A stretch of 64,000 bases of DNA, from the NCBI GenBank assembly GCA_905178155.1, contig CAJINV010000007.1, positions 1,124,627 through 1,188,626 of the forward strand. Direction: 5' to 3'. This DNA is from Amoebophrya sp. A120 (taxonomy: Eukaryota; Protista; Dinoflagellata). The notes under the pieces were generated by a model, which saw only the letters and a program-made list of their open reading frames with translations, had not been told where the DNA came from and ran no database searches. A program made the translations under genes and the position numbers. This document shows, one piece after another, positions 1 to 64,000 of this stretch (within the stretch, counting starts at the first letter, position 1; every line of letters starts with the position of its first letter).

Positions 1-92
1 CCACCACTTCTTGCTGTGATGTCGTTTGGTAAATATTGAGGTGCGCATGCAAGTTTGACATCGTGGCATGAGTAACGACAAAAGGGACTAAC

Positions 93-713
93 TTACATGG
101 CTGCCACCGGTTTGATTTTCACGCAGTCGGAACACATGGCGGCCGGGCAGTTCAAAGAGTGTTTGCACACGTGCTTCATCTCGGCGACCGGCTTTTTGCA
201 GGCACAGAAAGTGCAAGAGTACTCTGCCATTGCAACCCACAACGTCGGGTCGATTCCACGAGTGATTGGGGGCGGGGCCTGAGCTGCTGCGCCAGGCTGC
301 TGCACGGGCGGCTGCTGCTGTCCATTCGGACCGACGGGGGGCGGAGTACCAGACATTGGGTTGGAATACAGCTCGGCGCGATTAGCGAGAGTAATGCGAA
401 TCAAGTTTAGAATCTCTTCGTCTGGCGCACGCTGGGTGATGAGATCTACAAATTGCTCACGCCGTAATAGGAACGTACGTAAATCGAAACCCCTCTCGGA
501 AGAGGCCGGGATGACTACGTCCAGATAAATTTGGTTCAGCACTAGTTGGTGTGTCAGCTCGACTGTGCCTGGACCGTGAAACGCCAGCAAAAACTCGAAG
601 ATAGGGTTTTTCTCAGGGGTGTGGTGCTCGAACTTATTAAACGACGCGGGGGTAATATGCTGATAGAAGTAGTCGCTAATAATGCTGCACGGGAAAGTCT
701 TGCTGTCCGACAT
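93..713 (-). CDS. hypothetical protein with Pro/Gln linker and Cys/His-rich C-terminus (possible zinc finger)
   Basis: 206-aa intronless ORF; C-terminal CxxCxC...CxHxxxC....CxxC; no recognised family. Confidence 0.5.
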   Translation of the reverse strand: MSDSKTFPCSIISDYFYQHITPASFNKFEHHTPEKNPIFEFLLAFHGPGTVELTHQLVLNQIYLDVVIPASSERGFDLRTFLLRREQFVDLITQRAPDEEILNLIRITLANRAELYSNPMSGTPPPVGPNGQQQPPVQQPGAAAQAPPPITRGIDPTLWVAMAEYSCTFCACKKPVAEMKHVCKHSLNCPAAMCSDCVKIKPVAAM

Positions 714-966
714 GATCGCTGATTCTGTGATTTTGATTAACCAGGTGCTTGATAGGTATGATGGAGCTGAACATGGTTGTATTTTGTCTGATCTCGAAAA
801 AAATGCGGCACGTTGGCACGCGAAAGGGACAGTGCAACCCGCGGGTCACACAGACATCCCGAGAGGATGAAAATTTTTTTATTTATTTCTGTTCTCGTAC
901 GGACAAAAACAAACGATTCCGCGGGTGAAGAAAACCGCTTCACCTCGGTAGAGCTGCAGGAATGCT

Positions 967-1653
967 TTACTCAATCTCTCCCTCGGGCTCCGAAGCTTCA
1001 ACATCCGACTCCGCCATGAAGTTTCGCAAGTTGTGGAAGCGTTGGTTGCCCGCAGCGAAGATGATGATGAACTCGGAGAATTTGTACTTCACCTCGTGTA
1101 CCCTCGCGAGAAGCACAGACACCATGTCGTACGTGCGGGCGTCCCCCTGGAGCTGTGCCACGGAGACTTGCGGAATCCCCATACGCGAGATCATGGTGTC
1201 CTTGCAGAGCTGCGAAGCAGCGAACGCGGCGAGGAACTCCGAAACACACTGCAAGTCGGGGACGGTTCGCACCGTCAGCTTGCGGATCACCAGTTCGCGG
1301 ATCATCCTACGCTCGTTCGTATCGGACGAACGATCGAAAAAATGGGACACGACGGCGGCCCACGCGGACTCGATGACTCGGAAGATCTTGTTCCTACCGG
1401 GCACCTGATCCACTGCGAGATTGTTGCGCTCCGCAACGTTGTATTCGAACGGATGGACCGAGATTAGATTAATAGTCTGGAAAGATCGGGCGATTTCCCG
1501 ACCCCGAATTGCTGCATCGCGCGTGACGCCTGGCAGGTTGAAAGTCGCGTCGGCGGCGTTCTGCACGCGTGTCACTGGCTGTGCTTCCACTTGCTGTTGT
1601 CCGCTGCTGAAGAAAACCTCGAAGGCTTTCCGGAAGTCGGCGATGCTGGGCAT
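967..1653 (-). CDS. hypothetical protein
   Basis: 228-aa ATG ORF with globular composition and an acidic tail. Confidence 0.55.
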   Translation of the reverse strand: MPSIADFRKAFEVFFSSGQQQVEAQPVTRVQNAADATFNLPGVTRDAAIRGREIARSFQTINLISVHPFEYNVAERNNLAVDQVPGRNKIFRVIESAWAAVVSHFFDRSSDTNERRMIRELVIRKLTVRTVPDLQCVSEFLAAFAASQLCKDTMISRMGIPQVSVAQLQGDARTYDMVSVLLARVHEVKYKFSEFIIIFAAGNQRFHNLRNFMAESDVEASEPEGEIE

Positions 1654-1654
1654 G

Positions 1655-2053
1655 TTAGCGTAGTGCTAAATCTAACAATTGCTTGTTCGAATTGATTTTG
1701 CTAGAGTACTTTTGGTACTCATGAGAGGACCAGTGAAAAACAATGGTCACAGATTTGTGAACAAGAACTACGACCGGTGGAATAAGTTTGTCAGCGTTTC
1801 TAGACCACAGGCTGACTGCCTCGTAGTCACAGATCTCCTTGTCAAACTTCGGGCGAATTTGTCCAATGTTGAAGGCGAAATAGAAAGCCTTGAAGTCTTG
1901 CCTCCACCGGTCTACTTTTCTCTGAGGCTGTAGCAGCGGTCGCGTGATGCGACGGATCTCGTGATGGATTAAAAGCAACGCTAGATCGCGTTGCGAGATA
2001 GGTGTCAGATGCGTGCTGCTGTGTGGCTCGACTACGTTGCTATTAGGCATCAT
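1655..2053 (-). CDS. hypothetical protein
   Basis: ATG-initiated part (MMPNSN...) of ORF 1655..2164; stop lies 1 nt before the ATG of the next ORF. Confidence 0.35.
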   Translation of the reverse strand: MMPNSNVVEPHSSTHLTPISQRDLALLLIHHEIRRITRPLLQPQRKVDRWRQDFKAFYFAFNIGQIRPKFDKEICDYEAVSLWSRNADKLIPPVVVLVHKSVTIVFHWSSHEYQKYSSKINSNKQLLDLALR

Positions 2054-2389
2054 CGCTACTGCTCTGTAATTGGGATGAGAATGGAGATGTTGAGTATTTT
2101 CGAAACTGAACAACAGTAAACTTGCGCGTTGACAAAGCGTTACCATCGGTCCAGTATCGGACAAGAGATCTTTTGCGGAGAAGCGAAACTGTGATCAACA
2201 TGTTGCCAGCAGGTTGTTCTTGTTTCAGATCTATGCTAGTACATTTGGTATGCTCCGCGAAAAGGATATGGTGAAGTGCAAACAAGGATGACCATCGATC
2301 GATGGATTTAGCCGCCTCCCTGCACAGGAACTGAAACGTCATGCCACTTCCGTGGTCTTACATCGGTTCCAGTTTTTCGCTAGTCGCAA

Positions 2390-3031
2390 CTAGAACGCCA
2401 GCTTCTCCAAGTATTGGTGACCACCGTTGACGCGGGGGTACATGCTGCCGCCCAAGTTCGTCAGCAGACTGCGCCAGTCCGTCACAAAGTTCGCCTTGAA
2501 CTCGGAGGAGCTGAACCACGGCGGGAGTAACATGATCGGGCAGATGACCAGCAAGTGCTTACTGGCTGTGTTCGCGCGGCGGCCGATCGGGATCGCCCGC
2601 AGAGCCTGGGTGACGCGTTCTTCCAGGTCGTTTTCGGACGGCATGTTTTCGCCTCCGTTGGAGGTAGCGAACGCCTTGTCGCGGGAGAATTTCTCGAAGA
2701 CCTCGGCCCATTCCGAGATAGTGGCGCAGGAGCAGCGGTGCCCGAAGATGATTAGCGTGGCGATGCCGAAATCGAAGGTCGGCACCGCTTTCAGCGCGAC
2801 GCTCAGTCGCGTAATTTCCGCAGCCATTTTCGGGGTGAACTGGATATCCGCCAAGTTCGCCTGGTATCCGTGGCACGGGGCGAGACGGTCCGCCTGCGCC
2901 GTCGATTCCGCCGCTGCCATTTTGCGCGGGGGGTTACTCGGAACCGGTAGAATATCGATGCCCTCGTGGAAGTGTAAATTGCCCGCCTTGGAGCGAATGT
3001 ATCTTCCAACGTAAACCAAAATTCTTGGCAT
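2390..3031 (-). CDS. hypothetical protein
   Basis: 213-aa ATG ORF with GC-rich codon usage. Confidence 0.5.
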   Translation of the reverse strand: MPRILVYVGRYIRSKAGNLHFHEGIDILPVPSNPPRKMAAAESTAQADRLAPCHGYQANLADIQFTPKMAAEITRLSVALKAVPTFDFGIATLIIFGHRCSCATISEWAEVFEKFSRDKAFATSNGGENMPSENDLEERVTQALRAIPIGRRANTASKHLLVICPIMLLPPWFSSSEFKANFVTDWRSLLTNLGGSMYPRVNGGHQYLEKLAF

Positions 3032-3395
3032 TCTCTACGAGCAGTTGTGGTTGCTCAATACTGCGTGCTCTGCAGGTAGCGCGGACCAAAACGACGAAAG
3101 ACGCGAGGAACGCGAACTAGAATACTACGCTTGTGTCAAGCTTGAGTAACTGATTTTAAATTATTGATTCTGTGTGTTCATACTTTATGGATGACTGAAA
3201 GCGATACTTGTCGCACGTTGGCAGACGAATACTGGTTTGAATTTCGCGAAAGCTGCTCAACAGTCACATTTCTGTTGACAGCGACAAAGACACAGAAGGC
3301 AACGCACTCATCGCAAAGTGCGTGAGTTCTAAACGAGGCAGTGACCTCATGGAGGTTTGCGCGCAACTGAGCCGAGCGGCACTTACTCCACCCGA

Positions 3396-4598
3396 TCAAT
3401 GGTGAATTTGCTGCAGTGCGAGTGCCCGCGCCCGTCCTTTCGCGTGATGAACACGCTCGACTTGTTGTTGTCGTCGGAGTTGATGGTGATACCTGAAAGA
3501 AAACGTTGGAGACAGGCAAGATTTTCCATGGCGTTGCATGGGAACCGAAGACACACGATTATTGAAATGATTGTCACATGAGAAGTTAACATGACACTGC
3601 GTGTTGAAAATGAAAAGAATACTTCCCGATCCTGGGGCGAATGCCGACCCGTAGGCGCACCAGGAGGCGGAAGAAGAACTGCAGGCTTTGCTGCAACGGG
3701 ACGACGCCGGCGCAGAGGCCGACGCGAAGATGTTTTTGCACATAGACCCGGAGTTGTCCAGATCCAGCTTCGTTTTCGCTTGCTTGGCCAGTCGGTTGTA
3801 GCGACGCGCAGCTTCGGTGGCGGCTGCCTCCTTGCTGTTCCGTCCGCTAACGGCGGGGGTGTGGTTGCGGGAGGGCCGCTTCTTGTTTCCACCACCCGAG
3901 AAGCCGCGGCAAGAGGACCTCTTCTCTTCGAGGGCTCGCAGCTTGTCGCGATGGGACTGCTCCCGTTTTTCTTTCAGTTCCGCGAGTCGGACTAGTTCTT
4001 TGCCGACTTGGACCAGTTCCTTGACTGCGTCAACGAGCGCGCGAATCGGGTAGTTGATGGAGTCGCAGATCTGCAGCACGACGTCGGTCAGGCTGTTTTG
4101 GATCGCCCCAAACGAGCCCGCGATCGACTGGACTGCGGCGAGTAGGGCTCCGAAAATCCCCATTAACTTGGAACCGATCCTGCACATTTCCGAATTCTGC
4201 ATGATTCCGTAGAAAGCCAGCGCGCCTGCGACTCCCGTGAACCACGATCCAAACAGGAGCCTCAGCAGGATGGCCAACAGTGCGATGCGTGTCGCGCTGT
4301 AAGAATAAAATTTCACCAGCTTCGAGTAGTGCTTGGTGTTCTTGGCGAAATGGTGCAGGCACCCGCGGGCGTAAAGACCCAGAAACACCACTAGCATGAT
4401 GGCTGTGGCGTGGAGGGACGAGAAATTGTTCTCGAGAACGAAGATCCACGCGGCTTCGCCTGCTGTGGATGCAAACATCTTGAACGCAACGACACGTGGA
4501 TCCAAATAACAACGAATCTGTGTTTTGGAAATGACGCAAGGTGCAAGATGCGTGAAAAACCTAGGCAGGGTGATCAGAACACTCGAGGTTATTGACAT
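3396..4598 (-). CDS. hypothetical membrane protein with coiled coil
   Basis: 400-aa ORF; several hydrophobic segments followed by a charged heptad stretch (ELVRLAELKEKREQ). Confidence 0.5.
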   Translation of the reverse strand: MSITSSVLITLPRFFTHLAPCVISKTQIRCYLDPRVVAFKMFASTAGEAAWIFVLENNFSSLHATAIMLVVFLGLYARGCLHHFAKNTKHYSKLVKFYSYSATRIALLAILLRLLFGSWFTGVAGALAFYGIMQNSEMCRIGSKLMGIFGALLAAVQSIAGSFGAIQNSLTDVVLQICDSINYPIRALVDAVKELVQVGKELVRLAELKEKREQSHRDKLRALEEKRSSCRGFSGGGNKKRPSRNHTPAVSGRNSKEAAATEAARRYNRLAKQAKTKLDLDNSGSMCKNIFASASAPASSRCSKACSSSSASWCAYGSAFAPGSGSILFIFNTQCHVNFSCDNHFNNRVSSVPMQRHGKSCLSPTFSFRYHHQLRRQQQVERVHHAKGRARALALQQIHH

Positions 4599-4747
4599 TC
4601 ACGGATACGGTTCTCAATGTGCACGGTCACACGTACTAAATTCAATTCTCAGAGACAGGCTCGCACTCTGCTTCGTCAAAAGTTGTGTACCATTCTATTG
4701 AAAACGTTAGGTTTGTTCGAATATCGAATAGGCATCTGAGATGCGGA

Positions 4748-4860
4748 GAGTAGAAAAAAGAAGAATAGAGTACCGGGAGTAGAATAAGAGTAGGAATAAT
4801 CGAATAAGACTAGAATAGGAATAGGAATAGCGATCGCGAATAGATTAGAATACGAATATT
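4748..4860. repeat. degenerate (A/G)GAATA low-complexity repeat tract
   Basis: agaatag/ggaatag/cgaata units repeated about 10 times; pyrimidine-rich on the coding strand. Confidence 0.7.
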
Positions 4861-4955
4861 GTGGTCACGTGATTTATATACCGGATGCGTGGACCAGACC
4901 CCGGTGCGAACACGAACGAACACTCAAACAGAAACACCACAATCTAATTCACTTC

Positions 4956-7900
4956 TTAAAATTGGACTTCATACGCACCACTGCGCGCTGCTTCAAATCC
5001 ATAAATTTTGTTCAGCCAGGAGAGCTGCTGACACCGGTCCACGAAGAAACCCAGCGGGAGGCAAAACTGCCGCAAAACCTCCTCCGCCTCGACCAGCGAC
5101 CGGCCGACAAACGATTCGTGCAGGTATCGGAAGTTCTCGCGCAGACAGAGCTCCTCCTGTTCCCGCTCCAGCTTGCTGCCCAACACTTTCGCCGTGTCGG
5201 TGGAGTGCACCGGCATTTTGAACACAGACGAAAATTTCTTGCCCTGCCGCGGGTGGTCGGACGTCGCCCAGCCCTCGCTGTTTTGGATGAAGTAAAAGAA
5301 CATGCATGTGCTCGTTCACGACTCATAAGAACTTTTGAACCCTCATAGTGTTGACTGTTGAGCTTGAAAAAGCCATCTCTAATATTACCGTCCCAAATGC
5401 TTTTTCTATTCTTATTCTCTACGTACCTTTGATCGCAGGTGTTTGTGTCCTGATCCGTCGGTTCAGGGGAGAGAAACAAGGGGGTAAACCGCCCCGTGTC
5501 CGACGGTGTCATGGGCACCGCGGAGTCGTGCCCGCGGCTCTCAATTCCCCCGCGGATGGTGGTCGCGGCGGTGGAAGGGGGGAGGATCACTTCGTTGGCG
5601 TATTTTTTGAAAACAATGTCGTCGGAAAAATCTACGGGCGCGTACGTGTTGACCAACCGGTGGAATTCTAACGCACCGGAGGTGGTGTTTTCGTCGTAAA
5701 TTTCCTCGTCCTGCCCCTGCAAGTGCAACGACTGCCACAAAGCCTCGTGCGGGGACTTGGGCAAGACACAAACGGACGAGAGTTGCGACTGCAGAGAAGT
5801 ACCACTGCCACCCTGTGGCCCGCCGCCGAACGTGTTCTGTCGGTCCGTGAGAATCCCGGATTTCGACCCGGTTGCACTCCTCCTCGGAGCTCCCTATCCC
5901 AGAGAAAAAAGCAGGCAGGGCATATCTCTTGTAAGTATATGCAAAAATAAATGAACAATGAAACCCCAAATAGCTCGAAGAACCCTGTCATCTTCCACCA
6001 AGTGAAACATCAATGGTGAGGTGCCCAGGGCCCCTGGTGGTGAAAAATAAATACTTAGATACACAGAAAAATCTGCCATGGGCCGCCCCATAGCATGCTT
6101 TTCAGGATGCGCAGCGTCGGTTTTTTTGTGCATTTATTTCTGCGTTACAAATATGACCTGCCTGCTTTTTTCTGTGTGATACTCCCATGTGGTTGTTCAT
6201 AGAAACGCCACTCGTTCCGTACTCGTCCACGCCACTGAGCAACTTCGACTGCGACCTTTTGCTGCTCCTCCTGGTGTTGTGACTCACGCTGGCACTGGAC
6301 TTGAACTTCTGCGCCTCCGCGACGCGTTTTCGGATCAGGGAGACGGTTGCCCCCGGCTCCAACAGTTCCTCCAACCCGGACTGCAGGGACCCGTGCAACC
6401 CCAGGCACTTCGCGCGAAGGAATTCCAGGTTCAAACTCGGGGAGACAACCGACAGCGCGATCAAGACCTCGCGCAGGGATACCCGCCCGCAGCTCAACGG
6501 GTTGTCGATGCAGCTGACCAGGTCTTGCACAAAGGAGAGGGGTATTTCGCCCAAAATACGGGTGAAAACGCGGTGCAGTTCCGTGACCGTCAGGTGGTTC
6601 CAGGATTTCTTGTCCGGGCCGACGACCAGAAACGCCATGTTCTGAAACGCGTCTACGGTGGACTCGAAATTTTCCAGAATCCTCTGTCGGAGTTGCGTCA
6701 GGATCTCCACGGTTGGCGGCGTTACGGAGGTTTGCTTGTTCGTCATCATGGTCGTCGCTCCGGTCGTTTGCAGTTTCTCGTGCGAGGGTGACGCGGGGGA
6801 GTGAGCTCCAGAGGAGGTGTTGTTGTGATAATTGTTCACCTCTCCCGGCTGGTTATTTTGCTGCTGTTCTGAGGAACCACCATTACTTGAGGACGAGGAT
6901 GCGGAATCTCCGGCAAGAATCGGGCTCGACCCCCCAAGGCAGACCAACACGTCCTCTAACGAAACCGTCATGACCGGCGCGTTCTCCCGGAATTTTGCCG
7001 GCTTATTCCCGCTAGCACTCGGCTCGAGGTCCTCCTCCTTGCTATCCCACAGAAAGAAAAGCTAGTACAATGCGGCCACATTGATTTGTACTGCAAGAAT
7101 GAATCCACCGAAAAATCTGCCATGGGCGAGCCTACTATAGTGAACGTGGTATTTAGCAAGGTTTTCGCTTTATTCCTTTTGTTCGTGTAACGTATCTGCT
7201 GTATTCATAATTTTTGCATAGTATACAAATGTGACCTGCTAGCTTTTTTCCGTACGATAGTTGCTCCCCAGCGCCTGCGTCGAGCTTCTTCTTGGAATCG
7301 ATGGCCGTGTGGTCGCGACGGACTTTTCGATCCCCTGCTCCGCCTCCAGCTCCGCCTGCTCGCGTTGGATTTTTTCGAGCAGTAGCACCTCCGGTGGGCG
7401 GAGGAGCTGCAATAACTCCTTATTCTGCTCCGCGGACTGCTGCTTACTATCCTTCTTCAGTTCCCCCTCCGCTTCTGTAGCGGGGCTTTTCGCAGCAGCG
7501 GCTGCATCCTGTGCTCCACCTATTTCGTCTTCGTCCTCCTCATCCTTCTCCTTTTTGCCAAAACTAATCCCTTTCAACTGCATGGGGTCGGGGTTTTTCA
7601 AAAACATTTCCAGCTGTTCGGCACTTATCATGTGGGTGCGGACCGCAATGGTCTCCCCCAACTTCCTCATCTTCTCCTCCCGCTCCTTTTTCAGGCGGAT
7701 CTCTCGCAGCTTTTGCTCGTCCGTGATCTGGCTCGCCTGCATCTCCGCGATCCGCTTTCTTTCCCGCTCCAGCTCCCGCTCCCGTTCCTGCACGGAGCAG
7801 GGCATCTTCTGCGAGCTGGTGGTCTTTTGCAGAAAATCGCTGCAGATACACCGCCGCTTCGCCGCCACGTGCTGCCGGATCAGCTCAAACGCCTGCCTGC

Positions 7901-10559
7901 CCGTCGCCGCGTCGCACACGCGGCCCTTTTCCAGCAAAATGGTGAAGGTCTGCTTCGTCAGCTGATTCGTCCAGTACGCGCCCGTGGAAACGCCGTGGTT
8001 GGACAGCACGAGCAGTCTTTCCAGCGCTTTCCTCACCTGGATTTCCTCACTCGGGTTCCCGCCCGACTGCTGGAGGAGTTTTTTGAAGTCCTGCAGATCA
8101 AAACGCTTCAGGTTCATCACCTTCACGATCTTGCGGTCGGTGATGGTCCCCTTCATCGCATCCCTCACCTGATCCATGCACTTCTCGGCGGCCTCGTGGT
8201 ACTTTGCGTCTTCCCTTGCATGCTGCTTTTGTTCGGCGGCGGAGCTTTCTGCGGCCTTGTGCTCGGGATCCTGGTAGAAGTTTCATTATACGTGAACATG
8301 TTGATCTTGTTTCTGCCCCCGCGGAGCACACGCACACCATATCAAATACGTCTGCAAATAACCTCATACTAGAAGACCGCATTTGTTGAGCAACGAGCTT
8401 GCTCCTGGGAGACCACAACTAGGTACCCATGCCGCTTTATATTCCGCATAGACAAATACAGCACGAGGACGACTTGCTCACGACGACCCTAACCCTCCTT
8501 AATCGACGATCAAAATAAGTAAAAACTCGAGTTGTACCTCTTCCACAGCTTCTTTCCTCTCCGCGTGGAGGTCTGCCGGCCGCGCGGTGCTGATGGCCTC
8601 CCGGATTTCGTCCTGTGTCTTCTGCTTGAAAAAATTCTTCTCCAGCCCCACTTCGGTTTCCTCCGCTGGGAGCATGACTTCCAGTGCTTTGTACGCTTCG
8701 GACTCCGCCAAATCGAGGATAACCTTCCGCGCCGTCCCTTTGGCCCGCAAAATCGACGACTGGTCTGCGGAAAGTCTGAAGGCCGGGCCCTGCGTGGATT
8801 TCGCCAAATTCTTCGGTATCCGGAACTTTTTCAACGAGGCCGTGGACAACTGTTCTTGCGACAAGCTGTGCGGGTCTGCGTTGTTCAAGTTGTCCCCGCT
8901 CGCCGAAAGGTTATTTGTGGAGGACATCATGGGCATCATGGGCGTCGCGGGCGAGGTCGCGGCTACGGACGTGGGCGATGGCCCAGCGGTGGTTTCCTCC
9001 TCCGCCAGTGGGTCTTCCTCGCTGGAGGGCATGTCCTGCCGCTTGGATAACTCCAGGAAGAAGGAGAGAAAAAAATCGCCCACCATCCGGGGCAGCTGCC
9101 GCAGGGGGAGCGGCGGCGGCGCGGAGATGGACTTCAGGACGGAACTGTAGGCGTCCGTCAACTCTTGCACTTGGTCTAGCCTCTCCCCCTCGGGCAAAAT
9201 CGCGGCGGCGCAATTGTCCGGAAGGCCGGCGCCGACCCGGTGGTCGAAAAAGTAGAGTACGTACCGCAGCATCAGCTGCACCAACGGGTCGTCCTTTGAA
9301 AACAACGGGGAGAACTGACAATCAAATGCAAAAGTATCCCATACATGTACGAGTACTTCTTGCAATCACGCGAAGACAAGTCTTGACGTGCCTCGTCAAC
9401 ATAATAACTCAGCATTTGACAAGCTCCATAGCATAATATTTCATGCTGAGCAAATTTTTCGTGACGTGATGCAAGTTGTATTTTTACTACTCGTACGATA
9501 CAACTTTTGCAGTGCGTAGTGACTCAGCTTTGACGATCGCACGGCGGACGAGTTCTCGACGGCATCGAGCAAGTAGTCCCGGAGCTCCTGCAACAATTTG
9601 AAACCCGCTTTTTTGCTGACCCTCTGCAGTGGGTCCACCGCGAGTTCCTGGAGTATTCGCACGAGAAACTGCCCGCTGGATTCCTTCCGCCCGAGCTTGA
9701 TGCCAATGGCCTGCAGCGACCGGACCTTCTGCCAAACGGTGTGCAGGTACAGAGTTTCCTCCTTCTCCTCAGCCTTGCCGTCATCCTCCACGCGGAAGCT
9801 GAATAGCCTGAAGATGTTTGTATTTGCCTTGCCTGTCTCAGCTGCAGATTCTTCAATTCTTTTCCCTTACGTCGTTTTGGTTTTGTAGTCATGCGCGCAC
9901 GAAACAAGCAGCATTGCAAGCAAAAGTACAGCATTAAGTACTTCCTCTTGGATGTTGCCCTCCTGGCTGCCTCTGCCTCCTCCTCATCAATTGGCGGCTT
10001 CGTGTCCGGTTCCGCGAGGCTTTTTATAAAGTGGTCCGAAAGCTTCCGCCATTTCCTCGTCGCACCCGTTTCCTGCGAATTAGATTCATCAGACAGAGTA
10101 TTACGGGGCGGGTGGAGATCTAGATCACCGACCGATCAGCTAGTTATAGTAGCTGATGTATGATATTATGAAACACTTTATTCCTCACGCGACGCAAAAC
10201 TCAAATACCGCTTGCTTTCCTGGACTGCCCGGCTTACTGCGCCCGATGGTGCGCGGCTTTACCAGTGTGTACCGGCCATCCGCGCCACCTTTGGGGTCGC
10301 TGAAGCCCCGCTTTTTCCTCTTTTTCGCATGGTCGTGATCGTCGAACAAACCGCCAACGTTCTCAAATACGAAGGAATCTTCGGGCAAACCCTTTTCCGA
10401 CAAAAGCACGTTCGCTCTCGTGTAATTTTTCACAAAGTCCAATTTGTTCGGAAGCTGCTCCTTGAGCCGACTGCGGTCCCGCTCGTCTTGGCTGTGCACG
10501 TTGCCGCGGAGCGCGGTCTTCTCCAAGAGGGAGAACTCGTGCCTGACCAGGCGGGGCAT
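4956..10559 (-). CDS. multi-exon hypothetical protein (coiled-coil, degenerate EF-hand-like segment)
   Basis: ORFs 10185..10559, 9441..9791, 8499..9365, 7239..8177, 6102..6971, 5012..5764 and 4956..5303 join in frame through GT-AG introns and three TIR introns (junctions SKLSH/FSPLF, LGSN/EEDLE, HMG/APRRS). Confidence 0.65.
5895..6181. mobile_element. TIR introner, family B, 287 bp
   Basis: tatcccagagaaaaaagcaggcagg ... cctgcctgcttttttctgtgtgata; perfect TSD ctccc (5890-5894, 6182-6186); excision restores frame. Confidence 0.9.
7043..7259. mobile_element. TIR introner, family B, 217 bp
   Basis: tatcccacagaaagaaaagctag ... ctagcttttttccgtacgata; TSD cttgc/gttgc; shares internal aaaaatctgccatgggc with 5895-6181. 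Confidence 0.85.
9320..9518. mobile_element. degenerate TIR introner, family C, 199 bp
   Basis: aatcaaatgcaaaagt ... acttttgcagtgcgta; TSD ctgac/gtgac; frame restored. Confidence 0.7.
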
Positions 10560-10599
10560 GTCGATGGAGCTTTGTGAAGATTGTGCTGTCAGTTAATAG

Positions 10600-11178
10600 A
10601 GTTACTGTTTCGAGGGTTCTTCACATTAGTTTCTCTGCCCGTGCTGTTAGAGCTCCGATGATCGCGATCATGGATAGGTAAAAACAGAAGTACAACCGAT
10701 GGACGTTAGTATGTACTGTGCAATTACAATGCCACCTGCTTAGAAGCAAAGCAACGACGCCGACGTGAAGGAGCTCTTCTGAGTGAGACGATAAGAGAAG
10801 GTCCACGACAAACTGTGAAACTTCTGATTAATACACTTTATTTCACCACACTCTCGAGCAGCTCCACTGGACTACAATATCGACGCACATTTATTTCAAG
10901 AACCAAAGTTAGCACTATCTTCAACGACGACGATGGATATGGAAAAATTTCGGTGCCAGAAGTTGTATTGTTTGTTACTAGCGAACCAAAATTAATCGAC
11001 GTGGACTAAATGACGACTCATGCTCATCTGGTGCCGACTCACTACTTAAATGTACTCCACAGCGAATCGAACCACCACCACGCGGTAGGTTTGACAATTC
11101 TGAACGAACAGGCTCGTGCGCTGAAAACAAAGCAAGGTGTAGCATTTGTACGATGGATAGTTATTCTTGTTTCCCTGC
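10600..11178. repeat. direct repeat copy A (~580 bp), downstream of TEP gene
   Basis: colinear with 18105-18648, e.g. ggacgttagtatgtactgtg, aaacttctgattaatacactttatt, ctgaacgaacaggctcgt. Confidence 0.92.
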
Positions 11179-11240
11179 TCCATGAATTTATGCGTTCAAC
11201 AAGGTTTTTTAGAATTTTCGCAACACAGCCAGTACCAGAC

Positions 11241-14200
11241 CTACGCGAGAGCACTCGCCGCTGCGAGAACAGCGATAGCCAGCAGCCCCGACCAACCCCT
11301 CCACGATGACTGCAGCTCAGCGCCGGATGTCTCCCCTCCGCCGCCCCCGCTCAGGATCTCATCGAATGACAGCCCGGCGCTTCCTCCAGAACCCGCTGTG
11401 AAATCGACCGCAATTTCTTTGTTCTGCTCAGGCCGGTAGTACATGAAGAGTTTGACTTCCTTCTCTTGCCGATTCTGCACCACGAACTCCTCGCGCGCTT
11501 TGAGAGAAAGCGTAAACGCTCCACTTCCAGTACTACCGGTTGCTGTGCTACTGCTACTTCCGCCGCTCGGCAACGAGTCGAGGTAGAGGTGCAGGAAGCC
11601 TTCGTCTGTATCCACCTCGACGCGGTCGATTTGGGTGCCGGTCGCGGTCGTGGCGGCCCCAGGTGGAGAAGACACAAGCGAAACGGAAGAAGCCAGCCTC
11701 TCCCGCTCCGCCGCATCCACCACAGTTCCGGTAAAAAGACCAATACTCAGCATCGTCATTTCGCCGGCATTCGAGTGGTAAGCTGCGGCACAATTGGGGT
11801 TTGATGTTGCTGGATCCTTCGGTGCAACGCGGAGAGCGAGGAGGTAGGACTTCGGACTTGTTTGCGACGAGGATGTGGATGATGCTGACGTGGTTGAGGC
11901 TTGATTGTTTGCTGTTGCTGCGATTTCGATTTCACTTTTGTCCTCATTGAACCACTTCGCGACGAAATCCAGACAATCGTCGAGTAGAGAAGAATTGTTA
12001 GTCGGTGAGTTCTTGTTGCTGTCACGCACGTTGAATTCTTGAAGGACAGACACAACCGCTGTTCTTTCGCTGACGGCCGCACTTTGAGAAGCCGCGACGA
12101 CGACGGACTCTGAGGAGTTGTGCGCTGGTTGCTGTTGTGGTTGTTCCAGGCTTTCATCAACCAGAGTTTCGTTGTAAATCTCAATCGTGTGGTAGAGCTC
12201 GGGGTCAGTCATGTCGTAGTGGAACAAAGCTGATGATGTTGATGCTGATGCAGCCGTGCTTGTGGACGAGGAGGTGCCAGCTGCGGTAATATTATGTGTC
12301 ACGTCAAACACCATGCTGCCGCCGCCGTCGCTAGTGCTTCCAGAAACAGCCATCTCGAGGAGCTGAAATTCAGCGATCGCCTCCAACGCCACAACCGTGT
12401 CTTGCGTCGACCGGAACCCCCCTGCGCTCGACCGGTGCTTTAAAAGCCACTTCACGCCAGAGTAGGCATTGTTTAGATCCCCGGCAGCCACCAGAATCAA
12501 AACCGCATACGCTGTGAGCTCTATGGAGGCAGCAGAAGGCTCGTTTGGCTTATTACGGAAATACATTGCGTTCGCACTCGCAACAGCATTCGCTGAAGAA
12601 GAGGAACCGCTCTCTGCTGGTTCCTCCCAGTACGTCAGTCCCTCGCTATCGCGTTTCGTCAACAGCAGCACCGACGATTTGGCAAGACTCCTTTCGATTT
12701 TCGTGTGTGCGGGCTGGTCGCGTAGAGCAGTTTCAGCGGCTCGAAGCAGTGCGTAGACAGCTATCACCTCGGCAGCCACTGATCTGCTCGCTTCGGCACT
12801 CAATGTTCTACTTGACCATTCAGCCTTTACCCAGGCACTTGCTTTGCGTATCGCAAGGACCAGATCTCGCATGGTGGTTTCAATCAGAGTCGTTGGTCCG
12901 GTTGCAGCGCTGAGGGAGCTGCTGCCTTCCGACGAAGCCCCCGTGGTGACGACCGACGCTCCGTACGAATAAACGCCGCCGAAGTACTCCCGATCCAGCT
13001 CCCGCCAGATAGAGCAGAGCGTCAGTAGGACGAAGGAAGTCAGACTCAGTCGCGACTCTTCAGTACTGCCCATCATGGTTCGGCTGAAGACGCGGCCGCG
13101 GCTTACGAAGTAATGCGAAGAGGCATCTTGCGCACTGAGGATGAAGTTGATCGCCGGAACGAGGTTTGGCCAGTCAATCGACACTGCTTGTTGTGCCTCA
13201 CCTCCCTCCATCAACCTGCCAACGTACCCTGCGCGCCCCACGTCTGCGAACACGCGAAGCGAAAATGCAGTCAGCCACAAGCTGCTTCCTTCAAAATTAC
13301 CCCGCCGCCCTGTTTCACCATAAGCTGAAAACCCTCCGTCAGATTTGCTTTTATAGTTTAGTTGCCGGACGTAGCCCGTCCGCATGTTGCTGAATAAACG
13401 CTGCTTCAAAGCTTTTCCTTGCACACCGCGGTTTACGATATACGCTTTTGAAGCGAGGTAGCGAAAGACGTACACATTGGGGGCGAGGGACATGAGGTTT
13501 TGTTCTCCGCAGCCGTAGGGCACGCGCACGAGGCGTTCGATGTTCGCAATCGTCTGGGATAGCAGCTCGCCGGTGATCGCAACCGTGAGACGCTTGCTGT
13601 CGGGGACTACTACACCTGCTCCCGCTGACAGGGCGCCCCCTTGTTCATCCTCGCCGTCGGAGGACCACGACAAGCCCACCGTTTGTGATTTTACGCTACC
13701 ATCCGTCGGTGTTGTGATCAACAGGTTTGTTCGTTTCAGTTTCTTGACGCCTTCCGGCTTGACGAGGAGAGAGCGCTCGATGCGGTCGACATACGCAACA
13801 CGGGACACCACGCTGGAATACGACGAAGCTGATGTCGACGCCCCGGCAGACAGCACCACAGCGCAGTATACCTCCAGCCGTACCTTGCTCGGTTTCAAAA
13901 TCGAAGTCCGCCCGGCCGCAGTGCTGACGGGAATCGGGAAAGCGGTCGCGCCGGTCTTCGAAATGATTCTCGCTTTTTTCAGTTCGTAGCTGTTCAAGGC
14001 TTCTTTGCCTGTGCCGCCACTAGTCGCGGCTGCAGGTCCAAGTGCAATCTCACCCACACTGTCATACTCGTTCAACAGGTCTTGGAACTCTAATCCTCGG
14101 CTGACAGCGATCTGCCAAGTGCACTCGAGGAGGTTCGAGTCCGGCACTGAATATTCTCCCTTCAAGTGCGCTGCGACACTTCCTCGCAGCGCTACCAGTT

Positions 14201-17200
14201 CTCCTCGCGTGATCGAATACGGCATACGCACGTCTGCAACCACAGGCTTCGCCACGATGAGTGACGGCAATACCACATCCGTTCCCAACCCAATTCCAGG
14301 GTGAATGGCATATCCTTGTAGATCCCACGTCGTCAGCGAATCCGGAACTGTCGTGCGGAGTAGCGAGGCATTCACGTAGTTCATGTTTTCCCAAAGCCAC
14401 GTTTCGGGGAAAAAGGTGCGGAGCTTACTCTGCGCGGCGACAGACGGGGCTCCACTTGCGCTTGAAGAGGTTGTGGAAGCTGAATCTCCACTCCGTGTCG
14501 AGTCGGCAGAACTGGGCGCGCCGGCGGGCGTCGCGACTGCTACCTCCACTGTTATCCCCATCCCGCCGTCACCTGCGCAATATCCCCGCGGAAGGATCGG
14601 CTCACAACTTGTGAGTGGCAGCGCGGAACCCGAGAAGGAGTCCAATTGCAAAGAGCCAATTCCGAGCTGTTCGAGGACCCGAGCCTCGTCGTAGAACTCG
14701 CGGCACATGACACTGGCCGCGCTAGAAGTACTAGTACCGGCAGTGGTCGTGCTAGTTGCCGCAGTAGTTTCCCCCGCAGATTTTGTGTGAGACACAACGA
14801 TTTTTCCGGATAACAAGTTGGAGTCGGCGGTTAAGAGTGAGACGGCGCGGTCTTGAGCGGAAAAAAAAAGCTTCGTGGCAGTGTCGTTAGAGAAAGTAGA
14901 TGATGTTGCTGTGGTCCCAACATCAGATGACACTGCAACTGCTAGGTGCGCGTTCACTCCAGGCAGAACAGATGACCCATTTAGCGGCACCAGTTCTGTA
15001 GAACTTGTCCCCTCCACCGCGTCGGCCAGCCATGAAGCACTCACACTGCCAAAACTCGTTTTATTTCCAGCAAATAATGAAGCCGATCCCTCCGCTACTT
15101 CGAAACGCACACTGTCTGCAGCCTTCGCGGATAACGCTGTCGTCGTGTTTTTCGAAGTAGGAGTAGCGCTGATCAATGTCACTACTGCGTTGAACTTACT
15201 CCCAGGGCGCGAGAAAAGATTTGCACCAGATGTTGAAGACGCATCCAGCACCAAATCCGTGATGTTGACGCTACCGACGTAGTAGGCTACGCTTTCAACG
15301 GTGCCCACTGCGCGAGTGGTAGTAGTCGTCGTGGTTGTGACCGCCGACGCGCTCGTTGCTGTGACACCATAGTAGTGCGGGTAGCTCGCTTGCGGCCTCT
15401 GATGCACAATTACAGAATCCGTGACTTGGCGCAAAGTGATGTTACAGCAGGAAACATTTTGGGCGGAAGCGAAAAGGCGGGCTGGAGACAGGTTGACGGG
15501 GTAGAGAATGTAGTTCTTGCCCGAAGCTAAAGCACCCTCTTGCTCATCCTCATTTGACAGTAGCATCACGTTCACCGACGTAACGTGAGGAAGTGTTGTT
15601 CTGAAGTGCACGACGTATGAGTCTACTGGTTCAGTCGCATTGTTCACCTCTACTGCGCTCATCAAAAGCTTTCCTGCGGTCGCGTAGTGCCCTGTCGGAG
15701 AGTACTTCCGATTCGCACAAGCCGTGTGCGAGTCCGATCGAGTTGTAGCTCCCCCCGTAGATGATGAGCCCCCTGCCGTCGTAATTTGCACGCCATCCAC
15801 TCTCACGAACGCCCTCACCGTCTGCACACAGCAACTTATCTTTACGTGATCCGAAGACCACGCGTTCAAAGGTCCGGTCGCTGCGGAATACGCGCCAAGA
15901 TCGCAGCAAGTTCGGTCTGTTTCAACAGGTATCGGAACAGTGAATAATTTGCTTTTTAAAGTCTTCAGCTTCATGTTCGACGAACTGCTCGTAGTAATTC
16001 CCACTGATGTTGAACTGCCATCTTCCAAAAACGGCCCCAGGTCCACCTCCACATACTTCGGGCGCGCGCTATAGCGCTGATGAGAAAACTCCACATGCAG
16101 CTCTACATCGGGTGAGGAGGAAGAAGTTTTTACAAACGCTGTGAGGTCCTCTACAAGCACATGGAAGGGCAGACCGGGTTGAAATTCCTTGTCGGACGTG
16201 ACCCGAACCGCCGTCGACGCGTATTTTATCTCGATACCCTCGCTGCTTCGCATCTCTCCAGACGCAATGTCCGTGCAATTCGCGGTTACCCGGATTGCGT
16301 CTAGATTTCCATTGTCATGCTCCTGTTTGAGGAGGTCGCGGAGCGTTTGCGTAGGTGAGGTCGTCGTCGCGGCATCAAGGTCCACTGTGAAGGCAAATCG
16401 AGCGGAGGGGGCTCCTGCATTACTACTCGTAGCAGGTGCGGCATTTGTAGGACCACTAGCGTCTACCTCGATGATAGTCAAAACCGAATCCGTGCAGATA
16501 GAGTAGGGTGGGGGCGACGACAGCTTCCTTCTTGGTTCTTTATGCGTATTTTGGGAAATAACGACAGACTCCAAATCTTGGCCGTCTTCTCCATCTTCTT
16601 CGGCATAATTCTCGGGTTTTAATACTTCGCTTGCAGCTGCACGGCGTCTGAACATAATCTCCGGCATGAACGGCCCACTGCTCCAGCCGTACGACCACAC
16701 CGGGCACTTTCTAACAACCTCGACGGATATTCTGTCGTCTTTGCACTTCACGTCTCCTCCATAATTGTACGATGCGGTGACAAAACCCTGGATCGCGGTG
16801 GGCGAGGAATGCTGGCTGATGATCTTAGAGTATGAAGTTCCATCATCTCCAAGTTTGAGGTCTACACTGAACGTTGGCAGCACATATTCTTCCACGTTCC
16901 AAGTAAGTTGATTCGATGTCGCAACTTCCCGCGTAGCGTTGTTCGTCGCTGAAGATGCGTTCGGTACCCACAGCAACTTCGCTTTTGCGGAGTACGTATC
17001 CTTGTTTCCACCTGCAGAAGCACCACCGATGTTTGCCGGCAGCGGAAATTGCAAGTGGTCTTCGTTGTCGAACACGCCGTAATAAAGAGAAGTGGATATT
17101 GTACCAGTTGAAGAAGACTCCACCGCGGTCGAATTCTGTGTCGTCGATGAAGAGGATATTGGTCCACCAGTTGACCGTAGCTTTGCGATCAGCAGCTCTT

Positions 17201-17864
17201 CACTTTCCGAAACCACTTTGCGCAATTGGATCTCGGCTTGCCAGGTTCCAGTTTCACCTGACCACGACGATGACATCAAGTCCAGCGGCTTCGACGTCAC
17301 TCTGTCCATGGCAACAGCACGAAACTTTACCACCCCACCCGGCTTGTAAATCGCCTTGTCTGCCTCCAGGAAAATCACTTCGCGATTCGCAACGGAGACA
17401 GGCACTTCAAGTTGTACAACTTCCGCGGCGACATTTGAGGCTGAGGAGGTCTCAGGCATCTTAGTTACGTGTCGGAAACGGAAGGAGTGCTGCGCCAACG
17501 TCGTTGTGCCAGCGGAAGGTGAGGATGACGACGGCATGAACGGCAGCAGCGTGCTGAGTGAAGGGACTTGAAGATCCACTAAGCTGTTTCCTGAGGTCGT
17601 GCCTCCTTCGGAACTTGCGCCTCCGCTTACCGCCGTGCTGTTTGCAAGAACGACTACGTCGCCGCCAGACAGCACTCCTGCTCCGCTAGCTGTGGGTCCT
17701 CGTGCCAGCAGCTGTACGAACGAAGTGCTGCCGTTTTGATCAGTTGGTACTAGAATCTGAACCGTATCACCAGGGAAAATCGACTTTGGAGGAAGAAAAG
17801 CCGCGGACGCGAAGACGCGCGAGAGGGCGAGTAGGAAAAAAGACTGATGCTTGAGTCGCATCAT
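11241..17864 (-). CDS. thioester-containing protein, alpha-2-macroglobulin/CD109-like, signal peptide and GPI-like tail (2207 aa)
   Basis: Motifs DKAIYKPG, VEEYVLPTF, RTFFPETWLW, VPDSLTTW, PYSITRGE, PYGCGEQNL (GCGEQ at 13500-13514), WLTAF, GGFRSTQDTVVALEA, MYYRPE; first ATG at 17864 precedes a hydrophobic leader; intronless. Confidence 0.93.
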   Translation of the reverse strand: MMRLKHQSFFLLALSRVFASAAFLPPKSIFPGDTVQILVPTDQNGSTSFVQLLARGPTASGAGVLSGGDVVVLANSTAVSGGASSEGGTTSGNSLVDLQVPSLSTLLPFMPSSSSPSAGTTTLAQHSFRFRHVTKMPETSSASNVAAEVVQLEVPVSVANREVIFLEADKAIYKPGGVVKFRAVAMDRVTSKPLDLMSSSWSGETGTWQAEIQLRKVVSESEELLIAKLRSTGGPISSSSTTQNSTAVESSSTGTISTSLYYGVFDNEDHLQFPLPANIGGASAGGNKDTYSAKAKLLWVPNASSATNNATREVATSNQLTWNVEEYVLPTFSVDLKLGDDGTSYSKIISQHSSPTAIQGFVTASYNYGGDVKCKDDRISVEVVRKCPVWSYGWSSGPFMPEIMFRRRAAASEVLKPENYAEEDGEDGQDLESVVISQNTHKEPRRKLSSPPPYSICTDSVLTIIEVDASGPTNAAPATSSNAGAPSARFAFTVDLDAATTTSPTQTLRDLLKQEHDNGNLDAIRVTANCTDIASGEMRSSEGIEIKYASTAVRVTSDKEFQPGLPFHVLVEDLTAFVKTSSSSPDVELHVEFSHQRYSARPKYVEVDLGPFLEDGSSTSVGITTSSSSNMKLKTLKSKLFTVPIPVETDRTCCDLGAYSAATGPLNAWSSDHVKISCCVQTVRAFVRVDGVQITTAGGSSSTGGATTRSDSHTACANRKYSPTGHYATAGKLLMSAVEVNNATEPVDSYVVHFRTTLPHVTSVNVMLLSNEDEQEGALASGKNYILYPVNLSPARLFASAQNVSCCNITLRQVTDSVIVHQRPQASYPHYYGVTATSASAVTTTTTTTTRAVGTVESVAYYVGSVNITDLVLDASSTSGANLFSRPGSKFNAVVTLISATPTSKNTTTALSAKAADSVRFEVAEGSASLFAGNKTSFGSVSASWLADAVEGTSSTELVPLNGSSVLPGVNAHLAVAVSSDVGTTATSSTFSNDTATKLFFSAQDRAVSLLTADSNLLSGKIVVSHTKSAGETTAATSTTTAGTSTSSAASVMCREFYDEARVLEQLGIGSLQLDSFSGSALPLTSCEPILPRGYCAGDGGMGITVEVAVATPAGAPSSADSTRSGDSASTTSSSASGAPSVAAQSKLRTFFPETWLWENMNYVNASLLRTTVPDSLTTWDLQGYAIHPGIGLGTDVVLPSLIVAKPVVADVRMPYSITRGELVALRGSVAAHLKGEYSVPDSNLLECTWQIAVSRGLEFQDLLNEYDSVGEIALGPAAATSGGTGKEALNSYELKKARIISKTGATAFPIPVSTAAGRTSILKPSKVRLEVYCAVVLSAGASTSASSYSSVVSRVAYVDRIERSLLVKPEGVKKLKRTNLLITTPTDGSVKSQTVGLSWSSDGEDEQGGALSAGAGVVVPDSKRLTVAITGELLSQTIANIERLVRVPYGCGEQNLMSLAPNVYVFRYLASKAYIVNRGVQGKALKQRLFSNMRTGYVRQLNYKSKSDGGFSAYGETGRRGNFEGSSLWLTAFSLRVFADVGRAGYVGRLMEGGEAQQAVSIDWPNLVPAINFILSAQDASSHYFVSRGRVFSRTMMGSTEESRLSLTSFVLLTLCSIWRELDREYFGGVYSYGASVVTTGASSEGSSSLSAATGPTTLIETTMRDLVLAIRKASAWVKAEWSSRTLSAEASRSVAAEVIAVYALLRAAETALRDQPAHTKIERSLAKSSVLLLTKRDSEGLTYWEEPAESGSSSSANAVASANAMYFRNKPNEPSAASIELTAYAVLILVAAGDLNNAYSGVKWLLKHRSSAGGFRSTQDTVVALEAIAEFQLLEMAVSGSTSDGGGSMVFDVTHNITAAGTSSSTSTAASASTSSALFHYDMTDPELYHTIEIYNETLVDESLEQPQQQPAHNSSESVVVAASQSAAVSERTAVVSVLQEFNVRDSNKNSPTNNSSLLDDCLDFVAKWFNEDKSEIEIAATANNQASTTSASSTSSSQTSPKSYLLALRVAPKDPATSNPNCAAAYHSNAGEMTMLSIGLFTGTVVDAAERERLASSVSLVSSPPGAATTATGTQIDRVEVDTDEGFLHLYLDSLPSGGSSSSTATGSTGSGAFTLSLKAREEFVVQNRQEKEVKLFMYYRPEQNKEIAVDFTAGSGGSAGLSFDEILSGGGGGETSGAELQSSWRGWSGLLAIAVLAAASALA

Positions 17865-18104
17865 TCTAGAGTGAAACTGGTTCAGAAATTGCAGCGAAAT
17901 ATTGCGTCCTGAGATATCGATATGCACGGTAGATCTGATATATAATGGGTAGTACGGGGCCTGGTGCTGCGGAGAATGGCACGATGCCGCGAAGTGAGAT
18001 ACTAGCGCAAGTAAAGACGAAGCCGATAGACATCCGACATTGTTCCACTCGTCTGCCGGGGCAAGTAGATGAGTTTTGAGTACATTTGTGAGTTTTGACC
18101 TGCA

Positions 18105-18648
18105 AGTTACTGTTTCAAAGGTTCTTCACATATATTTTCTCTGCCCATGTTGGAGCTCGGAAGATCGCGATCATGTTCATGGAGGGGTAAAAATGGAAGT
18201 ACAACCGAGACCGACGGACGTTAGTATGTACTGTGTATTACAATGCCTGCTTAAAAGCGAAGTAACGACGCCGACGTAAAGGAGCTCTTCTGAGAAGGGC
18301 GATGAGAGAAGGTCAACGACAAACTAAAACTTCTGATTAATACACTTTATTCCACCACACTTTCAAACAACACCACTGGATTACAATATCGACGTATTCT
18401 CAAGAACCTAAGTCAGCACTATCGACGACGACGATGGATATGGATATACTGATAATTTCGGTGCTAGAAGTTGAAGTTGTATTGTTACTAGCGAGCCAGA
18501 ATGAATCGATGTGGACAAAATGACGATTCATCTGTACTTCACAGCGAATCGAAACACGCAGTGGGTCTGACAATGCTGAACGAACAGGCTCGTCCGCTGA
18601 AAACAAAGTAAGTAACATTTGTACGATAGTTATTCTTTTTTTCCATGC
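18105..18648. repeat. direct repeat copy B (~545 bp), upstream of TEP gene
   Basis: diverged colinear copy of 10600-11178 with several indels. Confidence 0.92.
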
Positions 18649-19456
18649 AGAAGAAGATTCCGAGCCTTAGCACTGCATAGTACTGTTCACGAAGCAGTAG
18701 ATGAATCGAAGCGAGTCTTTGGTCGTGTGATGAAGTTGCCCTCAAGAGTAAGTATTTTACAATTCATAAAAAAAGATACATTTTGAATTCACTGATTGTA
18801 CAGCCAGTGCTACCACATCTGAATCATACAAAATCTAGTGGGTCTACAAATAAAAGTTCAGCTATCGTATATTCAACGAGAGTACGAATTTTTCGAACGG
18901 AGTCTAGCCGCGGTCATTGCTCATGCAACATGATGAGGGCGACTGATTTTAGCTGAATCTTACATGAAGAAGTCTTTTGATGTCCTTTTCATTTTACAGT
19001 TGTTGAGCTGTTTTCCATCAGAAAACAAAGTACTTTAATATCGTCACGCATGTCAACATCGCAACGGGGCCGCTACTTCTAAAGGTTCATACTGTTATAT
19101 ATTTCATGACGCTTGATTGTTACCCTAGCCGTTTTCAAAAAGCTGCAACGGTGAAGGCCATCAATGTCGCCCATTTAGTACAAGTAACGGTTTATGCCTA
19201 TCATACATAGTTTGCGATTTTTTGGCTTTCACAGAAGAGTATGGGCTGCTTTTGGCAGAAAGGGAACGAATGCATCCGCGTCCAGGACTACTTACAAGAG
19301 TAGTACTAGTAGAAGTGGAATACGTTTACGTTCGAAAAAAGAAGGCAATTTGGTCTGTCAAGAGTCTGGTGCGTCTGCGTTTTACAAAAGTAAGTTCTTG
19401 GAATGGAGGTAATGCAGCTTGCAGCTTTCATCAGATGAACGATTACAATAGGTCCA

Positions 19457-22400
19457 CTACCTAACCTCCAGCTGCTTCACGACAGTTTTTCCGTTTTCCT
19501 CTTTGCTGCCGCTCCGTTTATCAAACCACAAGGGACGGCGTAACAACGATCCCACCGCACGAAAAATGCCAGATGTTGCCTCTGGAATCGCCTCCATCTT
19601 TTCCACGGGCCCGCCGCCAAACTTGTTCGGAAACTCTCTGGGCTCGAATTCGTAGTCTGCAACGAATTTCTCGCCACTTTCCTGCTCCAACTTCGACCGC
19701 TTTTCCTGCTCTGCCTTCTGGCGCTTTTCCTCTTCGTCCGGCGTAACTGCAGCGAAGCTGTCTTCCCGGCGGTACCACCAAGGCAAATCTCCTGCGCCGG
19801 AGAGGCCAATGCTGTACGTTATTCGTTCGTGCGGGATGTGCATCTGGTACGACTTCCATTCCTTTGACAAATTTTCGCCCGCTGCTTCTGCATCTGGGTC
19901 TTGTAACAAGTGCGTGTTGCCCAGAAAGTAGTCATCGGCCCGGTTTCGGAGTCCCGCGAAGCTTGGTCGTTCCGCGTCTTTTTCACAAGAGAAGTCTTCC
20001 AGTAAACGCTCCAAAGCATCCAGCTCGTTCGTGCCGCGGTTTCGCTTTTCGGTTTGCCAGTTGTTTTTGGAAAGAGAAGGAGCAGGATCTACAACGGCCG
20101 CGGGAGAAGCGACGTGGTAAATAGTAGGCTCAGTCGTAGATGATGCTCCTGTCGAAGGGAAATGCACAGAACCTGTTGTAGCTGGCTGCGGCCGTTCACG
20201 ATACTTCTTACGCGCGAAGACCAGAAGGTCTGGGAGCGTTGTTCCTGGTCCTTTGGGGAGAAGAGATCTGCAGATATCCGCTTGCGGATCGGAAGCAGAA
20301 GGAGAAGCCAAGTCGACAGCGTCTTTCTCGACAGGAGTTGGTACAGTTTGTTCGTGTTCCGTTTGCATCATAAGTTTGTCACCTTCTAGTGCTCCCGTGG
20401 TGTCCTCCTTTGGACCACTTCGTTCAGCCGCAGCATGTTCTGTACTGGTAGCCGCGCCAGCAACAGAAGAACTCGATGACAGTCTTTCCAAGACCTGTTG
20501 TGCATGCCTCCGCTCGTCCGCATCCGGAAATTTTCCGGAATGGTTTTCGGCCACATCCTGCCAATTGACAAGCGACACTGCATCCGTTTCGGCGAAATCC
20601 TTCAGCAGTCTTATCCGCAGCTTCAACGTCCTCAGAAAAATCGTCTCCCAGAGGTGTTTCCGCGCGTTTTGCTTCACGGGGTTCCTTTTGCCGGTTGCAT
20701 TTCCACCACCAGCAGTCGTTGCGCTGGCGCTAAACGGCGGGTCTTCCGGTTCCGCCTTACCAGGAGCCTTTCCCGTTTGCACTCGACCGCTAGGACCGAA
20801 GATAAGATTCGGTGCTGTGTAGTTCGATGCAGTCTTTTTTATCGCACCACTGTCCTCTTCATCAGTCATCGTTGTGTCCATCGGTTGTAGTACGGGATTT
20901 TTGTGCAGCTCTACGTCCTTTATTGCTGCGGCTGCTTCATCGTCGTGTTCCTGTTCTAGTACTTGACCGACGATAGAAGAAGTGGAACTAGACTCACTAC
21001 TACTTCCCGCCCCCGCGTCATTTATTTCATCAAAAGTTCTACGCTTTTTCCGAGCCGGCTCTTCCTCGCCCGCTCCTTCGTCTACTTCTGAACCGTCCTG
21101 TGCTTGTACTTTTCTCTGCTCCACTTTTTTATCAGCAGCTCCCTGTTGTTGTTTCTCATCCACCTCCGCATCGTTCCACTCAAAATCCTTCCAAAATCCC
21201 AACTCGAGACAGGTGGTCACAAAATCCCTACACGGCTCCAGCACCCCTTCCCGATCGACTGATTTCTCGCACATCTTCCAAAAACGGCCCGGCTGCAAGT
21301 AGACTTGGCAGACTCTTGCACCTAATGGGTTAAGAAGTTTCAATCCCTCTTCAATTCTCCGCTTTTCCGTCTCAATTGATTTTTTCTTCGCCTCGAGCTG
21401 GACCAAAAGCCGCTCCTGCGCGTCAATCCGGGAGGAATAAAAAACTGCTCCGGAAGAAGTAGAAGTTCCAGTTCCTCCTTCTTCGTGTAGTTTTGGTGTC
21501 GAATAACGCCTCGCAGGAGCAGGCGGGACCCCGAGCACTTGTCGCGGACCAACCTGCGCCGGCAAAAGCTCGGCGTTCGGCAGCAGCCCAGAAAAAACAG
21601 CACCCATCTTCTGTAGTTCCAGAATAGTAATATCAGGCAACGACGACCACGTGGAGAACCTCTTGCGCTTGTTGTTCTGTGGTGGGCCGCTTCTTGATTG
21701 TTCGGGATTTGGTTCATCACAAGAACCTGGGTTCCTTTGTACCCCGCTTGAAGATGGCGCACCTCCTCGTCGTCCCTCGACGGCAAAACTTTCCCGTGAA
21801 GCAGGAGCAGTTCCTCCGCTGCTCCCTCCAATAACCGTATCCACAAACCTGCGCTTGCAAGAGTTCAGGGCGAGCCGCTTCTTCATTTTTCTTTCCGCGC
21901 GCATCTGCTCTATTTTCAAGTTCCGTAAATCTTCCTGCGCCCTCGCAAGCTGCTTGTCGGTTTCGGGGATGCGGGATAAGGTCAAAGTTCTCAACGTTTC
22001 CTTTTCATTTTTCCAAAACATCCGATCGAAACCATCCAGAACTGCTTGCACGATCTTTTTCTTCGTCAGACCCGAAAAAGCAGAGGTGTTTTCATCCTGG
22101 TAGTTCCCTACTGTACTAGCGCGTGGTGTAGTTCTTGTGCTCCCATTTTCATCGGAAGTTGTAGAGGGAGGCGATATAGTCGGGGAAATAAACTGTGCCT
22201 GTGGAACTGGAAGAAATTGGTCCGCATAATTTTTCACCAGTGTGTCCAACTGCACAGCGCGGGCTTTATTTCGCGCTGCAAAGGCATCGCCTTCCTTCTG
22301 TTGGGGAGGCGGATATTGCAAGAGCTCTACTGCTTCACCCTGTAACTGCAAAGGAGAAGAGTCCAGAACCAAATAGGGCAGCTCATCACTTTGTTCCTGA

Positions 22401-23371
22401 AGCTTCTCGTTCTTGACCGTCTGCTTATCATGATCTGCAGGGCTAGGCGGAGAAGATGAGGATGAAGCAGTTTCTTTTTCAGACGGAGCAACAGTACCGC
22501 CCAGGGAGCTCGTAGTAATGCAAGTTGTGGAGCCAGGAGCTGCAGCGGCACTGGACGAAGCCGCGCTACTGCTACAGCTGCCGCCGTTTGATCTTCTGCT
22601 CTTCGTGGTCCTCCCAAGAAATAAGCGAGCGTCAATAGTGCCTTCTTCTTCGGAAGCTTCTGCACTGACTGCCTTCATCTCGAGAAACGGCCTCTTTTTC
22701 GGCCCGGGGGGAACCACAGCTTCTTCTACTGGTGCAGCATCAGCAACTGGATGATATAGATCGGGAACATCAATTTTTTCTACTGCTGCGTCTGCTATTT
22801 TCTTTGCCAAGTCGTCGATAGTACTTTTGAAAGAACCTCCGGGATTGGTCGTGGAGCTACTGCTACTAGTACAAAAACCTCTGGGCAGTTGTGTTACTGA
22901 AGTAGCGTCGCTTCTGTCCAGGTCACGCCACATCTGTGCCAGCTGGTCTTCCATTTTCCGGTCAACCACCTTCAATTGCTCGAACATGAGTTTGTTGTTG
23001 TTCGCTGGAATCTCGGCAATGGATGGAGCATCTACTCCTAAGGTTTTTTCGTGGAAGTCAGACCTCGCCCCAGCGACCGGAAGGAGTTTCCTTCTTTTAC
23101 TTTTTTGTGAATTGCTGAGAGCACCTGCAACATCGTCATGCGTTTTCTCCTCAGAGCTCCCGCTCGTCCACGGCTCTGATCTGCTTCCGAGGATCTTGTG
23201 CTCGTTTACCACGTCGGTTGCGCTTTGTCCTTGTTTGTTCTCGTCGTTGCGTGCGTTCGCGAAAAGCGCTGCAGCTCTTACGCCACAACTTGCGCTGTTG
23301 ACTAAAAATGTTGTTGCACACAACGCGACGAGACGCAGCCAGGCGCATGATAGTCTGAGCTGGTGCGGCAT
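19457..23371 (-). CDS. hypothetical secreted low-complexity protein (1304 aa)
   Basis: long uninterrupted ORF with hydrophobic N-terminal leader and coiled-coil segments. Confidence 0.75.
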   Translation of the reverse strand: MPHQLRLSCAWLRLVALCATTFLVNSASCGVRAAALFANARNDENKQGQSATDVVNEHKILGSRSEPWTSGSSEEKTHDDVAGALSNSQKSKRRKLLPVAGARSDFHEKTLGVDAPSIAEIPANNNKLMFEQLKVVDRKMEDQLAQMWRDLDRSDATSVTQLPRGFCTSSSSSTTNPGGSFKSTIDDLAKKIADAAVEKIDVPDLYHPVADAAPVEEAVVPPGPKKRPFLEMKAVSAEASEEEGTIDARLFLGRTTKSRRSNGGSCSSSAASSSAAAAPGSTTCITTSSLGGTVAPSEKETASSSSSPPSPADHDKQTVKNEKLQEQSDELPYLVLDSSPLQLQGEAVELLQYPPPQQKEGDAFAARNKARAVQLDTLVKNYADQFLPVPQAQFISPTISPPSTTSDENGSTRTTPRASTVGNYQDENTSAFSGLTKKKIVQAVLDGFDRMFWKNEKETLRTLTLSRIPETDKQLARAQEDLRNLKIEQMRAERKMKKRLALNSCKRRFVDTVIGGSSGGTAPASRESFAVEGRRGGAPSSSGVQRNPGSCDEPNPEQSRSGPPQNNKRKRFSTWSSLPDITILELQKMGAVFSGLLPNAELLPAQVGPRQVLGVPPAPARRYSTPKLHEEGGTGTSTSSGAVFYSSRIDAQERLLVQLEAKKKSIETEKRRIEEGLKLLNPLGARVCQVYLQPGRFWKMCEKSVDREGVLEPCRDFVTTCLELGFWKDFEWNDAEVDEKQQQGAADKKVEQRKVQAQDGSEVDEGAGEEEPARKKRRTFDEINDAGAGSSSESSSTSSIVGQVLEQEHDDEAAAAIKDVELHKNPVLQPMDTTMTDEEDSGAIKKTASNYTAPNLIFGPSGRVQTGKAPGKAEPEDPPFSASATTAGGGNATGKRNPVKQNARKHLWETIFLRTLKLRIRLLKDFAETDAVSLVNWQDVAENHSGKFPDADERRHAQQVLERLSSSSSVAGAATSTEHAAAERSGPKEDTTGALEGDKLMMQTEHEQTVPTPVEKDAVDLASPSASDPQADICRSLLPKGPGTTLPDLLVFARKKYRERPQPATTGSVHFPSTGASSTTEPTIYHVASPAAVVDPAPSLSKNNWQTEKRNRGTNELDALERLLEDFSCEKDAERPSFAGLRNRADDYFLGNTHLLQDPDAEAAGENLSKEWKSYQMHIPHERITYSIGLSGAGDLPWWYRREDSFAAVTPDEEEKRQKAEQEKRSKLEQESGEKFVADYEFEPREFPNKFGGGPVEKMEAIPEATSGIFRAVGSLLRRPLWFDKRSGSKEENGKTVVKQLEVR

Positions 23372-24175
23372 CTTTGTGGTCTACCGATTATTTGGGACGA
23401 AATTTTTTCAAAATACGGCTTGCTGCGTGGAGGAGCTCTCTATTTACTTCATCTCAGAAAAAGAGTACTTACACACCTAGTGGACAAAGTTGTAAATTGG
23501 AAACTTCACTACAAAAAACGTACTGCAATACTTCACTACAAACAACTACAGTAGTCAAACCGCAAAGAAGTACCTGACTCGATACAAACGCGTGGATGTC
23601 TGTGATGTCCTAGAAAAGTAAGTAGGAGATCGTGAAAAATAGTAGTGATCTTCTCGTTATGCCCACGGATCGTGCAGCAAGAAATAGTTTTGTTTTCGAA
23701 CACGCTTGAAGCAGATCTCCTCACTCATGCAAAAGTTCGCACAGCAAGAAAATACTGCTGCCTTGTCTGTGGTCTTTCGGATTCTCATCCATATGCTCTG
23801 CGACTACGCATCATGGCGTGGGAATGTAGTAATAATCATCTGAATCTGTACCTGAAACAGTAAAAGTCAACTAAATAAACCGTACTGTCGTCGTGGAGAC
23901 TCATTTTCTGAACTATACTCGATGAACTTGAATCCTGTGTCTCGGGTTGTAGTTGAAATCAAGAATTTTATGGTCATGCCATATTACTATTGGATGAAAC
24001 TGAGACGTTTAGAATCGCAACTATGCCAAACACTTCTAGTGCGGAACGCTAACGCAGCAAGCTGTGGATTTCGATTTAGATTTCACAGTCATCATACAAT
24101 GTCTTCATCAGCCGCCACTTTCACTTTTATTTACGCGTTCCGTCGGAACAAGGCATCCAGGCATGATCCTGGTCC

Positions 24176-27100
24176 TCAATTGTAGTGCAGTGGAAACCCG
24201 TGCCCGTACCTCCACGCCTCCGGGTTTTCCACCGCCTTCCCCAGTGGAGCCACAATAGCTGCTTGCCGGTAGGACCCAATCTTCCACTTGGGCTTTGGGT
24301 CGGCCGCGATATTAGCTGCACTGGCTGCCGCTTTATTGGTTGTTGAGGCCACGGTCGTGGTAAGTTTGGCGGTCCGATTCTGCATGTATTCCCGCATAAT
24401 GGTCACCTTGTATAAGAAGTGTGGTTGAAGTTTCAGACTTTGCTTTGAACTGAACAGAGAACATGCTCCTTCAAACAAAAGCACCTCATGAACAGAGACA
24501 CAAAGGAATTTCAGTACACTACCTTCTCGTCCTTTGCGCTCAGTCTTTTTTCTACCTCATCACTGTCAAGGTTGGAGGTGGCGTAGCTCGCCGCCCGCTT
24601 CAACGAGGGAGAAAAATCCGGAACGCCCGCACGCGTCTCCCGTGGCTGCTGGCTGCTGTTTGTTTTGCTCGACGGTGAGTATTACAGTGAAAAGTGCCCC
24701 CCACCCCTGAAATTGCAAAAATTTGTGATGCGAAGTTTCCAAATGAAAACTTTTTGTCATGCATGAAAGGAGTATGAATCTTTCTGATGCAGCAGAGTTT
24801 AGGCGTGTATCGCATCGCTTGCATGACAAGCGCCGCTCTTGCTGGGGTCTTTTGCAATACAAATTTTTGCTATTCACGATTGGAAACCTGTGATGCTGAT
24901 AGGTGCAAGAGGGCGAATGTTTCATTTGCCAAGGTTTGCAATACAAATGCTCCCAAGTTCGGGGGTGGGGGCATTTTAATTTTTCATTGTAATAGTGAAC
25001 TGAATTTGTTCTTGTTTTCCGGACTGCTGCCCTGGAGATTCAGTGCGGCGACTAGCACTTGGTTTATCCCCGTGGGATATCAAAAGTAAAAATGTCTGGG
25101 TCTGGGAACTTGTGATGCTGGGTGGCGTCTCATGATGAGGCTACAAATGCTGGCTCAGCATGGCAAGTTTCTGAGCTCCTAGGTGTTGCCTATTCTGCAT
25201 GACAAACTGCGCTTCTGTATCACAGAAAAACGGAGCTCTTGGGTAACGTGCATGACAGATTTAAGAGTCATACCAGACAAGCATGACAAACATGAATTCT
25301 TCCAGACCCAGACATTTTTACAGTTGATATGGGACAAGTTGTCTTGAACGGGGAGGGACTGGAGGCAGAAGAACTACGGGCAGCAGGCGCGGTACTAGCG
25401 GAGGTACCACCGCGGCTAGTACTGTTGTTCCGAATAAACTCGTCATCGACTAGCGAATAAAACCCCGGCGACTGATGGTCTCGCACAGCAGCAGCAGCAG
25501 CAGTTCCAGTTGTCCTTGGGGTCGTCGCTACAATTGTTGTTCCGGTCTTGTTGTAGTTCCTTCGCGCGGACCACAGCACCTCACTCGGATCGTTGTCGTC
25601 GCCCTCCACCATGACTACGAGTTGGTACATTTTCTGCACGTATTTCTCTAATTTTGTTGTCAAGTGATCAACCTTCTCCACGCGCACTTCTTCAAAGGCC
25701 GTCGTGAGCAGGTCCCCGTACGTGGTTAGTTTCTGCAAATCCTCTACGATGCTAGCGTGTATGGAGATGTGGAAAAAAGGCGGCTATCTAGTGCTCTCCG
25801 GCGCGCCACAAAGCCTCATGCTCAAACTTCGACGTGAAGGTGAAAGACAGGGAGAAGGATGAAGATGAATTTAAATCTATCGCGTCGCATAAAACTACAC
25901 TCAGTGTAAATTAGGGCACGAGCACGACGATAATTTGCCGGAGCAATACAAGTTCGCTTTGCGTATGGCAGGGCACAAGAACCCATTTTTCTGCTGATAA
26001 AAGACTCCGCGATTTCACAGTCCATGCGGTCAATGCGTTCGCGGTGGCCAATGCTGTGATGTTTGGGTTTTTTGTGTTCTTCGTACGACCAGTATAGTGA
26101 AAGACCTTTTCTCGTCCAGGATGCTAATTTCCATTTTATCTCTTATACCAAAAATCGCTCCTACCGTGACTCCGTTCTTCTTTTCGGCAGTTCTCGTTCT
26201 ACTTCCAGCACCTTCTCTTTGAATGCCTGCATTTTCCCCCTCAGCAACTTGACGTAGTCCGGCAGAAACGCGCTTTCCTGCTCCTCTTCCTCCAACACGT
26301 CGATGAGTTTTTCCAAATTCCTCTTCTTCTCTCCCTTCTCCCCCACCCGGGTCCGACAGTGGAGCTTGGCCTCCTCGGCCCGCCGTTTGATTTGCGAGAG
26401 CTGCTTCAGCGCTTGCCCCACCAACCTCTTCTCGCTGGCCGACACTTGATCTACCGTCTTCTGGGCTTTCTTCAGGTGCAGCTTTTGCTGAATCAATCCA
26501 TCCTGGATCAGCCGGTCAAGTTATGCAAGCAGACAAATCACAATTTATGTGCTCATGATCAAGGTCAAAAAAATAATACATTTCTCATGCAAAAAAGTTG
26601 CCTAAAACGCAAGAGCTGTCTTGGTCTCCTTCCTTGCTACACGCAATAATTATGCACAACTTTCTATTCTACACAAGAAATTCACCGCGAAGCTGCAGCA
26701 CATGGTGATTTTCCATCGCGCACGAGTCGCTGGCACTCCAGTTCGTAATTGGATTTCTTGGCTTTGACCACCACCACCCTGGTGTTCTGGGTGCTGAAGG
26801 TCTTCCGCTTGTCCTTCTCGAAGATGTCCGTGGTATGCATTTTTGCCAATATGTGTCTAGGTCTGGAAGACTGCATGCTTGTTGTGATGCGTATTTTAGA
26901 TCACGCAAACATCTCTCATGTATGAACAGCAAAACTTGCCCACTTCTTGTCAGCAAAAGAGCGGATTAATTTGTCATGAGAGTTCGACATATCAGATACT
27001 GTCTCAACACAAATTCTGATGCTAGGCCCTGCATGCCAGACCTTCTGGGCCGGCGTGCATCACCAGCACAACAAGCATATTACGCACCCTTCCCGATGAT

Positions 27101-29628
27101 CCAGAGGACTTGTTTTCATTCGATACGTGGGCTTACTGTTCCACTCCGGCTGGAGCAGCGGTATTTTCGCCTTCTTCAGCTCCTCCCGGATTTCTTGGAT
27201 CTCCTCTTCGTCTTCGTCGAGCTGTTCTGGATTTTGATCATGAAGTTGTCCGACATCTTCATCTTCTACTTCTGCTTCCGTGTATGAACAAGAGCTGTCT
27301 GAAGATCTGCTGTGCGCAACTGTTACCGCAGAAGTTACCTGTGAACTACACTTATTGTGCGAGGCGCTCCTGCTTTCCGGACGAGCAGCATCTTCGGAGT
27401 TCTTGTTGTTCCACCCTATAATCTCGTCCTCTTCGTCCACCATTTTGGAGGGGTGGGTCTTGCGCACGACGGTGGCGGTGTCTACTCGCTTCGCCGGGGA
27501 CGCGATGCTCTCTAGGTCCATCGTCTCCAACTTCTGCAGAACTTCCGAACTGCTCGCGAGGAGGTTCTTGGCCTTTATTTTCTCTTGTTCAAGCAAAGAA
27601 CTCCGCTTCAGCATTTTCCCCGCGGAGGAGGAAAGTAGCGCGTCGTCGTCAGTGTCAGTGGCAGTGCCATTGCCCTCGTCCTGTGGGTCCTCGTAATAGG
27701 CGAGCACTGGCTGTTGCTGAGACGAGAAGCCGCTTTTTACAGTTTTCGTTGCATGCTGGCGGAATGAAACAACCCTGCTGCCAGTTTGGCTGGTGCCAGG
27801 ATGTTGATGGGTCGTGATGTAGTTCTTGCTACCCGTGGTCGAATTATACACATTGCTTGGAGGTGCGTTCCCGAGAATTTTCGTCGGATGGGGCCGTGTC
27901 TGGCTTTTCGAAGTAGCTCCATTGGAGGTCACGATTTTCATCGGGCGACAGCCTTGAGCTCCTGCCATGTTCAACATCTTGTCGCGGTGCTCCTGCATAC
28001 TAGATGTAGTTCTCGCGGACAACAGAGACTCAGTTGTCCGCTCCTGTCCACCCGGTTCTTGCGAGAGTACGTTATCAAATCTGCTCTCCTCGCGACTGGA
28101 GGGCACAGTGGTCGGCGGCCGTGAGCTGAACAGGCTGAGCGTAGTGCTGGCGTTCAATTTTGCGGCGTTCAAGTTGAGCCGCGGAATCGCAATCCCGATC
28201 GGTGGCGCGGCGCGGTTATTTTGCCGTGTAGTGATGACAGAAGCGGCTGAAACTACAGTAGTGGCTGTTCTTGCTGCAGCTACCGGCGGAGCGTGCTGGA
28301 CGGCAGCTTGTTGCTGCAACACCGCCGTCGTCGACCCGGTGTTAGTACTATTATCACGTCCTTCTCTGCTGGTACCACTTATTCTCGACGTCTCCTCATT
28401 GTGAAGAGAATTGCGGTCGTCAAAAAGTCCAGCCGGGTCGTTGCGGTGGTTCTTGCCACTAGTGCTTCTACCCGTGCAGCTTTCGCTGAAGCTGTTCGCT
28501 GTACTGCTGCTGCTGCCGCCGCGCGTTGCGGTGGTCCGACCTCCTGGTGCAGCAACGGGTCTTATTACAGCTGGCTCCAACCGCGCGCGCGCAGTGAGGT
28601 CTTTGTGCGTCAACCCGGCGGTCACCTGTAATGTATCAACTGCAAACATGTCTGGGCCCCCTGGAACAATGCCCGTATTTCTCATGCATGTCTTGTATCA
28701 CTCAGATTGGCAGCTTTGGCGTTCATGCAATACAGATTATATTTTGATGTGCGAGTTGATGTGCGATTCAGATTTATTAGCATGACAGGTTGCAGTGTTC
28801 TTCCAGAGGACCCAGACATATTATTTGCTCTTGATACAACTGCGGCATCGTCTGTAAGGCCGGGACCGCGACGACGCGGGGGGTCAAGCTAGTAGTTGCG
28901 AGACTGCCCAATTGCTGATGCGGCAACACGAAGTGCCCCGGCACGGACGCGGAGAGGTTCTGCGCGTGCTGTTGATGAAACAAAATAGGGCCCGCTGTCC
29001 CTGCGGCTGTCGCCGTTCCTAGGACCACAGGAGCAGCTCGGCGCGCGGACAAAAGAGCTTCCGCGGCGGAGGCAGTTTCTATTCCGGCAAGACCACGACC
29101 TTGTTTACTCGGCGCAACCGGCACCGAAGGAGTGCTAGAGTCGGAAGTAGTGAACAGAGTCTTCGCTACCTGGGAGGCGATCTCCGTTGTTTCCTCTACT
29201 TTTCGTTCCTCGCTCCTCTCCCGCTTCTCGCGCCCACTGCTGTCGTCCACAAGTCGCTTCACTTCGTGCGTCGCTTCGTTTTTACCCGGGGATTTTCTCG
29301 TCGTGATCTCGAAGTCGCCAACTACGCTACGCACCACCTCTTCCTCTCTCTGCGACACTGGTTCGTTTCCGTCGGCCGCACCGCGACCTGTTTCATCTAA
29401 GGCATGTTGTTGACCCGCGCTGCTTTTGGCAGGAAAAGGTTGCTGCTTGTCCATGGTCGGCTTCGAAGCGGATGTTGCGACAGAGGCTGAAGCGGTGCTC
29501 CGGGCGGTGAAAAGACCGCTACTTCTCGCCGAGGGTGGGTTCGTAGCACCAGGAACTGACGCCGAGTCGCGCTTGCTCTTAAACGACGCCGTAACCCACC
29601 TTGGCGCGGCAGAAAAGGGAAAGACCAT
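24176..29628 (-). CDS. multi-exon hypothetical protein (disordered N-terminus, coiled-coil C-terminal half)
   Basis: ORFs 28777..29628, 27060..28685, 26682..26876, 26161..26496, 25268..25738 and 24176..24484 join through five TIR introns (MPQL/QVTAG, SKPT/DIFEK, CQRL/DRLIQ, TCP/TGINQ, KFSS/PSSK) and two GT-AG introns. Confidence 0.7.
24680..24994. mobile_element. TIR introner, C-run family D, 315 bp
   Basis: tattacagtgaaaagtgccccccacccc ... ggggtgggggcattttaatttttcattgtaata; TSD gtgag/gtgaa; frame restored. Confidence 0.85.
25078..25329. mobile_element. TIR introner, family A, 252 bp
   Basis: tatcaaaagtaaaaatgtctgggtctgg ... ccagacccagacatttttacagttgata; perfect TSD tggga. Confidence 0.93.
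26522..26722. mobile_element. degenerate TIR introner, 201 bp
   Basis: weak inverted repeat (aaatcac..tgtgct); TSD caagt/cgagt; excision gives YELECQRLDRLIQDG; no usable AG acceptor. Confidence 0.6.
26834..27125. mobile_element. TIR introner, degenerate family A, 292 bp
   Basis: tatgcat...gtgtctaggtctggaaga ... ttcgata; perfect TSD cgtgg; frame restored. Confidence 0.8.
28634..28836. mobile_element. TIR introner, family A, 203 bp, TSD eroded
   Basis: tatcaactgcaaacatgtctggg ... cccagacatattatttgctcttgata; flanks taatg/caact; removing element plus 5 nt restores frame. Confidence 0.75.
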
Positions 29629-30490
29629 GCTCGTTTATGTATTTGTCACTGGAAAACTAAATCCACCAAATGTTCAAAAGACCAACACTTGTTGAAGACT
29701 ATGTGCATGTATACATCAAAAGTGGTACGACTCGTCGCGTTCGCGTATTTCTGTGCCTTTCGGTATTCAAGCAAAAAAAAAAAGGCCCAAGCAAGAATAA
29801 CGCTGTGAAAAAAAACATAAAGACAAACACGTAAAAAAACAAAACAACATCGACGTCTTCACGACAGTTCTAGTCGCAATCGTTTTCTTCTAAGTCAGAT
29901 TGAGATTCAAGTAAAGCTGCATAAAATCAAATTAATCGATTGATTCACGGATAAAAAAGAAAGCGGCGTCACCAGTCAAAGGGAGCACGAACGATTGGAT
30001 CACCAGTCTACACGATTCACTGAGAAATGGTCCAACGACGAGTAGTACTAACCTAGTAGCCCAACCACTACCAAAGAAAAAAAAACGACCGACGGAGCAC
30101 TGAGTTTGAGTTTTCCAGTTCGAAAGCAAAAAAAATCAAGTTCCAACGATGTTTTTCGCCGATTCCAAGTCAGTTCTTCGCAACACCTACCAGAAGATTG
30201 ACGTCGACATTGAAACACGACGGCACCGCTTCTTCTATCACTTCGCATCCTTCTGACAGACACTTTCACTTGTATCAGACAGAAGATAATCCATCACTAC
30301 AGAACACAATACTCCCGCGCAATGAGAAAAAACTCCCATAGGGTGACCAAAACAAAGAAGAGGCCGGATTGATAAATGCTTTTATATTTCCTGCGTGTGG
30401 CTTATCCGTACGTACATGGAAGTACAAATCCCGAGGATAATGATCTTTGTCCTGCATCATCAGAAAAGTTGTTGCTGTACACAACAGACA

Positions 30491-33400
30491 CTACTTTTTG
30501 TTCTTCTTGCCGCTTTTCCTCGATTTTTTGTTCCCTTTCTTCTTCACCTGCAGTTTCTTCGCTTTGTTGCCCCGCTCGGGCGCCTTCCCCGTGACGGCCT
30601 TGAAGGTAGAGACCGATTTCTGCTTGAATTTTTCCTTCATCAACCGCGGATTCAAAGCCACGTAGGCATACGGCTCGTGCTGTTGTGCGTATAAAATCAG
30701 CGTAATAGAATTTTTATTTTTTCAAATGCAAATTGAAATTTCTCATGAGTCGTCGATAAGCAGATTTTTGCAGTGAATTGTTGTGAGTGGTTCCATGCCG
30801 ATCAAACCATTCCAGTATTCCTATTGTTTATGTTGTTCGTTTGCCAATTTCGATTCGTAAACCATCAAGTACAACTCTGTACTGTCAAGCAACAATACTA
30901 CGGAGTGAGATGAGTTTTTTCCACATTGTCGCGACAGGAAAATCAAAACTAAATAAATCCGTCTTATACAACAAAAGAAAACACAAGCTAAGAGTGCTAC
31001 CTGTGCTCCCCGCGGTTTCGCGTCTCCCCGGGCCTTGCCCTTCGTTGGCGCGTAGTGGGTTACGCCGCGGACGGTGTGCTGCTTCTTGTCGCGCTTCTGC
31101 ACCAATTTCTTCAGCAAGCGCTTCTCGCGTTGCGCTTTCAGCACTGCGAGACCCTTCTTGGGCGTGTCCTGGAGGAGGTGGTTGATTGAGGAGAATATCA
31201 AGGATTTCATGATGCAGCTTTGGTTCTCGTCTCGAATGGGCGTGAAAAAACGTTGTAAGTTTTTCTTTACACAGCAGAAGCAGCAGGAAGGAAGTGAACG
31301 CCGGAAAAAAAATACCACCTTCAGAAAAGTACACAAACACAAAGACAAAAACCTCACAGTCAATACCTTTTTGTGTCCTGCCCCGCCGTCGTCTTCCCCG
31401 TCGCTGTCACTGGGTTCTTCCGCCACGAGCATTTTCCCGTCGGGTCGGAAGCTGACGCCCCGGTCGTCGTTCTTGGACGAGTCGGCCGTTGAACTGTCGC
31501 CCTTTTTCCTCCCCAAAGCGGATCCCGGCTTCGCGGCTCCGGCACCGGCAGCGCCACTGCTGCTCGCGGAAGCTGTGGTTGTGAACAAATTGTGCGCCAA
31601 CGATCGCAGGTCCGACAAGTCCAGAACCCCGTCCTGCGTGAAGCTCGGTAGCTGGCAATTCTTCCGGAAAATGGAATCTTTCCCCGCACTGAAAATACTG
31701 GTCTTCGTGCAGTCGGTCGCAGATGCTGTTTCCTTGTGCAGCCGTCTGGCGCGTTTGCGGTTTCCCGACTCGAACCCATCGTTGTCGCCTTGGTTTTCCC
31801 ACTTGTCAAGCAGGGAAGACACCGCGTCAGGGGCGTCTTCCCCCATCATATCCACATCGTCCTCGTCGTCAATTTCCCCGCCCCTCTGTCGCCTCTTCTT
31901 CCCGGATGAACTAGAAGATTTGGTCATATTCCTACCGGCTTTGTCGTTCGTCGTTGCGTCCGCAGCTTCGTCGTCGTCCTTAAAAAATTGCAAATACGAC
32001 TTCTTCACCTGCTCCGTCTTTTCCTCCTCGCGCGCCTGCAAATTCTTCCGCGCCCGCTTCTCCAGACCCTTGAGCACGTAGTCCAGCTGGGGCAGGTGCT
32101 TATGCGGGAAGGACTGGAAGTGGGTCGTGTAGAGGGGTTTTTTGAACGCTTACAATGAATTCCATTTCATCAAAGTCAAACCGGTCTTTAATATAGGGCT
32201 TGCTTCTACAACAAAAAAAACATCGATTCATCACAACATCAACTCAAACCTACGAAGCCGAACATATTGAAACCACATCTTTGCATTATTTTTAAGTTCG
32301 TACCTTTCGGAAAGTTTCAAGGTCCACCTCCTCGTCCTCGTCCTCCTCGTCCAGGTCTTCTTCCGCCGACATGTAGCACAACCGCTTCAGCAGTTTCTCC
32401 ACGATCCGTCGCTTCAGCAGGTTGCAGCTTTCCGAATTCGGGTTCGAGTAGATGTCGTGCAGGAACGAGCTCGTCAGGGCCGCCACCGGATTTTTCCCGT
32501 CCTGGTAGAAGATCGTCCGCCGTTTCAACACACTCACGGGCGCCACGTAGGTCATCACCTTTGCGAATTTCAACACGGACTTGAACACCTGCTTGTCCTT
32601 GTCCCGCAGCAGAATGAAGACCACCTCGCAGATCTGCTCCAGAATGTCGTCCTCCATGTCCTCCGCGTGCTCGTACAACAGCTTGGCCAGGGCCTCCACG
32701 CTTTGCGCCCGGGTGGCGACATCGGACGACGTCAGGTCCGCGCCCAGGGCGCCGATCAAGGGCATGCCCAGGTCGTTCTGCAGGCACGCCCGGTAGATCT
32801 TGAACAGCGCCTCCTCGGACAGGATCCGCACCTGCTTGTTCTTTCCCACGGTGTAGGAAAGCAGCTCGGAGATCAGAAACGACTGCTTGCTGTCCCCGTT
32901 GAGTTGTACTTGCAGGAAGTTCTTCTGCACTTCGGGCGAGACGAAGATGACCTTTTTGGCACTTGATTTTGCTGTTGAATGGTCCTCGAGACCCGCCTTC
33001 TTGCTGCCGTCCTCCTCATGCGACTCGTCGGATGAGTCCTCAGCTGTTGAAAAGTCGTCCTCGTCCTCCTCTTCCTCCTGAAAGATCATTTTCAGAAAGC
33101 TCAGGATCGCCTTCAGTCGACTCTTGAAGGCGCCCTCCTCGGTGGCCAGGCGGCTGCTGTTCAGAATGCTCCAGTACTTGTCCAGCATATTCTCCGACAC
33201 TTCTTCCACCATTCGGTGTTCGAACACGCACTTCACCCCCTTGTAACACGCCCGCTGCACGGACCCCGCGGCCCGGCGCCCCGACTCCAACCCCATGGTG
33301 GTCTCGAAGGCCTTCAGCGCAACTTCCAGTTTGTCCGTCGGCAGGTTCGGGACCAGCAGGGCGCACAGCTCGCAAACGTACGCCAGTTCGTTCTCCAGCA

Positions 33401-36400
33401 GCGTACGCTTTTGCAAAAGCTGTGCGGTTGTTGTTGTGTTCGCAGCTTGCTGCGGATTGAAGATGTTGTTGTTGTCCGAGGTGGACCTATTACTACTTGA
33501 TCCGCTCAACTCCGCGTAGCAGTTGGCCAGTTCCTGGTTGGTCTTCAGCATCCGTTCTGCCGCTTGGCCAAACAACGTGGCCACGGAGTCCGGGCGTAAA
33601 ACTCCGCTGTACGCCTGAATGGCCTGTCCCAACAAAGCGGAGGACCGCGACCGCGCGGAGGCGTCGTAACTGAGTTCCTTGTGAATTTGCAAAAAGCACT
33701 GGAACATCTCCGGGATGATTTTCGGCGCCAACTTGGACAACGTTTGCTGATCTCGCGCGCGGACCTGCTCAGACCTTCCGGTCATGCTCGTGGTGTTTTT
33801 AATAACCGTGGCGCTACTACTTCTTTCATCGGATGCTCCACAAGAAGACGAGGAGGAACTACTCACCGAGCATATGTTAAACACCGCCTTGCTGCAACTG
33901 TCGCGCAAATCCGGGCGTTTCGTCAGAGTCATGCACACCCGCTTCGCCAAGGCCCCGCCCGATTTCAAGAACGTGTCCGAGAAATCGTGGCAGGATTTGA
34001 AGAATCCGGGCGCCAGCGACCACAGCTTTTTCGACAGCAGCTTGCACTCTTTCGCGAGCAGCTGCTTGTTCTGGCTCTCCGCCTTGACCGCCCGGCTTTC
34101 CAGCTCGTCCGCTAGGGGGAGGAGCTGCGTCCGAAAAAAATCCAGCGACGCGGGTACCATCGGGGTGGCAAAGTCCTCGAGCACGGTGAGCAGAAACCCC
34201 CGCGACTTCCGCGCGTAGTCCGGGGCCAGGATGTTCGCTTCGAGCAGGCGCAAGGGCAACACTTCCAACAGCTTCTCCGGCCCGACCGCGGTGGCGATTA
34301 TGAACTGCAAAAGTATCGTATTCGTATAAATGCATTACAAATTTCCTCAGCATGAGAAATAAAATTTGTAATGCGGATTGACCTTAGCAAAAGGATTTGT
34401 AATGCATGAGTGCAATACGAGTACGATACTTTTGCACAGGATAGCGATGTTCCGCAAACAATCGTGGAATTCGTCCGCGAGCTGCCGAAACTGCGGCTCG
34501 GAAATAGTGTCGTACAGGTTCGCGATGGCTCTCAGGAGGTTCAAAACCAGTTTTGACTCTTGTTCTGTGAAATCCGACGTGGCGATCACTCCTTCCGCCA
34601 TCAATTTTGCGAGCACGGCGAACAATTCGGAGGTGAGGAGCAGCTCCGGGGCACGGATGATGGGCGCGGTTGATGGACCTCCACCTGACGTTGTACTACC
34701 GGAGGAAGCACTAGAGCTGGCTGCACTTTTGCTCCCTGCAAAAAGACCTTGTTTCGACACTGTATCTACTACTTCGACGTCCCCACCTCGCAGTTTGGTG
34801 GTCAAAAAGGAAGCAAGCAGACACCAGATTTTCAGATTTGGGACGGCCGCGACGATGTCGAACAAGCACCGCATGATGGTTTCGTCTTCGGTACTGTAGT
34901 CCGCGACCAACTGCTTAAACGGAGCGAGAACATCGTCGTGAAATAAATCGGGGGACGAAGTTGATGTCGTGCCCTGCATCTTCCCGTTGCACGGGGAGGA
35001 CGATGCGCTGTACTCCTCGAAGCAGCACAACTGCAACCAAGTGAGTGCTTTCACCACAGCTACCACCTGTTCGCTGTTGTTCGTGAACTCCGGCGCGGGC
35101 TTCACTTGCCGGAACTTCTGCAGCAAAAAGTTTAGTAGCTCTCTGCGAGGAAGTGGTTGTATGGGAGCGCAGCTAGTGGTCCCTGACTGTCTGCCTTGTT
35201 GGCCGTCCTCAGGGATCATGTTCATCTCGACGTTAGTACCCGTGTTTGGCACGACGAGTTCCTTGTAGCAATCCTTCAACAGTGCGCGAAAAAAAGTGTT
35301 GTAGATTTGCGCCGGGAGTGCAGACCCCGGGATCTGGAGCGCGAGGTCAAACATGTACTGCGCGAGTTCTCGCAAGTGCTTCACCTCGTGTACGTGCGGC
35401 AGACACCGCGTGACAAACATCACCAAGTTTTTCGCCACCTGCTCCGGATTTGAAGATGCCGTTGAGGAATTCATGTCGTCGTCTTGGCTCAACCTCTTCC
35501 CTGTTGACGACGCAGTATTATTCGTGTTCATCGAACAAGTCAAATAGTCCTGCAGCACCTTCCTCACCGTCTGTCGCACCCGCATCACGAGCAGGGCGGA
35601 AGCGGAGCCGCTAGCAGCAGTTTGCAACTTGGTCAGAAACACCTGCTGTGCCTTTTTCGCAACCTGGGCCGAGTATAGAGTGCTGTATTGTGTGTCAACA
35701 CAAGAACTCTCGACATTATCATTCATCGACGTCGTGGCTGTACCACTACAAGAACTCATCCCGAGCGTGTACTGCCAGCAGAAGTGCAGCGCCTCCTTCT
35801 GCGTTCCCTGCGTGCTGCAGGTGATCAAAACCGCTAGAATGTCGAAAATCAGCTTCAGAATCGTGGACGCCTCCTCCTGGAACTGCTTTCTCTGCAGGGT
35901 CTGCTCGGGCGGTTGTTGGCTGTTATTTATTTCCATGTCGACATTATGATCTGCGTTACCGAGGATATTATGACCGTTTTCCCCGCTAGACCCGGCGGTG
36001 AGCGAGCACTTGACCGCGTCCGCGAGGGCAAACAGCGCGCGACTCAGCTCCGGCGCGACACTGGCCTGCATCTATCAAAAGGAAAAATCCCCCCTCCCCA
36101 TATCAAAAGGAAGTTTCCGATGCTGGATTTGCGTACACAAATCAGCTTTGTATTGCAGAGAGGCATTGCGGGCAGATCTCCAGGCTAGATAGGGGCGTAT
36201 GTGTCTAGTTGCTCAGCATGGCAAACGGCTCCCCTTTAGGCCCAGCAGCATGACAAATCGCCTCCATAATGGGGCGAAAGCTCCTGCCCTTGTCTTCTTG
36301 CAATATATGATTTGTGACCTCAAATCAGCATTACAAATTTTCGATGTCATACCTTTTCAATAAGGGGAGGGGGGATTTTTCCTTTCAATAGCATCCCCAC

Positions 36401-36712
36401 GGTGACCTCGGCGAGCGTGAGTTTGACAATGTGCAGCAGGCACTTCAACACCGACCAGCTTCGGTCCCCGCTGCTCTCCTCCTTCAGTAACTGCGAGGCG
36501 TGCGCCAGGTAGCTCGCGGGGCAGGGGGTCAAGCCGCGTTCCCGGATCGAGTCGGCCAGCCCCGCAAGGGTGGCGAGGATGGTCTGGTACAGCTCCTGTT
36601 CCCCGCCATAGCAGGCCTTTTGCTGCAAACGGGTCAGAAACTCCTCATCCGCCAGGTGGGCCGGGGTGCCAGCTGCGGTGCTCGAAGAGACCATGTTCGC
36701 GACCATGGACAT
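30491..36712 (-). CDS. RRP12: ribosomal RNA-processing protein 12 (HEAT/NUC173)
   Basis: CLRNIATAVGPEKLLEVLPL...SRGFLL...FFRTQLLPLA...LWSLAPGF; C-terminal KARGDAK...HEPYAYVALN; two TIR introns plus GT-AG introns (e.g. 32114-32303); 5' end uncertain. Confidence 0.85.
34299..34443. mobile_element. TIR introner, family C, 145 bp
   Basis: tatgaactgcaaaagtatcgtattcgtat ... atacgagtacgatacttttgcacaggata; perfect TSD gcgat; excision gives RNIA/TAVGPEK. Confidence 0.92.
36073..36390. mobile_element. TIR introner, C-run family D, 318 bp
   Basis: tatcaaaaggaaaaatcccccctcccc ... ggggaggggggatttttcctttcaata; perfect TSD gcatc; excision gives VTVGM/QASVA. Confidence 0.93.
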
Positions 36713-37519
36713 GGCGTGCTCAGTCCGATGGTCGACGACGTGTGTAAATGGATTTTTAGAAAGGTTTAGGTTTTGTACTCGTCGTGTTATACGAAATAAA
36801 ACAAGGCTTTCTAGAAATTCAAATATCGATCTGTGTCAGCTTGTTCACGATAAAAATCTACATTGCATTGGCATTGTCCGACCGCGAGCGCCTGTGATGT
36901 TGAAACACGTTTGAAGCTAGCTCGATCAAAGACCTTTCGTGCTGCACAAGCGCGAAGAATGATGATTTCAATTTATTCACGTAGGTCAACATGATCCGTG
37001 TAGAGATCATACCTAAACAATCGGCAGAGGACACAGGACAAGAGCAGCAGATTGAGATTGTTGGGATCTTCGTTAGTGGGGTGCGAGAAATCTCGTCCGA
37101 GATCAGAAACATTTGCACTACTTCCCATGAAGACCTCATTTAGATTTAGTACTAAGATCTGCTTCTGCATGGTGGATCTGCGACAGCGGAAGATCCGATA
37201 ATTTGCCTGTGTTCATCGAGGGATCATGATGCGGAAGGGTCGTGGCGTACGTAGTGAAGACAAGATCGTCAGCATTAGGATCTTCTATCACTGTATCCAT
37301 TCCAGCGAAAGAGCTGGAGCAGCCACTGGTATCTGCCACCAAGAAGAACTGGCTTATGTCGTGCCGTTGAGTCGTTCTTCTTCTTGATCTTCTTTTCCTC
37401 CTCGACCTCGTCAGTCTGATTTGATGAATCTCTGCTTCATAAAAACGATCGAAACTTTCACGCGCTCGTAATGTGCGATTTTGGTGCATTGATGCGAAAC
37501 GTTTTACTAGTACATTTCT

Positions 37520-40500
37520 TCACTTCCTTTTCGGAATCACAAGTACATTTTTTGGTTTTTTTCTTGTCGGAGCAGTCTGTTCCTTTTCGGTTCCATCCGC
37601 CTCCCTGTGGCGCGCTTCTTTCTTGTTATCCTGCTTCTGGTTCTGTTCCTGCTCTGCTGCATGACAACTGCTGGTACCTCCAGTTGAAGATGAAAATGTT
37701 GTCCCTATCAACAACTTCGCGCTCGGGCCACTTCTGCTCCGGTGGGGAACTTTCAGCGTGAATTTGGTTTTCGGCAGGGCCTTCGCGGCCGCGGACGTGC
37801 TCATGATTGCAGAAGCTACACCAGAAAAAAAACGGTCCTTCTTCTCGTTCTCCTCTGTTGTGCTGGGCACGAGGACCGCTTGCTGAGGTGCTTGCTGCAA
37901 TTGATCCCGTGGTTGTCGCCCCGCTCCCGCCCCTATCACGAAATCATTCTTCTGCCCCGGCAGGAGCGACTCTTGGGAATCGCCAAACAGCATTTTCCCG
38001 GGCGAAATCACTTCAGACGATCGCCCATGATCCTGTGACAAATCGCAACTCTGGGAAGAGGGCGGGAAAAGGCTAAGTTCATCCCACAAATTTGGAGACG
38101 AGGCCTTGGGCTTTTTCGTCAATTGGATCGGTTCATGTCTATCGCGAGGGGAATAGCTGATGACCGGTGGTGGCGGGTTCTTCTGTCGTTGATCAGGAGG
38201 AAAGATCGGCAGTCGCGTCGACCCTCTTCCTTGTTCTTTCGGCTCCACCGCCACGGAAGACGACTCTAGTATTTCGTTTCTTTTCGACTGATGTTTGTTT
38301 TCCGCATTCGTCGGCACAGGTCCTCCAGCAGCAGCATTTCGACTTGGTGGTCCACGTGCCGCACTACATACTGGGATGCAGCTTGTCGTGCTGCAAGTTG
38401 AACTTTTCCCAGCAGTGGCGTCGCGTTCTTTCGACACGCCGTGGTCCACAAGGAAATTCACAACTTCATTGTCTTCCTCCCTCTCGTCCCCGTTTTGAAT
38501 ATTTCCGTTAAATCCGGGCGGTAATGCCCTCCGGGGTGGGACGACCACTTTCGTCTGCGCTGCCGAGGCTTTCACGAGGACACCGACCTGTGAATAAGGT
38601 TCTGCTTTTTGTGATGTTGTAATTCCTGATCTGAGTGCGTGATGAATCTTCGTGTCTGCGTAATTGTTTTCACCACAGCTTTTGCTCTTCGCCTTTATCG
38701 CTTGGGTGGTTGCCATTTTCGCGTTCGCCGCCTTCGGTGGTCTACTACTTGCCGCACTGCAGAGGTCCTTCTTCCCGAGGTGCGCAAACGGCAACTTTCG
38801 GTCCTTCTTTCGTTGCTTCTTCGCAGAGAGAACCACCGACGAAGCAGGTGGGTCCTTCTTCATGATTTTTCCGGAAGTGCTGGTGCGGCGGCGAGGCTCT
38901 ACAACCAGTACCGGTGCAGCTGTTTTCTGGTCTTCGTCGACTGGTAGTACTGCGCCGTCCGTGTTTGATTCTGCAGCGACCACTTTTCCTACTGCTCCTT
39001 CGGCAGCAGGCGGAGCAGCATCGAATTTTTCCGGGTGGAGAGATTTTGCTGGTGTAGAAATAGCTTTTGGACTGAAGAAAACTGCAGATGTAGCAGTGGC
39101 ACTACTTGCCGGCATTTTTTCAACCGCGACATGGTGCTCGTTCTCCATCTTATGGTTCACCCCGTCCTCCTCCTCATCTAGGATTTCAATCACGGTAGGA
39201 AATCGAGCATCAGGTAACTCTTGTTGTGCAAGCGCTTGTACTACACGTGGATGTGGTTGACCATGACCGCCCGCTGTTCCTTGTTGCCCAGAGGACAAAT
39301 CTTCAACCACACTCTCGGGCAGCGTTTCCGTTTTTCCGGTCGCAACCGAGAGCGGCAGACTCTCCGTCAAAGTCGCATTGCCCTGTGAAAAATTCTGGTC
39401 CACTTTGCGGTTGTGTTGACTTTGGTTCTGGTTTGTAGTTTTCGCACTGGCGTCAACAGCGGCACCGGAAAGATGAGAAGCTGCAGGAGGATGAAAATCA
39501 TTATTTTCTAGTCGTAATACAGCAGGTTCTGGCAAAAAGGCAGCTCCAGCAGTTCTTTCGGATTGTCCTTTATTTCTTTCCTCGACCTTGTCATCGAATC
39601 CGTGGTCCTGCTCGTGTTTCATCTCTACATCTGAATCTTGTTGATGTTCCCCTTGACCCGCAAGCATTATCTTCATGTTGTCCGCCACCGCACGATCCTT
39701 ATTCTTTTCCTCTTTAGCGGCGAAAAACTTTTCTTTACCCCTTTCCCCCGAGTTGTAGAAAAGACCCTCGTCGTGTCCCACCTGCGCCTTGATTTCGGCC
39801 AACAGGTCGCCCACTATCCCATCGGTCCCCCGCGACAGGTCGGTGCCGAAAATATTAAAGTCGTCCCTGCCTTGCGGAATCGGCAGCTGCCCACTCAGCC
39901 CCTGTTTCAGCAAATCGCTGTTCCCGCTATCCGGTTCGAGGGAGGACGGATCGAAAAGATTTCTGTCGTCCACCTTCCCTCCGCCCGCCCTGAGAATCCT
40001 TTCCACTTCCCTGTCCTCCTCCTCCCCAATGTCCTGGTTCATTTTCCGCTCGATCTCTTCATCCGTAAAACCCTGGCCCCGTAATTTCGCGCGGTACTCG
40101 GATTTTCTCAACTCCGCAACATCCAGCGGTTGGTCGGACGCGTATTTGAACTTCTTCCTCTTGTAGTATTTCTCGTTCAAAACCGCCAACGCTTTCTTGT
40201 TCGCGGCGTGGTCGATTTGAATGTTATCGCCCTTTAGCGTCGGGTCGAACCGGTTGCCGTTGTGAAAAGTCTTGACGTTTATCGGGTTTTTAATATTCCC
40301 GGCAAGATTAGGTGTCGCGCCAGGTTGTTGTTCTACTTCTACGCCGTCATGCATCTCCTGCTGCTCTCCCCGTAGCCGGAAAAAGTTGCTCAGCAACGCG
40401 CGCCCCCGTTTCGTACTTTTGTCCTTCTCCGCCCGGGCGCGCAGCTCCGCGAGCGAGGCTGCATTGTTCTTTTGCAGCGGTGCGGCGACCTTTGCGAACG

Positions 40501-43294
40501 CGGATTCGTAGTGATGTGAGGTGCTGCTGTTTGGCGGTGCTTTGTTGCTTTTCATATCCTTACTTGTTCCAGCGGTAGACGAGGATGAAGAGGCTAAAAG
40601 TACTGGAGCCCCAGAACCTGGTGGCTTTGAAGATGTTGCGACGTCAAGATGTGTAGTTCCGTCAGGCAGATTATTCTTGCCCTCGTCCATGTTGCTGCCT
40701 CCTAGCTGTCCCGCGGCTTTCTGTTCCTCTTCCCGTTTTCGTTGTTCGTAGGTTTTGGCGCACAGGTTCCCGTGTTTTTCAAAATTCAGCCGTCGCTTTT
40801 CCTCGTCCGCGGCGTTCAGCTGGATGATCGTGTTCTTGTTCCCGCGGTGAAACACGTCGATCGCGTGCCGTCGCTCGTTTTCCGGGGAGAACTCCACGCC
40901 GGACTTGATGCCGAAAAACAGGCTGCTTCCGTCCTGCTCATGAACCACGTTCTTTCCGGTGGCGCGGATTTTCCGCTTCTTCTTATTTTCGTCCTGTTGC
41001 TGTTCGTATTCCAGCGCCTTCTTGCTATCCAGCGGGGAACCGAGAGATGGGCGCTTTTTCACAACAACTTCAACGGGTCGTGGTCTCTTTGACAGAAGCT
41101 GTGCATCTGCTCCATCGTTCTGTGCTTGCGAAGAGGCGGCTGAGTCTACTTCTACTTGTTGGTCTGTTAATATTTCACGCCGGCGGGGGGCTACTGCACC
41201 ACCGGTGGCGTCTTTTGATATTTCGGTCAACGCCAATGCTTCGTCTACATTTATTTGAGAACAATTCTCCTCCCCCTCCGGTAGCACTTCTTCGCAAAAG
41301 TCCCCAAACAGGCCTTGGAAACACTTCTGCGCGTTCGTCTTGTCCTGTTCGGTATCAAATGTAAAAATGTCTGGGTCTGGAAGAATGCAAGATGTGTTAT
41401 GCATATTTCTCATGACGCATAATGCCTGTAATGCTTGAACTAGCATCGCAGACTTTTAGAGAGCTTCCTGATGCACCTTCCGCATGAGAAATGGCCCGTC
41501 TGTGTAGCAAAAACTGTACCCATTTTGCTGGTCATGCAACACAATTTTTTTTAGAGTCCAAAAACAGCATGACAAGTTCCAATCTTCCAGACCCAGACAT
41601 TTTTACATTTGATATTCGGTCACTTCGTAGTGGCCCGCCTGGATTACCGCACACACAGGCTTTAAATACCGCGGCTTCACGTACTTCGCGAACAGCCGGA
41701 GCTCCCGCAGCGGCGAGTGCATGGCCCACAGTACCCGCCAAATCCCCTGCTCGTCCACCACCGCCGGACACACGTCGGCGCAGGCGCCCAGCTGAATCAG
41801 CAAATGCTTGTTATAGCACCACCACATCGTTGTGCAGGAAATCTCGACGAAGTCCTTCGTCAATTCGACCTCCTCCACCGCTTTCGTCCTCCCTACGGCA
41901 TGATTATACGCGCTTGACTTTTTGATTATATCCACATTGTCCTGCGGCACGCTCTTTGCACTCGACAAGGTCGTCGTTGTTGGGCCCCTCGACGCTGGTT
42001 GTTGTAGTCCCTCTAGATAAGAAGCTCCGGCGCTTCTTTGCTGCACTTCGCGAAACACCCGCTTCCGTTGCGCGCTGTTTTTCACGATGAAGAACCGGAC
42101 TTGTTGCAGGTTCGGGTGCGAAGTCGAGTAGTTCAAACACCTTCGCCGCAGGTCCTCGCTTTCCAAGGCGCCGCACACCCGCAACTCCAGCCACCGTCGC
42201 TCGTCCGCAAACAGAAAGGTCTCTTGCTTGAACCGGTTGAAAACACCGAGGAGAAGCTCTTCGTCCCCGAGACCGTAGCTGTGCAGAAAGATTTTGGTTT
42301 TTTTCCTTCTATTGGGGTCTGCTAGAAGTAGATTCGAAGATGTTGAAAAACCATCTGGTGTGGGGGTGGATATCGCTGCTGCTGTTGCTGATGCTGTACT
42401 TGTTCCGTAGTAGTATTTCTCCACCAAACTTAGCAACCGATCTACCGAAGTCGGCTTGTCCGGCAGCCGGTCGAACGAGTCATCCGCCCACGAAAAGTCC
42501 ATCAGAAGTATCTCGACCTGCTTTTCTAAAAGCATCTGTTTTGCCGCTGCTGTTCTTTCCATTTCAGACAGACTGGGAGAAGTAGGACTAGGTCTAGGAC
42601 GAGGACCGGCTCCGTCTGCATTATTTTCATTTGTCGGCATTGCGCTTATTTTATCCTCCCAGAGATCCAAAACTCCATGCTGCAGCCCGAATTCGACCAT
42701 GTCCTTCCAGGCCCGATCGCACTTCTCTTCTATCTCTGGATAATACCGGAAATCCCCTGTGTTCATGTATTTCTTCTTGCTTTTCAACACCAAAATCAAC
42801 ACCACCGCTGAACCGGGACAGTGGTTCGCGTCGACGAAGCAAATTACGTAGCGTTTTCTCACGTCGAAAAACGGCTGGGAATACGGCTTTCCACACACGA
42901 GACCAGGCCGCAGGTTGAACAGCATTTCGAGCAATTTACCGGACGTGTGGGTGCAGTAGATTCTCGCATTTACTCCTGTACTGGCATTACAAACCGGTGA
43001 CTCCCAGTGCTTTTCCATCCCCATGTAGTGGTCGGAGTGAAAATGGGACAACAGGTACACCGGCGGATCATCCGCTGGGAGTTGCACTTCGGTGTACATC
43101 GGCTTGTTGTTAATATTTGACGGATTATTCTTAATGTTCGACGTATCCTTTTTACCATTCTCGTCGCTAGCGCTGCTGCTGTCCGCTCTTTCATAGCTGC
43201 TGACATCCTGCATCAGTGTCCGCGCCTTCTTCACTTTGCCAAAGTAGTCCACGAAAATCCGGGTGCCCGGAAGCATGTCCTTGAAGAGAACCAT
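37520..43294 (-). CDS. SNM1/Artemis/Apollo-family metallo-beta-lactamase beta-CASP nuclease with long disordered C-terminus (1835 aa)
   Basis: LSHFHSDHYMG, DANHCPGS, NTGDFR, AMHSPLREL; ORFs 41603..43294 and 37520..41446 join as GHYEVTE/QDKTN after introner removal. Confidence 0.88.
41353..41614. mobile_element. TIR introner, family A, 262 bp
   Basis: 32-bp perfect TIR tatcaaatgtaaaaatgtctgggtctggaaga; perfect TSD ttcgg (41348-41352, 41615-41619). Confidence 0.95.
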
Positions 43295-44212
43295 TTTGAT
43301 ATTTTTATTCGGTATTCATTAAATTTTCTGCGGTAAAAGTAGTATCGAGATAAAAGTAAAACTAGATGTAGTTCCTGGGACCTAATAAATGTAATAAGTT
43401 TCCCGGTGATTCAGGTACAAAACCTTCGCAAATGCTGAAACGGAATAAGCAGCATTGTGCACGGCTTGTCCTCTGTGCAAAATTGAATTAGGATTCGAAT
43501 TGCAAGTGACTGATTGAATCAGGTACAAAAAAGCGGTGAGAAAATATCGAATTCAGCAAACTGGACTAAGTAAGCATTTACATGGGGCCTGCCAACAAAT
43601 ATTCCTCGATTTAAACGGATGCAATCTTGTTCACCTCTCGGGGTACAGCACTTCCGCACCACGTAGTACCTTTGTGTACAACAAAACCTAGAGACTCTCG
43701 TCCCTTTTCCGCGGCCTACTTTCACGCCGCGTCTACAGCACGAATTTTGCGCAACCAAAAGAGGCCAGGCTCGGGCGAGAACATCTTCCATCTATATACT
43801 GCGAAAAACCGCCCACGGTCACGATGATAATGGGCACTTCATCAGTGCCGCCAGGGTCAGTATCATTGGAATGGAAATTACTTGAAACCCATTTGTTGTT
43901 CTTTATGAAACGAGCAAGATATTCTGATCACTTCTATGGCGTAATAATCGCCAGCAGGAGTAGAAGCTCATCATGTATAGTCTTCGTCTTCGTAAAACCC
44001 GAAAAATTCAAGTTCTTATCCCAAAAACTTGAATCTGATATAGCGCGAACTGCTTCGCGCACCGACATCAGCAATAAATGCCAACGGACATAGATCTCCA
44101 CAAAGCACAACAAGCACAACAATTATTATCACAAGCCGCCACATTTCCTTCCTTGCTATCGCCCCTACACCGATGCACCATTCTCCGTCTACTTACTTCA
44201 ACACCAACAGAG

Positions 44213-45493
44213 CTACAGCAGTGTCATCAACCCCGGCGGTCTCCGAAACCCCGCTTGCGCCATACAACTACCCTCCAACGATTTTCCGTTCGCAAACTTC
44301 GATAGATTTGTTGAAAATGATTCTCCTCGGGAGGTACTAGAGGTAGATCTGCTGTCTAACCACGTCGCGTCATTCTCGACACTATTCAGACGCACTTTCC
44401 TGTACCCGTGCTGCTCCAGAACCTGCTCCAATTCCGGCTTCGCGCGCTCCACAGTTAGGACCCGGAACCGGAGCTCGTCCCAGGGAAAATTTTCATCCAG
44501 TACCAAGCCCTCCGCTCCCTCCACGTCCAACGAGAAGTAGTCGATTTGTGTCGGTGCGTTGAAGTGCCGCCACACGTCTGCCAGGGAAACTGATTTCGTT
44601 TTTTGTATTTTCGTGCCAGCACTGTGGTGCGGCTCCTGCACCTGCTGTGAGGAAGTGCTGTAAAAATCATCTCCGTCTTCTTTCTTGTTGTCGAAATTTT
44701 CGCCGACGATTCCACTCAATCCGTTTGTCGCCCCGGCAGGGTGGAAGGCGAACTCGACCTCTTTCCCGGTTGGAGAGCTGCCAATCACGTTCTGCACCAA
44801 CTTACACCTCTTCCGGTGTTTGTACCCGTTCAGATACTGTGGGTCCGCTTCGAGGCACAGTCCCTGCCAGTGAAAGTTCTTCTCGAGCAAGAAACTGTTT
44901 GAAAGAAGCGTCGCATCGTGCGACCCAAGCTCGATGAAAAAGCCGTTTTGCTTGCAGTTCAGCAACGTTTGCACCAACCAATCCTGGCCGAATTGGCTGT
45001 AGGTGGTTTTGTTCATGCGGCTTGATGTTGATGTTCTCTTCGCAGAGGTCGTGGAGTCCTCGACTAACCCGCCGGCAACGGAGATTTGTGGTGGGAAAGG
45101 GCTTTCGACCCACTTTTCCTCAGCGAAGTCGAAATGGTAGAAGGATTTTGCGAGGTCGCTGTAGTCAAAGTTGAGATGATAATCCTGGCGAGGTTCATTA
45201 TGGTCTTCCTCCGCATAGGAGAATGTGGTCGCGTTCTTCTTTACTTTCACTTGACCACCGGCGTGTAGAAATTGTTGGCTTTGAAGATGTTGATCTGCCG
45301 CGGAGGTACTCGTAGTAGCTGCTTGCGTTATTGTTGATAGTACCCGCAGGCGCTCGCTTGCGACAGCATGCTTCGTACCGCTTAGTTCTTCGCTTCGCCA
45401 AAGCAAACTCGCGACCGCGCCAGCAACAGGAGCAAAAGGGCATGCTGCGAGATGGAGGAAGGTGGTGTTTTTGAGAAACTGCCGTATGCGCAT
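44213..45493 (-). CDS. FkbM-family (Methyltransf_21) methyltransferase-like protein with N-terminal leader
   Basis: YSQFGQD, GFFIELGSHD, SNSFLLEK, WQGLCLEADP, IDYFSLDVEGAE. Confidence 0.88.
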   Translation of the reverse strand: MRIRQFLKNTTFLHLAACPFAPVAGAVASLLWRSEELSGTKHAVASERLRVLSTITQAATTSTSAADQHLQSQQFLHAGGQVKVKKNATTFSYAEEDHNEPRQDYHLNFDYSDLAKSFYHFDFAEEKWVESPFPPQISVAGGLVEDSTTSAKRTSTSSRMNKTTYSQFGQDWLVQTLLNCKQNGFFIELGSHDATLLSNSFLLEKNFHWQGLCLEADPQYLNGYKHRKRCKLVQNVIGSSPTGKEVEFAFHPAGATNGLSGIVGENFDNKKEDGDDFYSTSSQQVQEPHHSAGTKIQKTKSVSLADVWRHFNAPTQIDYFSLDVEGAEGLVLDENFPWDELRFRVLTVERAKPELEQVLEQHGYRKVRLNSVENDATWLDSRSTSSTSRGESFSTNLSKFANGKSLEGSCMAQAGFRRPPGLMTLL

Positions 45494-45713
45494 ATTCTTG
45501 TCAATATGTGTGCTACGGTTCCGCCCGATTTGATGTTGTTTTCACGGTCGTGTGCTTTGTTGCTTGTATCTCGTCTGTGACAGAAACGCTGACACACAGG
45601 CTTGTCGTCGTAATTCAAAACGCCAAAACTGAAACCTCTTGAAGATGAGCAAAACAGCGAAACTCTGCTTACTTTCTTCAACGTCCACCATATGTTCGAT
45701 TTTTCTCGTCTGC

Positions 45714-46394
45714 TCAGTACCCCGAAACTTTTTCATAATTTTGGTTAAACCAGGTCGCACTGCATTGAATCACCTCTAATGTCTCTTCTGTGCAGTTTTT
45801 AGAAGTAGGAGCAGAAGTTGTACTACCGAAACCGAAACCAGAACTAGAACCCGCTCCAGAACCAGTAGAACTACTCGGTTGATACTCCTCATTTTTGTTG
45901 CACTGATTCAGGACCGAAATAACGTCCTGGCACATTTTTCCGATCTCCTTCTCGCGGTTCGTCAATTCCAGGAGAAATCCGCTCGCGTAGTTCCAGCTGC
46001 ATTTCGCGATATTTTCCACCTCCTCGAAACAAACGGACTCGTCTACTTGTGCCGCTGTAGTTGGTGCTGATGCGTGGTCCTGAAAGGAAAAGGAAGGCGT
46101 CGTGCTGTAGCCTCCGCTATTGAACTGGTTATTTTTACCGCTACCTGTTTCTTCTTGCGCAAACACGGTGGAGGTGGAGGCTGAATGGAAATTGTCACGA
46201 CCCCTTGACGTTCTCCCCCGTTTCCATTTCTCATAGTCTCCGCTGTTCTGTTCGAGCCGTTCTCGCGAGAGCGCGCCGAGCCGGTGCCGGTTCCGGCATT
46301 CCTTGTATTCCAAGCCCTCCTTTTCGCAAAACTGCAGAACGCCGGTACCGGAGGCGAGAATGTCCGCGGCTCCGCGGACGCTGTCTTGCCACAT
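45714..46394 (-). CDS. hypothetical protein
   Basis: 226-aa ATG ORF with spaced cysteines and Ser/Gly linkers. Confidence 0.55.
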   Translation of the reverse strand: MWQDSVRGAADILASGTGVLQFCEKEGLEYKECRNRHRLGALSRERLEQNSGDYEKWKRGRTSRGRDNFHSASTSTVFAQEETGSGKNNQFNSGGYSTTPSFSFQDHASAPTTAAQVDESVCFEEVENIAKCSWNYASGFLLELTNREKEIGKMCQDVISVLNQCNKNEEYQPSSSTGSGAGSSSGFGFGSTTSAPTSKNCTEETLEVIQCSATWFNQNYEKVSGY

Positions 46395-48451
46395 TTTGCC
46401 ACTTTGTCTTTGCGTGCTAATATCGTGTTGTTAGAAATGGCCAAACCGATCTCAAAAAGCACGAGACAAGCTCTCAGCCCCCAAGTAAACGAAAAAAGAA
46501 AGCCTCGCGTTGCATCAGCAGAACTTGCTCTCTTGTTCCCATCCCTCGTCCCAAGGTCCCGCGCGCTCTCTTTCCACGCCCAATCAAAGAGCCGCCACCC
46601 TCCCCTCCTGCAAGGCTCTGACCCTTTGCTTTCTTGCTTCCCTTCGGGGAACGGTGGCCTGCTATTAGAACAGAACAGAAAGAGATCCTTAATAAAAAAT
46701 GTATGGCGCTTAGAGGCGCTTTCACTCCTATCGGCGATCGGCGCCATTCATTGCCACCACCCCATGGCCCTTCATATAGGAGCAGAATGCCCTTTGTTGC
46801 AAGTAAGAAAGTCGCAATAGACTGGCTACGCAGATGACAAGAGAAAGAGCGACACTGGCTGCCACTAAGCCGGGGCATTTCGCGACCAGTTGCGCCCAAA
46901 CACCCGCCCCGGGCTGCACAGGCATACAACCAGCGGCCCCCGGAGTGGCCGTCTATGCAAACGCGCGCGCGCCCGCGCGCCCACCCGCCCACCCGCGAAG
47001 ACTGCGCATGGCCGGCAAGCGGCCTCAGTCGCGATAGGGCCCCGCGGGGCCCCCTCTCTCGTGGGTCTTCCAAGCGGGCCGCGGCGCCTGCTGCCGCACG
47101 TGCTGCGCGAGGGCCGGCGGGGGGGCCAACGATTGCAGGGCGCCTGTTTCATGAATAGCGTCGCAATAGCTGGCAATCGGATTACCAGCGGGCGGCTGTT
47201 TGCGCGACGGCAACACTTTTTCAGCAAGGGCACTGCTCTGGAAGTGGTACCAAATAGCATCCCCTTGGCAGTTCGATGATGGTGCGGCCTAACGCCCGGC
47301 AGTCTTGGCCTTTGGCAAACTTTACGAATGCCGGCGAAAGGCCGGCGAGAAAGGGGGGCGCGCCGCTTCGCAAGCGGGCGCGGGGTTTCCCTCGATGCGC
47401 CGGCCCCGCCCGCTCCAACCTTCGGCCCGCCGCCGATCTGAAAACATCCGCAGACCTGTCCCGCTCAATGCTCCCGGGGGCCCCCCAACAATTTCCCCGC
47501 CTGGGGCAATACGGCCGCAATGCTCCCGGGGGTCTTTGTTAGTCGGGCCCCTACCAAGCTCCTTGGCCGAATCCGCTGCCCACTTCAGGCCCACCGCCAG
47601 GGCTATGGGGCAGATGCGCCGGCATCGCGTTGCATTTTTCCGGCGTTGCCAGCAGCCCCCCCCCCCGCTGCTTTCCTTCTAGGGCGCTGGCTTTTCGCCC
47701 GACGTTCTTGCAAGATACCGCGCACGCGGCCAGAAGGGGCAGAACGCTGGCGAAGCGCTCCCGCCTTTCGTTTCCGGCTTCGAAGCGCGCCGGGCGTTTC
47801 TGGAGGTGCATCCCAAAAGCGCCGGGCCGTGCCGCCGCAATCTCGCGGCAAGGGAGCGAACGCCCCGCCCGGCAGGAATGCCGTGGCCGCATCCGGCCCG
47901 GAATAAGCACACAGCACCGGGGAGAAGCCCGCAAACAACTGCGCGCACCCTCTCAATCTTTCAGGCGCATAGTCAGAAAAAAAGGGAGAACTCTTCTCGC
48001 CCCCGGTCCTTTTCTCGCTCTCTCTCTGTTTTCAGAAAAGGCGTGAAGCCGTGGCACTGTACGTAGAATCAGGAACAAAGGTCGCCCGCTCTGCAACAAA
48101 AGTCAGGCTCGGTTCGTTGCGGTCTAGCTGTACGTATCCAAAAGAAGCGAGCTTTAATGGACGAGGTATTCTTTGAGTCGTCAACGTCGTCGTGCACTTG
48201 TTTTCATTGAACTAGAGCCGAAAGAACTGGCTCAGTCATTCGCAAACATGGATGTTTTGATGGGGTGCAGCGCGCTAGTAAAGCCAAAGTATTCGTAAAT
48301 GACGCGACTCTCGCGAACAACAAACGATAAAGAACTCAAATAGAAGGAAAAGAACTACTAAACCAGAATAATCTACAGGGGATCTCCTCCACGAAAAGGT
48401 GCGCAGCTAAAACTTCTGCAAATCTTCTATCTCTTGATGTGGCCCCCACTC

Positions 48452-50276
48452 TCAAAACCACTTCTTGTTTTTCCCGTCCCAATACAGGTGGTTCTTCCCG
48501 TCTCCCACCATCTGCCCCTTTTCCAGCGGGTACTCTTTCAGCAACACCGCCGCCGCGCACTCCTTGTATTGGTACGCGTTTCGGCTGCTGCTCTCGTACT
48601 CGCCCTTCTTGGTCAGTCTATCAATCAGCGGATTCTCCTCCGACGCGTGCTTGGCCCGGGTGCACTGCTCGCGCCGCTGGTCCCCCTCCCACTGCTGGAA
48701 GTCCTGCTTCGACAGCGCGTCGCCGGTGAAGGGCAGCGGTTTTCGCTTTGGAACTTCTTGCCTTGGCAGGGGCTTCGCGAGCTCCTTCTTGTCGAAATCC
48801 GTCTGGTTGGTGGTTACCCACTGCCCCTTGTGGGTGTCCCAGAACTCCCCCCCGGGACTCATGGGGCACAGCTGTCTCTTCGCGTCGCGCGCTTCGTCCG
48901 GGGAGAACTCGCGGAGCTGGGCGCTGGCCTCCGAAGTACCCTGGAAGGGCAAAGGTTTTCGCCGGGGCGGCGGGGGGGAAAAAGTCGGCTTCGCCATCTC
49001 CTTCTCGGTAAATTGGTTCAAATACTCGCTCCCGTAGTCCCCGTGCGCGTGGAGCCGCTGCGTCAACGGGTTGTCGTCGGAGGTCTTTTTCGCGCGGGAG
49101 CACTGCTCGCGCCGTGCGTCGGTTTCCCAGTTCGGGAAATCCTGCTTTGAAAGGGCTTGGCCTGATGTGATATTAAAGATTTTCTATTCCAAACAGTATT
49201 CATAATTCTGATCCAAGAAGAACATGTGTACCTACCCGCGGCTTTGAAAATGAACCACGAGTCGTGGACATCATGTAAGAAAAATCCCCTACTGAGAAGC
49301 GTCGACATCACGACTCTTCAATGCCACAATTCAGGAGAAAAATCTATCAGAAGCTAAAGTCAGAACCTGCTATGAAACAAATTACTTCAAAGTCAAACAT
49401 GCCCCTAAAAATTGGTGCGTCTGCCAAAAACCCAATACCTGTGAATGGCAGCGGCTTCCGCATTTTTGGTGGTTCTTGGAAACTTCGTTTCTCCAGCGGT
49501 TTCGGGTCAAAGTCCTGTTGCGCGGTGGTCTTGTAGTCGTTGCTGTTGCCGTCCCAAAAGTTGCCCCCGTCGTGCAGCGGGCACGGTTTCCGGAGCGCCA
49601 TCTTGGCCTCGTCGGGGGAGAACTCGCGGTGCTGCGCGTGGTTCTCGGACTCGCCCTTGAACGGAAGGGGTTTTCGCTGCTTCACCGGCGGTGGCGGGTC
49701 CCGCTTCTCCAAAGGCCACTGCCGGTAATCCTCCTTTTGCGTGCTGTCCGCCGTCATCTTGCCTTGCGCAAGGGGGTAATCTGCCGACTCGCGCATCGCA
49801 TTCACGTCGCCTGCATTTTGCGGCAGTGATCGTATTTTCATTCGTAGGAGTAAGTAGGGAAGGAATTTCTCATACTTACAACTGAAGCTGCTGCAAGATA
49901 GAAGTAAGTAAAAGTAAGTAAGTATGCGTAGACAGCTTCGCGAATCAATTGCCGAAAAAAAACCTTCAAACAAAAAATATGCAAAGCAACACACCACCAG
50001 ATACGCATGTAAACAATGATCAATACCTCGTCGCAGCGCGTTTCTTCTCTCGTCCGGATCGAAATCTCGGAAGTTTGCGCTCTCTGGGTTGCCGTTGAAA
50101 GGCAGCGGCTTCCGCATCTGCCGTGGGGGGCGCGGCGACTGGTGGAGCCCGCAGGTGCAGAGGTCTTCCAGCGTTGGGTTGTCCGCTTCGTTGCTCTCCA
50201 GCGGCTGCCCCTCCGCGTCGTGCCGCCGGGCATGCCGGTCCTGCGGGGACAGTTCGCGGATACGCGCGTTCGTCAT
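48452..50276 (-). CDS. SAXO/FAM154 (STOP-domain)-like microtubule-stabilising repeat protein
   Basis: N-terminal LCTCGLH; repeated TTxQxDF / STQKEDY motifs and five RKPLPFxG repeats; two GT-AG introns. Confidence 0.7.
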
Positions 50277-51280
50277 TTTGATTCGCGGGGCAGCAAGTCG
50301 TGGTTATTTATTGAATGTATGATCAATAAATTTAGCGTAACTTCAACTTAAAACGTCGTGAAGGCAAAGGTTCGGAGTAATAAATCATGCGGAAATAATG
50401 GGGTAAGCTTCTCCACGGGGTGGTCGTGTCCCTGCAATGAAAAAGTAGGGGGGAATAGTTTTTGCTCCGACCGCTTTGCGCGTGATGAAAAATATCGGAA
50501 CAGTGAACTTTGACCAGAACGAAGACGATCGTTTTTTCGAGAAAAAAACCTTCCGGACAACGAAATAACGGGACGACAGAACGAAAAAAGACCACAATTG
50601 GCTGTACGAAAAAAAGCTACAGAGACGAACGAGGCTAAGACTGTCATTGTGCATCATAATGCCTAGTTCACAGAACAACCGACAGTCATCGATGGCATTT
50701 CAATCGTGACCGTGACCAACAACCGAGATGCAGGTTGCTGTGATCGTGATACATGGTATCATAAATGGAAAATACAAAACCGATCTCATTATATTTCTTT
50801 CGAAACATAGATGTTTCTGCACCGACAACACTCTTGCGTAAAAATCTTACTCCTATTCGTCAACCTAGCGAGCGATGGACGCTGCAAAACTGAACCGATA
50901 GAACCTGTTACTTCTGCACACCGACAAAAGTCACGGGCAGCTGACAAAGAAACGAGAACCGATCATCAAGCGCCGGCTGCTGCACAAGCGAAACAACACG
51001 CAGGTAGTTCTTCTGCAGCGATTAAATCATCCGCAGGAAGCTGCACGGATCCAAATTGCCGCAAGTAAAGGCTTACTGGTTCTCGATCTGGTTGCAAAAA
51101 AAATGTGAGGTTGAACATTACAGGTTGAAAAATACGCTGTGGCCTATTTCGCTATAATCTTCAAAACTCCGCTATACACTGACATCCGGCTGCATGCGAA
51201 CGGGCTGTCTACTTCTGGAGCAGGATAATTTTAGCTTGCACTCCGCCACGTCGGCCTATTTCAAAAATGTTCAATTATAC

Positions 51281-54200
51281 CTATTGTCTAAAAATTTTCG
51301 ACCATGTTGAGTGTCGTGGTTGTTGCGACGTTTCTATTACTTCCCCCGCATCCTCGTCTGTGCCAACTCTTTGTTCCGGCTCTCCCCCCATGGCCCTTTT
51401 TTCCAGGCTTTGCTTGGCCACAGCTTTTTTTTCCCGTCTGCGCTCCCTGCCGTGCCGTCGAGCGGAGGCGCCACCGAGAAGATTCGTGTTCTGCAATTGG
51501 GACGTTAGCATTTCTTCGCTGATGTTCTCATTGGTTGTGCTTGTCGTGTCCGCGGGCATAGCATTCTCTTCGGTAGGTTGCTTATGCAATTTCTTCAAAT
51601 CAAAACCACCGGAGGTACCAGACGATGCGTCGTCCGAACCGCTGATGGAGTGGTCGTCCACCTGCTTTTCCTCGACGTCGCTTGCATTCGAACCTCCACC
51701 CGCAAGAACAGAACCTCTACCTGTCGTCTCCCGGGGAGTCCTCGAGTAATATCCGTTTGGGTTCGCAGGATCGTAGTAGTTCATCGCCTCTAGTACTCCT
51801 CCGCCTGCTATAATTCGCGATCTGTGGTTTTCACGGTGGCCACCACGACCACCGGCACCACTGGCACTTTGCAAATAAGGGCTCTCATCCTCATCCTCGA
51901 CACAGCAGGAGTGCACCACGAACACCAACACAGTGACCAGCAGCGCAAACCCGAGCACGGCCATCAGAACGTTACACAACAGCGGACTCAGCGAGCCACA
52001 CTCCTCGAATTCGTCGCCCCCGATAAGAGCTGCTGCGGCTGCACCCGCCTGAGACAACAGCTTCGGAGCATCAGAACTGAGATTCGTCACGTTGGTACCT
52101 CCAGCGCCGATCACCAGATGAACAACCTCGATTGAAGCATTTTTTTCTTCAGATGTTGGGCCTGCTACTTCTCCAGAAGCGGATGTGGTAGTACCCGCCG
52201 GCGCTCCATCGGCGCTAGAAAGGACCTTCCTAGACATCCAGCGAATCTTCCCAGCAGCGGGGGAGGTTGCGTTTGCCGTAGTCTCGTTCGACGTGGCACG
52301 AGAAGAAAATTGGAACTCCATCTGCTGCTCGTTCCAGGGACCAAACCGCTGCCCGTGGCGTATCGAGAGGAAAGAATGTGCCCCTGCTAGAACCCCCGGT
52401 GAGCTATTCGAAAGCTGCGTAATTTGCGCTGCTAAATTCCAATTTCGAAACAGTGGAGACATTCACCAACACCTTGCAGATGCTAGCAACACAAATTTTT
52501 GGCGCAAGCTAGCGAAACTACTCTCCTTGTGCGGTTGCACAAGGAGCCAATGAGAGCTGCCATCATGCCCGAGCTGCTGGTGACCCAGCCAAGATGATTT
52601 CATGTGAAGCAAAATGACAATGAGTCCTAGTAGTTGGATGAAAAGAACAACAGCTCCCTCGCGCTCGCACTTAATAGATACAAACCTTCTAAATATGCAT
52701 CGCCAAAATTCTCACTTCTAGCGGGCGGGGCACTTCTCAAAAGTTTGATACCACTTTGCCCGTGCTGGTCGGGGGGGTACAGTTCTGGGATGGTTCGGTG
52801 TAGTTTTGGCGGCCTGGTGGTGGTGGTGGTTTGCCGTAGTATACCCCATTTTAATGCTTGTTTAAATGATGGTCGATTATACTCCTGCGCCGGGGGCAAC
52901 CGCGTCGTCGTTGATGGATTCTTCTTTTCGAATTGTGGGCCGTCCTCTCGACCGCGGAGGGGACCTTCTTCATCCGATTTTTGAGAGTCTTGACCTTCTT
53001 TGATGTTCCAAAGTCCTCTGCGGTGCTCCAGCGCGCCCCCACGATACTGATAATCATAATCCACGAGCACGGCTCCGGGTTCTTGTCCGCGATAAACCAG
53101 ACTCGCGTCCACCAGGGCTGTGCTCCAGTCGATTCCCGGCTGATTGCCCTCTCTCCGCATCGGTCGTTCGGCCCACTTTAAGGGCAGAGACGGGGAAGAT
53201 GGTATACGCTGTGCGTCGCGAGATGAACGAGAGGATGAAGTTGAAGAAGTAGAAGTTGTGCCACTACTAGAGGTTTTTGTACCAATCGACGTAGAAGTTG
53301 TATCACTAGTACTAGCACCTCCTCCCAGAAGTAAACCTCGTCCGCTAGTAGTTGATGTTCCACTTATTTCCTGTCGGTGGGAGGGCACGGGCATGTTCGG
53401 CCTTGGAGGTGGTGCACGGACCGAAGAGCCTGAACTTGCTGTCGGTAGTGCTGGCCGCGTGGACGAGGACGTCGTTCCTGCCTCATCAACAGCCGCTGAA
53501 TCGTTTTCAAATTCCACAACTTCTCCTGCTTCACCGCCTCGCAAATGATCAGTCCTCGCAAGCCGAACATACGGCTCGTCTACGTTCTCCAGATTCAAGT
53601 ACAGATGGTTCTTCGACGAGGATTTTTCCCATTTCGATTTTGTTCTATGCGGAAAAAACAAACCCACGTCTACTACATCGGGCGCATAGGAGATAGTATC
53701 GGAAGATGAAATTATGCTTGGGATGTTCTTGTTCTCCTCGCGTGCTGGTCGCTGTCGTTCTTCCCTTCTAGCATCACTAGTGGTCCTGTGCTGGTCCTGC
53801 ACGACGATCCTTTGGTCGTTCGATGAAACTCCGAGATGAAAAAGATCTTGTCCCACTTGATCAGGGGTCTTCCTCAGCCAATCCTCGGGGAGTAGAGGAC
53901 GAATTTGCTTGGTTTTCTTCTTTTTCCTATTGCCTTTCTTGTTCTTCTTCCGCAGGACGTCGTCGAGTGCTTTTGCTTTACTGTTCTTCTCATTTTGCTG
54001 AGTTTTGTTCTTTCCCCCATTCCCCACGGGGGTGGCTGCGGTGGTTGTTCTGGTTGTACTTCTCAAGAATTTGTGCCGCGTCGAGGCCCGTTGCTCAAGA
54101 AAAACACCCAATTTCATCTTCGTGTTTTGCTGAAAGGAAGTTGCGGCTTCTTCTTGTGCTTCTACCCGGTCCTCGTCGTGAATACCACTTCTATCCAACA

Positions 54201-54699
54201 CGGTGGTGCTTTTCTGCGGAAGATCATGATTCTCTTCAACTTCAATTTCAGCTGGTATTGCTCGTCCCTGGTTAATACTTCCTTGGTGTTCTTTTTCTGA
54301 TTTTTGCTCGTCCAGGTCTACTGTTTCATCTATCTTCGTGCGTCCATATGGTGATCTCCTTCTCCGTCTCAGAAGGCCCCTCCTTCCTTTCTCGACGTCC
54401 ACACGACTTATACCAGCGCCTTTAGTTTCGTGTGCAAAGCCAGCTGCTCGTGTGGGTAACGACCCTGGTGCCGTACTAGCAGTTAGTTCTGAAGACGCGC
54501 TGGCAGCCCTTGACGTTTCTCCACCGCTGCCTGTAGTTGTTCCTGTTGCAAAAACAAAACTAGAATGGTCGCTCCGGACGTCGTAGCAGACAAGCAAAAA
54601 TGCCAATAAGGAGAAGGCCTTGGAAAGACATAAGAAATGCAACATCTTTTTACCGCCCACAGCAATGCGGGAACAAGATGCACTGTACCTTGTAGTCAT
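51281..54699 (-). CDS. hypothetical type-I membrane protein
   Basis: signal-like leader in ORF 52627..54699; GT-AG intron (GAA G/GTTTG ... TTTAGCAG) joins ORF 51281..52462, which has one TM helix (LLCNVLMAVLGFALLVTVLVFVV). Confidence 0.65.
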
Positions 54700-56058
54700 G
54701 GGAAAAAACTTCTTGCTCTGAACAACTCAGAACATATATGTGGTGCGATAAATTCAAAAAAAATAAAACATACATTTCCAATTTTAGCTCGTCAAAGCGG
54801 GTGCGAACTGTTCTATTCGACGTATGTAAGGGGGGTACGGTCGTCGTGTCATCTCCAAAGCACAAACTAACTGCTTGAATTTCCTACGTCGAGACTGGGG
54901 CTGGGTAGAGAAATAAAAATGGGTTCCTGTAATCATGCCTGTTCGAGGGAAGTGAAGCAGCGAAGCTGAAATTTGCCGAATTCAAAAAATTCTCGAGCTG
55001 TGAACTCCTGAAACTACTACTTCAGTGGGCATTCACGCAAGTAGGAAAGGCTTGGACGCACGAAACTTCACGAAATCAGCAGTACGGCGGGCGGGACGCG
55101 GGAACTTCTTTCGTCTCCCGCATGCTGGAAAACAACAACGATACTACCACTGTCACAACCACAACCGGACGCAAACGTCGACAAAGACAGTAATAAACGT
55201 GGTGCCACCGCTTCATCACAACTAAACGAAAATAGCACGAAAAGTTTACGATCGCGACAAAAAGCAAGACCCCAACAGGCACTGCAACAGCTATGTGCTA
55301 GTGATTCACTTTTAACCTCAGAGGCAATACTTTCCCCGTGCCGGCACCTCCACAGACCTAAAAATCAAGAATCAGGGAAAAACTGCTCTGATTTTCGCTT
55401 GGAAATTCCCACTGAAAATGATATCGTTACCCATGCGCGTTCGGCTGAAACCGTCACCGTGACGGAAAGAAAAAGATAATTTTTTGGTAGCAAAAGCACA
55501 TCCATCGCGGTGCGTAATAGAGAAACAAACTATTGTAATATACTGCGGTAAGCGATCTTTCGTACTTTTCCTTTGCGGATTTTTGTTTCCACAAGCTGAA
55601 AAAAAATCTGTGAAGGGAAGGGAAAGCAAACAATCGACCGCAGAAAAACAACTTCCACTTTTGACACTGAGAACATGCTATGAAAATCAACTTGACTGGG
55701 TACGTAGAGAAAGAAAAAGATCCTAAAAACTTAAAATCTACGCAAACACATGCCTGGTGAGACTGAAGAAATCCTAAGCAAGGCTGAAGGAGGACATGGC
55801 ATTTCAACACTCCTAGAATCTTCACCTTCACGCGTTGTTTCCTCCCAACATACTTTGCCGCACCGTTGCACCGTTGCCGCTGCCTCCCCGGAGAAGGGGC
55901 TGTTGAGTCGATATTTCTTTGCTTATTTTCCAAATTCTATTCGATTTAACACTAAAAGCCTACAACTACACATTCTCCTCCACAGAAGTGCCTCGACACT
56001 GACTTCTCTCACCTGCAGGTTGCTCAACACAGGAAAAGAAAAACACGAGAAAAGAACG

Positions 56059-57102
56059 TCAAGTAAAAAATACCGTGGCCGCGGAAGAAGCGTATTGCCC
56101 CGACATCATATCATCCTGGGATACACCCGCCGCCCCGCCACTCCCGGTCGCGGTGCTTTCCATACCCACACTCTGGGTCATTGCCCCGCCGGGAATGAAA
56201 ATACCGGTCATACGCGGCGCTTCCGAGGACGGCATCGACTGGCTCCCGGCCGACCGGGACTCCTTTCCAGCACGAGGTGGACCCACACTGGTACGACTCC
56301 CTTGAAGCTGGTGCACCCCCGGAACAGGCCCCTTCTGTTGCTGCAGCATCTGCAAGTCGCGCGCCACCCGTTCCTCGGCCGTCAAATGTTGGCCGCCACC
56401 ACTTTGCAGCTGCAGCCCGGCGGGACTACTGCTTGGAGAAAAAATCGGGATGCCCACACCTGCCTGTCCCTGTTCTCTGTTCTTGTGTAAGCTCACAGGC
56501 ATTTTCCCGCAGGCGCCCCACCAGGTACGGTTGTCGAAGTTGCCACTGCCGTTGAAGAGCAGTAAAATGAACGGCAGCACGTCCAGCGGCGCAATAAGGA
56601 ACCCGCCGACGCAGACCCACATGAAGAAGTTGTAAAAGTAGAGCGTGATCCACGAGAAGGCCGCGTGGTGGAGGAAAATCACGATGAAATGGTGCCAGGG
56701 GAAGTACAACCGTGCCGTCGCCACCTGCCACCACAGCAGGCAGACGCCCAGACTCAGCATGGAGAGCAGCACGAACAACCAAACCCCACCGTTCTTCCGG
56801 CCCACATCCTTCGCAAACTCCTCTGCGGGCCCCGCGATCCACTCTATGTGGTCGAAAAATCCATTGGGAAGGGACGTCGAAATGGCCGCGAAAAGGGAAA
56901 GGAGGGCCGCCAGCCCCCAGCAGACGGAGGCAATCATGGCGGTCTGTTGGATGTACATCGTGTAGTTCTTCGAACCCGCAAGCTGTTCCGCCGGGCTGTT
57001 TTTAGGTCCCGTGACTACATTGGCATCGCGGCGCCGGGTCCGCTCGTTCTCGACCTTTCGGCCGTACATGCCCCGAAATCGGTCCTCGCCTTTGATCGGC
57101 AT
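56059..57102 (-). CDS. hypothetical multi-pass membrane protein
   Basis: 347-aa ORF with about 4 hydrophobic helices and a low-complexity tail. Confidence 0.75.
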   Translation of the reverse strand: MPIKGEDRFRGMYGRKVENERTRRRDANVVTGPKNSPAEQLAGSKNYTMYIQQTAMIASVCWGLAALLSLFAAISTSLPNGFFDHIEWIAGPAEEFAKDVGRKNGGVWLFVLLSMLSLGVCLLWWQVATARLYFPWHHFIVIFLHHAAFSWITLYFYNFFMWVCVGGFLIAPLDVLPFILLLFNGSGNFDNRTWWGACGKMPVSLHKNREQGQAGVGIPIFSPSSSPAGLQLQSGGGQHLTAEERVARDLQMLQQQKGPVPGVHQLQGSRTSVGPPRAGKESRSAGSQSMPSSEAPRMTGIFIPGGAMTQSVGMESTATGSGGAAGVSQDDMMSGQYASSAATVFFT

Positions 57103-58112
57103 CTTCTTCGATCGGTCACTTTAGTACGATAGTACTTGTTTCTTTGACTCAACTAGAACTAATTCTAACTCACGCACTTTTTATGGCGCAGAGGCAACAT
57201 TCGATATCGATGTGACGAGGTGTGTATAATCATCTAAGTAGCGAAGGACAAGGTCGATGTCGCCGTCGTAGATACGTTGTATAACTCTAACTTCTACTGT
57301 GCTCTAAGAAAATAAGCAGCCGTACCAAATGGGCGGCCCCTGGGAAATATCAAGGATTTTCGGATATGTTATAACGGGGAGCTGCTACAATGTAGTTCTG
57401 CCTAAATGGCTACTTGAAGGTGTTGACTACATCGAGAGACGACTAAGAACGCACGGACGAGAACAGCCCCCAAGAAGGTTGCTTTTGACGAAAAACGAGA
57501 CACAGGAACGAAAGAGATATCAGCAAAAACGATGTGCCAGGACTCATGTACGAAAGATGGAACGATGAAACCGATAGATACGAACTAAATTAAACGAAAA
57601 TGGTTTTTGTCTTGTACGATTTTTCTTTCACGGAGACTGACACGAAAATGTTTGAGCGAGTACTGTGGTAAGTTGGAGCCACAGAACAAAATTGACACAA
57701 AAACGCTATGAACTTGATCTGAAGAACACCATCAGTACCCCTTCGGCGCGACGGACAAGAGAACGGCAAAAAGGAACCGTAGCCAAAAAAGGCAGGAAAA
57801 ATTCAAAACGTTGATTATTCCCATCCATCCTTCCATCTGCACACATCATACAGTAAAAACGCAAAAATTCTGTGTCAATCCGATTTCCTCGAGCTGCGAG
57901 CCTGCAACAATCTCATCACTTTCTTGCACTCATGACGTTCCAACAAAAATCCGCGCGTTGCATTCTCCACCACCAGCACGTGCTTCTTCGAGGAGTCCAT
58001 CTTTTGCTAAATTCAGGAGCGACGTCGTAAAAATCAGGTATTACTAAAAACTTGTTCGAAAATATACTGAAAGAGACCACAGAGCAGCTGTCAACATCGG
58101 AACGCTTCTCCT

Positions 58113-61100
58113 TCACCCCAGCCTCGCCCGCTTGGCCGACTCTGCCGCGAACCAGATGTGGCCCTGGGTTTGCGACACGTCGTAGCGTTTCACCGGATCC
58201 TGCTGCATAAGATTGCGGATTATCAACTGTAAAAATGTCTGGGTCTGGAAGAGTCATGCTGTTTCTGCATGACACAGAAGGTCTGTCATGGAGGCTCTAG
58301 CATCACAGGTTTCGAGAAGCTTCCGCAATGCCGAACCCGCATGACAAATCCCCCATTTTGGTGACAGAAAGTGAGCAGCTTTTGCTACCTATGCATGAGA
58401 GATTTTTGTGTGTTCTGAAATGCGCATCACAAGTTGCATTCTCCCAGACCCAGAAATTTTTACACTACATACGGATCAAGTCCTTGGCCTCCTCGGGCAC
58501 GTGAATCCACTCCTCTTCGTCGAAGGAGTAGTCGCTCGACAAAATTTGGGTGTACAGCCCCTCGTCGTCAAACGGCGGGGTGGCGGAAAGGAGGATGTAC
58601 AAAATCACCCCCGCAGACCACATGTCCGCCTTGGTGTCGTAACCTGAAGGTGGAATAGCAGGTGTAGTTATTTCTCTGTGTGCAAGAAGTTCTTCTATGT
58701 TACAACAAATAACAGTAGATTTGTAATAAATGCATGCGAACAAAGTGCGCTTTCGGGTCGTGTCGATCCGCGTTCTTGTGAACTTGCCGCTAACAAAGCA
58801 ATGTTAAGCCACAGCAAATAAAACCCAAACCCAAAGTGCTGATTTTGTCATAGGAGCAACTCTAGACAAGCAAATAATTACCTCTCAGCTCCCCCCGTTG
58901 CGTCTTGATGATTTCCGGGGCGAAGTAGTGCGGTGTGCCGCAGAAGGTCTTCGCCGTGGTCAGCTTCCGCTTGAGATTGTCCTTTTCGCTGGGTTTTTTC
59001 CCCTTTTGGTCCCCCTCCTCGATCCGGCTCGGCTCCAATTCCCGCGCGAGCCCAAAATCGGCGACCTTGGCGGTGGCGTCCTCGTTCTTGTTGGTGAGCA
59101 GGATGTTCTCCGGCTTCAGGTCCCGGTGGATGATGTCCCGGTCGTGCAAGTACTGCAGCGCCTCCAGGATTTCGTTAAACACGCGCTTGGTGGTGGCCTC
59201 CGAGAACACCCCGTAATCCAGAACCCGCTGCAGCAGATCGCCGCCCTCGCAGTACTCCGTCACTAAATATAGTTTTTCCTGCTCGGGCACCATCTCGAAA
59301 AACTGCACAATGTTCGGGTGGTGCAGCTCGCGCAGGAGCTTCTCCTCGCACTCCAAATCCAAAGTGGTGTTGCGGTTCAAAATGAACTTCTCGAACTTGG
59401 ACTTGTCGATCTCCTTGATCGCGTACTTCTGGCTTGTGGCCTCCTTGCCGTTTCGAAAACCCAGCCAGACCACCGCGAAGTTACCCTTCCCGATCTCTTT
59501 CTTGAAGGTGTATGGGAGTGTCAGGATCAAAATCAACAAAATCGAAATAATCTGTAATGCATAAAATGCTACGCAAGACGCGACTCTATTGCAGAGGATG
59601 CAAGGAAGGCGGATTGTAGTCCTGGTAAGGGTTCAGTGTTGGGCTGCTTACTAGCATGAGAGAAGGCAGCTCTTTTGCCCTAAGCCGCATGACAGATTCG
59701 TTTCCGGGACGGATGGAATTTGTCATGCGCCGACTACAAACTGTGGATCTAACTGGCATCGATTTGTGCATCACAAGTTTTTCGATTTTGTCAATTTCGT
59801 TTCTGACACTTCCATAAGGTGTACTTCTCTTGTATCTCCTTTTCCTTCACGACCTCGTAGAAAAAGAATTGCAACCCGCTCCCGGGAACGAACTCGTAGT
59901 CCGTGCCGCTGTTTTTTTTTTCATCGATCTGTTTTTTTGCAATGACAAGCAAAGGCTGGAACTGGCTCCAACTTCATTTCTCAGATTGCTCTCAGCATTG
60001 AACTATACAAAAACACAGATTTTTAGATACACGGATGACAGATAGTAAAGAATTAATTACCCTTCTGGCAGCGTGGTTTCAAGCCCGAAGCTGACGGAGT
60101 CCCCCGAGCTGAGCGGTCTGGGGGCGCCTTTTGCGATCTGTTTATCGTTCATGAGGACGCCATTTGTCGACGTGTCAGTGAGGTACCAATGGGAGCCGTG
60201 CACGTCCAGTGTGCGCGTGATTTCCAGATGTGAGCCGGAAACCATGGGAACTGAGCGTGGAGGTATGCACTGCAAATTTGTCTGGGTCTCGAAATAATAC
60301 TGACCTATACATAATGTCAAATCTGTGTTGCATGACCAGCAAAAGTCGTAGCCTCTTTGGTCATTGTAGACCAAGATATGAAATCCTTCAGGATCATACG
60401 TCAAACAAATTCCTCCGACCTAAGTCGAATGCTCATTCATGCAAATCACGATGTCAATCACGATGCTCATGAAGAGAAATCAAGATGGAGTGCATTCAAG
60501 TCCCGATTGGTATATCAAATCATAATGTGAGGATCGCATGCTATGCGCGATCTGATTTAGAGTAAATTTTTGGACAGTTTGGACCTTCATGTTGGACCCA
60601 TGGCGTACCCCCTTACAGGCTGTGACGATAGTACCACTATCGATTGGCTGCGACTAAGAAACGCCGAATCTCGCCTAGATTCTACTTCAAACTTAAGATG
60701 GCCAGTGTTCACACCGCCCGCGTTTCTTCGTCGTTGATTGTCGTAACCGTTGAGGGGTTGACAGTCATATAAAGACGCAGTTTCTCTTCATGCGGACTGC
60801 TCATGAGAAGCCGTTCTGTAAACTTGATGTCATGATTGGCTGCATTCGGCAGTGCTTTCATATTCCACAATGCAGCATCGCAGCTTTCCAGACCCAGACA
60901 TATTTGCACTTGATATGAGGTCGCCAGTCGCAATACAACCCGTTCGGCTCACAGAGCTCCTCTTTAAACCTGACAGAATTTATTAGAGAGCACAAGTATC
61001 TATTACACTACGAAAAAAAAAGAATTGCGCGCGCGCTTCTTAAGGTGAGCGGGAAAAATCCTCCCGCATACTGCTAAGCAATCCAAGAAGGTAAGAATAT

Positions 61101-62096
61101 CTGCAGACATGTGGAACACCTCTGCACACCAGATGACGTCTCACCACCCGTTTTAGCAGTGATACGAAAAAAAAACTACAGAAAGCACCGGAATTATGCT
61201 GCAGAACAAGATTTCAAAATATCTGTGTACCTTTTGTTTCTCCCCAGCACGATTTTGTCTTTGATTTCGGCATCTGCCACGTTTGGCACCTTGCCTTTGG
61301 ACTCCCCCAGCTGCTGCTTGTAGATGGTTTTGTCGAGTGGGTTTTCCAAAATGTACCACCGGTTCGGGTGCTTGTCGCAGGACCCCTTGGTTTTCCCGTC
61401 CGGCCGGGAGGGCGGGAAGTTCTGGCCCAGCTCCAAGTAGGCCACTGCGAACTCCGGATGTTTGTAGTCCCCCCACACCGCGTTCACCCGCTGCGTGGGC
61501 GCGGTGGGCCCCGAGTCCTGCACCGCACTGGAGCTCCTGCCGCCCTGCGGGTGCGGCGTCGACGTCTTCTGCACGGGCGCAAGAACTACGTGGCTGTTGT
61601 AATTGGTGCTGCTGCTACTCGACGAACTGCTCCCCCCGCCGGCTTCAGCTGAAGGCGTGAATTTTACCGATTTTTTTTCCTTGCTCGGCTTCTCTTTCCC
61701 GGTATCGCCCACGCGCTCCACGACGGGCGGCTGCACGAAGGTCCCCGCGGAAAGAGCGGTGGACACGCTTCCCTGTGGGGCGATCGAGCCTGTAGTTCGT
61801 TGTGGAACGAGATTTTTTTTTGTAGTATATCTTCTCCTGTCAGACCACCTCAGATCGGTTGTTCTTGAAGAATTTCTGTAATTTTGTTTGTAACTTCTAC
61901 ATCAGATCAAACACGCGGGGGCGCGTCGAACTCTGCCAAATTGCATACTACCTTGACTTTGCACGTCCGACATGCGGTCGGAATCCTTGGGGCTGGGAGC
62001 CAGGCTGGCGTTCGTGCTGTAGGTTGTCATACCCATTTTATCGTCGCCCGGGGAGGCCTTCAGCGCCGGCCGACTGTTATCCTCGTCGACTTCCAT
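58113..62096 (-). CDS. CHK2/Rad53-like FHA-domain Ser/Thr kinase (CAMK group)
   Basis: FHA motifs LGR...VSGSH...TSTNG; kinase motifs IGKGNFAVV, YAIKEI, HRDLKPEN, DFG, CGTPHYFAPE, DMWSAGVI, AKDLIR/NLMQQDPVKR; three TIR introns plus four GT-AG introns. Confidence 0.88.
58221..58471. mobile_element. TIR introner, family A, 251 bp
   Basis: tatcaactgtaaaaatgtctgggtctgg ... ccagacccagaaatttttacactacata; perfect TSD cggat; excision rebuilds kinase subdomain XI. Confidence 0.93.
59511..59816. mobile_element. TIR introner, family E, 306 bp
   Basis: tatgggagtgtcag ... ctgacacttccata; perfect TSD aggtg; excision gives QEKYT/FKKEIGKG. Confidence 0.92.
60264..60915. mobile_element. long TIR introner, family A, 652 bp
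   Basis: tatgcactgcaaatttgtctgggtct ... agacccagacatatttgcacttgata; TSD ggagg/tgagg; excision rebuilds the FHA domain (DWRP/QRSVPMVSGSH). Confidence 0.85.
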
Positions 62097-63902
62097 GATT
62101 TTACTTTCCTAGGAGCTTTTGCTTCCTGCGTGTAAAATTCTGTTTCTCCGCGGGAAACACTTGCGGCAAACAATACTCCTCGCGGCTAACAACTACTTAT
62201 AGCTGTCTACTTCATTAATATCGCCTTTCTACTATATTTCATGCAGATATGTGGCTTTTGTTACTATGAAATCACTAGACTGAGTCTAACTCAAAACTGA
62301 AACTTGGTCTATGCATGCTACTCGCGCATTCTTTTCCTCTTTGTTCGCTGTCTGTCGTGTTCGCTTTTGCTTCCGATCACTATCTACCGCACCACAAAAG
62401 ATCATGCGAACGACGACCATCACTTATCTAAGTAAAGCTAGCCCAGACCACAGGGCGGTTCCATCCCTGTGCCTAGTACTGCACTCCACAAACTTGCTTT
62501 GCAGTTTTCTCAATAGTAGTTTTGTGAAATAAATTCAGCTCCTGATCTTGAAGCCGACCGTCCCGCCAGCACGAGTAGAACTCACGTAACGACTTGGAGC
62601 ACCATGCAGTACAGATCCTCGCACAACCTTTCCTTTGCAAAATAAATCACATTGTTTTTACTGCTTCTTACTTTTCACCTGAGTAAACGCTTTCTTTCAA
62701 AATCGAGACTCGTGCTGGTTCCGATGAAGAAAACACGAAGACACCATTCGATACAACTGGTACAACTGACTCCTGCGCAACATCAATTTTCGCCATAGCT
62801 GCTAATCGAAGTACTTATTCCATTCACAATTTCTGGGCACTACTGCAAAGTGCGAGTGCGCGAAATTTGACGACACGACGAAAAAAGTACTTTGTCCAAG
62901 ACAGAAGATGACACATACGCCACATACGACCGCTTTAGCTCTTCCAGAGACACAGAGCACTGTACATGACTTGACAAGTCCAACCTGAACCGAATGGAAA
63001 GAACGACGAAAAGGCACAGTGTCGTACTTTTTGCCGCCGCTGTCAGAACTGTGATCGAATTGTCAGCTCGAGTACTATCCTTCACCATGATACAAAGATT
63101 GCCACGATGAATCCTTTCTATTTCTATAATGCACCTATCATGATAATTCCCATCGATAGCGAACAACGCTTCACAGTGCAAGGATCTTCACTTTGCGAGT
63201 ATAAATATCTCCACACAGAAATGCGGAAAGCAAAGGGTCGTGCGCATTTGCGCCACTTGTGAAAAATGTAATTCAAATCAATTTCGGTTCCTCGGGGTGT
63301 TACTTTCTATAAAATGTCCTATGCACGAACAAAAATTTCCGTGTCATTCATCGTGAAAGTACTCGTCTAGCTTACTACTGAGGTAGTTACCAGCGTGGTT
63401 ACCAGTGTGGTGATCAGGCATCGCGTTGCACTTTGGCACCTTGGGATACAAGGCGCAGCAGCAGCCGCAGTGAGTCCTGATCTTCTTGGAACTTTAATTT
63501 TCTCTGTGGGTTCTTTCTTTTTGTATGTTGCTGGCGAAACATCAGCATCAAGAAAAAATATTGTATGTGCTGCGCAAAATGATAAAAAAACTAGATTAGA
63601 TACTTTATCGTGTATGTGCGTGTGAATACATGCTTTGAATTTTGTGCTCTGATGTGTAATCAAACATGGAAAAAACTTATGAAATACAATCTCGTGTGCT
63701 TAATGTATGTGATTTGAAACTTTAGAAAGTTTCACGCGTTACCATCAATCAAACCTTTTTGCCAAGTAGCATAGGCAGTATATGTAAGACGAGGACTTCG
63801 AGCCAGGGTCGGTACTACTCACTCCTACGAGGCGCGGCAGAGTAAGTAGGCCTGCTGCCCTGATGATAATTCAGGATTGACGCATTATCGGCGCAAAAAA
63901 AT

Positions 63903-64000
63903 TTATGTCTGGTTTTTCCGCTTCGCCCGGGCGGCCGCGACTTGGAGGATGATTTCCTCTTCGTCTTCCTCATCCGTGTCGAGATACTCGTAATTGTTGT
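63903..64000 (-). CDS. 3' end of a gene entering from beyond the window
   Basis: open frame NNYEYLDTDEEDEEEIILQVAAARAKRKNQT*. Confidence 0.45.
   Translation of the reverse strand, partial: NNYEYLDTDEEDEEEIILQVAAARAKRKNQT

Follow-up and report, generated by a model that had tools for sequence, protein, structure and literature searches.

An A2M-family thioester protein of Amoebophrya sp. A120 and its relatives in a protist clade

A 64,000-nucleotide stretch of Amoebophrya sp. A120 DNA (the window) carries, on the minus strand at positions 11241 to 17864, an intact and transcribed gene for a thioester-containing protein (P0001), which by sequence, domain order, and tree position belongs to a protist clade of the A2M family, and in which Ser occupies the catalytic-His position and no furin site precedes MG8. 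The protein was probably inherited from an ancestor of the dinoflagellates and probably acts at the surface of the free-swimming dinospore as a GPI-anchored bait-and-trap protease inhibitor. Amoebophrya, which parasitizes marine algae, helps to end harmful algal blooms, and its dinospore may depend on this protein, a concrete candidate, to survive and to meet the host. It also yields a sharp biochemical prediction, namely, that adducts would be amides rather than esters and would be tethered rather than shed. Three green-algal copies were already known; added here are a wider protist clade that includes dinoflagellates and the loss of the His in Amoebophrya. With this clade, a choanoflagellate copy, and a large prokaryotic sister group, the origin of A2M, CD109, and complement becomes testable with named genomes.

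Gene, transcript, and genomic setting

Translation of the single-exon coding sequence gives 2,207 residues from one open reading frame with neither internal stop nor intron. The gene is contained in one unspliced 6,850-nt contig of run X3 (positions 11155 to 18004, minus strand), which is identical to the window; spliced introns of an adjoining gene are visible in the same run. A transcript contig of run X5, from the same sample, covers positions 11353 to 17963. The RNA nature of X3 and X5, neither of which is on record as RNA, was a guess of the tool and is supported by the splice joints. In run X8, the gene appears in scraps only and part of the upstream gene is covered, the opposite of the pattern in X3 and X5. 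The raw-read RNA runs X9 to X11 contributed 1, 6, and 0 reads over 15.6 kb, too few for an expression test.

A single 18,554-nt DNA contig, from a run that is possibly the assembly's own source, spans positions 6153 to 24706 with zero differences and even depth and links the gene to spliced neighbor genes of Amoebophrya type. Given the unspliced RNA contig and this DNA contig, the gene is not a contaminant, in agreement with an earlier note made from the sequence. Contamination or a chimeric assembly, which might be invoked because the gene lacks introns in an intron-rich genome and because a flanking repeat could mislead an assembler, has a practically negligible probability: besides the contiguity of the DNA contig, orthologues occur in three other Amoebophrya datasets, the GC3 of the gene (0.58) lies inside the range of its neighbors (0.47 to 0.79), and the repeat copies differ by 22%.

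The same-strand orientation and the shared flanking DNA described in the earlier note were both recovered. All long open reading frames of the window lie on the minus strand, and the gene is flanked by a direct repeat of ~575 to 600 bp (78% identity, E = 9e-134; no strand assigned), the downstream copy of which (positions 10600 to 11175) is located between the 3' end of this transcript and the 5' end of the next gene, the upstream copy occupying positions 18105 to 18644. LTR-type capture was not adopted as the source of this repeat, because ~100 nt separate the transcript start from the upstream copy and because the downstream copy belongs to the DNA upstream of the next gene. A metagenome scan with the Amoebophrya alignment gave no related sequence among 313 pattern matches; in a second scan, 80 of 435 pattern matches were kept, none of them above 37% identity, so that no Amoebophrya-like locus was available for synteny. 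Among 41 pattern matches in viral contigs, none was related.

Domain architecture and predicted structure

The full A2M/TEP motif series is present with an intact thioester, as the earlier note had read it: FFPETWLW (residue 1151, positions 14414 to 14391), PDSLTTW (residue 1174), PYGCGEQN (residue 1449, positions 13520 to 13497), and GGFRSTQDT (residue 1815). An N-terminal hydrophobic stretch in keeping with the signal peptide, the Ser/Ala-rich bait-like segment ahead of FFPETWLW, and the hydrophobic tail behind a Gly/Ser spacer were likewise borne out. Specifically, the protein (all features on the minus strand) starts with a predicted signal peptide (residues 1 to ~21, positions 17802 to 17864; KD 1.79, cleavage site set by eye) that is kept in the orthologues, followed by a macroglobulin ring (positions 14781 to 17801) that comprises MG1 through the first half of MG6 and carries long inserts of Ser, Thr, and Gly. 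A CC...CC insert (Cys653/654 and Cys678/679; positions 15828 to 15908) is a marker of the protist clade. The linker and bait region (residues 1029 to 1148, positions 14421 to 14780), with a bait proper (residues ~1097 to 1148) that is rich in Ser, Ala, and Thr and has no aromatic residue, leads to RTFFPETWLW (positions 14391 to 14420), which matches the R-x-[YF]-F-P plug; in A2ML1, according to a passage of PMC9156758, this plug (Arg730 to Pro734) sets off the conformational change. The thioester domain (TED; residues ~1430 to 1840, positions 12345 to 13577; PF07678, 1.8e-53) holds Cys1452-Gly-Glu-Gln1455 (positions 13500 to 13511), and Ser1594 (positions 13083 to 13085) aligns with the catalytic His. 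The receptor-binding domain MG8 (residues ~1965 to 2153, positions 11406 to 11972) was recognized by PF07677 and in the model. The C terminus displays, by pattern, a predicted GPI signal (positions 11244 to 11327) with the omega candidate Ser2180-Gly-Ala, a polar spacer, and a hydrophobic tail (KD 2.35, after GGGGGETSGA) that ends without cytoplasmic residues; the pattern recurs in all three full-length Amoebophrya proteins.

The Pfam scores for A2M and A2M_recep were 6.5e-14 and 2.7e-4, respectively, and those for MG2 and MG3 were weak and under the cut-off. The protein has 21 N-sequons, 23% Ser/Thr, and ~670 inserted residues. CGEQ is invariant among 59 aligned rows, and the orthologue of strain A25, at 41% identity, conserves the motifs, including CGEQ, the RTFFP plug, and those of MG8. 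A pattern search detected no R-x-[RK]-R furin site downstream of the TED, and there is no Cys ahead of residue 374 for a lipobox. The designation "complement-like" was not upheld, as Pfam gave neither an anaphylatoxin nor a C345C family at E ≤ 0.1 and the chain terminates in the hydrophobic tail instead of C345C.

AlphaFold2 was used to model the N- and C-terminal halves. In Foldseek, the N-half model (pLDDT 70, pTM 0.71) matches the MG ring of the C3/C5 β-chain over ~1,030 columns (E = 5e-21, TMt 0.59) and also CD109; as modeled, the N-terminal macroglobulin ring is real despite the weak MG2 and MG3 scores. The C-half model resembles native A2ML1, C3, CD109, A2M, and TEP1 (TMq 0.45 to 0.49) rather than activated C3b (~0.22), and the modeling supports an A2M/TEP fold in the native conformation. 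The bait is predicted to be disordered, with pLDDT values below 50 for residues 1029 to 1141, and precedes the plug, while CGEQ resides in a helical TED that is inserted in CUB and followed by MG8.

The catalytic-His column was anchored on CD109 and A2ML1, which have His, and on human A2M, which has Asn. His is found in 37/37 other protist-clade rows, 6/6 choanoflagellate-like, 7/7 deeper eukaryote-like, and 8/8 prokaryote rows, as well as in 7 of the 12 animal rows, and in none of the four Amoebophrya rows, which have Ser or Asn (Ser1594 in A120, Asn in A25). Judged from the alignment, this loss is new in Amoebophrya, and because Ser or Asn replaces the His, coupling is predicted to be amine-biased as in human A2M. 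The losses in the two are convergent and not shared by descent. Nothing on the role of the catalytic His was found in PMC9363628. A hydrophobic C-terminal tail (KD15 of at least 1.5) occurs in 27 of the 37 other protist-clade rows and in none of the 8 prokaryote rows.

Phylogenetic position and origin

The closest database proteins are those of Amoebophrya Ameob2, AT5.2, and A25, in keeping with the dinoflagellate parasite proposed in the earlier note. In a 35-row tree, Amoebophrya groups with core dinoflagellates and two unnamed rows (support 100/97) inside a protist clade with prasinophyte algae (97/97), animals form a clade without any protist row (99/97), and a choanoflagellate copy adjoins the animals, though not firmly (86/84). 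Trees of 68 and 265 rows had the same topology, with further eukaryote-like lineages branching beneath animals and protists; prokaryotic CD109-like rows are the sister group of all eukaryote rows. The trees contained no C3/C4/C5 rows and no Pycnococcus, and most rows are unnamed. AU tests rejected the union of Amoebophrya with animals (p = 0.00036), prokaryotes (p = 0.0005), or green algae (p = 0.0002), and gave p = 0.019 when the protist clade in its entirety was joined to the CD109-like rows of animals. The label "animal-type" is thus contradicted, and the motifs held to typify metazoans are no such mark, since FPETWxW, GCGEQ, and GG[FY]xxTQDT are carried by 95 of 95 prokaryote-like matches.

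A comparison of N-terminal halves, independent of the columns used in the main trees, gave Amoebophrya 82 bits with the core-dinoflagellate profile versus 42 to 44 with green, animal, and prokaryote profiles. Amoebophrya and core dinoflagellates share the CC...CC insert and a Cys-x-R-x-[YF]-S motif in this half, and the insert is absent from choanoflagellate, animal, and prokaryote rows. The Amoebophrya protein has all that defines the protist clade here, i.e., a CC-x(8-30)-CC insert, a hydrophobic tail, and a place in one supported clade. Its stem is long (1.17), and its position inside the clade was not settled in the N-half tree (91, not starred). The earlier note had regarded widespread alveolate orthologues with a vertical phylogeny as adverse to its reading; half of this was found, in that orthologues of core dinoflagellates (Polarella, Symbiodinium) group with Amoebophrya, whereas no apicomplexan, ciliate, or Perkinsus appears among the named matches. 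An ESM Atlas search with a Bathycoccus-like query returned animal CD109/A2M clusters only and is uninformative for small clusters. The literature search found no paper on A2M-like proteins of Amoebophrya or core dinoflagellates, and no relevant one on choanoflagellate A2M, unicellular TEP evolution, or a Chloroflexi/archaeal-eukaryotic A2M link; a choanoflagellate CAGE paper concerns a different protein.

From these sequences, the family may be older than animals. We tentatively propose that a unicellular ancestor already possessed a GPI-anchored, His-catalyzed thioester protein resembling CD109 when the line of animals and choanoflagellates had not yet parted from that of algae and alveolates, with Chloroflexota/Methanosarcinales lipoproteins as prokaryotic sister and animal A2M, CD109, and complement as descendants, the Amoebophrya copy having been retuned, convergently with human A2M, to amine-specific covalent armor for the infective dinospore. 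It is also conceivable, if somewhat doubtful, that the protist clade, though genuine, owes its distribution to lateral or endosymbiotic transfer, by which copies from a single source passed among algae and dinoflagellates, rather than to descent from an early eukaryote. The patchy named distribution (Mamiellophyceae, Cymbomonas, dinoflagellates), the many unnamed rows, the weak deep branches, and the lack of land-plant and fungal copies in the search of PMC9156758 would fit such a spread; the separate groups of greens and dinoflagellates, the rejected union of Amoebophrya with greens, and the lineages beneath animals and protists argue against it. That an animal donated the gene, whether to Amoebophrya or to the protist clade, is very improbable and largely refuted by the AU tests and the monophyly of animals, although the top solved-structure matches are human A2M and CD109 and the gene is intronless with a duplication flanking it. 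The structural study PMC9156758 (2022) places the family's origin inside animals and, in its section 28, ascribes three green-algal copies to probable animal transfer, which the wider protist clade calls into question. Of the two origins offered in the earlier note, ancient retention is thus favored over transfer from animals.

Proposed function and known systems

The GPI-type anchor and the protease trap read from the sequence in the earlier note are supported, the former by pattern and the latter as a prediction that draws on the mechanisms of CD109 and A2ML1 (parts of PMC12927315 and PMC9156758). The protein would be secreted, glycosylated, and attached to GPI near Ser2180, and the Cys1452-Gln1455 thioester would form and be shielded by MG8. 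A protease cutting the exposed bait would cause the RTFFP plug to leave its channel and the TED to swing free, whereupon the thioester, lacking the His, would couple mainly to lysine amines of the protease (amide) and poorly to sugar hydroxyls. As the chain is uncut before MG8, where no furin site is present, the trapped protease would remain tethered to the cell, in contrast to human CD109, which is shed. Such a trap would likely serve as armor against proteases of the host, of grazers, or of bacteria, or else to control proteases that the dinospore itself secretes. In PMC6176090, many proteases are upregulated at the dinospore stage, and Table S5 lists one "CD109 antigen" in URG1 (dinospore-upregulated) for both A120 and A25; since URG1 comprises 33% and 40% of the grouped genes in the two strains, they would agree by chance in ~13% of cases. 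As the table has no gene identifiers, we infer that its entry is this gene. The ~670 inserted residues could obstruct trapping, relaxed selection on reactivity would account equally well for the lost His and the long branch, and few proteases may cut a bait without aromatic and Leu sites.

An unlikely alternative, also raised in the earlier note, is a covalent host-attachment factor: once a contact-site protease had cut the bait, the thioester, amine-reactive and still tethered, would glue the dinospore to surface proteins of the host, comparable to C3b/TEP1. The predicted surface anchor, the missing shedding site, the dinospore-stage listing, and a His loss specific to the parasite fit this reading, but that loss would disfavor coupling to carbohydrate of a thecate host, URG2 (entry stage) lists no "CD109 antigen," and the same architecture in free-living dinoflagellates and algae indicates that the ancestral role was not attachment. 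Still less probable is a glycosylated structural coat or co-receptor with the thioester out of use: the Ser/Thr content, the insertions, the long branch, and the lost His would suit it, but CGEQ, the plug, and the MG8 motifs have been kept between strains that are 41% identical.

Compared with known systems, the trap proposed here shares its superfamily fold with complement C3/C4/C5 and insect TEP1, the anaphylatoxin and C345C domains of complement being the difference. Human A2M/A2ML1 (MEROPS I39) gives the best sequence match (1e-45), A2ML1 the best fold match, and A2M has Asn for His as in A25; both are soluble, and A2M is a tetramer. Human CD109 (PDB 8S3O, 9FX2/9FX3) has the same signal peptide, MG ring, bait, CGEQ, MG8, and GPI-type tail and a native-like fold match (E = 4.6e-34), whereas the Amoebophrya protein lies outside the animal clade, has Ser for His, is ~760 residues longer with the CC...CC insert, and lacks the furin site between CUB and MG8 that the aligned human sequence displays, so that no shedding is predicted. 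A single row of fish CD109 (P0120) was examined and is likewise without the furin pattern. Chloroflexota/Methanosarcinales CD109-like lipoproteins share FFPETW, GCGEQ, and TQDT but have a lipobox-like Cys (78/95), no C-terminal tail, and the His. The A2M-like proteins of Micromonas commoda (XP_002499844) and Bathycoccus, noted along with that of Pycnococcus in passages of PMC9156758 and PMC4189545, share the clade, the CC...CC insert, and the hydrophobic tail; they differ in that the His is kept and the MG8 region contains a polybasic site. The nearest named relatives outside Amoebophrya are the unannotated core-dinoflagellate proteins (Polarella glacialis P0322, Symbiodinium microadriaticum P0327, Symbiodiniaceae gene models P0321 and P0333, and unnamed transcripts), which are shorter (~1,500 to 1,650 residues) and keep the His but have the same architecture.

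The P0001 gene and its surroundings

The gene for the thioester protein P0001 is genuine and transcribed. It forms a single open frame of 2,207 residues on the minus strand (window 11241-17864). One 18,554-nt DNA contig, from a run that may be the assembly's own source, spans window 6153-24706 with zero differences, and one unspliced contig of 6,850 nt (window 11155-18004) was recovered from a run guessed to be RNA, in which the next gene appears spliced and the intergenic DNA upstream lacks coverage. The GC3 value is 0.58 (0.47 to 0.79 for nine neighbors), and Amoebophrya orthologues occur in Ameob2, AT5.2, and A25 (58, 62, and 41% identity, respectively).

The gene is bracketed by duplicated intergenic DNA of 78% identity (window 10600-11175 and 18105-18644), which suggests that it was locally duplicated or relocated. 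The duplication takes in the whole spacer, and each copy starts close to where the transcript lying upstream has its 3' end. Of five introns observed in window 7038-10208, two (7039-7260 and 9316-9519) are spliced out in RNA contigs, noncanonical, and introner-like, carrying inverted repeats of 9 nt close to their termini; Amoebophrya introners have been described likewise (PMC7789003). A very high-copy repeat at window 24680-24990 and approximately 6000-6180, where summed contig depth in sequencing run X1 was in the tens of thousands around 24.7-25.0 kb and approximately 2,400 in bin 6000-6633, is likely an introner or MITE family; a 43-nt MITE/introner-like inverted-repeat element recurs at 41353-41614, 25077-25336, and 60873-60916. 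Directly upstream of the P0001 gene lies an intronless 1,300-residue minus-strand frame (19457-23380) whose start resembles a signal peptide and which has no Pfam match. No functional link to P0001 was seen for the neighbors encoding an RRP12-like protein (32292-36071), a weakly matched DNA-repair metallo-beta-lactamase (41603-43315), an FkbM methyltransferase (44213-45541), and a protein kinase (58862-59632).

Domains and predicted fold

Pfam detected the thioester domain (TED; 1.8e-53), A2M (6.5e-14), and A2M_recep (2.7e-4), with MG2 and MG3 below the cutoff only and no anaphylatoxin or C345C family; all motifs named in the earlier note were found. Human A2M, A2ML1, and CD109 are the top sequence matches among solved structures. 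The AlphaFold2 model of residues 22 to 1100 (pLDDT 69.9, pTM 0.71) matches the macroglobulin (MG) ring of C3, C5, and CD109, and that of residues 1000 to 2170 (pLDDT 73.4, pTM 0.74) matches the MG7-CUB-TED-MG8 body, native forms (TMq 0.45 to 0.49) fitting the latter better than activated C3b (about 0.22). The linker and bait (residues 1029 to 1141) are disordered in the model. Approximately 670 residues sit in columns filled by fewer than one-quarter of the non-Amoebophrya rows, with a Ser/Thr content of 26 to 29% versus 21 to 22% in the core, the two halves overlapping by 100 residues in these counts. An acidic disordered insert with polybasic RRR/RRK (residues 391 to 453, window ~16506-16694), also present in Ameob2 and A25, may hold a cleavage site for a proprotein convertase within the N-terminal ring.

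Phylogenetic placement and relatives

Three trees, rooted by assumption at the prokaryote group, were concordant: FastTree with 265 of 396 aligned rows (22 with fewer than 450 match columns and 109 near-duplicates dropped), quick IQ-TREE with 68 rows, and careful IQ-TREE with 35 rows realigned by E-INS-i. Animals formed a clade (99/97), with a choanoflagellate-like group (95/93) as sister at 86/84 (not starred), in a sampling that held one named choanoflagellate and no C3/C4/C5, sponge, or placozoan rows. The protist clade, defined by a CC...CC insert, received 97/97; its rows, retrieved with a profile made from protist rows, are mostly unnamed transcripts among which prey sequences could occur. 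Within it, Amoebophrya, on a long stem, grouped with core dinoflagellates and two unnamed rows (100/97). With groups defined after the first tree was seen, AU tests rejected Amoebophrya with animals (p=0.00036), prokaryotes (p=0.00053), or green algae (p=0.00019). They also rejected joining the entire protist clade to the CD109-like animal rows (p=0.019). The N-terminal half alone placed Amoebophrya inside the protist clade (91), its exact position there not resolved, and nested Polarella in the dinoflagellate group; its profile score was 82 bits for dinoflagellates versus 42 to 44 bits for others.

Descent of the gene within dinoflagellates is well supported, and the label "animal-type" given earlier falls on phylogeny and on motifs alike, the supposedly metazoan motifs being present in 95/95 prokaryote-like matches. 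Among the 120 matches listed of 179 found, 19 carried the CC...CC insert, 6 were animal-like, and 95 prokaryote-like, a label that for most rests on lipoprotein signal and tree position rather than taxon names. Of the 598 stretches that matched the pattern in a GTDB scan, 573 were related; the best 80 belong to Chloroflexota (55), archaea (13, mostly Methanosarcinales), Actinomycetota (7), and others (5). Those from Dehalococcoidia, Methanosarcinales/ANME, and Actinomycetota encode CD109-like lipoproteins that keep an intact GCGEQ and lie far nearer to eukaryotic TEPs in the tree than YfaS-like bacterial A2Ms do; our literature search found no paper on them.

Named members of the protist clade are the green algae Micromonas commoda, Bathycoccus prasinos, and Cymbomonas tetramitiformis and the core dinoflagellates Polarella glacialis, Symbiodinium microadriaticum, and two gene models assigned to Symbiodiniaceae by their identifiers and 69 to 93% identity to protein P0060. 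The best 150 of 12,548 hits of a profile search over 1.84 billion representatives added many more unnamed members and a Diaphanoeca grandis (choanoflagellate) protein, P0435, lacking the insert. P0435 and the dinoflagellate-side P0409 end in a transmembrane helix and cytoplasmic tail, not a GPI-type signal.

A2M in Micromonas was already noted (PMC4189545), and copies in Micromonas, Pycnococcus, and Bathycoccus were ascribed to transfer from animals, the family's origin being put within animals (PMC9156758). The protist clade, which now spans prasinophytes and dinoflagellates, may go back to an early eukaryote, and its lateral spread among algae is a serious alternative, though of less than even probability; transfer from animals, set beside the AU results, is highly improbable. 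No paper on members from dinoflagellates or choanoflagellates turned up in a literature search mostly covering nonsubscription journals. The superfamily and its chemistry are known; what seems new is a variant within a little-described protist clade.

Catalytic position and proposed mode of action

A single alignment column holds His in CD109 (GRVIHSELQGG) and A2ML1 but Asn in A2M. His occupies it in 37/37 other protist-clade, 6/6 choanoflagellate-like, 7/7 deeper eukaryote-like, and 8/8 prokaryote rows and in 7/12 animal rows; the four Amoebophrya proteins carry Ser (Ser1594 in P0001), Ser, Ser, and Asn. A2M and C4A, without this His, favor amines. Its presence allows the thioester to couple with hydroxyls besides amines (PMC9156758). 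The weight of the finding lies in this testable His switch and in the evolutionary question rather than in a transfer story.

In Table S5 of PMC6176090, a single "CD109 antigen" appears among the dinospore-upregulated genes (group URG1) of both A120 and A25; as the table carries no gene ids and URG1 comprises 1/3 to 2/5 of the grouped genes, the listing weighs modestly for expression of P0001 in the dinospore, the free-swimming stage.

We consider it probable that P0001 is a GPI-anchored, presumably monomeric bait-and-trap inhibitor on the dinospore surface: a protease cutting the bait would be coupled through its lysines and retained there. That P0001 instead serves as a covalent host-attachment factor seems unlikely; a passive glycosylated coat, which the Ser/Thr-rich insertions might suggest, is doubted more strongly beside the complete motif set. 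Human CD109 is released from its GPI-anchored MG8 upon bait cleavage and has a furin site (PMC12927315), whereas P0001, which lacks R-x-[RK]-R downstream of the TED, would remain tethered.
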